Source of the DNA: Torpedo marmorata
Taxonomy: Eukaryota
Assembly (NCBI GenBank): GCA_977017645.1
Contig: OZ360226.1
Location: 24,118,001 to 24,182,000 of the forward strand
Length of the DNA stretch: 64,000 bases
Reading direction: 5' to 3'
A program made the position numbers and the translations under genes. How positions within the stretch are numbered: position 1 is the first letter of the stretch; every line of letters starts with the position of its first letter. The notes beneath the pieces are model-generated. The model was not told the origin of the DNA, ran no database searches, and worked only from the letters and a program-made list of their open reading frames with translations. Of this stretch, positions 1 to 64,000 are shown in pieces.

Positions 1-1085
1 TGGATAGGAGATGCCAGAGAGTAGTGGTGGAAAATTGTTTGTCAAATTGGAGGCCGGTGACTAGTGGAGTGCCTCAGGGATCGGTACTGGGTCCATTGTT
101 GTTTGTCATATATATTAATGATCTAGATAATAGGGTGGTAAATTGGATTAGTAAGTATGCAGATGATACGAAGATTGGTGGTGTTGTGGACAGTGAAGAA
201 GGATATCAAAGCTTGCAGGAGGATATTGGACAGTTAGAAGAGTGGGCGGAAACATGGCAGATGGAATTTAATACTGATAAATGTGAGGTGCTACATTTTG
301 GTAGGATTAATAAGCAAAGGTCATACATGTTAAATGGAAGACAATTGAGAAGTGCAGTAGAACAGAGGGATTTAGGAATTCTGGTACATAATTCCCTGAA
401 AGTTGAGTCACACGTAGATAGGGTGGTGAAGAAGGCATTTGGTATATTGGCCTTCATAAATCAGAGTATTGAATATAGGAGTTGGGATGTCATATTGAAG
501 TTGTATAAGGCATTGGTGAGGCCAAATTTGGAATATTGTGTGCAGTTTTGGTCGCCGAATTACAGGAAGGATATAAACAGAATAGAGAGAGTGCAGAGGA
601 GATTTACAAGAATGTTGCCTGGGTTTCTGTGTTTGAGTTATAGGGAAAGGTTGAACAGGCTGGGACTTTATTCCCTGGAGCGTAGAAGGTTGAGGGGTGA
701 TTTGATAGAGGTATTTAAAATTATGAAGGGGAAAGATAGAGTCAATGTGGACAGGCTTTTCCCATTGAGAAAGGGGAAGATTCAAACAAGAGGGCATGGA
801 TTGAAATTGAAGGGGGAAAAGTTTAGAGGAAACATGAGGGGGAATTTCTTCACTCAGAGGGTGGTGGGAGGGTGGATCGAGCTTCCGGCCGAAGTGGTAG
901 ATGTAGGTTCAATTTTAATGTTTAAGGAAAAGTTAGATAGGTATATGGACGAGAGAGGTGTGGAGGGTTATGGGCCAGGTGCGGGTCAGTGGGACTAGGT
1001 GGGAGAATGTGTTCGGCATGGACTAGAAGGGCCGAACTGGCCTGTTTCTGTGCTGTAAATGTTATATGGTTATATGGTTGTATGG
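1..1085 (+). mobile_element. CR1-clade LINE, 3' portion (runs off window start), with short 3' UTR and (ATGGTTAT)n-like tail
   Basis: ORF2 RT motifs GVPQGSVLGPLLF and YADD, CR1 C-terminal region; tail gttatatggttatatggttgtatgg at ~1061-1085. Confidence 0.95.
24..998 (+). CDS. CR1 ORF2 reverse transcriptase, C-terminal 324 aa, uninterrupted
   Basis: GVPQGSVLGP, SKYADDTK, RPNLEYCVQFWSP, RRRLRGDLIEVFK. Confidence 0.9.
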   Translation: MVENCLSNWRPVTSGVPQGSVLGPLLFVIYINDLDNRVVNWISKYADDTKIGGVVDSEEGYQSLQEDIGQLEEWAETWQMEFNTDKCEVLHFGRINKQRSYMLNGRQLRSAVEQRDLGILVHNSLKVESHVDRVVKKAFGILAFINQSIEYRSWDVILKLYKALVRPNLEYCVQFWSPNYRKDINRIERVQRRFTRMLPGFLCLSYRERLNRLGLYSLERRRLRGDLIEVFKIMKGKDRVNVDRLFPLRKGKIQTRGHGLKLKGEKFRGNMRGNFFTQRVVGGWIELPAEVVDVGSILMFKEKLDRYMDERGVEGYGPGAGQWD

Positions 1086-1222
1086 CTCCTTTAAAGCCCG
1101 TGCGGAGCTGACGGCAGTCGACTGGGCGGTTGGACCCCGCGGGAGCGCTGTATCTCCGCTCCTCGCGGGTCCACACCAGCGGCAGCGCTGTCGTTACAGT
1201 GGCTCCGGCAGCACCGCCATCT
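1086..1222 (-). mobile_element. Probable CpG-rich 5' end of a LINE, cut by the CR1 at 1-1085
   Basis: Minus strand starts AAGATGGCGG (YY1-type motif common at fish LINE 5' ends); GC-rich island abutting the CR1 tail. Confidence 0.4.
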
Positions 1223-2105
1223 TTCATATACTTCCTGTAGTTAGGTGACCAAAACTGCACACAAATTCTGCAATTCTGGACTCACCAATGTCTTTTACAA
1301 CTTCACCATAACATCCCAACTCCTATACTCAACACTTTGATTTATAAAGCCCAATGTGCCAAAAGCTCTCTTTAGGACCCTATCTACCTTTGACGCTACT
1401 TTCAGTGAATTACATATCTGTATTCCCTCATCCCTCTGTGTAACCACACTCCTCAGTACCCTACTGTTTACCATGTATGCCTTACCTTGGATTGTTCTTC
1501 CAAAATGCAACACCTCACATTTTTCTGCTTTAAATTCCATCTGCCATTTTGCAGCTAATTTTTCCAGCTGGTCCACATCGCTCTGCAAGCTTTGAAAGCC
1601 TTCCTCACTGTTCACTACACCTCCAATCTTTGTGTCATCTACAAACTTGCTGATCCAATTTACCACATTATTATTCAGATCATTGAAATAGATGACAAAC
1701 AACAATGAACCAAGCACTGATCCTTGAGGCTCACCACTAGTCACAGCCCTCCAGTCAGAGAGGCAATCATCAATACCACTCTCTGGCTTCTCCTGTAAAG
1801 CCAGTATCTAATCCAATTTACTACCTCATCATGAACACTGAGTGACTGAACCTTCCTGACTAATGTTCCATGCGGGACCTTGTCAAAGGCCTTACTAAAG
1901 TCCATGTAGACCACATCCACGGCATTTCCTTCATTAACTTTCCTGGTAACCTTGAAAAATTCTATAAGATTGGTTAAGCATGACCAACCACATACAAAGT
2001 CATGTTGACTGTCCCTAATCAGTCCCTGTCTGTCCAAATACTTTTATATCCAATCTCTTAGAACACCTTCCAATAACATACCTACGATTGATGTCAGGCT
2101 CACCT
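1223..2105 (-). pseudogene. Degenerate CR1 ORF2 RT fragment
   Basis: ORFs 1741-2037 (YMDFSKAFDKVPH) and 1295-1744 (PQGSVLG, KFVDDTK), frameshifted relative to each other. Confidence 0.9.
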
Positions 2106-2109
2106 GATG

Positions 2110-2450
2110 ATTGGGAACATTTTTAAAACCACTAAGAAAGCATGAAGAAAGGAAAGGCAGAATTAGCACAGAATATAAAAACAGATAGTAAAAGTTATAA
2201 ATATATAAAGTGGAAAAGAATGGCTAAAGTAAACATAAATCCCTTAGAAGGTAAGGGGGAGTTAATAATAGGTAATGCGGAAATGACAGAGGCCTTGAAC
2301 AAGTATTTTGTGTCTGACTTCACAGTAAATGACACAGGTAATGAGCCAAAGATCAGTGTAATCACAATCACTAAAGAAGTAGTTCTGGGCAAACTAGTGG
2401 GCTTAAAGGTCGATAAATCACTTATGAATATGTATCCCCAGTCCCTCTGA
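2110..2450 (+). pseudogene. CR1 ORF2 linker-region fragment
   Basis: LAQNIKTDSKS..EMTEALNKYFVS..VLGKLVGLKVDKS resembles the CR1 EN-RT linker. Confidence 0.7.
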
Positions 2451-2964
2451 ATGCACATGGCTTTCAAATATTGTGTTTATATCATTCTGCCTCCCCCATT
2501 GTGTCTCGCTATGTGTCACATCACATACAGGTATATTCACCTTTATTTTGTTTTCACCATGTCTCAGCTTCTTACACGTGTCTGACTCAGTCCTCCTGAA
2601 GTCTACTACTACCATGCTCACTAATTTGTTTGTTGCAAAGTTTTGCACCATCTTCAGGTTCTGTGAAATTGACTCCAATTCCATCCAGTACATTAACCAA
2701 TGAAGGAAATATTCCCAGTAATGACCACTGGAGATCTCTCTGCATACTCGTCACCATTGAGATAATCATTTGTTCACTCCTACTTTCTGCCTCTTACCCC
2801 TGAGTCAATTATGGATCTGAGTGTTCACTGTCCTTTTAATAGCATGTGCTTCTTCTTTCTTAATGCTTATTTAAGGCCGTTTATCAATTACCTTTTAAAT
2901 CCCAAAGGTAAAAATACAATCATTTTACTGTATCAACCTTCTCTCTTACTTCCTGAGAAGTGGC

Positions 2965-3295
2965 ATTTTTACAGAGCTGCTGCCTCACAGCTCCAGTGAC
3001 TTGGGCTGTCTGGGTGGAGTTTGCACGGTCTCACTTTGACTGCTTGGATTTCCTTCAGGTCCTCCACTTTTCTCCCATATCCCTAAAAATATGTGCGCTG
3101 GCAGTTTCATTGGCCACTGTAAATTGCCCTTATTGTATTGAGGAGTGGTAAACTCAGGGAGTGTTATGGGTAAGGGTGCAGTTTCATGGGAATTTAGAAA
3201 GAGCAGAACTGATTCGGGAAGAATTAGTCATAAATGGATGGTTGATGGTCAGCTCAGAGATAGCTGAGGGCTTATTTCCAGTCTGTATCTCTCTG
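2965..3295 (+). mobile_element. Degenerate V-SINE/HE1-type tRNA-derived SINE
   Basis: gctgctgcctcacagctccagtgac...gtggagtttgcac...ttggccactgtaaattgccc central domain, CR1-like tail. Confidence 0.7.
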
Positions 3296-4324
3296 TGTCA
3301 TCGTTTAATGTATTGGCCTGTACTGGCAATGCTGTGGTCCTATGGCACCATGCATATTTCTAAGGAGGATTGGAAGATAAAGTTCAAAGTTCTCCTTTAC
3401 TATTCTTGTTTCCATTAGTAGTTCACGATCACTTGCTAACAGGGTGATGCCAACCTCTGCTCTGTTCTATCAATAACCACATCCTCATTTAGATGTCATT
3501 TTCATTCATGCCCTTCTCCACAAGAACATTCCCATTTGTCATTAATTGGCCAACCTACACCTTCAAGGGTTCACATTTTTCTGTATTTCCTTTTATATTA
3601 CAATTTCTATTTCCTTCCGCACTCTTGTGCCATTGTTATTTCCTTTTCAATGTTCCTGTGCTCTTTTCTGCATGTATCCCCATCCTGGCATCTGTCATAA
3701 ACCTTTTTTGCTCCTGTTCATGTTACTTTCTTTATTACCCAGTGATCTGTTGCTTTAGATCCTTTTCTACCTATGGGAGTATGCTTGGTTTATCTCTACT
3801 TTGAACATCACTCACAGGTCAGCTTTCATTTTCAAATGCTGAAACTGTCTTCCAGTTGCATATTTTTTCACTTTCTTAATATTATTCTTAATCCCCATGT
3901 ACAGCTACCTTAAATCTAATTATATTGTGATCACAAAATGATAATCAATTTGCTCTATTTCATCTGGATCGGTCATTACCTCCTCACACTGAATGAAGTA
4001 GTTTCTCCTGTACAAAATCAGGGAATTCTGCTCCCTCTGTACCCAAGTGTGCTCACCATCTTAAGGTCTGTAGTAAACACCCAACAATGGAACAGGTCTC
4101 TTCTATTTTCTAATTCAAATTAAATTGACATTTTGTGGAATTATGATATTATTTCTGATCATTACGTTTACCCAACTTCTTATTTTCAAATTTCCCAGGC
4201 CCCTCTGAATACATTGTGCCCAGGAATAGTTGTTCCTATTCCTGCCCATGTTTAAGTCAGGTCTCTGCAACAATCAAAATATCACATGAGTTAGCACACA
4301 CCTCTCCATGTCTGTCCACGGCCT

Positions 4325-4775
4325 TGTGTACTGCCAAATCAAGGGTACCCACAAATTGGAGGTACAACACCTTGTATTCTATCTCGGCAGTCTCTAACCA
4401 GATGGCATCAATACTGACTTCTCCAATTTCCGTTAGACCCCTCCCCCAAGTCTCTCTTTCCCTACCCTTCTGTCTCCTTCAACTCCCCATCCCCTTCCCT
4501 TCCTTCTCCGATCAGAGAGCTACCCTCAGTCCTCTCCCCCATCACTTCCCAGCTTCTCTCCTACCCTCCCATCTATAAGCTCTCATTTGTTAGTCTGCCC
4601 CTCCCCCTCCTCCCTCTCCTTCTCCTCCTCCCCCCTTCTCCCCCCTTTTCATTCGAGTGTCTACCAGTTTGTCCAGATTCCTGACGAAGGGCTCAGGCCC
4701 ATAAAGTTGACTGCCTTTTACTTCCTATGGATGCTGCATGACCCATTGAGTTTCTTCAACACTTTTGTGTATTAG
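4325..4775 (+). mobile_element. Penelope-like element 3' end (GIY-YIG C-terminus, 3' UTR, degenerate hammerhead motif)
   Basis: Similar to the 3' end of the PLE at 22420-24030; cctgacgaagggctcaggccc at ~4680. Confidence 0.75.
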
Positions 4776-5604
4776 CAAACACCACAGCTCATCAACCTGT
4801 AATCATAATCCTTGGATTACATTTAACAGTCCAGCCCATGGTTCATCAAAAGACCCATATGAGTGTGAAACAAACATGCCAAACACTTGTAAAAGAATAG
4901 TCACTCGAGAAAATAACCACAAACAAAGAGATTTAAAATTCAGTTAAAAATGTTAAGAAGGATTATGTGAAAGGACAGGAGGAGGTAGTGAGATGCAGCC
5001 CTTGGTCAGTGTAATCCCCTCCAGTCCTTTATGGTTGGTTTTGCTTGCTGGTTGACTGTAGCCACCAAAAGTGGTAAAAAAAAATAGGACATTGGTTAAC
5101 AATACAAATATTTTTCTGTAAATTTCAGTTTTTTAATACATTTATTCTTGGCGCAGAAGTCTTCTTGGGACTCCTTGGATAGAAGATTAATTCTCTGGCA
5201 ACTAGTATTAATCACATTTTCATTTATATGTGTTTAAACTAGTTTTTAATTGCTTGTTACATTTTGGTCATACATTTTGAAACAACCATTTCACATGGTC
5301 AGAATTATATCTACCCTTAGTTCGGAAGGAGCATGACATAACTAGCTTCCCCGATCTGTGAAGTTAGGTGACAGTTGTGTCATTGAAGCATAATGTGAAA
5401 GTTGATCATTTTACTTTGATAATTAGGGAACGCCTGTACAATCAGTCAACGCCCACACTCCTGATGAGCAATGAGTTAGTACAATTAGCTAGCAATCCGC
5501 ATCAATGAAGTATGTGAAAATACATCTTTTTTGCTTCATTTATTTCAGAAATAAAGAGCTTTGGATCTGAGGGATCACTTGGCAACTTGTCTCAAACCTA
5601 ATTC

Positions 5605-5889
5605 ACAAACGCGCTGGAGAAACTCAGCAGGTTATGCAGTGTCCAGAGGAATGAAAGGGTAACCAACATTTCGGGCCTGGGTCCTTCATCAGATATCGTA
5701 ACAGCTACCGATGCCTCGAATGACGCAGCATGTTTGTGTATTTCATTCATTATACCTGACGAAGGGGCCCAGGTCCAAAATGTTGCTTACCCTTTCCTTC
5801 CTATTGATGCTGCATGACATGCTAAGTTTCGTCAGCATATTTGTGCACTGCACTCAACCCCAGAGTCTACAGACTTTCTTGTTTAACTC
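5605..5889. mobile_element. Fold-back Penelope-derived mini-element with two inverted hammerhead-motif arms
   Basis: gctggagaaactcagcagg...ttcatcag (minus-strand CTGATGA...GAAA at 5659-5692) mirrored by cctgacgaagggg...gctaagtttcgtcagca. Confidence 0.75.
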
Positions 5890-5929
5890 TTTTGTCCCAA
5901 AGGCAAGTCAAAACTAACTGGTAAATAGG

Positions 5930-6473
5930 TATACTGTATATACGCATGTAATAGTCGATACCGTGTAAAAGTTGACTCCTTATTTTGGCCCCGGCCGCCC
6001 GCCCATCCGAGCTCCCGACTCCCAACCGCCATCTCTTGCCTCGGCCACCCGCCCACCAGAGCTCCCAACACCACGACCGCGGAATCTCGCCTAGGCCGCC
6101 CACCCATCTGAGCTCCTGATGCTCTGACCGCGGACCCTTGCTTCGGCCGCCCACCCATCGGAGCTTCCGATGGCCCGACCGCGAACCCTCGCCTCGGCCG
6201 GCCCCCACCAGAGCTCCTGACACTCCGACCACGGATCCTCGCCTTGACCGCCCACCCACCCAAGTTCCTGATGCCTCGACCGCAGACCCTCACCTCAGTC
6301 ACCTGCCCATCCGACCGCGGATCCTCACCTCAGCCGCTTGCCCATTCGAGCTCCCGATGTCCTGACCGCAGACCCTCACCTCGGCCACCCGCCCATCCGA
6401 GCTCCTGACGCCTCGAATGATGAGATACTAATCGCGGTCAAAAGTAGTATTCGTGAAATAGTCAACCCCCTAA
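5930..6473. mobile_element. One end of a probable Tc2/pogo-type non-autonomous DNA transposon carrying a GC-rich minisatellite
   Basis: TA+CTGTATATAC..TAATAGTCGA terminus resembles TcMar-Tc2-type TIRs; the opposite TIR was not found. Confidence 0.4.
5990..6415 (+). repeat. GC-rich minisatellite, ~51-bp unit, ~8 diverged copies
   Basis: gcctcggccacccgcccatccgagctcctga...gaccgc unit recurs at ~6038, 6089, 6140, 6191, 6241, 6292, 6378. Confidence 0.85.
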
Positions 6474-6488
6474 ATCTGGTTAGGGGAC

Positions 6489-7068
6489 TATAGAGATTTT
6501 GATCCAACAATAGTCACTTGGAGGCTAAGTGAGATACTTGTTTTTGACGTGTTTCAATTAATTTACTAACAAAGTCCGATATGTTCAAAAAACTTTATTT
6601 ACACACGTGACTTGCAGCAATCTTCAATGACTTAAATATAAACAGTTCTTGATAACGATATTTAATGAGTTCCTTTAAACGATTCATTTGACTGTATTTA
6701 GATGTTCAATTAAATGACTTTAAAACATAATAAAACTAGCTTAAATGTTCAATGAAACGTGGTTAAATGTTCCATGAAACGGTCAATAAAAGATTTGGCG
6801 ATCTCACTCACCCTCCTCTAAGCCTCCATCTTTTTCCCATTCTTTTTCCCGATTCGCGCATGCTCAATGCGCCTATTTCACCGCGCATACTCCACCGCGC
6901 ACACTGCTGTCAATTCCCAACTGCGCATGCGCCCGTCGGCACTCTAGCACATGCGCAGAGTACTAAATAGGCCTAGCACGGCCTACAAACACCGCGACTC
7001 CTCCGTGACCCGCCGAGAACACCGCAGCGCCGCGATCAAGGTAAGTAATCAAGCCTACGGCTCTTACA
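6489..7068 (-). repeat. 3' LTR of BEL copy 1
   Basis: Near-identical to 11703-12268; TGTAAGAG...TATA in element orientation. Confidence 0.95.
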
Positions 7069-7488
7069 CCGGCCCCTAATTATTATAATTAGACGCAATG
7101 TCTTAAATAATAATTACACAATAAATTATAAATAACAATAACCATAACATTCAAACAATATACAAATCTTCTTTCTTCATAAGACCAGAGTTTACCATAA
7201 CTCTGAATCAACAAAAAGTCTGTAACCTGTGAAGTATACAACAACAAATAAAGTCAGTTTGTATTTATCAAAGTTCCTCCGTCTCCAACAGAAGGAAGAC
7301 CTTGTTAATAAGTCTATTTAGAAAGCCAGTCTTAGTTTTAATTCGCACTTGACGCCAAGTCCCCTTTTGTCCTGAATAGTCTCAATAATTTTTCCAAGTA
7401 ACCAGGAGTTTCTTGGAGTTGAATTATCCATAATAATTACAATGTCTCTTTAAAGTTCTTTTATCTCCATAATCTTTGAGTTAAAATG

Positions 7489-10400
7489 TCAAACAGTAAA
7501 CCTCCAATCTTCCTCAGACAAAATAGATACAGTTTTCCTTTTGAATTTAACACGAGGTACTTCTTCAGCATGTCGTTTCAGTTTATTCCTTTCTTCAGCA
7601 TTCCACTTCTCATGTGAAGAATTTAAACTCTTAGAACTAGAATTTGAATGTTTATCTGATCCTTTAGATTTTAATAAACAGGTCTCTTTAACCACTCTGG
7701 TTTCTATTGCCTTTTCCTGCAATTCCAAATCCAATTTTGCAACTTTCAATTCAGTCTCAGTTCTTTCCGAGAAATTAATAATTTGATCTGAAGTCAAAAT
7801 ATCATGTGATACATTGATATTTCTATTGTCAACCCTGCTACGGAAAACTTGAAATTTTTAAATTTCTTCATCTTGCTTGTTACATTTCTGCAATGCAATA
7901 TCACATTCTTTCTGCATTGTTAATAGCTGAACATTCAATTTACATTCTTGATTGTTTTTTATAGTCAACTATTTTGAGTTATTAACCAATAACGTTCTCT
8001 TTCAAAATATTAATCTCTTCCTCCAACCTTTTACATTTTGATAATGCTGAATCTCTTTCCTCAATAACTGTATTCATTTCTTCAGCAGTTATTCTTTTCT
8101 TCCGTTTTCTGACTTTGCGAATTTTACTTACAATTAAATCTTTCTGTTTACTGTTTTCATGATTATCTAATATTTCCAATTCCCCTTTCAACATTTTGTT
8201 CTCTGAATTCAATTGCATTAAATTAAAATTCACATTTTTCTTTATTCCATCAGCACAATTTTCTGTGTTCTCCAGTTTTACATCACATTGCAAAATTTCT
8301 TCATTAGCTTTGTCTGTTGTAACCTCTGAACTACAAAATCTACATACAGATTTGTTTTCAGTCACTTGTTTTATTCCTATATCTGATTCAATTACACATG
8401 AATAATCAATAGTATTATTTGCAACATCTTCTAATACTTCACTTTCATTCATTTCTGATGAAAATAATTCCTTCAATGTTGTTTTAAATACCCTTGATTT
8501 ATTTTCACATTGATCTGTTTTCTTTTCTTCAAAAGTGATTTTCTTATTCACAGTTTTTTGCTCTTCGCTTAACTCATCAACTTTCACAACCGAAATTCTA
8601 TTAATATTTATCGCTAACTGTTCCTGACAATATCATTATTTCTTTCCAATGGTCCATTGATTGTCCAACCAAGCTTGGTTCTAATAGCGTAAGGTCCATT
8701 CCTTCTACTCTGTATTACTTCTAGTGGTTCCAAAACCTTTGGCACATCTGAACCAATCAGCATTTCTATCTCAGAATTAATTTCAGGTAAATAAACCTTC
8801 CACAGATAAGCTAAATGATGGATATCTTTTTGATGAGGAATACTTCTTTCATGCACAGGCATAGTCTTCTGAGTATATAAACTTTGAAGATCACAAAAAT
8901 TTTTGTCATCCAATCCAGCAACCTCTAAGCCTGAAACAATGCTGGTTTCAACTACCTTTTCTTGTCCCATGGTTTTCAACATAATTCTTGACCTTCTTCC
9001 TTGAATATTAAGTTTGTTCATTAGTCCTTCCATGCAAAAAGATGCAGTGCTGCCTGGGTCTAGAAATGCATATGTTTGTACTGTTGCATCCCCTTTCTTG
9101 GTCTTTACTTGTACAGGCACGATCGAAAGTTTGAAGTTATCCACACCGGCCCCAGTAAGACCACTTGTCTGAACCGAGGTTATAACATTGTTTTCTGTTG
9201 TTTCCTTTGTTTCTGTTTGCTCCTTTTCCAATTCCTTGTTTCTGTTATGGATATGCAACATTCTAGAATGTTTCAAATTGCATATGTTACAATTAATTTG
9301 CTTCTCGCAGTTTTTACTGATGTGCCCTTTACACAGACAGCTAAAACATATTCCATTTTCCTTTAAGAAAGCGATCTTCTCCTTATGTTCCTTCTTTTCC
9401 AATCATAAACACATTTCCAAAGAATGTCCACCTTTACAGAACAAACAACTCTTTTCATCAGGCAAACTTTCCTTTTCCTTATTTACTTTGTCCTTTTTTT
9501 TATTTATAACTGACACATTAGTAGCAAAAGTACTCCTTTTCAATTTCGGACTAGGCTGTGAGTTAGACCTCCTTACATCTTTGCCCATTGAATTGTCTCT
9601 GGTATTTCCATATATTGGATCTGTTTCAATGTACACCTGTCGTTCAAGAAAATTTACCAAATCTTTTAAGGTAGCTCTTCGACCGTAATTTCCTTGTAAA
9701 TCACAAGCCAAATTTCTCCATCTATCCCATAACTTGTAAGGTAATTTTTCTAAGATGATTCGCATATTACCAGGCACTTCAAGCTCACGAATATTATCGA
9801 TATCTTCCATGGCATTACAACATCCTCTTAAAAATAGAGTATATTCTTGTAGAGCCTTTACATTATTTTGTTTTATTGATGTCCATTTAAGAGCTTTACC
9901 CATATAAGCTAAAGCAATTCGATGCTTGTTGCCAAAATGTTGTTCCAGTAAAGTCTTAGCTCTGTCTAATCCTCTTTCTGAGGACATATGTTGACATCTC
10001 TTTACCAGTTCTTTTGGATGTCCCTTTGTGAACATTTCCAAATAATAAAGACATTCATCACGATCTTGGCATTTATTTTCAATATTGCGTTTGAAAGATT
10101 TCATAAATGATTAATACTGAAGTGGATCTCCATCAAAAATTTGTATCTCTTTCTTGGGTAAAGAAGAGAGAGACTGTAACTGAATCAATGATGCAGCGAT
10201 TTCATTTTGTCTTTCCTTGGATGACAATACATTGTTCTGTTCACCGTCTCTTGTTGCAGGTAATGTATCTGGAAACCTCACTGGTATAGTTTCTTCCATA
10301 TTTCTGATGCTTGACTCAAATAACAAGGAAGCTGCATCGTTCGACCGAACCCAAGCCGCATCTTTGTCTTCAGATGTTACCACTGGTACATGCGACTCGA

Positions 10401-11331
10401 TACCAATATGCTCTTGAAAGATTTGTCCTTGTATATGCAAGTCTTGTATCCTTGGTTCTAAAATATCTACCCTTTTGGTTGGTTTATTTTCCTGTGACTC
10501 TTTTTTTAAATATGACCTTTTATTATCAGACACTTTAGTTAATTTACTTCTAGCACCAGATACCATTGAGCCTTCTATTGCTTTCTTTTTTGCCTTGGCA
10601 ATAGTAATGTTTGCTTCCAGCTCCTGCTGTTCTTTTCTCTGCCTTAGCTGCTCCTTCTCTTGTCTTAGCTGCTCCTCCTTTTGTCTTAGCTGCTCCTCCT
10701 GTCGTTCTAAATTATGTTTATCCTTAAGCGTATTTTGTTGTGCAAGAAGAGCGGCCAAGTCAACTTCAATCTTTGTACGTGACGATGCAGAACTTGAAGT
10801 ACGAGAAACTCTGGAGCTCAAACCAGAACTTTGTTTGCTTCTCCTGCTTTCAGCATTTGAGACACTGTCACTTGCTTGTATTTCGTCCTGCAGGTCATAT
10901 GTTGTCTTCATACTTACCTCTTTCTCCAATTCGAATTGTACATCCTTTGCATCTTCAGCCTCTTCATTTTCTTCATCCTCTTCATTTGGTGACACAATTT
11001 CAGCCATTTCCACGTTATCTTCTTGTTCATCTAATGAAGCTGCCTCTTCTTCCTTTGCCAGCTTCAATCTTGCGATGAGAACCTTTTTATTTCCACTTAT
11101 GTCCTTTTTCAGTCGCTTCAATTCTTCTTTAATATCCGCGACCTTCATGTCTTTAATACGTTGGTCCTTAACAGCAACATCAGCGGTTGCTGCGTCAGCT
11201 GCTGATACATCAGTGGCTGCTGCATCAGAGGCTGCTATGGCCACTTTACTCGTCTTGTTCCACTGTCCTTCAAGCATACACAACACTAGCCTAATCAACA
11301 GTCCCCAATGGACCAGCGGCAGCAAATCCAA
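7489..11331 (-). pseudogene. SAP-Gag-protease-MIPOL1-like polyprotein of copy 1, broken by stops/frameshifts
   Basis: ORFs 10111-11331 (SAP, coiled coil, FDGDPLQY), 9403-10104 (Gag core), 8614-9402 (CFSCLCKGHISKNC, AFLDPGS), 7982-8587 (ITAEEM..IEERDSALSKCKRLE), 7489-7797. Confidence 0.9.
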
Positions 11332-11702
11332 TCTGTGTTCTAACTTGCCAAAGATACACAGAAGGAGTCCACAGACTTATGCCTACCACTTCAAATGACT
11401 GTAATGTGCTGCTATTCACAAACGAGTTTCATCCACAACATCCATCAATAATATCGCTGATTTTCCAAAAATGGTTTCTCCAACGTATTTATAGTACACT
11501 TTACTATAAGATTTGAAGCTTTAAATCCCTCTCTGGCTGTTACTCATGGCAGATGGATGTGGATTACAAACTGCCTCCTACTCGAGGCATCTCCAAGATG
11601 GCCACTATTTTATTTTAAATATCAGTCCAAAGCACAGAGAGATTATTCTATCTTCTTTCCTTTAATTTTCTGTTCCAAACAACCTCTTTTATTGACTAAT
11701 AA

Positions 11703-12268
11703 TATAGTGACTTTGATCCAACAATAGTCACTTGGAGGCTAGGTGAGACACTTGTTCTTGACGCATTTCAATTAATTTACTAACAAAGTCTGATATGTTC
11801 AAAAAACTTTATTTACACACGTGACTTGCAGCAATCTTCAATGACTTAAATATAAACAGTACTTGATAACTATGTTTAATGAGTTCCTTTAAACGATTCC
11901 TTTGACTGTATTTAGATTTTCAATTAAATGACTTTAAAACATAATAAAACGAGTTTAAATGTTCAATGAAACGTGGTTAAATGTTCCACGAAATGATCAA
12001 TAAAAGATTTGGCGATCTCACTCACCCTCCTCTAAGCCTCCAACTTTTTCCCATTCTTTTTCCCGATTCGCGCATGCTCAATGCGCACACTCCACCGCGC
12101 ACACTGCCGTCAATTCCCAACTGCGCATGCGCCCGTTGGCTCTCTAGCGCATGCGCAGAGTACTAAATAGGCCTAGCACGGCCTACAAACACCGCGACTC
12201 CTCTGTAATCCACCGAGAACATCGCAGCGCCGCGACCAAGGTAAGTAATCAAGCCTACGGCTCTTACA
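11703..12268 (-). repeat. 5' LTR of BEL copy 1
   Basis: Near-identical to 6489-7068. Confidence 0.95.
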
Positions 12269-12750
12269 GGGACACCAATACCCCTGAGCATAAAGGCCTG
12301 CAAAAGGTAGTGGACACAGCCCAGGACATCTCAGGCAAAACCCTCCCCACCATCGAGATCATCTACAGGGAACACTGCCATCAGAGAGCAGCAGCAATCA
12401 TCAAGGATTCACACCACCCAGCACACGCTCTGTTCTCGCTGCTACCATCAGGAAAGAGTAATAGGTGCCACAAGACTTGCACTACTAGGTTCAGGAACAG
12501 TTGCTACCCCTCCACCATCAGACCCTCAACAACAAAACTCAATCAGACTCATTTAAGGACTCTTTATTGATTTTCTTTTCTCTCTGTATTGCAGTCAGTT
12601 TGTTTACATTTCTGTATTCTGTGTACGTATCTTCTTAAGTACAGTTTTTTGCACTACCAATAAGTGGTAATTCTGCCTTGCCCGCAGGAAAAAGAATCTC
12701 AGGGTTGTATGTGATGTCATGTATGTACTCTGTCAATAAATCTGAACTTT
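12269..12750 (+). mobile_element. Rex1/Babar LINE 3' fragment (its first bases at ~6474-6488 were split off by BEL copy 1)
   Basis: HPAHALFSLLPSGK..RFRNSCYP C-terminal motif, AATAAA plus tctgaa tail; same family as 57051-59400; tctggttaggggac|accaata matches tctggtatgggaacaccaata there. Confidence 0.85.
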
Positions 12751-13299
12751 GATCTTGCATATAGGCTACTACATAGAATGTAGCTTAAACAACATGTAGA
12801 TTGAACAGAATCTGGGAACCTGGTGGGGATTGGTAAAGGATTGATCTCATCGTAATTTTTATGCTTGAAGTTAGAATTTAACTTAATTCTAACTTATAAA
12901 TTCTCACAGTATTAGTCCAAACTAAACAGAATGCTTGCCAGGTAACAGCTGACAGATGCTTAAGTAGTCAGATGTAATTGATTACTTGAATAAGTGGTAA
13001 TTATTGTCAACAGAAGCTGAGACAGTGCTTGGGGAATTTGGGAGTGTTTAAAGATGGCCTTATATAAGTGAATAAATCTCACTGATGCACAGTGGTTGCT
13101 CTTATAAAAGAGTACATTTTACAATAGGGAGCATTTTATAATAATAGTAGTATAATATATTGCATTTTAAAATAGGGTGTGTTTTATCATGGTTCACCAA
13201 AGCCTGTGCTGTTTAACTAGTGATGAACTGAGTCGTGTTTTTTGGATCAGGAGGTAGGAAAGGGAGAATCCAGTTCCTTTGGTCAACGTAAGAACCTTT

Positions 13300-14320
13300 G
13301 ACAAGTGTAGAATGAAGGAAGAGGGTCAGCAGAAAGAGGACAGGGGTTAGGGTATCAATCCGCATGTAGAATCAATACTGCAGCCACATGTATGTCAACA
13401 TAGGGTGAAGCAGGCCAGACCATTGTCTCAGAGTGGTGTGGGAGAAAGGAGGTTTGATTCATGGCTTCCTGGTAACTGAACTTAGGAAAAGGGGAACTGT
13501 TCTGTGAAAGAGGTTACACTCGTATCCCTTCGTATATTGAATTATCAAGGCTGTTGATGGCTCTTAAACTGAATAAAACATCTAGGGTTTGTGTTGGGAA
13601 ATTTAGAAATTTAAAGATAAAGAAAGAGTGCAGGTAGTAATATGGGTAACAACAGAAGTCAGACGGAATAATGTAACAGTAAATTGCGGCAAATTAGGGA
13701 GAAATGGTAACGTCAAAATTAATGGCTCTTTAAATGAATTCACAAAACTTTCTTAACAAGATTTGACAATGGGAGATTTTTAAAAATTGCATTAATGTCA
13801 ATCAAATATTTTGCATCTGTCGTTCCATTCAAAGACAACCTTCACTTTTGAAATAGAGCAGCTAACCATAGGACAAAAGAAAGTGAGGAACTTGAGACAA
13901 TTCATATCACTAGAACAAAAGTTCCAGGCAAACTAACGGACCTAAAGACTTCCAAATCCCCTGCAACAGACGGCTCATGTTCAAGGGTTCTGGAAGATTT
14001 AAACTCCAGAGGAAATTGATGTTTGACCTTCATTTTCCAAAATGCTCTAGATTCTGAAAAATTGCCAACAGTTTAGAAAAAAGAAAGTATAACATCACTA
14101 GTCAAGAAAGAAGGTGTAGGTCATGTAAACTAAAAAGGTGTTCTGAAAATGCAGGCCTCTGTCATTGAGCAAGTGATAGAAACAAACTTAGGTTGGCAGA
14201 AAGGGATGAGAAGTATTAAAGTTCTTTGAGGATGTAACTCACATGATAGATGAAGAGGAGCCAGTGGAAGTAACACTGTCAGATTTCTAACAGGCATTCG
14301 ATAAGGTGCCACATAAAAAT
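13300..14320 (+). mobile_element. Highly degenerate CR1 remnants
   Basis: Decayed ORF2-like motifs (ggcattcgataaggtgccacata = AFDKVPH) without open frames. Confidence 0.5.
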
Positions 14321-14690
14321 GATAAAGAATAGGAACATATGAAATAGGAATAGGCCACTCAGTCCCTCCAGACTGCTCCATCGTTTAATGAGGTTATGGC
14401 TGATGTGCTTGTAATTTCAACTCCACGTTCCCCTCTGCCAATGGTAACCTTTCATCCCTTGCTTGTCAAGAACCCCAAGAATTCAAAACACCCCAAGACT
14501 CTGCCCCCTCTCGTCTCCAAGTATCTGTGATCCTCTGAGAAAATAAAGCTAATTTCTCGGCAACCATTTATTTTTAAACAGTAAGCCTTAGTTCTAGACC
14601 ATCCCACAAGAGGAAACATCCTCTCTACATCCATCTTAACAAGTGCCATCAGATCCTACCTGTTCCCTCTCAATCTTTTACACTTCAGGG
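14320..14690 (-). mobile_element. Degenerate CR1 3' end
   Basis: MDVERMFPLVGWSRT motif; ataagaa-type tail on the plus strand. Confidence 0.6.
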
Positions 14691-16651
14691 GAAATTAATA
14701 CAGAAAATGCTGGCAATACTCAGCAGATCAGGAAGCATGTGCGGAAAGAGAACCAGAATTAATGTTTTGGCTTGAGGAGCCTTTATCGGAACTGGGGAGG
14801 AAAGAAAACAAGTTTGCTTTAAGTTACCAAAAGTATATGAGAAGAATGGATAGGACGAAGGAAATATCTCTGATAGGATGAGGCCACGGCTGACGTGCGG
14901 ATTGAAGAGATCTTCCAGTCATGGGTTGATGGGCCAGTTTGAGAGAATGTAATGAAATGAGAGCACTTGTCTTAGAGTACAATAGAAAATTCAGGAATGT
15001 GGGAGGCCAGGCTGTGCTGGTGGAGAGCGAAAAACTGCCAATTTCACACATGGGTGACCTGCAGCATAACTTGTCAGTTCTGACATACAGAAAGAAAGTG
15101 ATGCACCTGAAATTGTAGAATTTGACATTAAAAATAAGGCAGGAGTCTGCAGGAACTTAGTGACCAAGAATGTAGCTGGTTTGTCAAGAGCCACAGGTTT
15201 GTCAGTGTACATGAGCTATCCTTGGGACAATACAGCAGATAGATTCTTGTTACCTTTCGGCAATACTATGGTCGATAAGTTACATCTACAAGGAACCATC
15301 ATGTCATGATAGAATGCCTGAACAAAGCTAGAGAACAAAGTCATTACAGGTAGAATCACTTCCAAATGCCATGCTCACACAACTAAACTCGTTCCATGTT
15401 TGTGACTCGTGGACTTTAATACCACACAAGTTACATCAGAGGCACTCTGCACAATGTCTCGTCCCAGCAGCGTAAGGTCCTTGAAGCACATGCTTTAGGA
15501 TGGAGCCTCCGTGTGGACCTGTCACTGGAGAATGCTTGAGGTGAACAGACGAGATGCGTTTCAAAGGAAGCTTGACAAACACAAGGTCGTAGAGAGGAAT
15601 GGAAGGAGATGGAAAGAGGTGGGAGGAGGCAGATGTGGAGCAAGATTGCCAGCACGAAGCAGAGGGGCCAAATGGCCTGTTTCTGGGCTGCATTCCTCTG
15701 TTTCATTTTGTATGTCTGTAGGGGGAAGAATGTGGATCTCTTTTCTGTGCCGCTCGAGTGCGAGAGAGTGGAAGTGGAACAAAAATGTCATCTCCTGAGA
15801 AGAGGGATGAAGTAAAAGATGCAATTTCATCTCCTTCTGGGCCTCAGGCAGAGTAACTCATTGCTCCCTCTATTAGGAATAATGCTTGGAGAAACTGAGG
15901 AATATTAATCAGAAGGGATAAATTTTAACTCCTAGATGCAGACTAGATGGCAAGAGAGGTGATGATGAGAATTTGCAACATTAACCTGGCTGATCTTCCA
16001 ATCTCCCAGCATAAATGGCACTAGCACCCCTGGCGCTCTGCCACCATCACACTTATGCAGATGAATGCACGTTCAAATTAGATCCTTTCTTTATATAAAA
16101 AAGAGATGATCTAATTTCTTTGAAATGCAAAGTTATGTTAAAGCTTCTTTCATGGAAATGGCTGTCACTGAGCTGATAGTTTTTATGGATTATGGTTTCA
16201 GATAATTAATGAAGATGTCAAACTACACCTGGTCTATATACGGCAGGTTACTGATTGAAAAGGCTCCTGGTTAGTAGTGAGCAGACTTTAACCATTTCTC
16301 ATCCAATCAGCAGAAAACGAATGAAGAACGTGGCTCCAACTGGACCCGAGATTAAAAAAACATAGAACAAGTGAGGCCTTGAAATAACAGATATTGCAGG
16401 TTTTGGAGAAAGAACAGAGGAACAAAACTAATTGGAAGTCTCTTTCAAACTGCCAGTACAGCAAAACTGGGCCATAAGCTTCCTGCTATAGTTTTACAAG
16501 TGGAACTCTGAGAAAACCCTTTGCACTGATCTACAATACGATAAGAATATTTGGATTCGACTGAACAGGGCATCAAACTGTCAGCAGGAGGAGAGTGAGG
16601 TATGAGATGTGGAATAGTTCACCCTGGAAAAGGGAAGGTTCAGGGAGAGAT

Positions 16652-16848
16652 TGCAATACACAAACATGCTGGAGAAACTCAGTAGGTCACGCAGCATCCA
16701 TAGGAAGTAATGGTACCTGACGAAGGACCCAGCCCTGAAAAGTTGGTTACCCTTTACTTCCTATGGATATTGCATGACCTGTTGAGTTTCTCCAGCACGA
16801 TAGTGTATTGCACTTGACCCCAACATCTGCAGACTTTCTTGTTTAACT
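16652..16848. mobile_element. Hairpin-shaped Penelope-derived mini-element with a hammerhead-like motif between the arms
   Basis: Arms 16652-16716 and ~16745-16811 are inverted repeats; ctgacgaaggacccagccctgaaaa between them. Confidence 0.75.
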
Positions 16849-18487
16849 TCAGAGACAGATTACTGTCAGATTTATGAGAGCTGAGAATATTTACGATTTG
16901 TTGATGAGATTAGGAGTTACAAGGCTTAAGCTTTTGGGAGGAAATATACTTGCAGCCCTTTCTTGTTCATGGGACGTGGACATCTCTTGCCTTTGTTGTC
17001 ATGGGTCCAAATCTGGTAAAGATTTGATCAGGAGTGGAGGCAGGTTTCCTTCTTTGAACCTCAGATTGTTTTTAAAATAATCTGGTAGTTTCATGGTTAA
17101 CGATGCTGTGACTAATTTTGATGTAATTACTTGAATTTTTAAATGCCGTGGTAGGATTCAAGCTCGTGCCTCTTGGATCAACAGCCCAGTAAGTTAAACC
17201 ATTAATGTACTGTACTCACCACCGTGAGTCTATGGCATAGCAGGAAGCACATTTCTAACACAATGTTGATAATGGACAGGGAACAGGAGTGGAAATAGCC
17301 ACAACAATGCCCCTGACCTTGTGCTGTATTCCTATTTGGATGAGGAGTTGCATTTGACTTGTTTCTCGACTTTGTTTGTCTGAAAGCAGAATGAGTTAAA
17401 CATAAATCCTATCACAGAACACGGCAATAAAGCACATTAGTTTATTGCTGGGTTTTAAACACAACAATATTCATTTCACAGGAACTGGGCTGCACTCAGT
17501 CTCCAATTGAAGTGCACTTTATTCCTGAGCACTTTGTTCTGCAAATCCTTTGAACTATAGCATATAAATATGCTGTTGAATTAATATCTCATCAGGTATT
17601 GTGGAGCAAATGAAGACCATACTTACCAGGGGACTGAATTTGCTCCTCTCTGCTTCACTGGGTTTCTTGCAATGAATAAGTTGGGTTATAGCTCCAAACC
17701 ATTCACTGAACCTCAGTCCACTCTGATGGTTCAACTCCCAGCTCAAGGGACGGCATGTAATGGAAATGTTACCTCTCCGAGGGACAGGAATTAGTTATAG
17801 CCCAGAAGCAGCTCATTCAGCTCAATCGCTCCAGGTTGATGTTCCAGTCCACACAAACCTCTTCCTACCTTCTACTCTGTATCTTCTCCTTTATCCTATT
17901 CTTCCATTCTCCTCTCCATCACTTGTTTACTGAGCTTACCTTTAGCCCCTGTTCTTCACCTCTACCACTCCCCAAGAGAATACTCTCCACCTTCTCCCAA
18001 TCCCTATTGCATTTATTACTGATTGTCTGATTGCTACAGCCACTGGTTTTGATTTCCCCTTCATGGAAATCAAAGCCTTTTTTAATTCACCTATCTACAT
18101 TTTCCAGATTTGAGAGCCACAGTCCTTTATATTTTTCCCCCTTTATTCTCATGATGTAGGCATTACCAGAAAGGCCAGCATGTATTGTCCATTCCTAATT
18201 GCATTTGAGAAGTGTATGTGAGCCACCTATTTGAACTAGGGCATTCCTTCTGGTAAAGTCAACTCAGGTACAGCAGGTAGTGCAATAATAAAGTGCCAGG
18301 TGTAGTGTTAGTCAGAGTGTACAGGGTATAGTGCAACCACGACAAGGTATGGGGGTGTAGAGAAAAGTACAGTTAGTGCAGGTGAATAGTCTTTTACCAA
18401 TGAGAGGTCCATTTAAGAGTCTGATAACAGGAGGAAAGAAACTGTCCTTGAACCCGAAAGTCTGCCTTTTCAAGCTCAGTATCTTCT

Positions 18488-20503
18488 TAGATCAGGTTTA
18501 TACAAATGTGGCTGACGCTTACAAAACCACTACCCTCCCTCACCTGGGACAGTCTGGCCATCTTTCACTGTTTATACTTCCCAAGTATAGTCCAGTCGTT
18601 AAACGGGTAAAACCCACAATGAAGACTATTAAGATCTGGCTTGAGGGTGCTGACTTTGTTCTTCAGCAACATTTTCAACATACAGATTGGAGTGTGTTTG
18701 CTGACCATGCTATCGCAGATTCTCAGATCGATATCGATTCATATACAAACTCTGTTCTTGAGTATATCAACAAGTGTGTGGATGGAGTAACATCACAAAA
18801 GAAAATAAAAATATTTTCTAACCAAAAACCATGGATGAACAGTGAGGTTCGCCGTTTGCTCAAAGACAGAGATATAGCCTTCAGATCTAGAGACCGGGAG
18901 ACTTATGGCTTAGCCAGGACCAACTTAAGGAGGGGAATCTCTCAGGCTAAATATACATATAAACAAAAGATTGAAGAGCATTTTAAATCCTCGGACCCTC
19001 GGCGTATGTGGCAGGGAATACAGATTATTACAGACTACAAATCATCTAGTATTGCGCCTCCTTCTAGCTGTGCCTCCCTCTCTGAGGAGCTTAACTATTT
19101 CTATGCTCGCTTTGACCGAGAAAATAAGGAGGTCACTTTCAAGGCGGATCTTCTACCTGATGAACTGCCTCTCTCACTTTCCATCTCTGATGTATTGGCC
19201 ACCTTGAGTAGGGTGAATGTACGGAAGGCAGCTGGTCCGGATGGCATACCTGGCCACGTGCTTAGAGCCTGTGCAGAACAGTTGGCTGGGGTTTTTAGGG
19301 ACATTTTCAATCTGTCCCTAGCCCAGGCAGTTGTTCCAACAAGCTTCAAGATCGCTACCATCGTGCCAGTGCCGAAGTGTTGTACCGCTATGAGTCTGAA
19401 TGATCACCCCCATCATCGCAAAGTGTTTTGAGAGGCTGGTCTTATCATATTTGAAATTCTGTTTGCCTGCCACCATGGACTCTCATCAATTCGCCTACCG
19501 AATCAACAGGTCGACCGAGGATGCCATTTCAACAGCACTTCACTCTGCTTTGACTCCCTTAGACAGCTCTAACTCCTATGTCAGAATGCTGTTCATTGAC
19601 TTTAGCTCGGCTTTCAACACTGTGATTCCCTCCAAGCTGATTACCAAACTTCATCCCTCTGTAATTGGATTTTGGACTTTCTAACTAACAGACCCCAATC
19701 TGTTAAATTAGGCAACCTTTTCTCTTCCATTCTTACCTTGAGTGCATCAGGGTTGTATGTTGAGCCCTCTTTTGTATTCCCTTTTTACCTCCGACTGCGT
19801 TCCTGTACATAGTACAAATTCTATAATCAAATTTGCAGATGACACCACGGTGGTTGGCCTGATCAGAGGGGACGATGAAACGGCCTATAGGGATGAGGTT
19901 CAGCACCTGGCCTTGTGGTGTGCCGATAAGAAGTCCAAGGAAATCATTGTGGACTTCAGGCGTGCTGGAAGCCACACTCACGTCCCTATTTACATCAATG
20001 GAGTTGTGATGGAACGTTTATCGAGCTTTAAATTTCTTTGTGTCCATATTTCCGAAGATCTTACCTGGTCCCTGAATTCTTCAATTCTGATTAAAAAGGC
20101 ACAACAGCATCTTTATTTTCTGCGAAGCATGAGGAAGGTACACCTCTGTCCCAGGATATTGCTGGATTTCTATAGATGTACCATTGAGAGCGTACTAACA
20201 TATGGCATCTCGGCGTGGTATGGTAATTGTCTAGCACAAGACCGCAAAGCACTCCAGCGGGTGGTGAAAACTGCCCAGCGGACTATTGGCATGCAATTGC
20301 CTACCATCAAGAACATCTATAGAGAACGGTGTCTGGGCAGGGCGAGGAACATCATTAAGGATGCATCACACCCAAATCACGGACTTTGTACTCCTCTACC
20401 ATCGGGCAGGCGCTACAGGAGCCTTCGCTCACGTACCAGCAGGCTGAAGAAGAGCTTGTTTCATGAGGCTGTGAGCCTGATGAACATTGAATCACAGCGC
20501 TGA
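18488..20503 (+). pseudogene. Rex1 EN-end/RT ORF, frameshifted
   Basis: [43 protein letters not shown] in ORFs 18376-19431, 19400-19684, 19742-20503. Confidence 0.9.
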
Positions 20504-20671
20504 GTGGTACTGCACTCACAGTGTAATATCTGTACTTTTATAATAGTTTGTTTGTTGAATAGGTTTGTTGTTGGTTTTAATTGCACGTTTTACTTGGTTG
20601 GATGCTAATTGTATCTCATTGGCTTGTTTTGCACTGGTACAATGACAATAAAGTGTATCTAATCTAATCTA
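18488..20671 (+). mobile_element. Rex1/Babar LINE, 5'-truncated, (AATCT)n tail, flanked by ATCTTCT duplication
   Basis: RT ORF pieces, AATAAA + atctaatctaatct tail; ATCTTCT at 18481-18487 and 20672-20678. Confidence 0.9.
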
Positions 20672-21423
20672 ATCTTCTGCCCAACAGGAGGCGGGAGAAG
20701 AGAGTGTGACTGGGGTGGGTTGGTCCTCAGCATACCCGAAACAGAAGGAGGTGTAGATGGAGTTGATGGAGAGTCGGGGAGGGGGGAGGGGATGATTGGT
20801 TTGTCTGATGGCCTGAGCTGTGTTCACAACTCACTGCAGTTTCTTGGGCAGAACAGTTCCTGCCCCAAGCTTGGATGCATCCAGATAGGATACTCTCCAT
20901 GGTATATCTGTAAAAGTTGGTAAGTGACCTTGGGGACAAGCTGAATCTCCTCAGACTGCTGAGAAAGTAACATCTTTGTGCATTTTCCTGGCCATAGCAT
21001 CAATGTGGTTGGACCAGGACTGGTTGTTGATGATATTTACACTGAAGAACATAAAGCACTCCACAATCTCCGCCGAGGCACAGTTGATACAGACCAGGCA
21101 GTGTGCTCCATTCTGCTTCCTGAAGTCAATGACCAGCTCCTGCTGGCATTGAGGGAGAGTTTGTTATCCTGACACTATGCGACCAGACCCTCAACCTCCT
21201 TCCTGTCTCCATCTCGTAATTGTTTGAGATCCTGGTCTCTTCTGTAAACTTAGATAGAGTTAGAGCAGTATTTGCCTGCACAGGCATGAGGGGACAGGGA
21301 GTATAGGAAGGGGCTAAGTATGCAATCCTGTGGGTACTGGTGTCAAGCATTATCACGGAGGATGTGTTGCCATCAATCCTCTCTGCTTGTGGTCCGCAGG
21401 TCATGAACCTGTGCAGACTCATC

Positions 21424-21900
21424 AGAACATAAGAAATAGAAACAGGAGTAAGCCACTTATCCCATCATACCTGCTCTTGCTTCAATTTCTTATATTCTGG
21501 TGAGTTTTCATTTTCTTGCATAAATCCCATACAGCTAGAATGCCTTAACTTTAAAAAAGTTAACAATTTCTCTTTTGAATATACTCAGTGACTCATGGGT
21601 AGATAATTCCAAAGATTAACGCATTTCTGGGTGATGAAATTGCTTTTAATCTCTGTTCTGAATGGTTGTCTCCTCACTTTGAGATGGCAAACCCTGATTC
21701 TACACACACCAGCCAAAGGAAGCATCAACTTTGCATCTACTTATCAGGTTTCTTAAGAATTTGGTTAGTTTCAATGAGATCAAGTCTCATTTCTCTAAAC
21801 TCTAGACAGTGCAGACCTTGCCTGCTCAATCTCTCCTCAGACAACAAAACCATTCAGCCCCGAAATCAATCTGGTGAACCTTCACTGCACTTGCTTTATT
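21424..21900 (-). mobile_element. Degenerate CR1 3' end
   Basis: agaacataagaaatagaaacaggagt tail and CR1-like 3' sequence. Confidence 0.5.
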
Positions 21901-22029
21901 GCAAGAATATCCATCTTTACATTTTCAGAATATTTCAGATAAGTCTTTTCAGGGTAGCATATAATCCCGATTCCTCTGTTGTGCTCAAATCTTATTGCAA
22001 TAAAAGCCAATTTACCAAACTAACTGCTA

Positions 22030-22315
22030 AACACAATCTGCTGGAGGAACTCAGCAGGTAGAGCAGAATCAGTGGAACAAAAAGAATGGTCGACATTTCA
22101 GGCCAGAACCCTTCATCAAGTTTCACCTCTCCCGCATGGGCCCCTGTCCTAGCCCTCCCACCCTGTCCTCCACACACTTTCTTTTCTCTGCATTCCCAGT
22201 CCTGATGAAGTTCCAGCCCAAATCGTCGACTGTTCTTTTCCCACCATTGACACTGCTCCACCTGAGTTCCTGCAGCTTCAGGTTCCAGCACCTGCAGTCT
22301 CATGTGTGTCTCCAC
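22030..22315. mobile_element. Fold-back Penelope-derived mini-element, two inverted hammerhead-motif arms
   Basis: gtcgacatttcaggccagaacccttcatcaag mirrored by cctgatgaagttccagcccaaatcgtcgac; gctggaggaactcag / ctgagttcctgcagc ends. Confidence 0.75.
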
Positions 22316-22419
22316 ACCAGCTAATTGCTAACTGCAGTGTACACTAGCTCTCTGTGATTTGTGAAAAAGGACACCCTTGTCCCTCTGAACAACATTCAAA
22401 CTGAGTTTACAAAATATAT

Positions 22420-24030
22420 AAAAAGTAAAACACAAAAATCTGTAGACACCGTGGTTGAAGTAAAAAAGCACAAGTGCTGGAGAAACTCAGCAGGTCAAAC
22501 AGTGTATTTTATGTAGCAAAGGTAGAAATACATAACCGACCTTTCGAGCTTGAGCCCTTCATCAAAGTATGAGAAAATGCCGGCAGGCGTCCGAACAAAA
22601 GAGTGAGGGGGGAAGGGGGGGTGGCAAAGGCAGGAGGTGATAGGTGGAGAAAGGAGGGAGGGGACAGCCGCAAAGAGGGGGAGGAGGGATGGCTGGGTGG
22701 GTGGGAAAAAACAGGAAGGACAGGTGAGGGGGGAGTGGAAGGAAAAGACAAGCAGGTTTAGTGGAAAGCAGAAAAGTCAATGTTAGTGCCATCTGGCTGG
22801 AGAGTGCCGAGACGGAAAATGAGATGTTGTTCCTCCAATTTGCAGGTAGTCTGGGTGGGATAGTACATAAGGCCATGGACAGACATGTGAGTGTGGGAGT
22901 GTGACCCGGAATTGAAATGGTTGGCTACTGGGAGGTCGCTGTTGTTGCGGACGGAGAGGTGGTGCTCAGCAAAGCGGTCTCCCAATCTACGACCGGTCTC
23001 TCCGATGTAGAGAAAGCCACAAAGGGAGCACCGGATGCAGTAAATAAGTTCTCTGGATGTACAACTGAAGTGTAGTTTCACTTGAAAGGCCTGTTTGGGG
23101 CCCCGGACCGTGGTGAGGGGGGAGGTGTGGGCGCAGGTGTTGCACCTCCTGCGGGCACAGGGGAAGGTGCCGGGGGTGCGATGGGTGGGGAGGGATGAGT
23201 GCACGATGGAATCGCGGAGGGAGCGGTCCCTGCGGAAGGCTGAGAGGGGAGGAGAAGGAAAAATGTGTCTGATGGTGGGATCCTGTAGTAAGTGCCGGAA
23301 ATTCCGGGGGATAATGTGTTGGATGCGGAGGCTGGTGGGGTGGTAGATGAGGATGAGGGGGATTCTATGTTTGTTGCGTCTGGGGGCAGAGGGGGCCAGG
23401 GCAGATGAGCGGGAAATGGAGGAGATGCGGGTGAGGGCTGAGTTGATGGTGGTGGAGGGGAAGCCATGTTTGTGGAAGAAGGCAGACATTTCAGAAGATC
23501 TGGACTAGAACACCTCATCTTGGGAACAGATGCGGCGGAGACGGAGAAATTGAGAGAAGGGGATGGAATCCTTGCAGGGGACAGGGTGTGAGGAAGTGTA
23601 GTCCAGATAGTTGTGGGAGTTGGAGGGTTTGTAGTAAATGTCAGTGGAAAGCTTGTCTCCCGAGATGGAGACAGAGAGATCCAGGAAGGGGAGAGTGTTA
23701 TCGGAGATGGACCAGGTGAGTTTGAGATCGGGGTGGAAGTTGGATGCGAAGTGAATGAAGTTGACAAGCTCATCGTGGGTGCATGAGGTAGCCCCGATGT
23801 AGTCGTCGATATTACGGAGGAAGAGATGAGGGGTCTTGCCTGTGTAGGCTTGCAGCATGGATTGCTCCACAAAGCCCACAAACAGGCAGGCGTAGCTGGG
23901 ACCCATGCGGGTACCCATGGCTACTCCTTTGATTTGGCGGAAGTGGGATGAGTTGAAGGAGAAGTTATTGAGAGTGAAGACAAGTTCTGCCAGGTGGAGG
24001 AGGGTGGTGGTAGAGGGTGACTGGTCGGGT
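22420..24030 (-). mobile_element. Penelope-like retroelement, 5'-truncated (RT + GIY-YIG + 3' UTR with hammerhead motif)
   Basis: GVAMGTRMGPSYA, RNIDD, FLDL RT motifs; LIYCIRC..LYIGETGR GIY-YIG; minus-strand ttgatgaagggctcaagctcgaaa at ~22540-22566. Confidence 0.95.
22758..24030 (-). pseudogene. PLE RT/GIY-YIG ORF, interrupted at ~23490-23507
   Basis: ORFs 23505-24074 and 22758-23489. Confidence 0.9.
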
Positions 24031-24342
24031 CTTTGTGTACAGGCGTGGGATTGATTTGGTGAAGTCCTGTTCAATGCATCAGTACAGTGGCGGCAATGAC
24101 CCCAGCCTTAAAAGTCCTGTCTGCACTTTCACACTATTTAATTTCCAAAAAAAATATTGCACTAACTTTAACTGTGAATATTTATTGCATATCTATCTTT
24201 TATATTTATTATCTCTTACATACTGGGGTTATTTAATGTATACTATTGTAACTGTGTTTTATAACCAAAGTCCTTGTTTGGTACTTTCTCAGCAAGTGAG
24301 AATTCTCAGCAAGTGAGAATTTCGGTGCATGTGTACATTGTA

Positions 24343-25477
24343 CAGTAAAATCCCCATTATCTGGCATTCAAGCAACTGGAAACTCAAACAACCGGCAAAA
24401 ATAATCGAGGAAATAAATAAATAGAATTAAAAATAAATCAGGATAAATAAAGTTTTAACTAAAAGTTTAAATGAAAGTTTAAAATTTTAAAAGTAAATGT
24501 TCTCTTAAGCAACTCACAACCCCTTGGGAGTAAACATTCAGACAGCGGAGCACCCTGGTTGTGCCCCGCCCACAGCAGCTGTTTGAATAAAGTTTCAATA
24601 AAGTTGTGTTTGAATAAAATGGTGGCACCCAGGATGAGGAGCCGGCTGGTACCACTCGCCGCTGGGGCGACTCTCCCAAATTGTCTCCCTATCCCTGCCT
24701 GGTAAGAGTCTTTATCTTTATTAGTACATTATTACGTATATTAGTAAGGTTATATCTGTAAACTTAGGGGAGAGGAGGTTAATTATGATGACGGCATGAT
24801 TAGCAGAGCGGCTAGCGCAGCGCTGTTACAACGGCAGCGTCCAGGGTTCAAATTTAAAGGAAGGTGCGCCGAGGGCCTGACCAGGACACTGGCATGGAAA
24901 TGAGTCGGGTTCCGCCAAGGGCCTGACCGAGATACTTGCGTGGAGGTGAGTCGAGTTGCGCTGACGGCCTGACCGGGACATGCGTGAAGGTGAGTCGGGT
25001 TGCGCCGAGCGTCTGACCGCGACACCAGGATGAAGAGCCGGTCGATGCCGCTCGCCACTGGGGCGACTCTCCCAAAGTGTCTCCCTTTCCCTGCCTAGAA
25101 AGAATCTTGATCTTTATTTGCATTTGGTATATTAGTAAGGCTTTATCTGTAAACTAGGAGGAGGGGGTTAATTATGACGTCGGCACGGTTAATGTTGCGG
25201 TTAGCGCAACGCTGTTACAGCGCCAGAGACCGGGGTTCGAATTTCAATTTAAATTTTGTAAGTTACAGGAATTACTTGACTAAAGTGAACTTTACATAAT
25301 TAGAGACGACAAAACTGATTTTTTTTTCAAATTACTTTTCATTTTGCACTGTCTTTTAAACGGTGTATTTTTAATGCAGATGTTCAGTTAGTTGTAAGAG
25401 TGAGTCTCAGTCAACTGGAAAATTCACAATTCCGGCATCCGTGATCCCGTGGGTGCCGGATAATTGGGATTTCACTC
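24343..25477. mobile_element. Tc1/mariner-superfamily (Tigger/pogo-like) MITE with ~24-bp TIRs and TA TSD
   Basis: TA|CAGTAAAATCCCCATTATCTGGCA ... TGCCGGATAATTGGGATTTCACTC|TA; inserted in a Rex1-type 3' tail (~24100-25510) similar to 42140-42520. Confidence 0.85.
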
Positions 25478-26010
25478 TACTTATGTGTATGACGATAAAC
25501 TCATTATCAAATTGTTATTATCAAAATACCAAAAAAGATTTTAACCACAGATTACAGTGGTCTTTGGCAAATCAACTTAAATTGCATCCCTGCCCCCAAT
25601 TCTCAACCCTTCAACAATTGACTCCATATCGATTTTATTGAGTCACCTCTCAAACTTGCATCTTTTTATTTCCAATAGCTATCAGGCTCTTGAACCTCCC
25701 AGTACCACCCAAGCCATAGCACTACTCCAGGACCACCTAAGATCTGTCTGCACTAAAGATATGTCTGGAAGTTTAAGAGAGATACAGTATCTGAGACTTT
25801 AGGGTATTGAGGATGTCAAGATGAGCTGTGGACACATTGTAGATGTTGGGAGCCAGGAACTCTATGGTAAAGATGGGAGATGGAAGATGAAAGACTCATC
25901 TTGTTCAATTAATACATATAAATGGAACAAGATGGTGATTGAGAATTGAGCTACAGGATTTGATCATTCTAAGAAACAGCCAACATGAGACAATTTGAGC
26001 TGGGTGCTGC

Positions 26011-26229
26011 AGCCTGAGCAGTAGCCCAGAGGGGGTGGTCTGCAAGTATGTGAGTCCTTGCCAGTAGCCTGAGCAGTAGCCCAGAGGGGGTGGTCTGCAA
26101 GTATGTGAGTCCTTGCCAGTAGCCTGAGCAGTAGCCCAGAGGGGGTGGTCTGCAAGTATGTGAGTCCTTGCCAGTAGCCTGAGCAGTAGCCCAGAGGGGG
26201 TGGTCTGCAAGTATGTGAGTCCTTGCCAG
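26011..26229 (+). repeat. Perfect 55-bp tandem repeat, ~4 copies
   Basis: agcctgagcagtagcccagagggggtggtctgcaagtatgtgagtccttgccagt starts at 26011, 26066, 26121, 26176. Confidence 0.95.
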
Positions 26230-26619
26230 CTTGGACCCTACATTGACTTAAGATTTATTATTAATATTGCATCAGAGGGCCATAGAGTCGTACAGCACAG
26301 AACAGGCCCTTTGGCCCAATTTGTCCATGTTTACCAAGTTGGCATTCTGGGTTTGTCCCATTGCCTCTGCAGTTTTAGACTGGATCACATTTCTTTAGAA
26401 TATTTCAAAACAACAAACACGCAATTGATTGCATTAACAGCTCCTTCATAGGAAGACCACTTTCACAAGGGGGCATTTACACATCCTGCTAGTCTGCAGC
26501 AGCAGCACAGTTAACGAAAATACCAGAACCTGTATGGTTTATGGAAATAATCCTTTAACCTTCAATATACTTAGCCAAGCTTCCCATCATGCCTTATGAT
26601 CAGTATTTTTCAACTCTAC

Positions 26620-27170
26620 AAGATTCAAGGTTCCTTTATTGTCATAAATACATAAAACTTGTTTACCTTTGCCTGTAAAGGCACACAAAGAGACACCCGT
26701 AGTGTGGCGTCCCCACCAACAAGAGAAAGAAAAACAAAGGAGACTGCCTTCAGACACACCAAGAGTCCGTGGATCCCACCACCTCCTTCAATGCCGCCAC
26801 TTCCTGCGCTCCCGAAATCTCCAGAGCCGCACGGCCCCTTGTCCGGTCCAGTGGTGAACTTGAGCACCAGGCATCCAAGTTCCCGTCCCCTGGTTCAGAA
26901 ACCCAAATGTGATCAGGAAGCTGTTAGCGCCCGAGGCCCTTCGAGAGCCCATCATACCATTGGCACCCTCACAAATCCCAGACTCGATACCTGGATCCCA
27001 TGCGCTGGTCTCCAGCAGCCCGTGACCCTGGTGTAAGTCCTTCGGCCCCCAGGCCCCTTGCTGGTCCGCTGCTGTGGTCTCCTCACCCCTAGGGACCTCT
27101 CTCAGGCTTCACCTTCTCGACAGGAGTGGGTGTGTTCTCCCCCTCTCCACCAAACCTGAGGCCATTAGAG
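26620..27170 (-). mobile_element. Non-coding GC-rich retroposon with LINE-type 3' tail
   Basis: Minus strand ends ATGACAATAAAGGAACCTTGAATCT; left boundary clear, right boundary approximate. Confidence 0.45.
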
Positions 27171-27231
27171 AGGACATTTGAAGGATAACGAATACAACTT
27201 GGAGCTGATCTTTGTCAAAAATCTTGATAAT

Positions 27232-27364
27232 TTTCGGGAGGGTTAGGGAGGGGAGGGAGGGAGGAAGGGGGGGGGGTGAAAATGTATCACATGTAATTTG
27301 ATAATTTTGCATTTTAAACTATGTAATGTGTGATTTAAAAAATTTTTAAATAAAATATTTTTTA
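27232..27364 (+). mobile_element. Very short L1/Tx1 3' insertion with 15-bp TSD
   Basis: AAAAATCTTGATAAT at 27217-27231 and 27365-27379; G-tract + aatgtatcacatg + AATAAA similar to the L1 3' UTR at 45840-45980. Confidence 0.85.
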
Positions 27365-28373
27365 AAAAATCTTGATAATCAAAAAGTTCAGCAATCAAAT
27401 GAATTCATCATTGGTTGTATTTTTATGATTCTACTCAGAAATAAATATTTCATATTTTGGATAACTTCATTTTGGCAAACAATTGATGGTGTGTGTAGGT
27501 TTATTTCCATTTCAAAGTTCTGTGGGTGAGTGCATGGGTACCTTAAAGAACTGTACCTCAGTACTGAGAATGACCTTGAAACATTCTTGTATTGTATGAG
27601 AACCTGCTGTTCGCCTGAGTCACTGCCATCAATAAAGCACATTCTGTTTACAGCTCTACCTCTGTCTAATCACTTTGCTTGCAGCAAGACAAAGAAATGC
27701 ACAGCCCTACAGGGGAGCTTCCAATGCCTGACGCCAAAGGGTGTTGAGGAACATATCGCGCAGGTTAAAGAAAAGAAAGGGAGACTTGGACAGATGCTGG
27801 GTGCTCAGCACCATGGAGAACCAAGAAGATAATGGAGCACGCAAGAGTGGATTTAAAAATAAATTAGAATAAAAAGAGGTATTGTAAGAGCAAATACAAA
27901 TACCATGTGGAGTTGGTGCTCGAAACAAAGGGCAAAATTATTAAAACTAATGCACATCAAAGCTGATCTCCTGAGCATGATTTTGGTACAGGTTTTATAC
28001 ACTCTATGGACATGATTACAGAAACTTGATTAAGTTAGTTTTACTGTTTTAATTACAGAATGGGATTTACAAAGATCTAGTTACTGGCAAGAATAAGGTT
28101 GATTACAGAATAGGATGGTTAATTATCTATAAGTTTAACTTAGTTAACAAGGAGTCAAAGTTTCTGTTACAACAATGGGTGCATGTTATGATTGTAACTT
28201 AATTAACAATGAATCCAATTTCTTACTACAGCAAATGGTGCACACAATAACATAATTAATGATGTTCCTGAAACTTGGGTGTTGTCACTGCTGTATTCCA
28301 CAGCTCTTCTCTTGGGCCTGTCTTGGGTTCCCTGTTACCATATTAGCAAAATCCACATCCCTCTTTACTAGTT

Positions 28374-28490
28374 CGGAATGTACTGGGTGTGTAGGTTAAT
28401 TGGGTGTAAATTGGGTGGCACGGACCCGTGGGCCGAAATGGCCTGTTACCGGGCTGTATGTCTAAAAAAAAAATTTAAATTTAAAAAATT
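28374..28490 (+). mobile_element. 5'-truncated V-SINE 3' part with A-rich tail
   Basis: ggttaattgggtgtaaattggg..ggccgaaatggcctgttacc..gctgtatgtctaaaaa. Confidence 0.6.
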
Positions 28491-28764
28491 AGTTATAGCC
28501 CTCACTATTCTTTCCCCTGCAACAGGTATGAAAAATATTGTCAGGTAAAATGAAGGGAAATTCTCAGATGTTCCATAAATGTGTAAAAGAAAAGGGTTTT
28601 GAGAGAAAACAATAGGTCTGCTTAGAGACCAAAAGGGCAGGTTGGGTGTGTACAGAGACAGTGGTGATGTACATGGACATCAAAGAGCAAGAATGTCAAG
28701 TACAGGAAGTGATACATAGAGGATATATTAAGCAGCCAGGAATCTTTAGCCCTGGATAAAACAC

Positions 28765-29117
28765 CATGGAGTCATTGTGTCATACAGCATGGAAACAGGC
28801 CATTTGGCCCAATTTGCCCACACTAAACAAAATGTCCCACCCACACTTGTCCCACCTACCTGCGTTTGGCCCATATCCCTCTAAATGTATCTTATCCATG
28901 TATCCATCTGAATGTTTCTTTAACATTGCAATAGTACCTACCTCAACTACCTACTCCATACATCTACCACTCTCTGTGTAAAAAAAGTTATCGTTCAGAT
29001 TCCTATTAAATATCTCCCCCCTCACCTTAAACCTATGTCCTCTGGTTACCCATTCTCCTACACTGGGCAAAAGACTCAGTGCGTTCACCTGATCTATTCC
29101 TCTCATGATTTTGTACA
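28765..29117 (-). mobile_element. CR1 3' end fragment
   Basis: Reverse complement resembles the CR1 C-terminus and 3' UTR at 720-1060. Confidence 0.8.
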
Positions 29118-29497
29118 CCAGGCCCTGACAAACTCCAATTACTTTGCAGATAGTTCAAGCAGCTGATTGAAACTTCAACTGACAACAACACAAAGTATGG
29201 CAAACTGTTGCCCCTGCTTCCTCCAGGCCACCAGCCTGTTCGTCTTTGTCTTCCCAAGCTGCTGATCATTGGCCTTCATTGAAGCCGCCAGCTCCCGTTC
29301 AGCCACTGTCAAAGGGCAGGTTATCTCCACAGATCTCCAGTTCACAGTGTCATGGACCATGACTGACCATTTGGTCTGCGGGTGGTCAGCAGGAAGGATG
29401 AAGTCTTTTGGAGTACCCACTGGGACCTGGTACTGAAAGAGTTAACTTGCCCAGGACTTCTTGTACTCACAGAGAGAGAGACACCAGAGAGAGACAT

Positions 29498-30082
29498 TGT
29501 AAGAGCCGTAGGCTCATTAACTTACCGTTGTTGCGGCGCTCCGAGGCCACGTCGGGCCATGGAGCACTCGCGTTGTTCTGTAGGCCGTTGTCGGCCCGTT
29601 CTTTGCTCTGCGCATGCGCGGGAGTGCCGACGGGCGCATGCGCAGTGTGTAGTCACGTCATTGTGCGCGTTGCAGTCTGGGAAATGTAGTATGCGCGGGG
29701 TAGGATGCGCAGTGGTTTTAGGAGCTAATGGGCATGCGCAAATCAAGGATAGAGAGAGAGAAAAGGAAAGGAATAAGATGTTTGGAGGGTGAGTGAGGTC
29801 TCCACATCTTTATTGACCGTTTTATATCGTTTTTATAACTTTTACATCGTTCTACAGTGTTTCATATCATTTTGGAATTGTTTAAAGAATTATTTAAAGG
29901 AACTCATCATACATCGTTTACAAGAACTGTTTAATTAAAGTCATTGAAGATTACTGCAAGTCATGTGTGTAAATAAAGGTTTTTGAACATATTGGACTTT
30001 GTTTGTAAATTGATTAAAACGCGTCAAAGACAAGTATCTCACTTAGCCTCCAGGTGACTATTGTTGGATCGAAGTCACCGTA
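29498..30082 (+). repeat. 5' LTR of BEL copy 2
   Basis: Near-identical to 34750-35335. Confidence 0.95.
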
Positions 30083-30532
30083 ATATAGTCAATAAAGTGC
30101 TGGCTGTTTGGAACGGAAGTTAGAAGGAAAGAAGATAGAAAAATCTCTGTGCTTTGGACTGATATAAAATGGTGGCCATTTTGGAGATGCCTCGAGTTGG
30201 GGGCAGTTTGTAATCTACATCCATCTGCCATGAATAACAGCCAGAGAATGATTTAAAGCTTCAAATCTTATAGAAAAGTGTCCTATAAATACGTTGGAAA
30301 AACTATTTTTTGGAAAATCAGTGATATTAGTGACAGATGTTGTGGTTGAAACTCGTTTGTGGATTGCAGCACATTACAGTCATTTGAAGTGGTTGGCATA
30401 AGTCTGTGGACTCCTTCTGTGTATCTTTAGCAAGTAAGAACACAGATTGGGATTGCTGCCGCTGGTCCATTGGGGACTGTTGTTTGGCTAGTGTTGTGTA
30501 TGCTTGAAGGAAAGAGGAACAAGACGAGTAAA

Positions 30533-31054
30533 ATGGCCGCAGCAGCCACTGATACAGCAGCTACTGATATATCAGCAGCTGACGCAGCAACCGCTGATGT
30601 TGCTGTTGAGGACCAACGTATTGAAGACATGAAGGTTTCGGATATTAAAGAAGAATTGAAGCGACTGAAAAAGGACATAAGTGGAAATAAAAAGGTTCTT
30701 ATCGAAAGATTGAAGCAGGCAAAGGATGAAGAGGCAGCTTCATTAGTTGAACAAGAAGATAACTTGGAAATGGCTGAAATTGTGTCACCAAATGTTGAAG
30801 AAATTAAAGTGATTGAAGATGCAAAGGATATACAATTCGAATTGGATAAAGAGGTAAGTATGAAGACAACATATGAACTGCAGGACGAAATACAAGCAAG
30901 TGACAGTGTCTCAAATGCTGAAAGCAGGAGAAGCAAAAGAAGTTCTGGTTCAAGCTCCAGAGTTTCTCGTACTTCAAGTTCTGCATCAAGGTTGATGTTA
31001 AATTGGCCGCTCTTATTGCACAACAAAAAACGCTTAAGGATAAATTTATTTTAG
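30533..31054 (+). CDS. N-terminal part of the BEL polyprotein with SAP domain (frameshifted from the main ORF by a ~10-bp deletion near 30990)
   Basis: AAAATGGCC start, MAAAA; IEDMKVSDIKEELKRLKKDISGNKKVLIERLKQA fits the SAP pattern; this region is continuous with Gag in copy 1. Confidence 0.75.
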   Translation: MAAAATDTAATDISAADAATADVAVEDQRIEDMKVSDIKEELKRLKKDISGNKKVLIERLKQAKDEEAASLVEQEDNLEMAEIVSPNVEEIKVIEDAKDIQFELDKEVSMKTTYELQDEIQASDSVSNAESRRSKRSSGSSSRVSRTSSSASRLMLNWPLLLHNKKRLRINLF

Positions 31055-34000
31055 AACAAGAGGAGGAGCAGCTAAGACAAAATGAGAATCAGCTAAAGGA
31101 GCGGCTAAGACAAGAGGAGGAGCGGCTAAGACAAGAGGAGGAGCAGATAAGACAAAATGAGAATCAGCTAAAGGAGCGGCTAAGACAAGAGGAGGAGCGG
31201 CTAAGACAAGAGGAGGAGCAGTTAAGACAAAATAAGGAGCAGCTAAGACAAAAGGAGGAGCAGCTAAGACAAGAAAAGGAACAGCTAAGGCAGAGAAAAC
31301 AACAGCAGGAGCTGGAAGCAAACATTGCTATTGCCAAGGCAGAAAAGAAAGCAATAGAAGGCTCAATGGTATTTGGTGCTAGCAGTAAATTATCTAAATT
31401 GTCTGATAATAAAAGGTCATATTTAAAAAAGGAGTCACAGGAAAAGAAACCAACCAAAAGGATAGATATTTTAGAACCAAGGATACAAAACTTACATATA
31501 CAAAGACAGACCTTTCAAGAGCATATTGGTATCGAGTCACATGTACCATTAGTAACACCTGAAAGCAAAGCTGCGGCTTGGGTTCGGTCGAACGAAGCAG
31601 CTTCTTTGTTATATGAGTCAAGCATCAGAAATATGGAAGAAACTACACCAGTGAGGTTTCCAGATACATTACATGCAACAAGAGACGGTGAACAGAGCAA
31701 TGTATTGTCATCCAAGGAAAGACAGAATGAAACTGCTGCATCATTGTTTCAGTTACAGTCTCTCTCTTCTTTACCCAAGAAAGAGATACAAACTTTTGAT
31801 GGTGATCCACTTCAATATCAATCATTTATGAGATCTTTCAAACACAATATTGAAGATAAATGTCAAGATCGTGATGAATGTCTTTATTATTTGGAAATGT
31901 TCACAAAGGGACATCCAAAAGAACTGGTAAAGAGTTGTAAACAAATGTCTTCAAAAAGAGGATTAGAGAAAGCTAAGGCTTTATTGGAACAATATTTTGG
32001 CAACAAGCATCGAATTGCTTTAGCTTATATGGATAAAGCTCTTAAATGGACATCAATAAAACAAAATGATGTAAAGGCTCTGCAAGAATATACTTTATTT
32101 TTAAGAGGATGTTGTAATGCTATGGAAGAAATCGATAATATTCGTGAGCTTGATGTGCGAATTATCTTAGAAAAATTACCTTACAAATTATGGGATAGAT
32201 GGAGAGATTTGGCTTGTGATTTACAAGTAGATTACGGTCGAAAAACTACCTTAAAGGATTTAGTAAATTTTCTTGAACGACGGGTGTACGTTGAAACAGA
32301 TCCACTATATGGAAATACCAGAGATAATTCAATGGGCAAAGATGTAAGAAAGTCTAATTCACAGTCTAGTCCGAAATTAAAAAGGAGTACTTTTGCTACT
32401 AATGTGCAAGTTATAAGTAAAGAAAATGACAAAGTAAATAAGGAAAAGGAAAGTTTGCCTAATGAAAAGAGTTGTTTGTTCTGTAAAGGTGGACATGCTT
32501 TGGAAATGTGTTTACGATTGGAAAAGAAGGAACATAAGGAAAAGATCGCTTTCTTAAAGGAAAATGGAATATGTTTTAGCTGTCTGTGTAAAGGACACAT
32601 CAGTAAAAACTGCGAGAAGCGAATTAATTGTAACATATGCAATTTGAAACATCCTAGAATTTTGCATATCCATAACAGAAACAAGGAATTGGAAAAGGAG
32701 CAAACAGAAACAAAGGAAACAACAGAAAATAATGTTATAACCTCGGTTCAGACAAGTGGTCTTACTGGGGCCGGGGTGAATAACTGCAAACTTTCAATAG
32801 TGCCTGTACAAGTCAAGGCCAAGAAAGGGGATGTAATAGTAAAAACATATGCATTTTTAGACCCAGGCAGCACTGCATCTTTTTGCACGGAAGGACTAAT
32901 GAATAAACTTAATATTCAAGGAAAAAGATCAAGAATTATGTTAAAAACCATGGGACAAGAAAAGGTTGTTGAAACTAACATTATAACAGGCTTAGAGGTT
33001 GCTGGATTGGATGACAAAAAATTTTGTGATCTTCCAAGTGTATATACTCAGAAGACTATGCCTGTGAATGAAGGAAATATTCCTCATCAAAGGGATATCC
33101 ATCATTTAGCTTATCTGTGGAAGGTTTATTTACCTGAAATTAATTCTGAGATAGAAATGCTGATTGGTTCAGATGTGCCAAAGGTTTTGGTACCAAAAGA
33201 AGTAATAGAAAGTAAAAGGAATGGACCTTATGCTGTTAAAACCATTCTTGGTTGGACAATCAATGGACCAATGGAAAGAAATAATGATATTGCTCAGGAA
33301 CAGGTAGCGATAAATATTAATAGAATTTTGGTTGAGAAAGTTGAAGAGTTAAGCGAAGAGCAAAAAACTATGAATAAGAAAATCACTTATGAAGAAAAGA
33401 AAACAGATCAATGTGAAAATAAATCAATGATATTTAAAACAACATTGAAGGAATTAATTTCGTCAGAAATGGATGAAAGTGAAGTATTAGAAGATGTTGC
33501 AAATAATACTATTGATTATTCATGTGTAATTGAATCAAATAAAGGAATAAAACAAGTGACTGAAAACAAATCTGAATGTAGATTTTGTAGTTCAGAGATT
33601 ACAACAGACAAAGCTAATGAAGAATTATTGCAATGTGATGTAAAACTGGAGAACACAGAAAATTGTGCTGATGGAATAAAGAATAATATGAATGATAATT
33701 TAATGCAATTGAATTCAGAGAACAAAATGTTGAAAGGGGAATTGGAAATATTAGATAATCAAGAAAACAGTAAACAGAAAGATTTAATTGTAAGTAAAAC
33801 TCGCAAAGTCAGAAAGCGGAAGAAAAGAATAACTGCTGAAGAAATGAATACAGTTATCGAGGAAAGAGATTCAGCATTATCAAAATGTAAAAGGTTGGAG
33901 GAAGAGATTAATGTTTTAAAAGAGAACAAGTTATTGGTTAATAACACAAAACAATTAACAATACAGAAAGAATGTGATATTGCATTGCAGAAATGTAACA

Positions 34001-34320
34001 AACAAGATGAAGAAATTAAAAAATTTCAAGTTTGTCGCAACAGGATTGACAATGGAAATATCAATGTATCACAAAGAACTGAGACTGAATTGAAAGTTAC
34101 AAAATTGGATTTAGAATTGCAGGAAAGAGCCATAGAAACCAGAGTGGTTAAACAGACCTGTTTAAAATCGAAAGGAACAAATAAATATTCAAATTCTAAT
34201 TCTATGAGTTTAAATTCTTCACATGAGAAGTGGAATACTGAAGAAAGGAATAAAGTGAAACGACGTGCTGAAGAAGTGCCTTGTGTTAAATTCAAAAGAA
34301 AAACTATCTATTTTGTCTGA
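31003..34320 (+). CDS. BEL Gag (heptad coiled coil, Gag core, Cys/His knuckles) - aspartic protease - MIPOL1-like coiled-coil fusion, 1105 aa open
   Basis: FDGDPLQY, CLFCKGGHALEMC / CFSCLCKGHISKNC / CNICNLKH, AFLDPGS, GWTINGP, then non-pol sequence ITAEEMNTVIEERDSALSKCKRLEEE. Confidence 0.9.
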   Translation: MAALIAQQKTLKDKFILEQEEEQLRQNENQLKERLRQEEERLRQEEEQIRQNENQLKERLRQEEERLRQEEEQLRQNKEQLRQKEEQLRQEKEQLRQRKQQQELEANIAIAKAEKKAIEGSMVFGASSKLSKLSDNKRSYLKKESQEKKPTKRIDILEPRIQNLHIQRQTFQEHIGIESHVPLVTPESKAAAWVRSNEAASLLYESSIRNMEETTPVRFPDTLHATRDGEQSNVLSSKERQNETAASLFQLQSLSSLPKKEIQTFDGDPLQYQSFMRSFKHNIEDKCQDRDECLYYLEMFTKGHPKELVKSCKQMSSKRGLEKAKALLEQYFGNKHRIALAYMDKALKWTSIKQNDVKALQEYTLFLRGCCNAMEEIDNIRELDVRIILEKLPYKLWDRWRDLACDLQVDYGRKTTLKDLVNFLERRVYVETDPLYGNTRDNSMGKDVRKSNSQSSPKLKRSTFATNVQVISKENDKVNKEKESLPNEKSCLFCKGGHALEMCLRLEKKEHKEKIAFLKENGICFSCLCKGHISKNCEKRINCNICNLKHPRILHIHNRNKELEKEQTETKETTENNVITSVQTSGLTGAGVNNCKLSIVPVQVKAKKGDVIVKTYAFLDPGSTASFCTEGLMNKLNIQGKRSRIMLKTMGQEKVVETNIITGLEVAGLDDKKFCDLPSVYTQKTMPVNEGNIPHQRDIHHLAYLWKVYLPEINSEIEMLIGSDVPKVLVPKEVIESKRNGPYAVKTILGWTINGPMERNNDIAQEQVAININRILVEKVEELSEEQKTMNKKITYEEKKTDQCENKSMIFKTTLKELISSEMDESEVLEDVANNTIDYSCVIESNKGIKQVTENKSECRFCSSEITTDKANEELLQCDVKLENTENCADGIKNNMNDNLMQLNSENKMLKGELEILDNQENSKQKDLIVSKTRKVRKRKKRITAEEMNTVIEERDSALSKCKRLEEEINVLKENKLLVNNTKQLTIQKECDIALQKCNKQDEEIKKFQVCRNRIDNGNINVSQRTETELKVTKLDLELQERAIETRVVKQTCLKSKGTNKYSNSNSMSLNSSHEKWNTEERNKVKRRAEEVPCVKFKRKTIYFV

Positions 34321-34384
34321 TGAGGATTTGAAGTTTACTGGTTGACGTTTTAACTCAAAGATAAAAGAGATAAAAGAACTTTAA

Positions 34385-34568
34385 AGAGACATTATGATTA
34401 TTATGGATAATTCAACTTCAAGAAACTCCTGGTTACTTGGAAAAATTATTGAGATTTTTCAAGACAAAGAGGACTTGTGCGTCAAGTGTGAATTAAAACT
34501 AAGACTGTTTTTTTCTAAACAGACCTATTAACAAGGTCTGCCTTTTGTTGGAGACAGAGGAACTTTGA
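34385..34568 (+). pseudogene. Remnant of the extreme C-terminus of BEL pol (post-integrase, DUF5641-like)
   Basis: DIMIIMDNSTSRNSWLLGKIIE..RPINKVCLLLETEEL*; also at ~7269-7450 (-) and 50301-50481 (+). Confidence 0.75.
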
Positions 34569-34749
34569 TAAATATAAACTGACTTTATTTGTTGTTGTAT
34601 ATTTCACAGGTTACAGACTTTTGTTGAATCAGAGTTATGGTAAACTCTAGATTTATGAAGAAGGAAGAAAGAAGATTTGTATTGTTTTAAATGTTATAGT
34701 GTAATTATTATTCAAAACATTACGTCTAATTATAATAATTAGGGGCCGG

Positions 34750-35335
34750 TGTAAGAGCCGTAGGCTCATTAACTTACCGTTGTTGCGGCGCTCCGATGTC
34801 TCGTCGGGCCTTGGAGCGCTCGCGTTGTTCTGTAGGCCGTTGTCGGCCCGTTCTTTGCTCTGCGCATGTGCGGGAGTGCCGACGGGCGCATGCGCAGTGT
34901 GTAGTCACTTCATTGTGCGCGTTGCAGTCTGGGAAATGTAGTGTGCGCGGGGTAGGATGCGCAGTGGTTTTAGGAGCTAATGGGCATGCGCAAATCAAGG
35001 ATAGAGAGAGAGAAAAGGAAAGGAATAAGATGTTTGGAGGGTGAGTGAGGTCTCCACATCCTTATTGACCGTTTTATATCGTTTTTATAACTTTTACATC
35101 GTTCTACAGTGTTTCATATCATTTTGGAATTGTTTAAAGAATTATTTAAAGGAACTCATCATACATCGTTTACAAGAACTGTTTATATTAAAGTCATTGA
35201 AGATTACTGCAAGTCATGTGTGTAAATAAAGGTTTTTGAACATATTGGACTTTGTTAGTAAATTGATTAAAACGCGTCAAAGACAAGTATCTCACTTAGC
35301 CTCCAGGTGACTATTGTTGGATCGAAGTCACCATA
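34750..35335 (+). repeat. 3' LTR of BEL copy 2
   Basis: TGTAAGAG...GTCACCATA. Confidence 0.95.
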
Positions 35336-35675
35336 ATAACTTGCCCAGGACTTCTTGTACTCACAGAGAGAGAGACACCAGAGAGAGACAGACTGTGGAG
35401 AGATACTTTGTTGCACTTTTGCAAAAACAGGTGCAAACCTCTGCAAAAAAGCATGCAGTTTTGTGTTGCAAAGGCTGGAGAACACAGCAAAATCCAGGCT
35501 TGTGCATCCCAGGGGAAAAGGCTGGGAGAATAGCACATGGCCTCCTGTCTCAGCAAAATCCTGAGTTAAAACAACTTTTGTGAAGAACAGGCGTGAGATC
35601 AGCGAGACAGGCTGTGAGATCCAAGTACACGCCTCAATCAGTGGTATACTGATTTGGAGTCGCAATCCTCGTGAA

Positions 35676-36239
35676 ACGGTTAAAAAGGCTATACTCCAGG
35701 CTTATGAGTTAGTTCCAGAGGCTTATAGACAGAAGTTTAGAAATTTAAAAAGATCAGCAACCCAATCTTACACAGAGTTTGCCTATGAAAAGGTTGTGTG
35801 TTTTGACCGGTGGTGCACATCTAAGGCGGTAAACAATGATTACAATCAATTGAGAGAATTGATAATATTTCAGGATATAAAAAGGTGTGTTCCTGAAGAT
35901 ATTAAGGCATACTTAGATGAAAAGGAGGTGAAAACTTGGCAAAATTCAGCTAAGTTAGCAGATGAATATGCTTTAACCCACAGGCTTAAGTGGACGTCAG
36001 GCAGAATTTTCCAAAAGGTCACTGTGGATAATCCCAAGCAAGTGGAAAGTAAATTTGGAAGTGGTGTTAAGGAAAGAGATGAAGGGAAGTGGAAAAGGGA
36101 AAACCCTTCGGGTCCCATTTGCCACTACTGTAGGAAGGCTGGTCATATGCTGGCAAGCTGTCCAGTGTTGAAAAAGAAGAGAGAAAAGGATGCAACACCT
36201 AATGCTTGTATTCAGAGTGAGAAGAGGCATAACACCTAG
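35676..36239 (+). pseudogene. Gmr1-type gag C-terminal half (SCAN-like capsid, CCHC knuckle)
   Basis: AYELVPEAYRQKFR..AKLADEY; CHYCRKAGHMLASC; joined directly to LTR sequence at 35675. Confidence 0.85.
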
Positions 36240-36287
36240 GAAGGAGACAAATTTACTGACAAAGTTAGGGATGTATTTAAACCTTTT

Positions 36288-38787
36288 GTGACTGATGGTT
36301 TTGTTTCAGTTAAGGCAGGATCAAAGCAAGTTCCAGTAAAAATCTTGCGAGATACTGGAGCTGCTCAGTCACTTGTGTTAGATAGTGTCTTGGAATTTTG
36401 CGAAGCGACTGACACCGGTGAAATGAATTTAATTAAAGGAATTGGGGGTGATGTTGAGTCCATTCCTTTGCACAAAATAGTGTTGGACTCAGCCTTGGTG
36501 GAAGGACCTGTTATAATAGGAGTGAGATCAGAGTTGCCAGTAGAAGGAGTCTCACTGTTGCTCGGCAATGACTTGGCCAAGGGTAAAGTAGTTCCTGCAG
36601 TGCGAATGACCACTAAGCCAGTCATTGATAAGTGAGAGAAAGACTCTGATATTTATCCAGCATGTGCCATAACCAGGGCTATGTCTAAGAAAAATGTCAC
36701 TGTAGAGAAGGCAGTGGAAAATAACTTGGTGAAAGAAAAAGTCAGTGATAATCAAGAACACCTGGAAAAGGTTGAGCAATCTCCTGTTTTACACCCATCC
36801 ACTGATAAGATACCTAAAGGCACAGATTTGTCACTATCCCGACAGGAGCTGATAGCAAGGCAAAAGGACGATCCTGATCTTGCTGAGGTGAGAGATAAGG
36901 TTCTCTCTGAAGAGGAGATTAAAAAGGTGCCAGTGGGTTATTACGAAAAAGATGGGGTGTTGATGAGAAAGTGGAGACCATGTGATGTTCCTGCCAATGA
37001 AGAATGGGCAGTAGTGCAGCAGGTTGTGATCCCTAAAGTATATAGGGACCAAATAATAACTTTGGCTCAAAGCACACCCTTACTGAAGATAATGAAACAA
37101 TTTTATTGGCCCAGTTTGAGAAGGGAGGTTGTAAGTTTTTGCTGGGCCTGTCACACTAATCAGGGTCCCACGGTGGCACCCTTGCAACCTATCCCTGCTT
37201 TCAGTGAGCCTTTCTCGAGAGTGATTGTGGACTGTCTTGGCCCATTGCCCAAAACCAAAGCGGGGAATGAGTATTTGTTAACAATTATGTGTGCAGCCAT
37301 TCCTCTGAGAAAGCAATTGTAAAGGCTATGGTAAGTTTTTCACCTTGGTAGGTTTGCCAAGGGAAATTCAATCAGATCAGGGTAGTAATTTCATGTCAGG
37401 TGTTTTCCAACAAGTGGTTGATAGACTGGGAGTTAAACAGATTGTATCCTCTGCATACCATCCAGAAAGTCAAGGGGCTTTGGGTAGGTTCCATTCGACT
37501 TTGAAAAACATGATTAGAACCTATTGTTGTGAGAAGGAAAAGGATTGGGATGAGGGGATTCATTTGTTGTTATTTGCAGCGAGGGAGTCTGTCCAAAAAT
37601 CACCTGGTTTTAGTCCATTTGAGTTAGTTTTCGGACATGAGGTGAGAGGTCCTTTAAGATTATTAAAAGAACAGTGGATTAATAGTGATGTGCATTTAAA
37701 TCTGTTAGATTATGTTTCCAAATTTAAGGATCAGTTGCATAGGGCTTGTGAGATGGCAAAGGAGACTTTAAAGGCCACTCAACAGAGAATGAAGGTTTGG
37801 TATGATCGAAAGGCTAAGATGAGAACTTTTAAACCTGGTGAGAACATATTAGTTCTGTTTCCCACAAATTCAAATCCTCTTAGGGCTAGATTTTCAGGAC
37901 CCTATAGAGTTAAGTCAAAAATTAATGAGGTCACCTATGTCATAGAAACACCTAATCGCAGACGAGACACACAGGTCTGTCATGTGAATATGATTAAGCC
38001 ATGTTTTGAACAGGTGCCGCACAAAGAGACTGAACATTTACCAGAGGTGCTGGTTCTTGACCAGGGTAAGGAGGAGACAAACAAAACCAGTTTCAGAGAG
38101 GGTCATGGGACTGTTAATTCTCTGGGTTATGTAGTAGGACAGGGGCACTTGGCGCCAGTAGAGGCAAAGGTTGTCGCTATTTCCGAGTTCCCTGTTCCAA
38201 CTGGTAAGAAAACTCTGAGGAGGTTCCTGGGGATGATTGGCTACTACCACAAGTTCTGTAAAAACTTTGTAGATCTTGCGCTCCCTCTCACAAATTTGCT
38301 TAGAAAGGGAGCAAAATTTGTATGGGCGACAGGTTGTCAGGAAGCATTTGTCAAATTGAAAGCCATGTTATGCCACCAACCTGTGCTTAAGTCACCTAAT
38401 TTAGAACAGTCGTATTCTTTAGCCGTGGATACCAGCGATGAAGCTGTGGGTGCGGTGCTGTTACAGAGGAAGAACGAAGAGGACATTGACCATCCAGTAT
38501 CCTACTTCTCAAAGAAGTTCAATGATCATCAAAGGAATTATTCAACCATAGAAAAAGAGTTGTTAGCTCTTGTGTTGGCTCTACAACACTTTGATGTGTA
38601 TATCTGTACAGCTCAAAAACCACTTATAGTGTATACTGACCATAATCCATTGGTTTTTCTTTGTAAAATGAAAAATAAGAATCGACGGTTGTTGAATTGG
38701 AGGCTAATTTTGCAAGAATATGATTTGATAATAATACATATAAAAGGGAAAGATAATGTAATCGCTGATTGTCTTTCTAGATGCTAA
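36288..38787 (+). pseudogene. Gmr1-type pol: protease, integrase, RNase H; RT core deleted
   Basis: LRDTGA; IVDCLGPLP / SDQGSNF / YHPESQG integrase; jump near 38100 to LGYVVG; DTS..YSTIEKE..TDHNPL..ADCLSR RNase H; no YxDD seen. Confidence 0.9.
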
Positions 38788-38918
38788 ACTTTATAAATGA
38801 AAATAGTTCATATTTTGTGTTTGTGATGAACATTGTGGGTTTTGTTTGTATTGTGACACCTCAATTAATTTCCAAAATTTTGTTCTTGCAGACCAAAATT
38901 TTCTTTGTGGGTGGGAGG

Positions 38919-39766
38919 TGTTATGGACCATGACTGACCATTTGGACTGCGGATGGTCAGCAGGAAGGATGAAGTCTTTTGGAGTACACACTGGGACCTG
39001 GTACTGAAAGAGTTAACTTGCCCAGGACTTCTTGTACTCACAGAGAGAGAGACACCAGAGAGAGACAGACTGTGGAGAGATATTTTGTTGCACTTTTGCA
39101 AAAACAGGTGCCTACCTCTGCAAAAAAGCATGCAGTTTTGTGTTGCAAAGGCTGGAGAACACAGCAAAATCCAGGCTTGTGCATCCCAGGGGAAAAGGCT
39201 GGGAGAATAGCACATGGTCTCCTGTCTCAGCAAAATCCTGAGTTAAAACAACTTTTGTGAAGAACAGGCGTGAGATCAGCGAGACAGGCTGTGAGATCCA
39301 AGTACACGCCTCAATCAGTGGTATACTGATTTGGAGTCGCAATCCTCGTGAATCTCTACCAAAACGGAAAGTCATCAGAGAAGAAAAGCAGGCCAAGCAT
39401 TCGTAAGCATAAACAGTCATTGTCTCTCTCTCCAACGTTCATTAAGAAGTCTTTCGTGCCAGCACACAGAGCTGAATTTGGACCCTGAACATAGAGAGTG
39501 AATTTTTGTGGACTGACTTATTTTATGACTGACCTGGGGATTTTGGGGAAGGTTTTCCATTTTTACATGAGGGTTGGGCACAGACTGTAATGGTCTGGGC
39601 TTTACACACACACACACACTCTTTAGATAAGAATAGTGTTTATAGACATTTATAGTGGGGTTAATTGTTGTGAAATTATATGTTTAATTGTCTTTAATAA
39701 ATATAAATTTCAATTTTACCCCTTTTACATTGCGTCTTCTGTCGTTGCTGGTTTGAATTTGTAACA
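38919..39766 (+). repeat. 3' LTR of the Gmr1-type element
   Basis: TGTTATGG...GTAACA; matches 29348-29496 plus 35391-35675. Confidence 0.95.
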
Positions 39767-39844
39767 ACAGTTATACCCTGCTGTACCTACGGCAGAATCA
39801 TTGTACTGCACAGAAACGGGTTGGATTCTTTCAGTCCACCTCAA

Positions 39845-40572
39845 GTGAAGTGTGAAGTTTTGCACTTTAGGAGGGTCTAACATGGTAAATGGTAGGGTAC
39901 TGAGGAGAGCAGTAGAACAGAGGGATCTGGGAATAGATACATAATTCCCTGAAAGTGGTGTCAGATATGGTCGTAAAGAGAGATTTTAGCATTAAAGTAT
40001 TGAGTGCAGGAGGGGGGGAAGATATGGTGAAGTTGTATAGTGGTGAGGCCAAATCTGGAGAACTGTGCGTAGTTTTGTTCACCTAACTACAGGAACGGTA
40101 TCAATAAGATTGAATGACTGCAGACAAGATTTACAAGGATGTTACCAGGACTTGCGGAACTGAGTTACAAGGAAAGTTTAAACAGGATAGGACTTTATTC
40201 CTTGGAGCGTCGGAGAATGATAGAGATTTGATAGGGGTGTCTAAAATGATGACGGTAGAGAAAGAGTAAATGCAAGCAGGCTTTTTTCTACTGAGGTTAA
40301 TTAAGACAAGAACTAGAGGACATGGGTTAAAGGTGAAAGGTGAGATGTTTAGGGGGAACTTCACACAGAGAGTGGTGAGAGTGTGGAATGAGCTGCCAGC
40401 AGAGGTCGTGGATGCAGGCTTGATTTTGACATTTATGAAAAATTTGGATGGGAGGGTATGAACGGCTATGATCCGGGAGCAGGTCAATGGGACCAGGCAG
40501 AATAATAGCTCGGCATGGACTAGATAGACAGAATGGCCTGTTTCTGTGCTGTAGTGTTCTATGGTTCTATCC
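39845..40572 (+). mobile_element. Degenerate 5'-truncated CR1
   Basis: Similar to 280-1070; RTRGHGLKVKGE; tail ttctatggttctat. Confidence 0.85.
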
Positions 40573-40673
40573 CTGACAAATGTCATACCTTTCTACACTG
40601 CTCCCATTTGCCCAGGTCCCCTTCTACAGGGTTTCAGGTCAAAGACCTTTCACCAGAACCAGGAAGAACTTTA

Positions 40674-40898
40674 CTTTACTTTCTTTTTTAAATCTCTTTA
40701 TTAATTCCATAAAATCATGGATATAACAGTTCATTCACTATATACGTTTACGGAAAAAAAGCAAAGAAAAGCATTATCGCATGTCCATTAATCCATCCAT
40801 AACAGAGCATACATTACAGATATATATCAATTTTTTTCTTTACAATTTAGTATTATAAAAAGAACCAAGCCACAAAAAAAAAGATAATATAGTAATTT
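40674..40898 (-). mobile_element. Short poly(A)-tailed retroinsertion (L1/Tx1-type) with 12-bp TSD
   Basis: GGAAGAACTTTA at 40662-40673 and 40899-40910; T-rich tract and tttatt at the left end. Confidence 0.7.
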
Positions 40899-41869
40899 GG
40901 AAGAACTTTAAATATTACACACTCAAAGTAAACTTGAAAAGAACAAATGTGCACAGTCCCAGCTGAAGCCTCCCTGCTACCCTTTTCCATCCTATCTCAG
41001 ATACAATGATCCACTATAGGACAGTCCTGACTGAAGAAGGTAGTGTTATGGGTAAACTCTGCAAACAGCTATGAATTGCTCTTTTACATTTACATTGTCA
41101 TTTAATTTTGTCTATTTTGGGGAGAGAATTCAAACATTTGGCTTAATCTTGTCACGTATTACCATATCTCAGCTAGAACCACCAGGTCTGACAATTCCAT
41201 GTAAATGGAGAATTGCTCTGTTTTGCAAACAACCCTTAGCATCACCTTATTCATCTGACAGACAAAGAGGACCACATGCTATCGACGGCAATCTTTATAT
41301 ATTTTGTCTACTATTCCCTTTAATGTTTAGTGATACAGAAGGAGTGTTGACATTCATGATTTTCCAACACTGCATGGATAAGACTTCAATGCTTCTCAAA
41401 TCTTAATCAATTACTGAAGCCTGTTTCCTATTTTGAGGCCAATTTCAATCATCTCTACCTTTAAATTTAACTATTAACTCAGAGAGGGCATGTTTGTTAT
41501 GTGCAACATTCTATTGTTGTATTAACATGTTGTGCAAACAGGATATGTTGAAACATATCAGATTGTAAGTGGGATTGACAAGGCCCAAGACCAGGTCACA
41601 GTTTCAGGAGAGAGTGAGAAGTGAGGAAAAAGGAAATATCCTCACTCAATGGGAAGTGAATCTTTGGAAAGTTTGAGGCCAATAGATTTTTGGGCATCAG
41701 AAAAGTGAGGAGAAACGGGATCACGAGAGCAACTCAAGAACAATCTTACGGAACGGTGGCACAGGCTTGAGAGGACGAGTGATCAACTCTTCCATGTTTT
41801 CATTAAAACGATGAACACTGACAAGATGTGTCACCAACACTGAGATCACCATTGCCAAGTACATCTTAT

Positions 41870-42137
41870 CTTCACACCAACCAACCTCCACATCTGCAAC
41901 ACCATTCTTCGTCTCTACCATCAGATGCAACAGGATCCCACCACCAGCCACATCTTCCCCTCCCCACTCCTTTCTTCTTTCCACAGGCAGCGATCCCTGT
42001 GTCTCTCTTGTCCGCTCATCCCTCCCACCCTACCTCTCGTGGTGCTTTACCCTGCAAGCACAGGAGGTGCAACATTTGTCCCTTCATCTCCTCCCTCACC
42101 ACCATCCAGGGACCCAAGCAGCCCTTCCAGGTGACGC
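41870..42137 (+). mobile_element. Penelope fragment
   Basis: QQDPTTSHIFPSPLLS and CKHRRCNIC..GPKQPFQV match the PLE at 22758-23489. Confidence 0.75.
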
Positions 42138-42139
42138 AA

Positions 42140-42520
42140 ACCTCTGGTTACAACCTCTTCTCACTGCTGCCTTCAGGAAGAAGGTACAGAAACCTGAAGA
42201 CCAGCACCTTGGGTTCAACTTTTTTCCAGTGGCTCTCAGGCTCTTGAACCTTCCCTTACTACTCTAACCATAAACTACTCTGAGACCACAAAAAAACCTG
42301 TCTGCTCTATTATAATGCCACTATTTTTCTTGCACAATGGTAACTGTGAATATTTATTATCTATCTGACTTTTGTATTTATTATCTCTTTTTAATTTAAT
42401 TAATGTACACTATTGCATTTGTTTTGTTTGTGAAGTACCTGTTGGCTTGTAGCAAGTAATAATTTTGGTGCATAGGTACATTGTACAATGTATAAGACAA
42501 TAAACTCCTTATCATTATCC
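42140..42520 (+). mobile_element. Rex1-type LINE 3' end
   Basis: LFSLLPSGRRYR; gacaataaactccttatcattatc tail. Confidence 0.7.
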
Positions 42521-45096
42521 TTTTATCAGACCTGAGAATTTTAAGATTCACAGAAAGAGGGAGAGGAGCAGAGAAAACAAGGAAGGTTTTTTTTTTAACA
42601 GCATGAAAGATAGGAGGAATTAAATGGAAAAGGGGCTGATAGTGCATGGTGAAAGAGGGTGCTAATGAGATGCAGAAAATCTAGAGAATGTAGAGAGAAA
42701 AGCAGAATAATTATCTGAGCCTCGCCAACCCTCTTGGGCAGAGAATTCCAAAGATTCACAAACCTCTGCGTGAAAAAATACTTCTCATCTCAACCTGAAC
42801 GTCAAACCTTTATTTTGAGATTCTGACCCCTGCTTCTATGTACTCCCGACAAGAGAAATATCCTTGTGTCTCCCAATCCCCATAAGAATTTTCCTGCCTC
42901 AACGACCTGCTGAGTATGCCAGGCATTCTCTGCGTGAGTTTCAGATTTTCAGCATCCACAGTCTTTTGCATTATTGAACTGAAGTCTGAGTATTTGATGT
43001 GAAAAATTTGTCAAAATAGCTGCAAGTGAAGAACAACATCAGTGTCATTTTGGAAGGTTCCAATCCAACAAACGGGTCAGCCTAAAATCCTTAATCAGTA
43101 GTTCATTCCAGATAAGAAAAGCCAGATTGTTATTGAAATGGGTCCTTCAGCAATATGAATACACTTTAATTAGAAGCATGTTATAAGAAAAGGGCTTGAG
43201 CTGTAAGCTGCCCAAGGTAACTCCTGAGGATCAGCTAATTATTTCTTTTGAAGCTTCTAAAATCTCACCATTTTTAATACTAACATGGTGCTGAGGAGGA
43301 GGGAATTTTGTAACAATAACTAGTAGAGAAAACAACAGATAACAACCCGAAGTTTGCTTTTATTTGTAGTTGAGAGCGACCATACTATCACATGTATTTC
43401 ACAGACTGAGTGTTATCACAGATTGGAACTGAACTGTACAGAAGGGGCATCCTTCATTGAAACTCTCTAATAAAATGACAATGGTTAGGGTCTCACACAG
43501 TCCAATCTCAGAGATTGACCTCTTTCTTTAATAAAAGTGGATTCCCCCTTACTGTCATTGATAAAGCCCACACCCATATCCTCTCTATGTCTCGTACTTC
43601 CATCTTCACCCCACCTCCCCACAGGCAGAACCAGACAGCGTCCCTCTGGTCCTCACTTTCCACCCCACCTCACTCCCATCCGACCAGTAGCAGATTAACT
43701 ACCTAGGCTGAGCTTTGGGGAGGCCCCCCAGGGTCGGCGTCATGGGGGGGGGCATTCGCAGGCCATGCCGCCCAAAATGAGTTATTGTGCCCCCCCACCC
43801 ACCCGCAGCAGCAGCGTTACCAAAGCAACTACACATTTTATTAGGTTTTCGATTCCTGTCTCAAATTTAATGTCTCCATCAATGCAAATGATGTTTGAAG
43901 TTCAAATTACTTCATCAATATTCAACCACAAAGCGTCTTGCAATAAAAGATTAAAATTTAGAAACGTCATGTGTTGCTTTGCGACTTTTTTTTTTTTTTT
44001 TTTACTTTGTAGTTACACAATATTATAACCTGTACCACAGGGTCGCAAAGTAACTGATCATGCTGGGAAGCAGCGACAGCACATTGTCAAGTCACATCTG
44101 ATCAAAAACACAGGTTCTTCTGTTCACACACTGATTGGAATCGAGACATTTAGTTTGGCCTCATAACGTGCGGCCTCTGTTCAATCTGATAATGCATCTC
44201 AACATTAATTTTAGCAGACGAATTTGCTACCTTCATATAACGACAGGAATTTTTTTTTCAGAATTGGCAATTTCAACTTGAACAATAGGTGTTTTTATTT
44301 CGACTCAATAATGCATATCTCCATGGAGGTTATCACCTATGGTTAGATTAAATGTTCACTCAACAATTATGAAAGTATCTAGCAAAAAATTGGCAATCTC
44401 TGCCCCATTATTACTTCATTTATGAACTTTAAATTAAAAAGCACAAATAACTAGATGAAAATTACATGTTTTATTAAAAGTCCATTAGATATAGACTTCA
44501 CTAAAGTCCACGCTAATTTGTATGAATATTACCAATTTAGATTTTTTTTGGTCTTGACATTGAATTCGATCAGTGGTTGCTTTGTGACTGTCAAAGATTG
44601 CTGTAAGAGCTGCAAGCTTAGTTACTTACCTTGATCGCGGCGTTCCGATGGGCTCGGCGGGTTTCGGAGGAGACGCGGAGGTTAGTAAGCCGTGCTGGGC
44701 CTATTTAGTACTCTGCGCATGCGCGGGAGAGCCGACAGGCGCATGCGCAGTTGGGAATTGACGGCAGTATGCACGGTGGAGTATGCGCAGTGGGGTATGC
44801 GCAGTGGGGTATGCGCAGTGGGGTATGCGCATTGAACATGCGCGAATCGGGGAAAAAGAATTAGAAAAAGATGGCGACGGAGTGAGATCGCCATATCTTT
44901 CATTGACCATTTTAAAGTCAATTAAAGACGTTTCATTGATTGTTTAAAGACAGTTTAAAGTAATCATTTAAAGGAATTTATTAAACATCGTTATCAAGAA
45001 CTGTTTATATTTCGTTTAAAGAAGATATTTAAGTCATTCAAGATTGCTACAAGTCACGTGTGTAAATAAAGTTTTTTTTTAACATATTGGACTTGT

Positions 45097-45980
45097 ATCT
45101 AAATACTAGTATAGATGAACAACATTGGAAAGAATTGTGTAAATTGAGTATGACTAAGATTATTAATGTTAGATATAGATTAGTACAGTATAACTTTTTT
45201 CATCAATTATATATAACACCCAAAAAATTAAAGAAATTCAATCCGGCATTGTCAGATATGTGTTTTAGATGTAAAGACGAAATAGGTTCTTTTGTACATT
45301 GTACATGGTCATGTTTGAAAATTAAAAATTTTTGGTCTAAAGTCAAAGATTTTTTAGATAGAATTTTTAATATTACGATTCCAATGGATCCTATGATATT
45401 TTTGTTTGGAGATATTAAAAAAATTAGTATTAGAAATAGATTAAGTATGTATCAAATAGAATTTTTACGAATCGTGTTAGCTATTTCAAAAAAATGTATT
45501 GCTATTACTTGGAAATCAGACTTAGATTTGAATTTAGATAGATTACATGCAGAGTTACGTTCTTGTATACCACTGGAAAAAATTACGTATAACTTACGAG
45601 ACAAATATCATTTCTTTTTGAAAATTTGGAGCCCATACATGAGAATTATGGGTATGAATTAATTCTCTAAAAGTTAGTACCGCTGACAAAAGTAACCTCC
45701 AATATACAAATAGAGTTAGTTTGAAATAGTTTTCTCCTCATACTAACTCTCTTAACTTTATTTCTCATTCTATTTCTTTTCTTTTAACTAACATTTTTAT
45801 ATATTCTTATTTTTCTTTTTTTCTTTATTAGAATAGTGTGGGAGGGTTGGGGAGGGGAGGGAGGGAGGGGGGGATGGTAAATGTATCACATGTATTTTGA
45901 ATAATATATTATTTTTGATTATGTATTTTGTGATTTTAAAAACTAAATAAAATTATTAAAAAAAAACAAAAAAAAAACAA
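45097..45980 (+). mobile_element. L1/Tx1-clade LINE 3' end inserted in the 5' LTR of BEL copy 3, 16-bp TSD
   Basis: ORF2 C-terminal CFRC..HCTWSC zinc motif (ORF 45087-45662), G-rich UTR, poly(A); AACATATTGGACTTGT at 45081-45096 and 45981-45996. Confidence 0.92.
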
Positions 45981-46527
45981 AACATATTGGACTTGTTAGT
46001 AAATTAATTGAAACGCGTCAAGAACAAATATCTCACCTAGCCTCCAAGTGACTATTTGTTGGATTGAAGTCACTATACTTTAGTCAATGAAAGAATTATT
46101 GTTTGGAACAGAAAATTGAAGGAAAGAAGATATAATAATCTCTCTGTGCTTTGGACTGATATTTAAAATAAAATGGTGGCCATCTTGAAGATGCCTCGAG
46201 TTGGGGGCAGTTTGTAATCCATATCCATCTGCCATGAGTAACAGCCAGAGAGGGATTTAGAGCTTCAAATCTTATAGTAAAGTGCACTATAAATACGTTG
46301 GAGAAACCATTTCTTGAAAATCAGCGATAATATTGATGGATGATGTGGTGGAAACTCGTTTGTGAATGGCAGCACATTACAGTCATCTGAAGTGATAGTC
46401 TGTGGACTCCTTCTGTATCTTTGGCAAGTTAGAACACAGATTGGATTTGCTGCCGCTAGTACATTGGGGACTGTTGATTTGACTAGTGTTGTGTATGCTT
46501 GAAGGACAGTGGAACAAGACGAGTAAA

Positions 46528-49500
46528 ATGGCCGCAGCAGCCTCTGATGCAGCAGCCACTGATGTATCGGCAGCTAACGCAGCAACCGCTGATGTTGCTG
46601 TTAAGGACCAACGTATGAACGACATGAAGGTTGCGGATATTAAAGAAGAATTAAAGCGAATTAAACTAGATATAAGTTGAAATAAAGAGGTTCTCATCGC
46701 AAGATTGAAGCTGGCAAAGATAGAAGAGGCGGCTTCATTAGATGAACAAGAAGATAGCAAGGAAATGGCTGAAATTGTGTCACCAAATGAAGAGGGTGAA
46801 GAAAATGAAGAGGATGAAGATGCAAAGGATGTACAATTCGAATTGGAGAAAGAGGTAAGTAAGAAGACAACATATGACCTGCAGGACGAAATACAAGCAA
46901 GTGACAGTGTCTCAAATGCTGAAAGCAGGAGAAACAAACAAAGTTCTGGTTCGAGCTCCAGAGTTTCTCGTACTTCAAGTTCTGCATCGTCATGTACAAA
47001 GATTGAAGTTGACGGCCGCTCTTCTTGCACAACAAAAAACGCTTAAGGATAAGCATATTTTAGAACGACAGGAGGAGCACCTAAAACAAAAGCAGGAGCA
47101 GCTAAGGCAGAGAAAAGAACAGCAAAAGCTGGAAGCAAACATTACTATTGCCAAGGCAAAAAAGAAAGCAATAGAAGGCTCAATGGTATCTGGTGCTCGA
47201 AGTAAATTATCTAAAGAGTCTGATAATAAAAGGTCATATTTTAAAAAAGAGTCACAGGGAAAGAAACCAACCAAAAGGGTAGATATTTTAGTACCAGGGG
47301 TACAAGACTTGCAAATACAAGGACAAATCCTTCAAGAGCATATTGGTATCGAGTCACATGTACCAGTGGTAACATCTGAAGACAAAGCTGCGGCTTGGGT
47401 TCGGTCGAATGATGCAGCTCCCTTGTTATTTGAGTCAAGCATCAGAAATATGGAAGAAACTACACCAGTGAGGTTTCCAGATACATCACCTGCAACAAGA
47501 GACGGTGAACAGAGCAATGTATTGACATCCAAGGGAAGACAAAATGAAATTGCTGCATCATTGATTCAGTTACAGTCTCTCTCTTCTTTACCCAAGAAAG
47601 ATACAAACTTTTAATGGTGATCCACTTCAGTACCAATCATTTATGAGATCTTTCAAACGCAATATTGAAAATAAATGCCAAGATCATGATGAATGACTTT
47701 ATTATTTGGAAATGTTCACAAAGGGACATCCAAAAGAACTTGTAAAGAGTTGTCAACATATGTCTTCAGAAAGAGGATTAGACAGAGCTAAGGCTTTACT
47801 GGAACAACATTTTGGCAACAAGCATCAAATTGCTTTAGCTTATATGGATAAAGCTCTTAAATGGACATCAATAAAACAGAATGATGTAAAGGCTCTACAA
47901 GAATATACTCTATTTTTAAGAGGATGTTGTAATGCCATGGAAGATATCGATAATATTCGTGAGCTTGAAGTGCCTGGTAATATGTGAATCATGTTAGAAA
48001 AATTACCTTACAAGTTGTGGGATAGATGGAGAAATTTGGCTTGTGATTTACAAGGAAATTACGGTCGAAGAGCTAACTTAAAGGACTTGGTAAATTTTCT
48101 TGAACAACAGGTGTACATTGAAACAGATCTAATATATGGAAATATTAGAGACAATTCAATGGGGAACAAAGATGTAAGGAGGTCTAACTCACAGCCTAGA
48201 CCGAAATTGAAAAGGAGTACTTTTGCTACTAATATGTCAGTTGTAAATAAAGAAAAGGACAAAGTAAATAAGGAAAACGAAAGTTTGCCTGATGAAAAGA
48301 GTTGTTTGTTCTGTAAAGGTGGACATGCTTTGGAAATGTGTTTACGGTTGGAAAAGAAGGAACATAATGAAAAGATCGCTTTCTTAAAGGAAAATGGAAT
48401 ATGTTTTAGCTGTCTGTGTAAAGGGCACATCAGTAAAAACTGTGAGAAGCGAATTAGTTGTAACATATGCAATTTGAAACATCCTAGAATGTTGTATATC
48501 CATCAAAGAAACAAGGAATTTGAAAAGGAGCAAACAGAAACAAAGGAAACATCAGAAAACAATGTTATAACCTCAGTTCAGACAAGTGGTCTTACCGGGG
48601 CCGGTGTGGATAACTGCAAACTTTCAATAGTGCCTGTACAAGTAAAGACCAAGAAAGGGGATGCAACAGTACATACATATGCATTTCTAGACCCAGGCAG
48701 CACTGCATCTTTTTGCATGGAAGGACTAACGAACAAACTTAATATTCAAGGAAGAAGGTCAAGAATTATGTTGAAAAGCATGGGACAAGAAAAGGTCGTT
48801 GAAACCAGCATTGTTTCAGGCTTAGAGGTTGCTGGATTGGATGACAAAAAATTTGTGATCTTCCAAGTTTATATACTCAGAAGATTATGCCTGTGCATGA
48901 AGGAAACATTCCTCATCAAAATGATTTCTCGCGTTTGTCTTAACTGTGGAAGGTTTATTTACCTGAAATTAACTCTGAGATAGAAATGCTGATTGGTTCA
49001 GATGTGCCAAAGGTTTTGGAACCAGTAGAAGTAATACGGAGTAGAAGGAATGGCCCTTACGCTGTTAGAACAAAGCTTGGTTGGACAATCAATGGACCAT
49101 TGGAAAGAAATAATGATATTGCTCAGGAACAGTTAGCGATAAATATTAACAGGATTTCGGTTGTGAAAATTGATGAATTAAGGGAAGAGCAAAAGACTGA
49201 ATAATAAAATCACTTTTGAAGAAAAGAAAACAGATCAATGTGAAAATAAATAAAAGGTATTTAAAACAACATTGAAGGAATTATTTTCATCAGAAATGAA
49301 TGAAAATGAAGTATTAGAAGATGTTGCAAATAATATTATTGTTTATTCATGTGTAGTTGAATCAAATACAGGAATAAAACAAGTGACTGAGAACAAATCT
49401 GAATGTAGATTTTGTAGTTCAGAGGTTACAACTGACAAAGTTAATGAAGAAATATTGCAATGTGATGTAAAACTGGAGAACACAGAAAATTGTGCTGATG

Positions 49501-50300
49501 GAATAAAGAAGAATGTGAATGATAATTTAATGCAATTGAATTCAGAGAACAAAATGTTAAAATGGGAATTGGAAATAGTAGATAATCATGAAAACAGTAA
49601 ACAGAAAGATTTAATTGTAAGTAAAATTCGCAAAGTCAGAAAGCAGAAGAAAATAATAACTGCTGAAGAAATGAATACAGTTATTGAGGAAAGAGATTCA
49701 GCAATATCAAAATGTAAAAGGTTGGAGGAAGAGATTAATATTTTGAAAGAGAACAAGTTATTGGTTAATAACACAAAACAGTTGATTATAGAAAACAATC
49801 AAGAATGTAAATTGAATGTTCAGCTACTAACAATGCAGAAAGAAAGTGATATTGCATTGCAGAAATGTAACAAGCAAGATGAAGAAATTTAAAAAATTCA
49901 AGTTTACCACAGAAGGGTTGACAATAGAAATATCAATGTATCACATGATATTTTCACTTCAGATCAAGTTATCAATCTCTCAGAAGGAACTGAGACTGAA
50001 TTGAAAGTTGCAAAATTGGATTTGGAATTGCAGGAAAAGGCAATAGAAACCAGAGTGGTTAAAGAGACTCGTTTATTAAAATCGAGAGGATCATATAAAT
50101 ATTCAAATTCTAGTTCTAAGAGTTTAAATTCTTCACATGAGAAGTGGAATGCTGAAGAAAGGAATAAACTGAAACGACATGCTGAAGAAGTGCCTCGTGT
50201 TAAATTCAAAAGAAAAACTGTATCTATTTTGTCTGAGGAAGATTTGAGGCTTACTGGTCAACGTTTTAACTCACAGATTCTGAAGATAAAAGAACTTTGA
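46528..50300 (+). pseudogene. SAP-Gag-protease-MIPOL1-like polyprotein of copy 3, multiply disrupted
   Basis: ORF pieces from 46486 to 50300 collinear with the copy 2 ORF. Confidence 0.9.
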
Positions 50301-50685
50301 GGAGACATTGTGATTATTATGGATGATTCAACTCTAAGAAACTCCTGGTTACTTGGAAAAATTATTGAGACTATTCAGGACAAAAGGGGACGTGCGTCAA
50401 GTTCGAATTAAAACTAAGACTGGCTTTCTAAATAGACCTATTAACAAGGTCAGCCTTCTGTTGGAGACGGAGGAACTTTGATAAATACAAACTGACTTTA
50501 TTTGTTGTATACTTCACAGGTTACAGAGTTTTGTTGATTCAGAGTTATGGCAAACTCTGGTCTTATGAAGAAAGAAGAAAGAAGATTTGTATATTGTTTG
50601 AATGTTATATGGTTATTGTTATTTATAATTGATTGTGTAATTATTATTTAAGACATTGCGTCTAATTATAATAATTAGGGGCCGG

Positions 50686-51253
50686 TGTAAGTGCTGTAAG
50701 CTTAGTTACTTACCTTGATTGCGGCGTTCCGATGGTCTCGGCGGGTTTCAGAGGAGACGCGGAGGTTAGTAGGCCGTGCTGGGCCTATTTAGTACTCTGC
50801 GCATGCGCAGGAGTGCCAACGGGCACATGCACAGTTGGGAATTGACAGCAGTGTGCGCGGTGGGGTATGCACAGTGGAGTATGCGCGGTGGAGTATGCAC
50901 ATTGAGCATGCGCGAATCGGGGAAAAAGAATTAGAAAAAGATGGCGATGGAGGAGGGTGAGTGAGATCGCCATATCTTTCATTGACCATTTTAAAGTCAT
51001 TTAAAGATGTTTCATTGATGGTTTAAAGACATTTTAAAGTAATCATTTAAAGGAATTTATTAAACATCGTTTTCAAGAACTGTTTATATTTTGTTTAAAG
51101 AAGATATTTAAGTCATTGAAGATTGCTACAAGTCACGTGTGTAAATAAATTTTTTGTTAACATTTTGGATGTTAGTAAATTAATTGAAACGCGTCAAGAA
51201 CAAATATCTCACCTAGCCTCCAAGTGACTATTTGTTGGATTGAAGTCACTATA
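50686..51253 (+). repeat. 3' LTR of BEL copy 3
   Basis: TGTAAG...CACTATA; matches 44602-46077 minus the L1 insert. Confidence 0.95.
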
Positions 51254-52829
51254 ATTGCTTTGTTTTTCAGCCTGTAACACATTGCCCTTATTTTAATTTC
51301 TGAGGAGGTCGACAGGGAACACCACATCGGTAATCCACTGCCCATTTCAGAGAATACATTCGCATGGCGCTTTCATTTGCTTGCGCAGAAAGGAGCCGGG
51401 ACATGTTCGAGTTCTTAGCCCGTGTATTAAGAGTGGATTTTATCTTATATTTATTTCAAAGAAGCACGATACATGAAGGCCAAATCAGATCAAACAGTTT
51501 TGTTAACATTAGTTTTCCAGTACTCTCACCCCCATGCAACTGTATTTGAATAGAAAATAAAATTACCTGAAGTGTATGGGTTATTTATACTTGCCTGCGT
51601 TATGATTACAATTGTTGCAATTAACGCTATAACGACATTTGGGTACATAGCTACAGATAGAAGGCAAGCAAATGCCGGCATGGACAACTTTGCCAAGTTT
51701 TTGCTGTGAAACCTCCGTCACTCCATGACTAAATATCGTGTCAATACAGGCGCACACCAATCGTATGCCAGAAAAACATCATTGCGCCGTCAATGGGCAG
51801 TTAATGAAACCCGTTTCCAGACCAAAAAATTATGGAATCAACATCGAGTACACAGCCCATTCCATTTTTTAAAATGCTTATGCCTTCATGGATATTAGCC
51901 TTTGCTGTTATTTGTGTAGGTATGTATCAATGTCTCCAACACCAACCCCTCCCCCCTTGTTTTTTGATTTCAGTGAATAGGTGAAAGCCAATCGACAGGA
52001 GCGTTGAAAGCTACAAGTTGTTGCAATTTTAAAATACTTTTAATATTGTGGCTTAGTTCCCTTTGGCATCTTTAAAGTAACATTTCTATTGTATTTGTTG
52101 TATCTCTTATTTCTATTGTTGTATCTCTTATTTCTATTTCTATTGTTCTATTGTCCCTTACCTCCGGGCCCCTAGGCTTCAGCCTACTCAGCTTAATGGT
52201 TAATCTGCCACTGCATCCGACAATTTATCCTGAGACACTTCTGCCAACTTCAGCATGATCCCACCACTGACCACATCTTCCTCTCCCTACTCTCTGAGAC
52301 TCCCTCGTCCACTCTTCCCTCCCCACACTTCTTTCCACCCCCTTAGACACTTCCCGCTGTAACCACAGAAAGTGTAAAACTTGTCCCTACATCTTCTACC
52401 TCACTTCCATCCGGGTCCACACACAGACCTTTCAGGTGAGGCAGAGCTTTACCTGCACATCGTCCAACCTGATCTGCTGTATTCGGTGTACTCGGTGCGG
52501 CATCTACTTTGGTGAGACCAAATGATTATTGGGTACCCGCTTCACTGAACACTTGCACTCTGTCTATGGGTCCAAGCTTGAACTCCTGGTAGCCAACCTG
52601 TTTCAGTCCCTCAAACAATTCCCACGTTGAAATGTCTGTCCTCGGCCTCCTCTACTGCCAGGGTGAGGCCAAATGTAAATTTGAGGAACAACACATCATC
52701 TTTCTCCTAGACTGCTTTAACCCAACATCACAAACATTGATTTTTAAAATTTTAAGTAACCCACCCCCCCCCATCTGGATCCAATATTTCCATCTCTGCT
52801 TTAACTAGTCTTGTTCTTACTCCCCTAAG

Positions 52830-53250
52830 CTCAAGTTTATGTTCAAGTTTATTATCATCTGACTGTATATATACAACCTGACAAAACAGCGTTTCTCCAG
52901 ACCACTGTGCACACACATACACTCACAATACACAGCACATAATAATCACATATATACATAGAGATATAATTTAAAATAAATATATATAAATATTTTTGGA
53001 TGATTTACTCGGTTACAGGATACTATTCATCAATCTCACAGCCTTTTCCCAGCCTGGCAGCCCTGATTTTGATGCTCCTGTACCTCCTTGATGGTGGTGG
53101 GTCAAAGATACTGTGTGATGGATATGGAAAGGGTCTTCTATAACTCTTTGAGCCCCATTTATGTAGCGGTCCCGGTGAATATCGTCAATAGAGGAAAGGG
53201 AGACACCAGTGATCTTCTCGGCCATTTTGAGGATCCTCTGTATTGCCTTC
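52830..53250 (-). mobile_element. Rex1-type LINE 3' end
   Basis: MAEKITGVSLSSIDDIH..IEDPFH; ttcaagtttattatcat tail. Confidence 0.7.
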
Positions 53251-56179
53251 CCTCATGGTCTCCACTTCCCCCACCTTCTGTCCAACACCCTACCACCTAT
53301 TAGCCCCTCCTCAGTTTCCTCCACCCCCTGCTATATTTGTTATCACCCCTTTGCACTTTAGCCTCGATGAAGGGTCCCAACTCAAAACATTGACTGACCA
53401 TTTCTCTCTATGGACGCTGCCTGACCCAGAGTCCCTCCAGCAGCTCATTGTTTGCTCAAGATTCCTGCATCTGCAATTTTTGTGTTTTTACAATCTCAGA
53501 GAGAGGAGCATATCACTATCATATGACCAAACACAGTCCAGTGATCTGTCAACTTTAAAGTTATTCATAAGAAAGGAGAATTATAATTACAGGTATGCCA
53601 ATAATTTCAGAAGCACAATCAGTAACCAGTGTCCACATCTGTGCATTCATGTTCTCCCTACTGCTCCTGCTTAGACATATACACAACAGCACTTCCCCAG
53701 TTGATACCATCCCCAATTCACATCCCCAAATTGTGTTCAAAGAATGGTCTACACTGCAGAATATTCAGCCTGTCATACAGAATCGGGGAGAGCAGCTGAA
53801 TGTACATAACAGCGTTGCTCAGGGAAATGCATAGATTCTTCCACTCTGCCATTGATATTTACCAGCACAAGCCCTGAAGTGTGTGTGAATTTCTCATATT
53901 ACCTCACAGTAGAAATGCCCATATATAACTAAATTAAAATGAGAATGCTGGAAATACCTGCTGAATATTTACAGCATTCCCTGCTTTTATTTCATATCTC
54001 CAACATCTGCAGTATTCTATTTCTGTAACTAAATTAAACGGCACACTGCCGGAGACAACAGCCAACACTTGACCCTATGACTCTATTCATATTGCCAATT
54101 TGTCATACAACGGTAATACTGCAGCGGCACAGCAGATCCCATAATGCATCATACTAAGGACATCCTTGGAAGCAATCTGTGCCACAGTCCACAGACTGCC
54201 TGTCATTCATGGACAGGGTCTGCAAGAATAGTCCTGGTGAAGACTATTTCTGCTGCTCGTATATACAAGTTGCACCAAATTCTGTACGACTCTCAAAGTG
54301 GTGATGTATCAGCCTGGTAATAGTTTGAAGGCTTCAGTTTGATCAATGACTGCAAAATGGTTAAAAGCTGCCCTGTCTGCTTCATTCATTTACAGCAGCT
54401 CTTAGAGTTTTCATTGAATTATCAGGCACAGCCATTTAAATGAAGTGCATTTTTCTGTTTGTTTTTATTGCAGGGGAAGTTTGTCCAACAGCCTCATGTA
54501 GATTATACTGTATGTTATTCTGTGGCGATATAGATCATCACTTGGCTGTGTCAAGGATTGACATTGGATTAAACTTTCTACTGAATGTCAAAATCCTATA
54601 GTAAAGTAACAAAGATTTTCCTCAAATATATTTATTAAATGAAGGTCAGTGAGAAAGACGTTAAAATGTGAATGACAATATGTTACTTTGATATAGACTG
54701 TTGGTACCACATTCAAACCACATCCACACATGGATTCTCAACTCCGCCCATGAACTACTTTATTTTTCTGTTATCAAGCCCATTGGAGCTTCAGTCAATG
54801 TGTTTCCATAGCTCTGTATCTTCGTGCGCAGGGATCTTTGTATCTCCTTCTCAATGAATCAGTTTTAACCATCATGTGCTCACCCATGGTTTCTCTATTA
54901 TTCATCGGTGGTAATTCTGCATAAAATAAATTTACTCATCACAAATATAGGTAAGTTGAGAAAAGAGAGAGAGGAAGTGAGAGAGAGAGAGAGAGACATA
55001 CAGGGTGAACATGGTTGGTTTGCAGGGGTGTGATAAATGGAAACAAAGACTATTAGAGCTAGAATCTGTCAAGTAATGGTAATAATGGTGTCTGCACTTA
55101 TCACCCTGTAGCTTATCATCTCTTATCATCTCCAACCCTACCCTCCATGACTTATCTTCTTCCTCCTGACCCCCTTTTTTTATCTCAACCCTCTGGCTGC
55201 CACCTGCCAATCAACTGCCTCTGCCTCTCTAATGAGTTTGTCATCCTTCACTCCTCCCTGGCTCACCAATCCGCTACTGGCCTCTGTCCAATCGTCCTAC
55301 CCTATCCTCATTACACTGGCTCTCTCCGCTCTGTGACCTCAGTCTTGATGAAGGGTTCCAACCCGAAACATCGACCATTCTTTCTCTCCCATTGCTCTGA
55401 GTTCCTCCAGCAGGTTGGTGTTTTTTCGTTACAGATTCCAATGTCCGCTTTCTCGTGTGTCCGGAATTTAACTCAAGGTACTGAAGGAGCGTGTGGAGGT
55501 TTGTTGTGACTTTGATATGAAATGGATGTTGCTCAGCAGCAAGACCAGTTGATTCAGTTGACATCTGAGCATGTGGTGAGACACATTGAAGCAGTGAAAT
55601 TAACAGTGGCATGTTCTCAACTGAGGTCATGTGAAGGGAGCTTTGCTTGCTGAGGAAATGGTCCAAGTCAAACAGCTTCAAAGCCAGCCACACTCAGGGA
55701 GAGCAGCTTCTAACTGAATAATATACAAGTGGGCTGGACCATCTGTAGAGGGGTCCTCAATAGGTACTTGTTGACCAGGCAATGATTTCTCTTCATCTTG
55801 ACCTATTTATTACTACCATGCTTTTCTAATCCCACTGAAACTTTATATCTCAGCATTAAAGCATGGAATGCATTAGTGTCAATGTCTGTACATTGACTCC
55901 ACACTGACTGAGTGTGCACTGACTTCCAGCACACCGACTGACTGACTATTGGTTGGCAGCTTACTTGTGCTGAGAATTTTCTGTTTGACCCTGTGCCATC
56001 TATCCATTCATGGGTTGAATAAGAATTGGGGATATTTTTCAAGGAGAGGTATCATTTTAAGGTAAGCTACAAAGCTCCTAGAATGAGAAAGGTGGTAATG
56101 ATCAGATAATCTGCTTTATTGATACCATTGAGAGATTAATAGATGGGCATCAGGGGAAATCTTCTTCGATGCAGTCTCT

Positions 56180-57050
56180 TGAAGTTCTTTGTGACATCTC
56201 ATTTCTGCTCCTTTGAAAGTGGATGGATTGTGTCCACTATTATTGACATTGCAGTGCTCCCTCACCACTTCTGTCCCCTCTCACTGTTACCACCAAGCCA
56301 ATTCTGTATCCTGGTTCCCTTGCCATCTGACCTTCCAGACCAGCCTACCTTGTCAAAACCTGGCTAAAATCCATGTAGACAATGTCTACCATCCTGCCCT
56401 CATCAATCTTCCCAGTCACCTCTTCAAAAGACTCAATCAAATTCGAGGGACATAATTGTATATGCACAAAGGCATGCTGACCACCCCTAATCACTCCTTG
56501 CCTTTCCTAATGCATGTACGTCCTGTCTCTCAGAATCACCTCCAGGAACCTCCCCATGACTGCTGTTAAGCTCACTGACCTGTAAGCCCCTGTTTACAAA
56601 AGTTTACAGCCTTTTGTAAATAACTGTGCAACCCTCCAGTCTGTCAGCACCTCACCCGTGCTCAAAGATGACACAAATATCTCTGCCAAGGCTCTTGCAA
56701 TTTCTTCTCGACCTTCCCAGAATGTCAATGGATAAACTTGATCAGGCCTCAGGGATTTATCTACCTTATACATTTTAAGACTTCCAATACTTCCTCTTCT
56801 GTAAAATGGACTCTCTGCAAGACCTTACAGTTAACTTCCCTGAATTGCCTAATCTCCGCATCTTTCTCCACAGAAAATATAGATAAGACATATTTGTTAA
56901 AGACCTCACCCATCTCCAGTGGTTCCACACGTAGAAGTCCTTGTTGACCTTTAAGGGGCCCTAATCTTTTCTTAGTTATTCTTTTACCTTTACCATATAA
57001 TCTCTTGGAACTCTCCTTGATCCTATCTGCCAGAGCCACCTCATACCCAC
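56180..57050 (-). mobile_element. Degenerate CR1 ORF2 fragment
   Basis: LADRIKESSKR..EMGEVFNKY..EEVLEVLK; RT remnants near 56330-56400. Confidence 0.7.
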
Positions 57051-59400
57051 TCAGATTTCAGATTTATTGTCAGAGTACATACATGACATCACATACAACC
57101 CTGAAATTCCTTTTTCCTGCAGGCGTAGCAGAATTACCACTAATTGGTAGTGCAAAAAATAAACTATACACAGCATAAACATGTAAACAAATAAAAGAAC
57201 TGTAAGCAGATAACAAATGTAAACAAACTGACTGTGCAATACAGAGAGAACAAAAGAAAATCAATAAAGTGCACAAGTAAGAGTCCTTAAATGAGTCTCT
57301 GATTGAGTTTGTCATTGAGGAGTCTGATGGTGGAGGGGTAGCCGTTGTTCCTGAACCTGGTGGTGCGAGTCTTGTGGCACCTATACCTCTTTCCTTATGG
57401 CAACAGCGAGAACAGAGCGTGTGCTGGGTGGTGAGGGTCTTTGAGGATTGCTGCTGCCCTCTGACAGCAGCGTTCCCTGTAGATGTACTCAATAGTGGGG
57501 AGAGTTTTGCTTGTGATGACCTGGGCTGTGTCCATTACCTTTGGGAGGGCTTTACGATCAGGGATATTGGTGTTCCCATACCAGACCGTGATGCAGCCGG
57601 TCAGCACACTTTCCACCACACATCTGTAGAAATTTGCCAGGGTTTCTGGTGTCATTCCAAACCTCTGCAAACTCCTGAAGAAGTAGAGGCACTGACGTGC
57701 TTTCTTCACGATGCCATTGGTGTGTTGGGTCCAGGAAAGATCCTCTGAGATAGAGACTCCCAAGAACCTAAATTTGCTCACCCTCTCCACCTCTCATCCC
57801 CAATGATCGCTGGATTGTATACCTCTGGCTTTCCTTTCCTGAAGTCAACAATCAGCTCCTTAGTTTTGGTGACATTGAGATCAAGGTTGTTGTTGGTGCA
57901 CCATTCAGCCAAGTTTTCAATCTCCATCCTGTATGCTGACTCATCCCCTTCCTTTATACAACCCACTACCGTGGTATCATAGGCAAATTTGTAGATGGTG
58001 TTATTGTCGTACCGAGCTACAGTAGTAGGTGTAAAGTAAGTAGAGCAGGGGGCTAAGAACACAGCCCTGTGGTTCTCTGGTGCCGATGGAGATTGTGGAG
58101 GAGAAGTTCTTACCAATCTTCACTGATTGTGGTCTGGAGGTGAGGAAATCCATGATCCAATTACACAGTGGGATGTTAACTCCCAGGTCTTGGAGTTTGC
58201 TGATCAGTTTTGAGGGGATAATGGTGTTAAATGCCGAACTTCATCACTGTTGATGTAAGTGCTACTGGTCGATAGTCGTTAAGGCAGGCTACTGCACTCT
58301 TCTTGGTATGATTGACGCCTGTTTTAAACAGGTGGGCACCAAGCCCTGCTGGAGTGAGATATTGAAGATATCCGTGAATACCTTGGTAAATTGGTCAGCA
58401 CAGATCTTTAATACTCGGCCAGGTACTCCATCTGGGCCGGATGCTTTCCTCCGATTTACTCTCCTGAAGGCAGCACACACGTCATCCTCAGATACGGACA
58501 GGATGGGATCACCAGGGGATGTGGGGGTGCGGAGGGGTGGTTCTTCGCTGTTACTGTCGTCAAATCGGGCGTAGAAGGCGTTGAGTTCCTTTGGGAGAGA
58601 TGCTTTGCCGTCTGCTACTTTACCGGATTTGGTTTTGTAACAGGTTATGGCATTTAGGCCCTGCCACAGCTGTCGGGTGTCCCTTGTTGTTTCCATTTTC
58701 ATCCGGAGTCACCACTTCTCCCGGGAGATAGCTTTCCGCATGCTCCTGCTGTACTGATCTGGATCTCCGGACTTAAATGCCTGTGATCTGGCTCTCAGCA
58801 GGTTCCGGATTTCATTGTTCCTCCAGGGCTTCTGGTTGGGGTAAACCCTGAATGATTTGATGGGGACACACTCATCCACAGCTGTTTTGATAAAGTGTGT
58901 GACAGCCTCGGTGTACGTGTTCAGATCCTCAGCAGAGTTCTTGAACACGCCCAATCCACTGACTCAAAGAAGTCCTATAACCGTTCTTCAGCATCCTGTG
59001 ACCACCTTCTAGCTGTCCTGACCTCCGGAGCCTCTCTTTTTAGACTCTGTCTGTATGAAGGCAGAAGGAGCACAGCCAGGTGATCAGACTTGCCAAAGTG
59101 CGGTCTCGGGAAAGAACGGTAGACCTTCCTTATCTTGGTGTAGCCGTGATCAAGTGTGCTGGGACCTCTGGTACAGCAGGTTACATGCTGGTGGTAGTTA
59201 GGCAGGGTTTTCTTGACAGGCCTGGTTAAAGTTGCTGACTAAGATTTGTAGTGTGTCGGGCTGGGCCGTCTCTTGTTTACTGACCACATCATGCAGCTCC
59301 GCAAGTGCCTTTGTCCTACTCTTGAAAACAGTGTGCCTATGTGGAGGCAAGGACTTGGTCAATGTTTCAAGTCGAGACCCTGCATCAGCATTGAGAGTGA
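57051..59400 (-). mobile_element. Rex1/Babar LINE, 5'-truncated and frameshifted
   Basis: NQKPW, KASGPDGVP, YKFAYDTT, FLGVSISEDLSW, HPAHALFSLLP; tail aataaatctgaaatctga. Confidence 0.92.
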
Positions 59401-60854
59401 AGGGGAAGATAGCCTGTAAAAAGAGCTCTCTCCATATTGACCTGTCAATGCAACATTGCCAATCTATTGCCCCTTCGACACTGTGGGGCTTCCCCAGTAC
59501 TGCTCCATGTGTGCTGTGACACTCTCTCTGCACTACCTCTCCCATGGTGGTGTCCCTCCTCCAAGTGATGAGACACAGAGACTTAGGAGGATTGCCGATA
59601 ACAGATTTACAGAGGGTGGGAACATGGAGTGACTTGAATGTTAAAGAAGGGAACTTTAAAATAGAGGCATTACTTCACCAACAACTAGTGTAGGTCAGTG
59701 AACACGGTGGGAGGAGGGAGTGTGGACAGACGTTGGTGCTACCTTTAACATTGGGGTGAAGGACAGGATGGTGCTGCCTACGAGATGGTCATCAGAGTTT
59801 GGATTATCAGGGAGACGTGGCATGGGAACAATAGTTGAAGTCTGGCAGGTCCTGAGGTGTGAGACATAGCTATGAACTGAGATATTGGTGGAGTCGGAAG
59901 ATGTTAGCAATTGAAAGGCAGTTTTAATGGTGACACAGAAATGTGTAGCTTACATCAGGGTCAGTTATAGCTCAGTATCAAAGTAGGGCAAGAGAATGGA
60001 GTCAGTGGCTGGAGAAACAACGACTCTGGATTCAGTTTTCCCATTATTTAGTTGGAGGAAACATCTGCTCCTTCATTGGCGGAATAATTCATGCAGTCGG
60101 AAGTTAGGGAGAATGGGAGGGTTGAGCGAAGTGGGTCTAGGTAACATCAGCATACATGTGTTTTCAGAGAGCTTATCTGATTCTGTCTATGTTTGAAACA
60201 TCGCAGCTCTATACTTATTGGCTGTAAACTTTCCAGCATGACTACTGGATGCCTGTCTAAGGTTGGTGCCTGGTTGTTGTGCCGGAATTGTTTGCTATTG
60301 ATTTCCTGAGAGACCTAATGTGGGGAAACACTGGCGTGTTGCACACAACACTTGGCGGCAGGTCATTGTATTGGAACTTCTGCTAGTCACTCAAATTCCA
60401 GGTATTGGAACTATCCCAGTTGGGATCACTGTCCTTGGTGCCCAGACTTCTGATCAATGTTCATGGCTGATTCTCCCACTGACCAGAGCAAGTCATGAAG
60501 TGTCCTAAAGGTAAACCACACAGAATATTCTCTCATTGAATAGCGCTCCATTGATGATTAAATGATTAAGCGTCAGGGTGTGTGGTAACTTGATAGAGAG
60601 TCAACAAAGCAGGATCAAAGCTAGGTAATGCTGAGGAGCAGCTGAACACACGAGTGAATATTCCTGACTTTCAAAATAAAGAGGAAATGCGAGTTAGATC
60701 TGATGTAACCTGAGTACAGGTGTAGAGCACACACCTGTCTCCTGACTCCCACTTTAAACCAACTGCACCTTTCTGAATACACCGGTTTAAATTATCAACA
60801 CAACAACATCTGTGCAGTATAGAGAAGATGCAATAAAGGGTGAAAGGAATCATA

Positions 60855-61050
60855 CCAAAACTGGAGCAACACACAAAGTGCTTGAAGAACTCAGCAGGCC
60901 AAGCAGCATCCAGGAAGGCAATAGATAGTTGATGTTTCAGGCCGAAACCCTTCATCGGTAAGAGCAAGAAACCAGCAGACATCCAAATAAAAGGGAGGGG
61001 TAGGGAGAGGAACACTTTCGCAGGTGATAGGTGAATACAGCTAGGTGTGT
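60855..61050 (-). mobile_element. Penelope-derived terminal fragment with hammerhead-like motif
   Basis: Minus strand ccgatgaagggtttcggcctgaaacatcaac..ggatgctgc..ctgctgagttc. Confidence 0.65.
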
Positions 61051-61329
61051 ACCAAATCTGGAGGTTGCAATGATCAGGAGGGATTTATGGGCTGGAAAAC
61101 TTTGCTCGTTAAAGGGAAAATGAAGGGCTGACCTGATAGTGGTTTTTAAGATGGTGGAAAAGTGGAGTATAATAATAAGTCCAGAAAGGGGTTTTAGGTG
61201 AAACCTCTTTATCCCTGAGCAGTGTGAATGTGAAACTTGCTGTCGCATGGAGGTGAATTATAGAGATGTTTTAAAAAGAGGCATGAAGATGAGGAAACAA
61301 AGGAACAGAAGGAGATGTTATTGAGGAAA

Positions 61330-61600
61330 TTAGAACAGGACAGCACAGGAACAGGACCTTTGGCCCACCATGTCTGTGCTGACCATCATGCCAATCTAAC
61401 TAATCCATCTGCCTACACATGGTCTGTATCCCTGCATTCACTACCTGTCCGTGTGTCTGTCTAACTGCTGATTCAAAGTTGCTATTGCATCTAATTCCAC
61501 CACCTTCCCTGGCAGTGAGTTCCAGACACCTACTATTCTGTGTGAAAAAAAACTTGCCTCATAAATCTCCTTTAAACTTTTCCCCTCTCACCTTAATCGT
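61330..61600 (-). mobile_element. CR1 3' end fragment
   Basis: acagcacaggaacagg..cttggcccaccatgtctgtgctgacc CR1-type 3' UTR. Confidence 0.6.
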
Positions 61601-61614
61601 ACTAGTATTTGAGG

Positions 61615-64000
61615 TAAACAATAAAATCTGTAGATGCTGAGGTCTAGTGCAGTGCACAGAAATGCTGGAGAAACTGAGCAGGTCATACAGCATCCATAGG
61701 AAGTAAAAGGCTGTCGATATTTCAGGCCTGAGCCCTTCTTCAAGAGTGCTGAAAATCAGATGGACACCTGAATCAAAAGGTGGGGTGAGGGAAGAAAAAG
61801 GGAGAGGAGCACTGTCTTAAGCAGTAAGAGGTGATAGGTGGATACAGGTGGAAAGGTAGAAGATAAAGAAGCTGAGAAGTGATACTTCTCTGGATCAGTC
61901 CAGGGTCTCATGCACTGCTGGATTAGGGCCACCCGCAAATTGGAGGAATAGCATCTCATCTTCCATCTGGGCACCCTCCAACCAGATGGCATTGGCGTCG
62001 ACTTCTCCGGTTTCCGTTAACACCACACCGCCCCCCACCCCCACTTCTTCTTCACCCTGTTGCCTTTCCCTCAGCTTTATCTCTCTCTCTCTTCCCTTTT
62101 CCCTGTCTTCTTTCACAGAGCCAAAATCAATTCTCACTTTCCTCTTATCATATCCAATTAACACCTTTTGTTGGTCTGGACTCCTCCCCCTGCCAGTCTT
62201 CTTTATTCTGACAACTTCCTGTTCTTTTCTTATACCTTAAAGAAGGGCTCAGGCACAAAACGTCAGTAATATATCTTTACCTCCTATGGACTCTGCAGGA
62301 CTAGCTGAGTTCCTCCAGCATTTCTGTGTGTTTTTAACTACTGTTACAAATTCAAACTAGCAACGACAGAAGACGCAATGCAAAAGGGGTAAAATTGAAA
62401 TTTATATTTATTAAAGACAATTAAACATATAATTTCACAACAATTAACCCCACTATAAACATCTATAAACACTATTCTTATCTAAAAGGTGTGTGTGTGT
62501 GTATATATAAAGCCCAGACCATTACAGTCTGTGCCTAACCCTTATGTAAAAATGGAAAAACTTTCCCCAAAAACCCCAGGTCAGTCATAAAAACAAGTCA
62601 GTCAAAAAAAGAATAATACAGTCCACAAAAACTCACTCTCTAAGTTCAGGTTTCAAATTCAGCTCTGTGTGCTGGTAGAAGTACTTCTGAATAAATTTTG
62701 GAGAGAGACAATGACTGTTTATGCTTACAAATACTTGACTTGCTTTTCTTCTCTGATGACGTTCCCTTCTTGTGTTTTCATAAGGATTGCGAATTCAGAT
62801 CCGTTTTGGAATTAAGGCGTTTACTTGGATTTCACAGTTGGTTCTTCACAAAAGCTGCCTTCACAACTCAGAATTCTGCTGAATCATCCGGCCTTGTTTA
62901 CTCCCAGCCCTTTTCTCTGGGATGTACAAGCCTGGACTTTTCTGATTCAAGAGACTCTGTGCTATTCTCCCCACTTCTTCTCTTGGATGCACAGGCCTGG
63001 ATCCTACTGAGTTCTCCCACCTTTTCAACTCCAAAACTTCCACTGAGTTCGTTTTAACTTTAGGCCTCACAAGAGAGAAAAACTCTGCAGCCTGTGTTTT
63101 TAAAGCCTCACACCAAATGTGCTTTTCACAGTTTGTCTCCCCCTGATGTCTCTCTCTGGTAAATACAAGAAGTCCTGGGCAAGTTAACTCTTTCAGTACC
63201 AGGTCCCAGTGTATACTCCAAAAGACTTCATCCTTCCTGCTTACCATCCTCAGACCAAACTGTCAGTCATGGTCCATAACAATACAATCACAGCATCTTC
63301 AGACTTTCGTGTTTCACTCCGTTCAGTTGATCAACTGCGAAATCTCTTCAAGGGATGCCTACCCTGAAGAAGTTCTCCTCCTCTCTTTGAAGGGAGTTCT
63401 GTGAGAGTCTCTCTCACTGCTCCCCATCTGCACTCCCTGCTGCTCTCAAGCTCTACGACCATGTTCTCATCCAGACTCGCTTCCACAGCCTCATGTCCTT
63501 CCTGGCTACTTGCCTCCACCGCCATCTGGTGCCATGTGGATTCCATCTCCGATTCCAAGCCTCCCAGTTTGGCCCCCACCGGGATCTCAGGTACCAGCGC
63601 TGCATTGACTCCTGCTCTTTTCGCTTCTCTCGCCGTATCCTACGGACTACCCTCAGCTCGATGCGCAGGTACCAGTGGACCCCCACTCTCTCACTACCAC
63701 AGCTCTGTACCTTACTCGCCACGACCTGCCACAGACCTCTCCAACACTTCGTCCTCCCCCGGATCCATGTGCTCAACTGCCGATTCTACGCTCTCCTGGC
63801 GTCCATCAAGGATCGGAAGCTCTGTGACCTCCCATGTGGGTGTCCACCTTGGCCCTGGCAGCTTACAGGACCGAGCTCCTGATGTGGGTCTCCACCTAGG
63901 CCCGGGTGACCTACAGGACCGAGCCTCCATCACGATCTCCCACCTTGGCCTCGGCGACCTACAGACCAAACCTTTGACATGAACTTTCACCCTGAACCCG
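61615..64000 (+). mobile_element. Penelope-like element 5' region: inverted pLTR (61615-~61895), direct pLTR (GIY-YIG end + UTR, ~61895-63330, split by a solo LTR) and start of the ORF
   Basis: Inverted gctggagaaactgagc/ctgagttcctccagc arms with hammerhead-like motifs at ~61715 and ~62237; ORF 63493-63882 SFLATCLHRHLVPCGFHLRF resembles PLE N-termini. Confidence 0.7.
62342..63281 (-). mobile_element. Solo LTR of the Gmr1-type family
   Basis: Ends similar to 38919-39766 (TG..CA), middle diverged; imperfect TSD CTAC/ATAC. Confidence 0.9.

Follow-up and report, generated by a model that had tools for sequence, protein, structure and literature searches.

A non-autonomous BEL/Pao family in Torpedo marmorata carrying spliced BRCA1, MIPOL1 and Elongin A fragments in frame in place of pol

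In the window, the whole stretch of 64,000 nucleotides analysed here (contig OZ360226.1 of the T. marmorata assembly GCA_977017645.1, positions 24,118,001 to 24,182,000), a BEL gag-protease reading frame continues without an intervening stop codon into some 320 amino acids, raising the questions of where this continuation originates and why it is kept open. The original prediction, made from the sequence alone, was that a single MIPOL1 mRNA had been transduced into a BEL/Pao element in place of pol and that the resulting fusion was spread in trans by a helper. Three copies (A, B and C) of one non-autonomous BEL/Pao LTR element lie in the window. They lack pol and have in its place spliced fragments from BRCA1, MIPOL1 and Elongin A (ELOA), joined in frame to the Gag-protease (Table 1).

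Table 1. Features of the three element copies in the window
Feature	Position	Strand	Detail or basis
Copy A	6489..12268	-	Structure as copy B, frame broken; cargo ~8562-7472
Copy B 5' LTR	29498..30087	+	98.0% identity to 34750-35338
Copy B gag N-terminus with SAP domain	30533..31054	+	PF02037, E 1.6e-9
Copy B BEL gag and protease	30922..33363	+	Three Cys-His motifs (from translation); FLDPGS protease motif
Cargo 1: spliced BRCA1 fragment, in frame	33359..33785	+	Host exons B8/B9
Cargo 2a: MIPOL1 exons M6/M7/M8, spliced, in frame	33780..34040	+	
Back-splice junction: end of M8 joined to start of earlier M2	34040..34041	+	Exact in 29/30 best loci
Cargo 2b: MIPOL1 exons M2/M3, shortened by in-frame deletion	34041..34146	+	
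Cargo 3: Elongin A (ELOA) exons E4 and E6	34146..34362	+	tblastn and host-exon alignment
Copy of pol terminus, then pol tail (DUF5641 region)	34363..34568	+	Comparison with pol-bearing relatives
Copy B 3' LTR	34750..35338	+	Purine tract just upstream
Copy C	44602..51255	+	Structure as copy B, frame broken; cargo ~49188-50278

The family is a non-autonomous derivative of BEL/Pao. All three copies have paired LTRs starting with TG, and a purine tract is present; the LTRs of the family end in TATA, the usual LTR end being CA. The LTRs of copies A and C are 92.4% and 89.0% identical, respectively, and 5-bp target duplications flank both of these copies as well as two pol-bearing copies, while none was seen at copy B, where the end of the 5' LTR was set by comparison with relatives bounded by target duplications. 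An insertion at ~45100-45980 splits the 5' LTR of copy C, and an AATAAA signal occurs at 35225 in the 3' LTR of copy B. The stop-free frame of copy B extends from 30922 to 34320 (1132 amino acids from stop to stop), and its residues 1-787 share 85-92% amino acid identity with pol-bearing BEL copies containing PF05380 and PF18701, in which the FLDPGS motif is also found. This frame is not the whole gene: the gag start with the SAP domain, at 30533, lies on the other side of a frameshift near 30990 and is co-linear with the start of the pol-bearing frames. A Pfam search of the main frame and cargo of copy B gave no match, and a DUF1759 match in copy A (E 8e-5) falls under the curated cut-off. 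The predicted loss of pol after the protease is borne out, the ~320 amino acids showing no homology to the reverse transcriptase, RNase H or integrase of the pol-bearing relatives; these domains (RNase H, PF05380) are absent from all three copies and present in the relatives. Homology between copy B and a pol-bearing frame ends at codon 957 of the latter and returns at about its codon 2022, and the tail of pol does survive downstream as ~61 codons at 34386-34568, behind a stop codon in the pol-terminus copy at 34382-34384.

Within the ~320 amino acids, the attribution to MIPOL1 is correct for a central part of ~125 residues; residues 1-138 derive from BRCA1 and the last ~55 from Elongin A. Searches with named MIPOL1 (tblastn) found the similarity at all three places proposed, namely in copy B at 33829-33990 (58% over 55 amino acids, E 2e-11), in copy C at 49611-49910 (50% over 101 amino acids, E 3e-21) and, as two pieces, in copy A at 8089-7837. 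The MIPOL1 block quoted in the prediction is a composite across the copies, its ENNQE part occurring in A and C, whereas copy B (33781-34036) has lost it through an in-frame deletion. A protein search gave 34 matches among 2337 candidates, all 34 with both MIPOL1 Pfam families, and a generic coiled-coil match is ruled out by the 92-98% DNA identity of the best copies to the host exons. Among proteins of 607-1934 amino acids, a search gave four matches from 4246 candidates, all with the MIPOL1 families and none of them a fusion. Cargo 1 shares 47% amino acid identity with residues 198-350 of a ray BRCA1 (E 2e-33) and 70-79% nucleotide identity with the host BRCA1 exons on C61, of which B9 is the large BRCA1 exon, the intron between them being absent. 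Cargo 3 is 77% and 86% identical at the nucleotide level to the host ELOA exons on C41. The PF08711 search alone did not single out ELOA; the protein search did, and fuller ELOA-bearing copies match PF06881 (E 3e-16). A frameshift near 34304, specific to the ELOA part of copy B, sets the end of its frame at 34320.

BRCA1, MIPOL1 and ELOA are unlinked host genes, and when the cargo is aligned to them exon by exon the matches end at splice sites and adjoin one another within the element. The exon junctions, including those of MIPOL1, are crossed with the introns absent, which rules out capture of intron-containing genomic DNA. The predicted capture of host RNA is supported, although three unlinked genes contributed rather than one, and MIPOL1 did so with a back-splice junction. 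The cargo is no normal part of autonomous BEL elements, being absent from 12 of the 12 pol-bearing copies fetched. Ungapped identity to the host exons is 89.7-95.1% in 48 older copies and 81.6-83.9% in eight younger ones. Microhomology at the switch points is uneven, with 4-6 nt at two BEL joins and 2 nt at the BRCA1-MIPOL1 join, and two other joins hold 13 and ~17 unexplained bases. Contigs covering the cargo occur in four sequencing runs coded as three organisms, none of them recorded as RNA and one of which may be the source; one contig of 930 nt, from a run not recorded as RNA, spans protease, BRCA1 and MIPOL1.

The MIPOL1 exons are permuted, with the donor of a late exon joined precisely to the acceptor of an earlier one. 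Among the best 30 loci, 29 continue from M8 into M2 with 17-20 of 20 bases matching (means of 7.3 for the intron and 3.9 for the next exon), and past M8 copy B matches M2 at 12/20 positions versus 4/20 for the next exon and 5/20 for the intron. The same join is found near 49912 in copy C and in all six young copies that could be anchored, two of the eight not being anchored, and a 15-mer across the junction has 5,155 exact matches (control, 6). A present-day tandem duplication of MIPOL1 exons is ruled out, as none occurs in the 320 kb spanning the gene, where each of the six exons tested has one 100% copy. Because the M8-M2 join is permuted and exact and the host gene is not duplicated, the MIPOL1 part is read as derived from a circular RNA (circRNA), of which the join would be the signature. 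Two hallmarks of circRNA-derived pseudogenes, an exact non-colinear exon-exon junction and sequence confined to the exons of the circle, are found here.

Counting a cargo 29-mer across the 6.2-Gb assembly gave 25,346 occurrences (control, 0), so that the family comprises at least 25,000 copies, some very young, and would represent up to ~2.4% of the assembly if all of these were full length. Eleven of the 150 Pao-domain matches scored lie in frames of more than 2000 amino acids, and the pol-bearing frames fetched have the full BEL domain order and, the cargo aside, match copy B at ~85-95% identity; the 6,618 first-look Pao-domain candidates span all BEL families. The close pol-bearing relatives and the copy number are in keeping with the predicted spread in trans. 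Sister families use unrelated cargo, and relatives also carry pieces of IARS1, NDC80, a TACC-like gene and PSAT, which, from their contiguous protein matches, also appear to be spliced; the TACC-like piece has a Pfam match and no PDB match.

All 18 distinct, lineage-shared internal joins that are not splice junctions are in frame, 15 of them by script majority in classes of at least three copies, one from the open frame of copy B and two from spanning ORFs. The script scored two join classes as out of frame (0/6 and 0/3), which are read as alignment overhang, a reading checked only against the open frame in copy B and that in a single older copy, and two further out-of-frame classes have two copies each, under the three-copy threshold. 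Singleton indels comprise 53 frameshifts and 18 in-frame changes, versus 5 and 11 among shared indels (p=0.002), and in the young BRCA1 and MIPOL1 parts stops make up 4/59 singleton and 0/124 shared changes (p=0.01). Shared stops are absent from the BRCA1 and MIPOL1 parts and present near the end of the ELOA part. For amino acids, pN/pS in young copies is 0.72 for shared and 0.89 for singleton changes (p=0.67), and this comparison gave no sign of selection for a MIPOL1 protein function. Weak constraint occurs in some older groups (BRCA1, p=0.0008; ELOA, p=0.02 and 0.05), in a test biased by host-side changes. These samples are small, and the older copies were picked by similarity to host proteins, the eight young ones by position. 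The best reading is that selection acts on the open frame and not on the host peptides, the amino acids of the cargo drifting almost neutrally. The distance from stop to poly(A) signal, measurable in 6/10 copies, pol-bearing ones included, is 490-930 nt, compared to ~1,860 nt if counted from the protease end.

The family was probably built by repeated template switching, in which host RNAs co-packaged in the virus-like particle would have been copied by a helper reverse transcriptase and displaced pol. These would have been a spliced BRCA1 mRNA, a back-spliced circular MIPOL1 RNA and a spliced ELOA mRNA, copying of the 780-nt MIPOL1 circle entering within M6, reading across M8 into M2 and leaving in M4, less than one turn. 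The element, retaining LTRs, gag and protease, would be mobilised by its pol-bearing relatives, with which gag-protease and LTR sequence exchange appears to continue. Selection would keep a single frame open from gag to near the 3' LTR, with the cargo serving as translated filler; the likeliest reason is that RNAs in which the stop comes early and leaves a long 3' tail undergo nonsense-mediated decay or are poorly packaged. Avoidance of decay explains the frame and not the retention of the cargo, since plain deletion of pol would also shorten the 3' tail.

Other explanations account for parts of these data. The captured peptides could be of use to the element: in place of pol, the coiled coil of MIPOL1 might give protease or Gag a dimerising tail, or the segment from Elongin A might recruit ubiquitin-ligase or transcription partners of the host. 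The retention of M6-M8 in all BRCA1-bearing types examined, the persistence of the cargo through ~0.2 changes per site of gag-protease evolution and the weak constraint in older groups speak for such a role, which is nevertheless unlikely given a shared pN/pS of 0.98 in the young MIPOL1 part, the loss of the Elongin A Pfam domain region from the young type, the unrelated cargo of the sister families and the contraction of the cargo by in-frame deletion from ~2 kb to 1 kb. It is improbable that the permuted MIPOL1 order arose from linear RNA, through a lost intragenic duplication, trans-splicing or two switches at exon ends, with the rest of the model kept: the junction falls precisely on both splice sites and, where two AG acceptors lie side by side, on the upstream one, the present gene has no duplicated exon, and no MIPOL1 exon outside M2-M8 was seen in the elements. 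This origin draws on the partial turn copied, with no repeat unit seen, and on the caveat, also made in PMC4897178, that a non-colinear junction alone is no proof of a circle.

Neutral hitch-hiking, in which an active helper multiplied a single chance in-frame chimera and the conserved frame is due to nothing more than ascertainment or the need to arrive at the pol terminus, would agree with the near-neutral drift, with the choice of older loci by protein similarity and with the pol-like terminus at which young-type and IARS1-type frames end. It holds only a slim chance, as many successive independent joins and deletions all keep the frame, including those in the eight copies sampled by position, and in older types the 3'-terminal joins leave the pol tail in a different frame. 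Carrying exons from essential host genes might also act as camouflage, deterring small-RNA silencing that would strike BRCA1, ELOA, IARS1 or NDC80, an idea from plant work. The captured genes are indeed mostly housekeeping or cell-cycle genes. Against this very unlikely account, the young type, although abundant, shares only ~83% identity with the host exons and its shared changes lean towards A/T, and frame conservation is not predicted. The BEL lineage may well be a long-lived collector, in which satellites dependent on a helper pick up one germ-line RNA after another, some of them circular, trade cassettes among themselves and are filtered only for an unbroken frame. If so, no larger genomic amplification of a circRNA would be known, nature would provide direct evidence of circRNAs entering LTR particles and being copied there through template switching, and the family would amount to a natural selection experiment in which LTR-element RNAs prove to need translation to near the 3' end. 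The captured set would be a fossil record of RNAs packaged in the germ line, and the thousands of dated copies allow tests of why LTR RNAs keep open frames (decay, packaging or protein function). BRCA1, MIPOL1 and ELOA are each represented by at least 25,000 fragments, which will also confound gene annotation, retrocopy counts and RNA-seq mapping in rays.

In acutely transforming, replication-defective retroviruses, helper-dependent gag-onc fusions arise where host mRNA replaces pol in frame with gag. The ray family differs in being inherited through the germ line without env (no env-sized frame or env Pfam match occurs in four pol-bearing relatives) and in its near-neutral cargo, nothing suggesting that selection acts on the host peptide. 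It does conform to the LTR-mediated retrocopies of Tan et al. (2016, PMC5131818), where part of a spliced mRNA stands in for an element's internal ORF, an intronless partial mRNA lying here between two LTRs. That article describes animal retrocopies that join several genes (the mouse 'Super' retrocopy, with four), a BEL-flanked mosquito retrocopy, secondary retroposition and young fly retrocopies mostly in frame with the parent protein. The animal cases there are single- or few-copy and the word 'circular' does not occur in that paper, whereas the ray family has at least 25,000 copies, a Gag-protease fusion, ongoing helper exchange, a frame that many later joins have left intact, and a back-spliced segment. 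The maize LTR retrotransposon Bs1 similarly has a hybrid ORF from three unlinked host genes, but is a plant element of 1-5 copies with no circRNA part reported in the available portions of PMC5131818 and PMC13317346. MIPOL1 is the first of the five most retrocopied genes in cartilaginous fishes according to the main text of a preprint (bioRxiv 10.64898/2026.06.26.734816), which frames this as non-LTR formation and selective filtering and mentions there no LTR carrier, BRCA1 or ELOA; the ray family may be the source of that signal. The mouse circRFWD2 pseudogenes, reported by Dong et al. (2016, PMC4897178) at 33 high-confidence copies and with no mechanism settled on, share the non-colinear exon-exon junction, the lack of poly(A) and nearby LTR sequence (MMERVK10C-int). 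In the ray family, by contrast, the junction has more than 5,000 exact matches, lies within a defined LTR element and is in frame with gag and with pieces from two further genes. The general mechanism is thus known, contrary to the novelty first supposed, while the scale, composition and frame constraint of this family were not found in the literature searched. Known cases of mRNA capture by LTR elements and of circRNA retrocopies run to 1-40 copies, fewer than this family has; it places a mechanism, LTR-element capture, under circRNA-derived retrocopies, at more than 100-fold the copy number of the original circRNA report.

Three copies (A, B and C) of a single LTR element of 5.8 kb are present in the window, while further loci of the family and its sister elements are listed in the same table. 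In copy B, positions 30922-34320 are free of stops and the gag-protease frame continues into 320 further residues, for which a Pfam scan returned no match. The original prediction placed a MIPOL1-like host fragment in frame after Gag-PR, in the place of pol; the MIPOL1 likeness is real but confined to the middle of this insert, the flanking parts being BRCA1 and Elongin A (ELOA). An exhaustive search with insert residues 3-144 gave as top match a 1943-aa protein (E 8.6e-22), identified as ray BRCA1, to which the BRCA1 piece shows 47% identity over 154 columns. The third piece was recognised as Elongin A in fuller relatives (PF06881, E 3e-16; best matches to batoid ELOA), and the frame of copy B ends in a shortened form of it. 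The host indicated by the top-ranking protein matches is a ray or skate. The family is a real, non-autonomous BEL/Pao derivative.

Element copies in the window and related loci in the same assembly (LNNN, fetched element loci; C2, C5 and C39, contigs)
Feature	Location or loci	Strand	LTR identity	Captured pieces
Copy A	window 6489-12268	-	92.4%	
Copy B	window 29498-35338	+	98.0%	
Copy C	window 44602-51255	+	89.0%	
Five-gene type	L130, L132, L134-L138, L141			ELOA 5' piece, BRCA1, MIPOL1, ELOA, IARS1, NDC80
Sister element L151	G000:C2:258377000-258382000			
Sister element L152	C5:170371800-170376800			
Sister element L153	C39:130894300-130898800			

A SAP domain opens the BEL gag (window 30620-30720) and is also present in the pol-bearing copies. 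Copy B, which lacks the last bases of its 3' LTR, interrupts the 5' LTR belonging to a SCAN-domain Gypsy element (35565-38787, with its partner LTR at 38918-39352). A direct duplication of ~54 bp (29444-29497 and 35339-35392), rather than one of 5 bp, borders the copy and may reflect aberrant integration or an assembly effect. In this Gypsy element the RNase H domain lies downstream of the integrase domains (36636-38787); integrase upstream of RNase H is the domain order of Gmr1-like elements.

Queries with stretches absent from the element gave one host match each in the 6.22-Gb assembly for BRCA1 (contig C61) and MIPOL1 (C40), and a single large ELOA exon is found on C41. Host exons (B, M and E for BRCA1, MIPOL1 and ELOA, respectively) were mapped from fetched genomic stretches and compared with the 30 best-scoring loci of 33,438 first-look candidates, 98 of which were scored. 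In these 30 loci the element matches end at host splice sites and abut, bearing out the predicted intron-less crossing of exon junctions, with BRCA1 in the order B6|B7|B8|B9, followed by MIPOL1 as M6|M7|M8 and then M2|M3|start of M4; ELOA follows as E4|E5|E6|E7. In 29 of the 30 loci the end of M8 is joined directly to M2, an earlier exon, at its first base (17-20 of 20 bases matching, against averages of 7.3 for the intron and 3.9 for the next exon), the one exception being shifted by four bases. The same join occurs in all six anchored young-type (shortened-cargo) copies, including A, B and C, two of the eight young copies not being anchored. For each of six MIPOL1 exons tested, the 320 kb spanning the host gene contain a single perfect copy, and exon alignment of the examined element loci never found M1 or M9. 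Exons M2-M8 sum to 780 nt, or 260 codons, so that the back-splice by itself preserves the frame. Judged on its sequence by a published criterion (PMC4897178), the MIPOL1 piece qualifies as a circRNA-derived copy. About 17 unassigned bases between M4 and E4, common to older copies (L114-L118), and another 13 where BEL meets BRCA1 B6 are possibly remnants of further captured RNAs.

Older copies are 89.7-95.1% identical to the host exons (n=48) and young-type copies 81.6-83.9% (n=8, chosen by position: the three window copies, four from MIPOL1 introns and one adjoining another locus). Lineage-shared changes from host sequence in the young-type cargo are skewed to A/T (C>T 48, G>A 45, C>A 26; total 172), bringing it closer to the A-rich composition of the element. 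A junction 15-mer occurs 5,155 times in the assembly (control 6) and a cargo 29-mer, allowing up to three mismatches, 25,346 times (control 0). LTR pairs of older types, where found, are ~88-92% identical, and one MIPOL1-intron copy combines 99.7% identical LTRs with a frame of 1354 aa, indicating recent spread. The host MIPOL1 introns (G000:C40) contain four family copies (L053, L054, L062 and L069), one of them separated from the genuine exon M6 by only ~2.4 kb, and such copies could mislead gene models. Five cargo matches at an exact spacing of 4,964 nt form a tandem element array at G000:C1:1498298-1518154.

The frame is kept in all 18 distinct internal non-splice joins, 15 by script majority (classes of at least three copies), one by the open frame of copy B and two by spanning ORFs, with a chance expectation of one third per join and some joins nested. 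For the join settled by copy B the script, with overlapping alignments, scored 0/6 in frame; a three-copy subclass of another join was scored out of frame, one member being open across it, and two out-of-frame two-copy classes were excluded from the 18. Singleton indels comprise 53 frameshift and 18 in-frame events, against 5 and 11 among shared ones (p=0.002), and two of the five shared frameshifts add up to an in-frame deletion. Stops make up 4/59 singleton but 0/124 shared non-synonymous changes in young BRCA1 and MIPOL1 pieces (p=0.01). The cargo amino acids are barely constrained: pN/pS in young copies is 0.72 for shared and 0.89 for singleton changes (p=0.67), and 0.98 for shared changes in the MIPOL1 part, while the lower values of some older groups are biased by host-side changes and similarity-based choice. 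The extreme 3' end tolerates both stops and changes of frame, and the distance from stop to poly(A) signal is 490-930 nt in the six of ten copies where it was measurable. The pattern of frame, stops and amino acids is as expected if the insert has to be translated throughout rather than to yield a useful product, and avoidance of decay would be the preferred cause.

Frames above 2000 aa surround 11 of 150 scored Pao-domain matches. Eleven of 12 fetched pol-bearing copies share ~85-95% identity with copy B on both sides of the insert, as far as 33363 and from 34386 onwards, and all four scanned have the order SAP-gag-RT-RNase H-integrase-DUF5641. In a midpoint-rooted gag-PR tree of 26 rows (one young copy, too short, omitted), the young cargo copies enclose a clade of 11 pol-bearing copies (98/99; 100/99 including the B group), and the older cargo copies are separate, together with one divergent pol-bearing copy. 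These relationships are read as satellites and a helper that would co-evolve via repeated recombination. The gag-PR pN/pS of ~0.5 in young copies, against one pol-bearing copy, may be carried over from donors.

A minor type carries an extra 5' ELOA piece ahead of BRCA1, and IARS1 (E 7.5e-78) and NDC80 (E 3.2e-8) are added after ELOA. An IARS1 search of the assembly gave 350 candidates and 152 matches, and three fetched loci (L151-L153) are sister non-autonomous BEL elements with the same backbone as the main family, in which TACC-like, RNase H remnant, IARS1 and phosphoserine aminotransferase (PSAT) pieces are fused within single frames; two terminate at the pol terminus. With IARS1, NDC80, TACC-like and PSAT pieces beside BRCA1, MIPOL1 and ELOA, seven host genes are involved.

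No description of the three-gene BEL family was found in the literature searched. A 2026 preprint (10.64898/2026.06.26.734816) puts MIPOL1 at the head of the genes most often retrocopied in cartilaginous fishes, its accessible portion naming no LTR carrier, and the available sections of its companion paper (PMC13320880) add nothing further on these MIPOL1 retrocopies. Capture of one or several mRNAs by LTR elements is established (PMC5131818; also Bs1, PMC13317346), and pseudogenes that derive from circRNAs and lie near LTRs have likewise been established (PMC4897178). The present family is unusual in its three-gene in-frame cargo, its probably circRNA-derived part, its copy number and its frame-only constraint.
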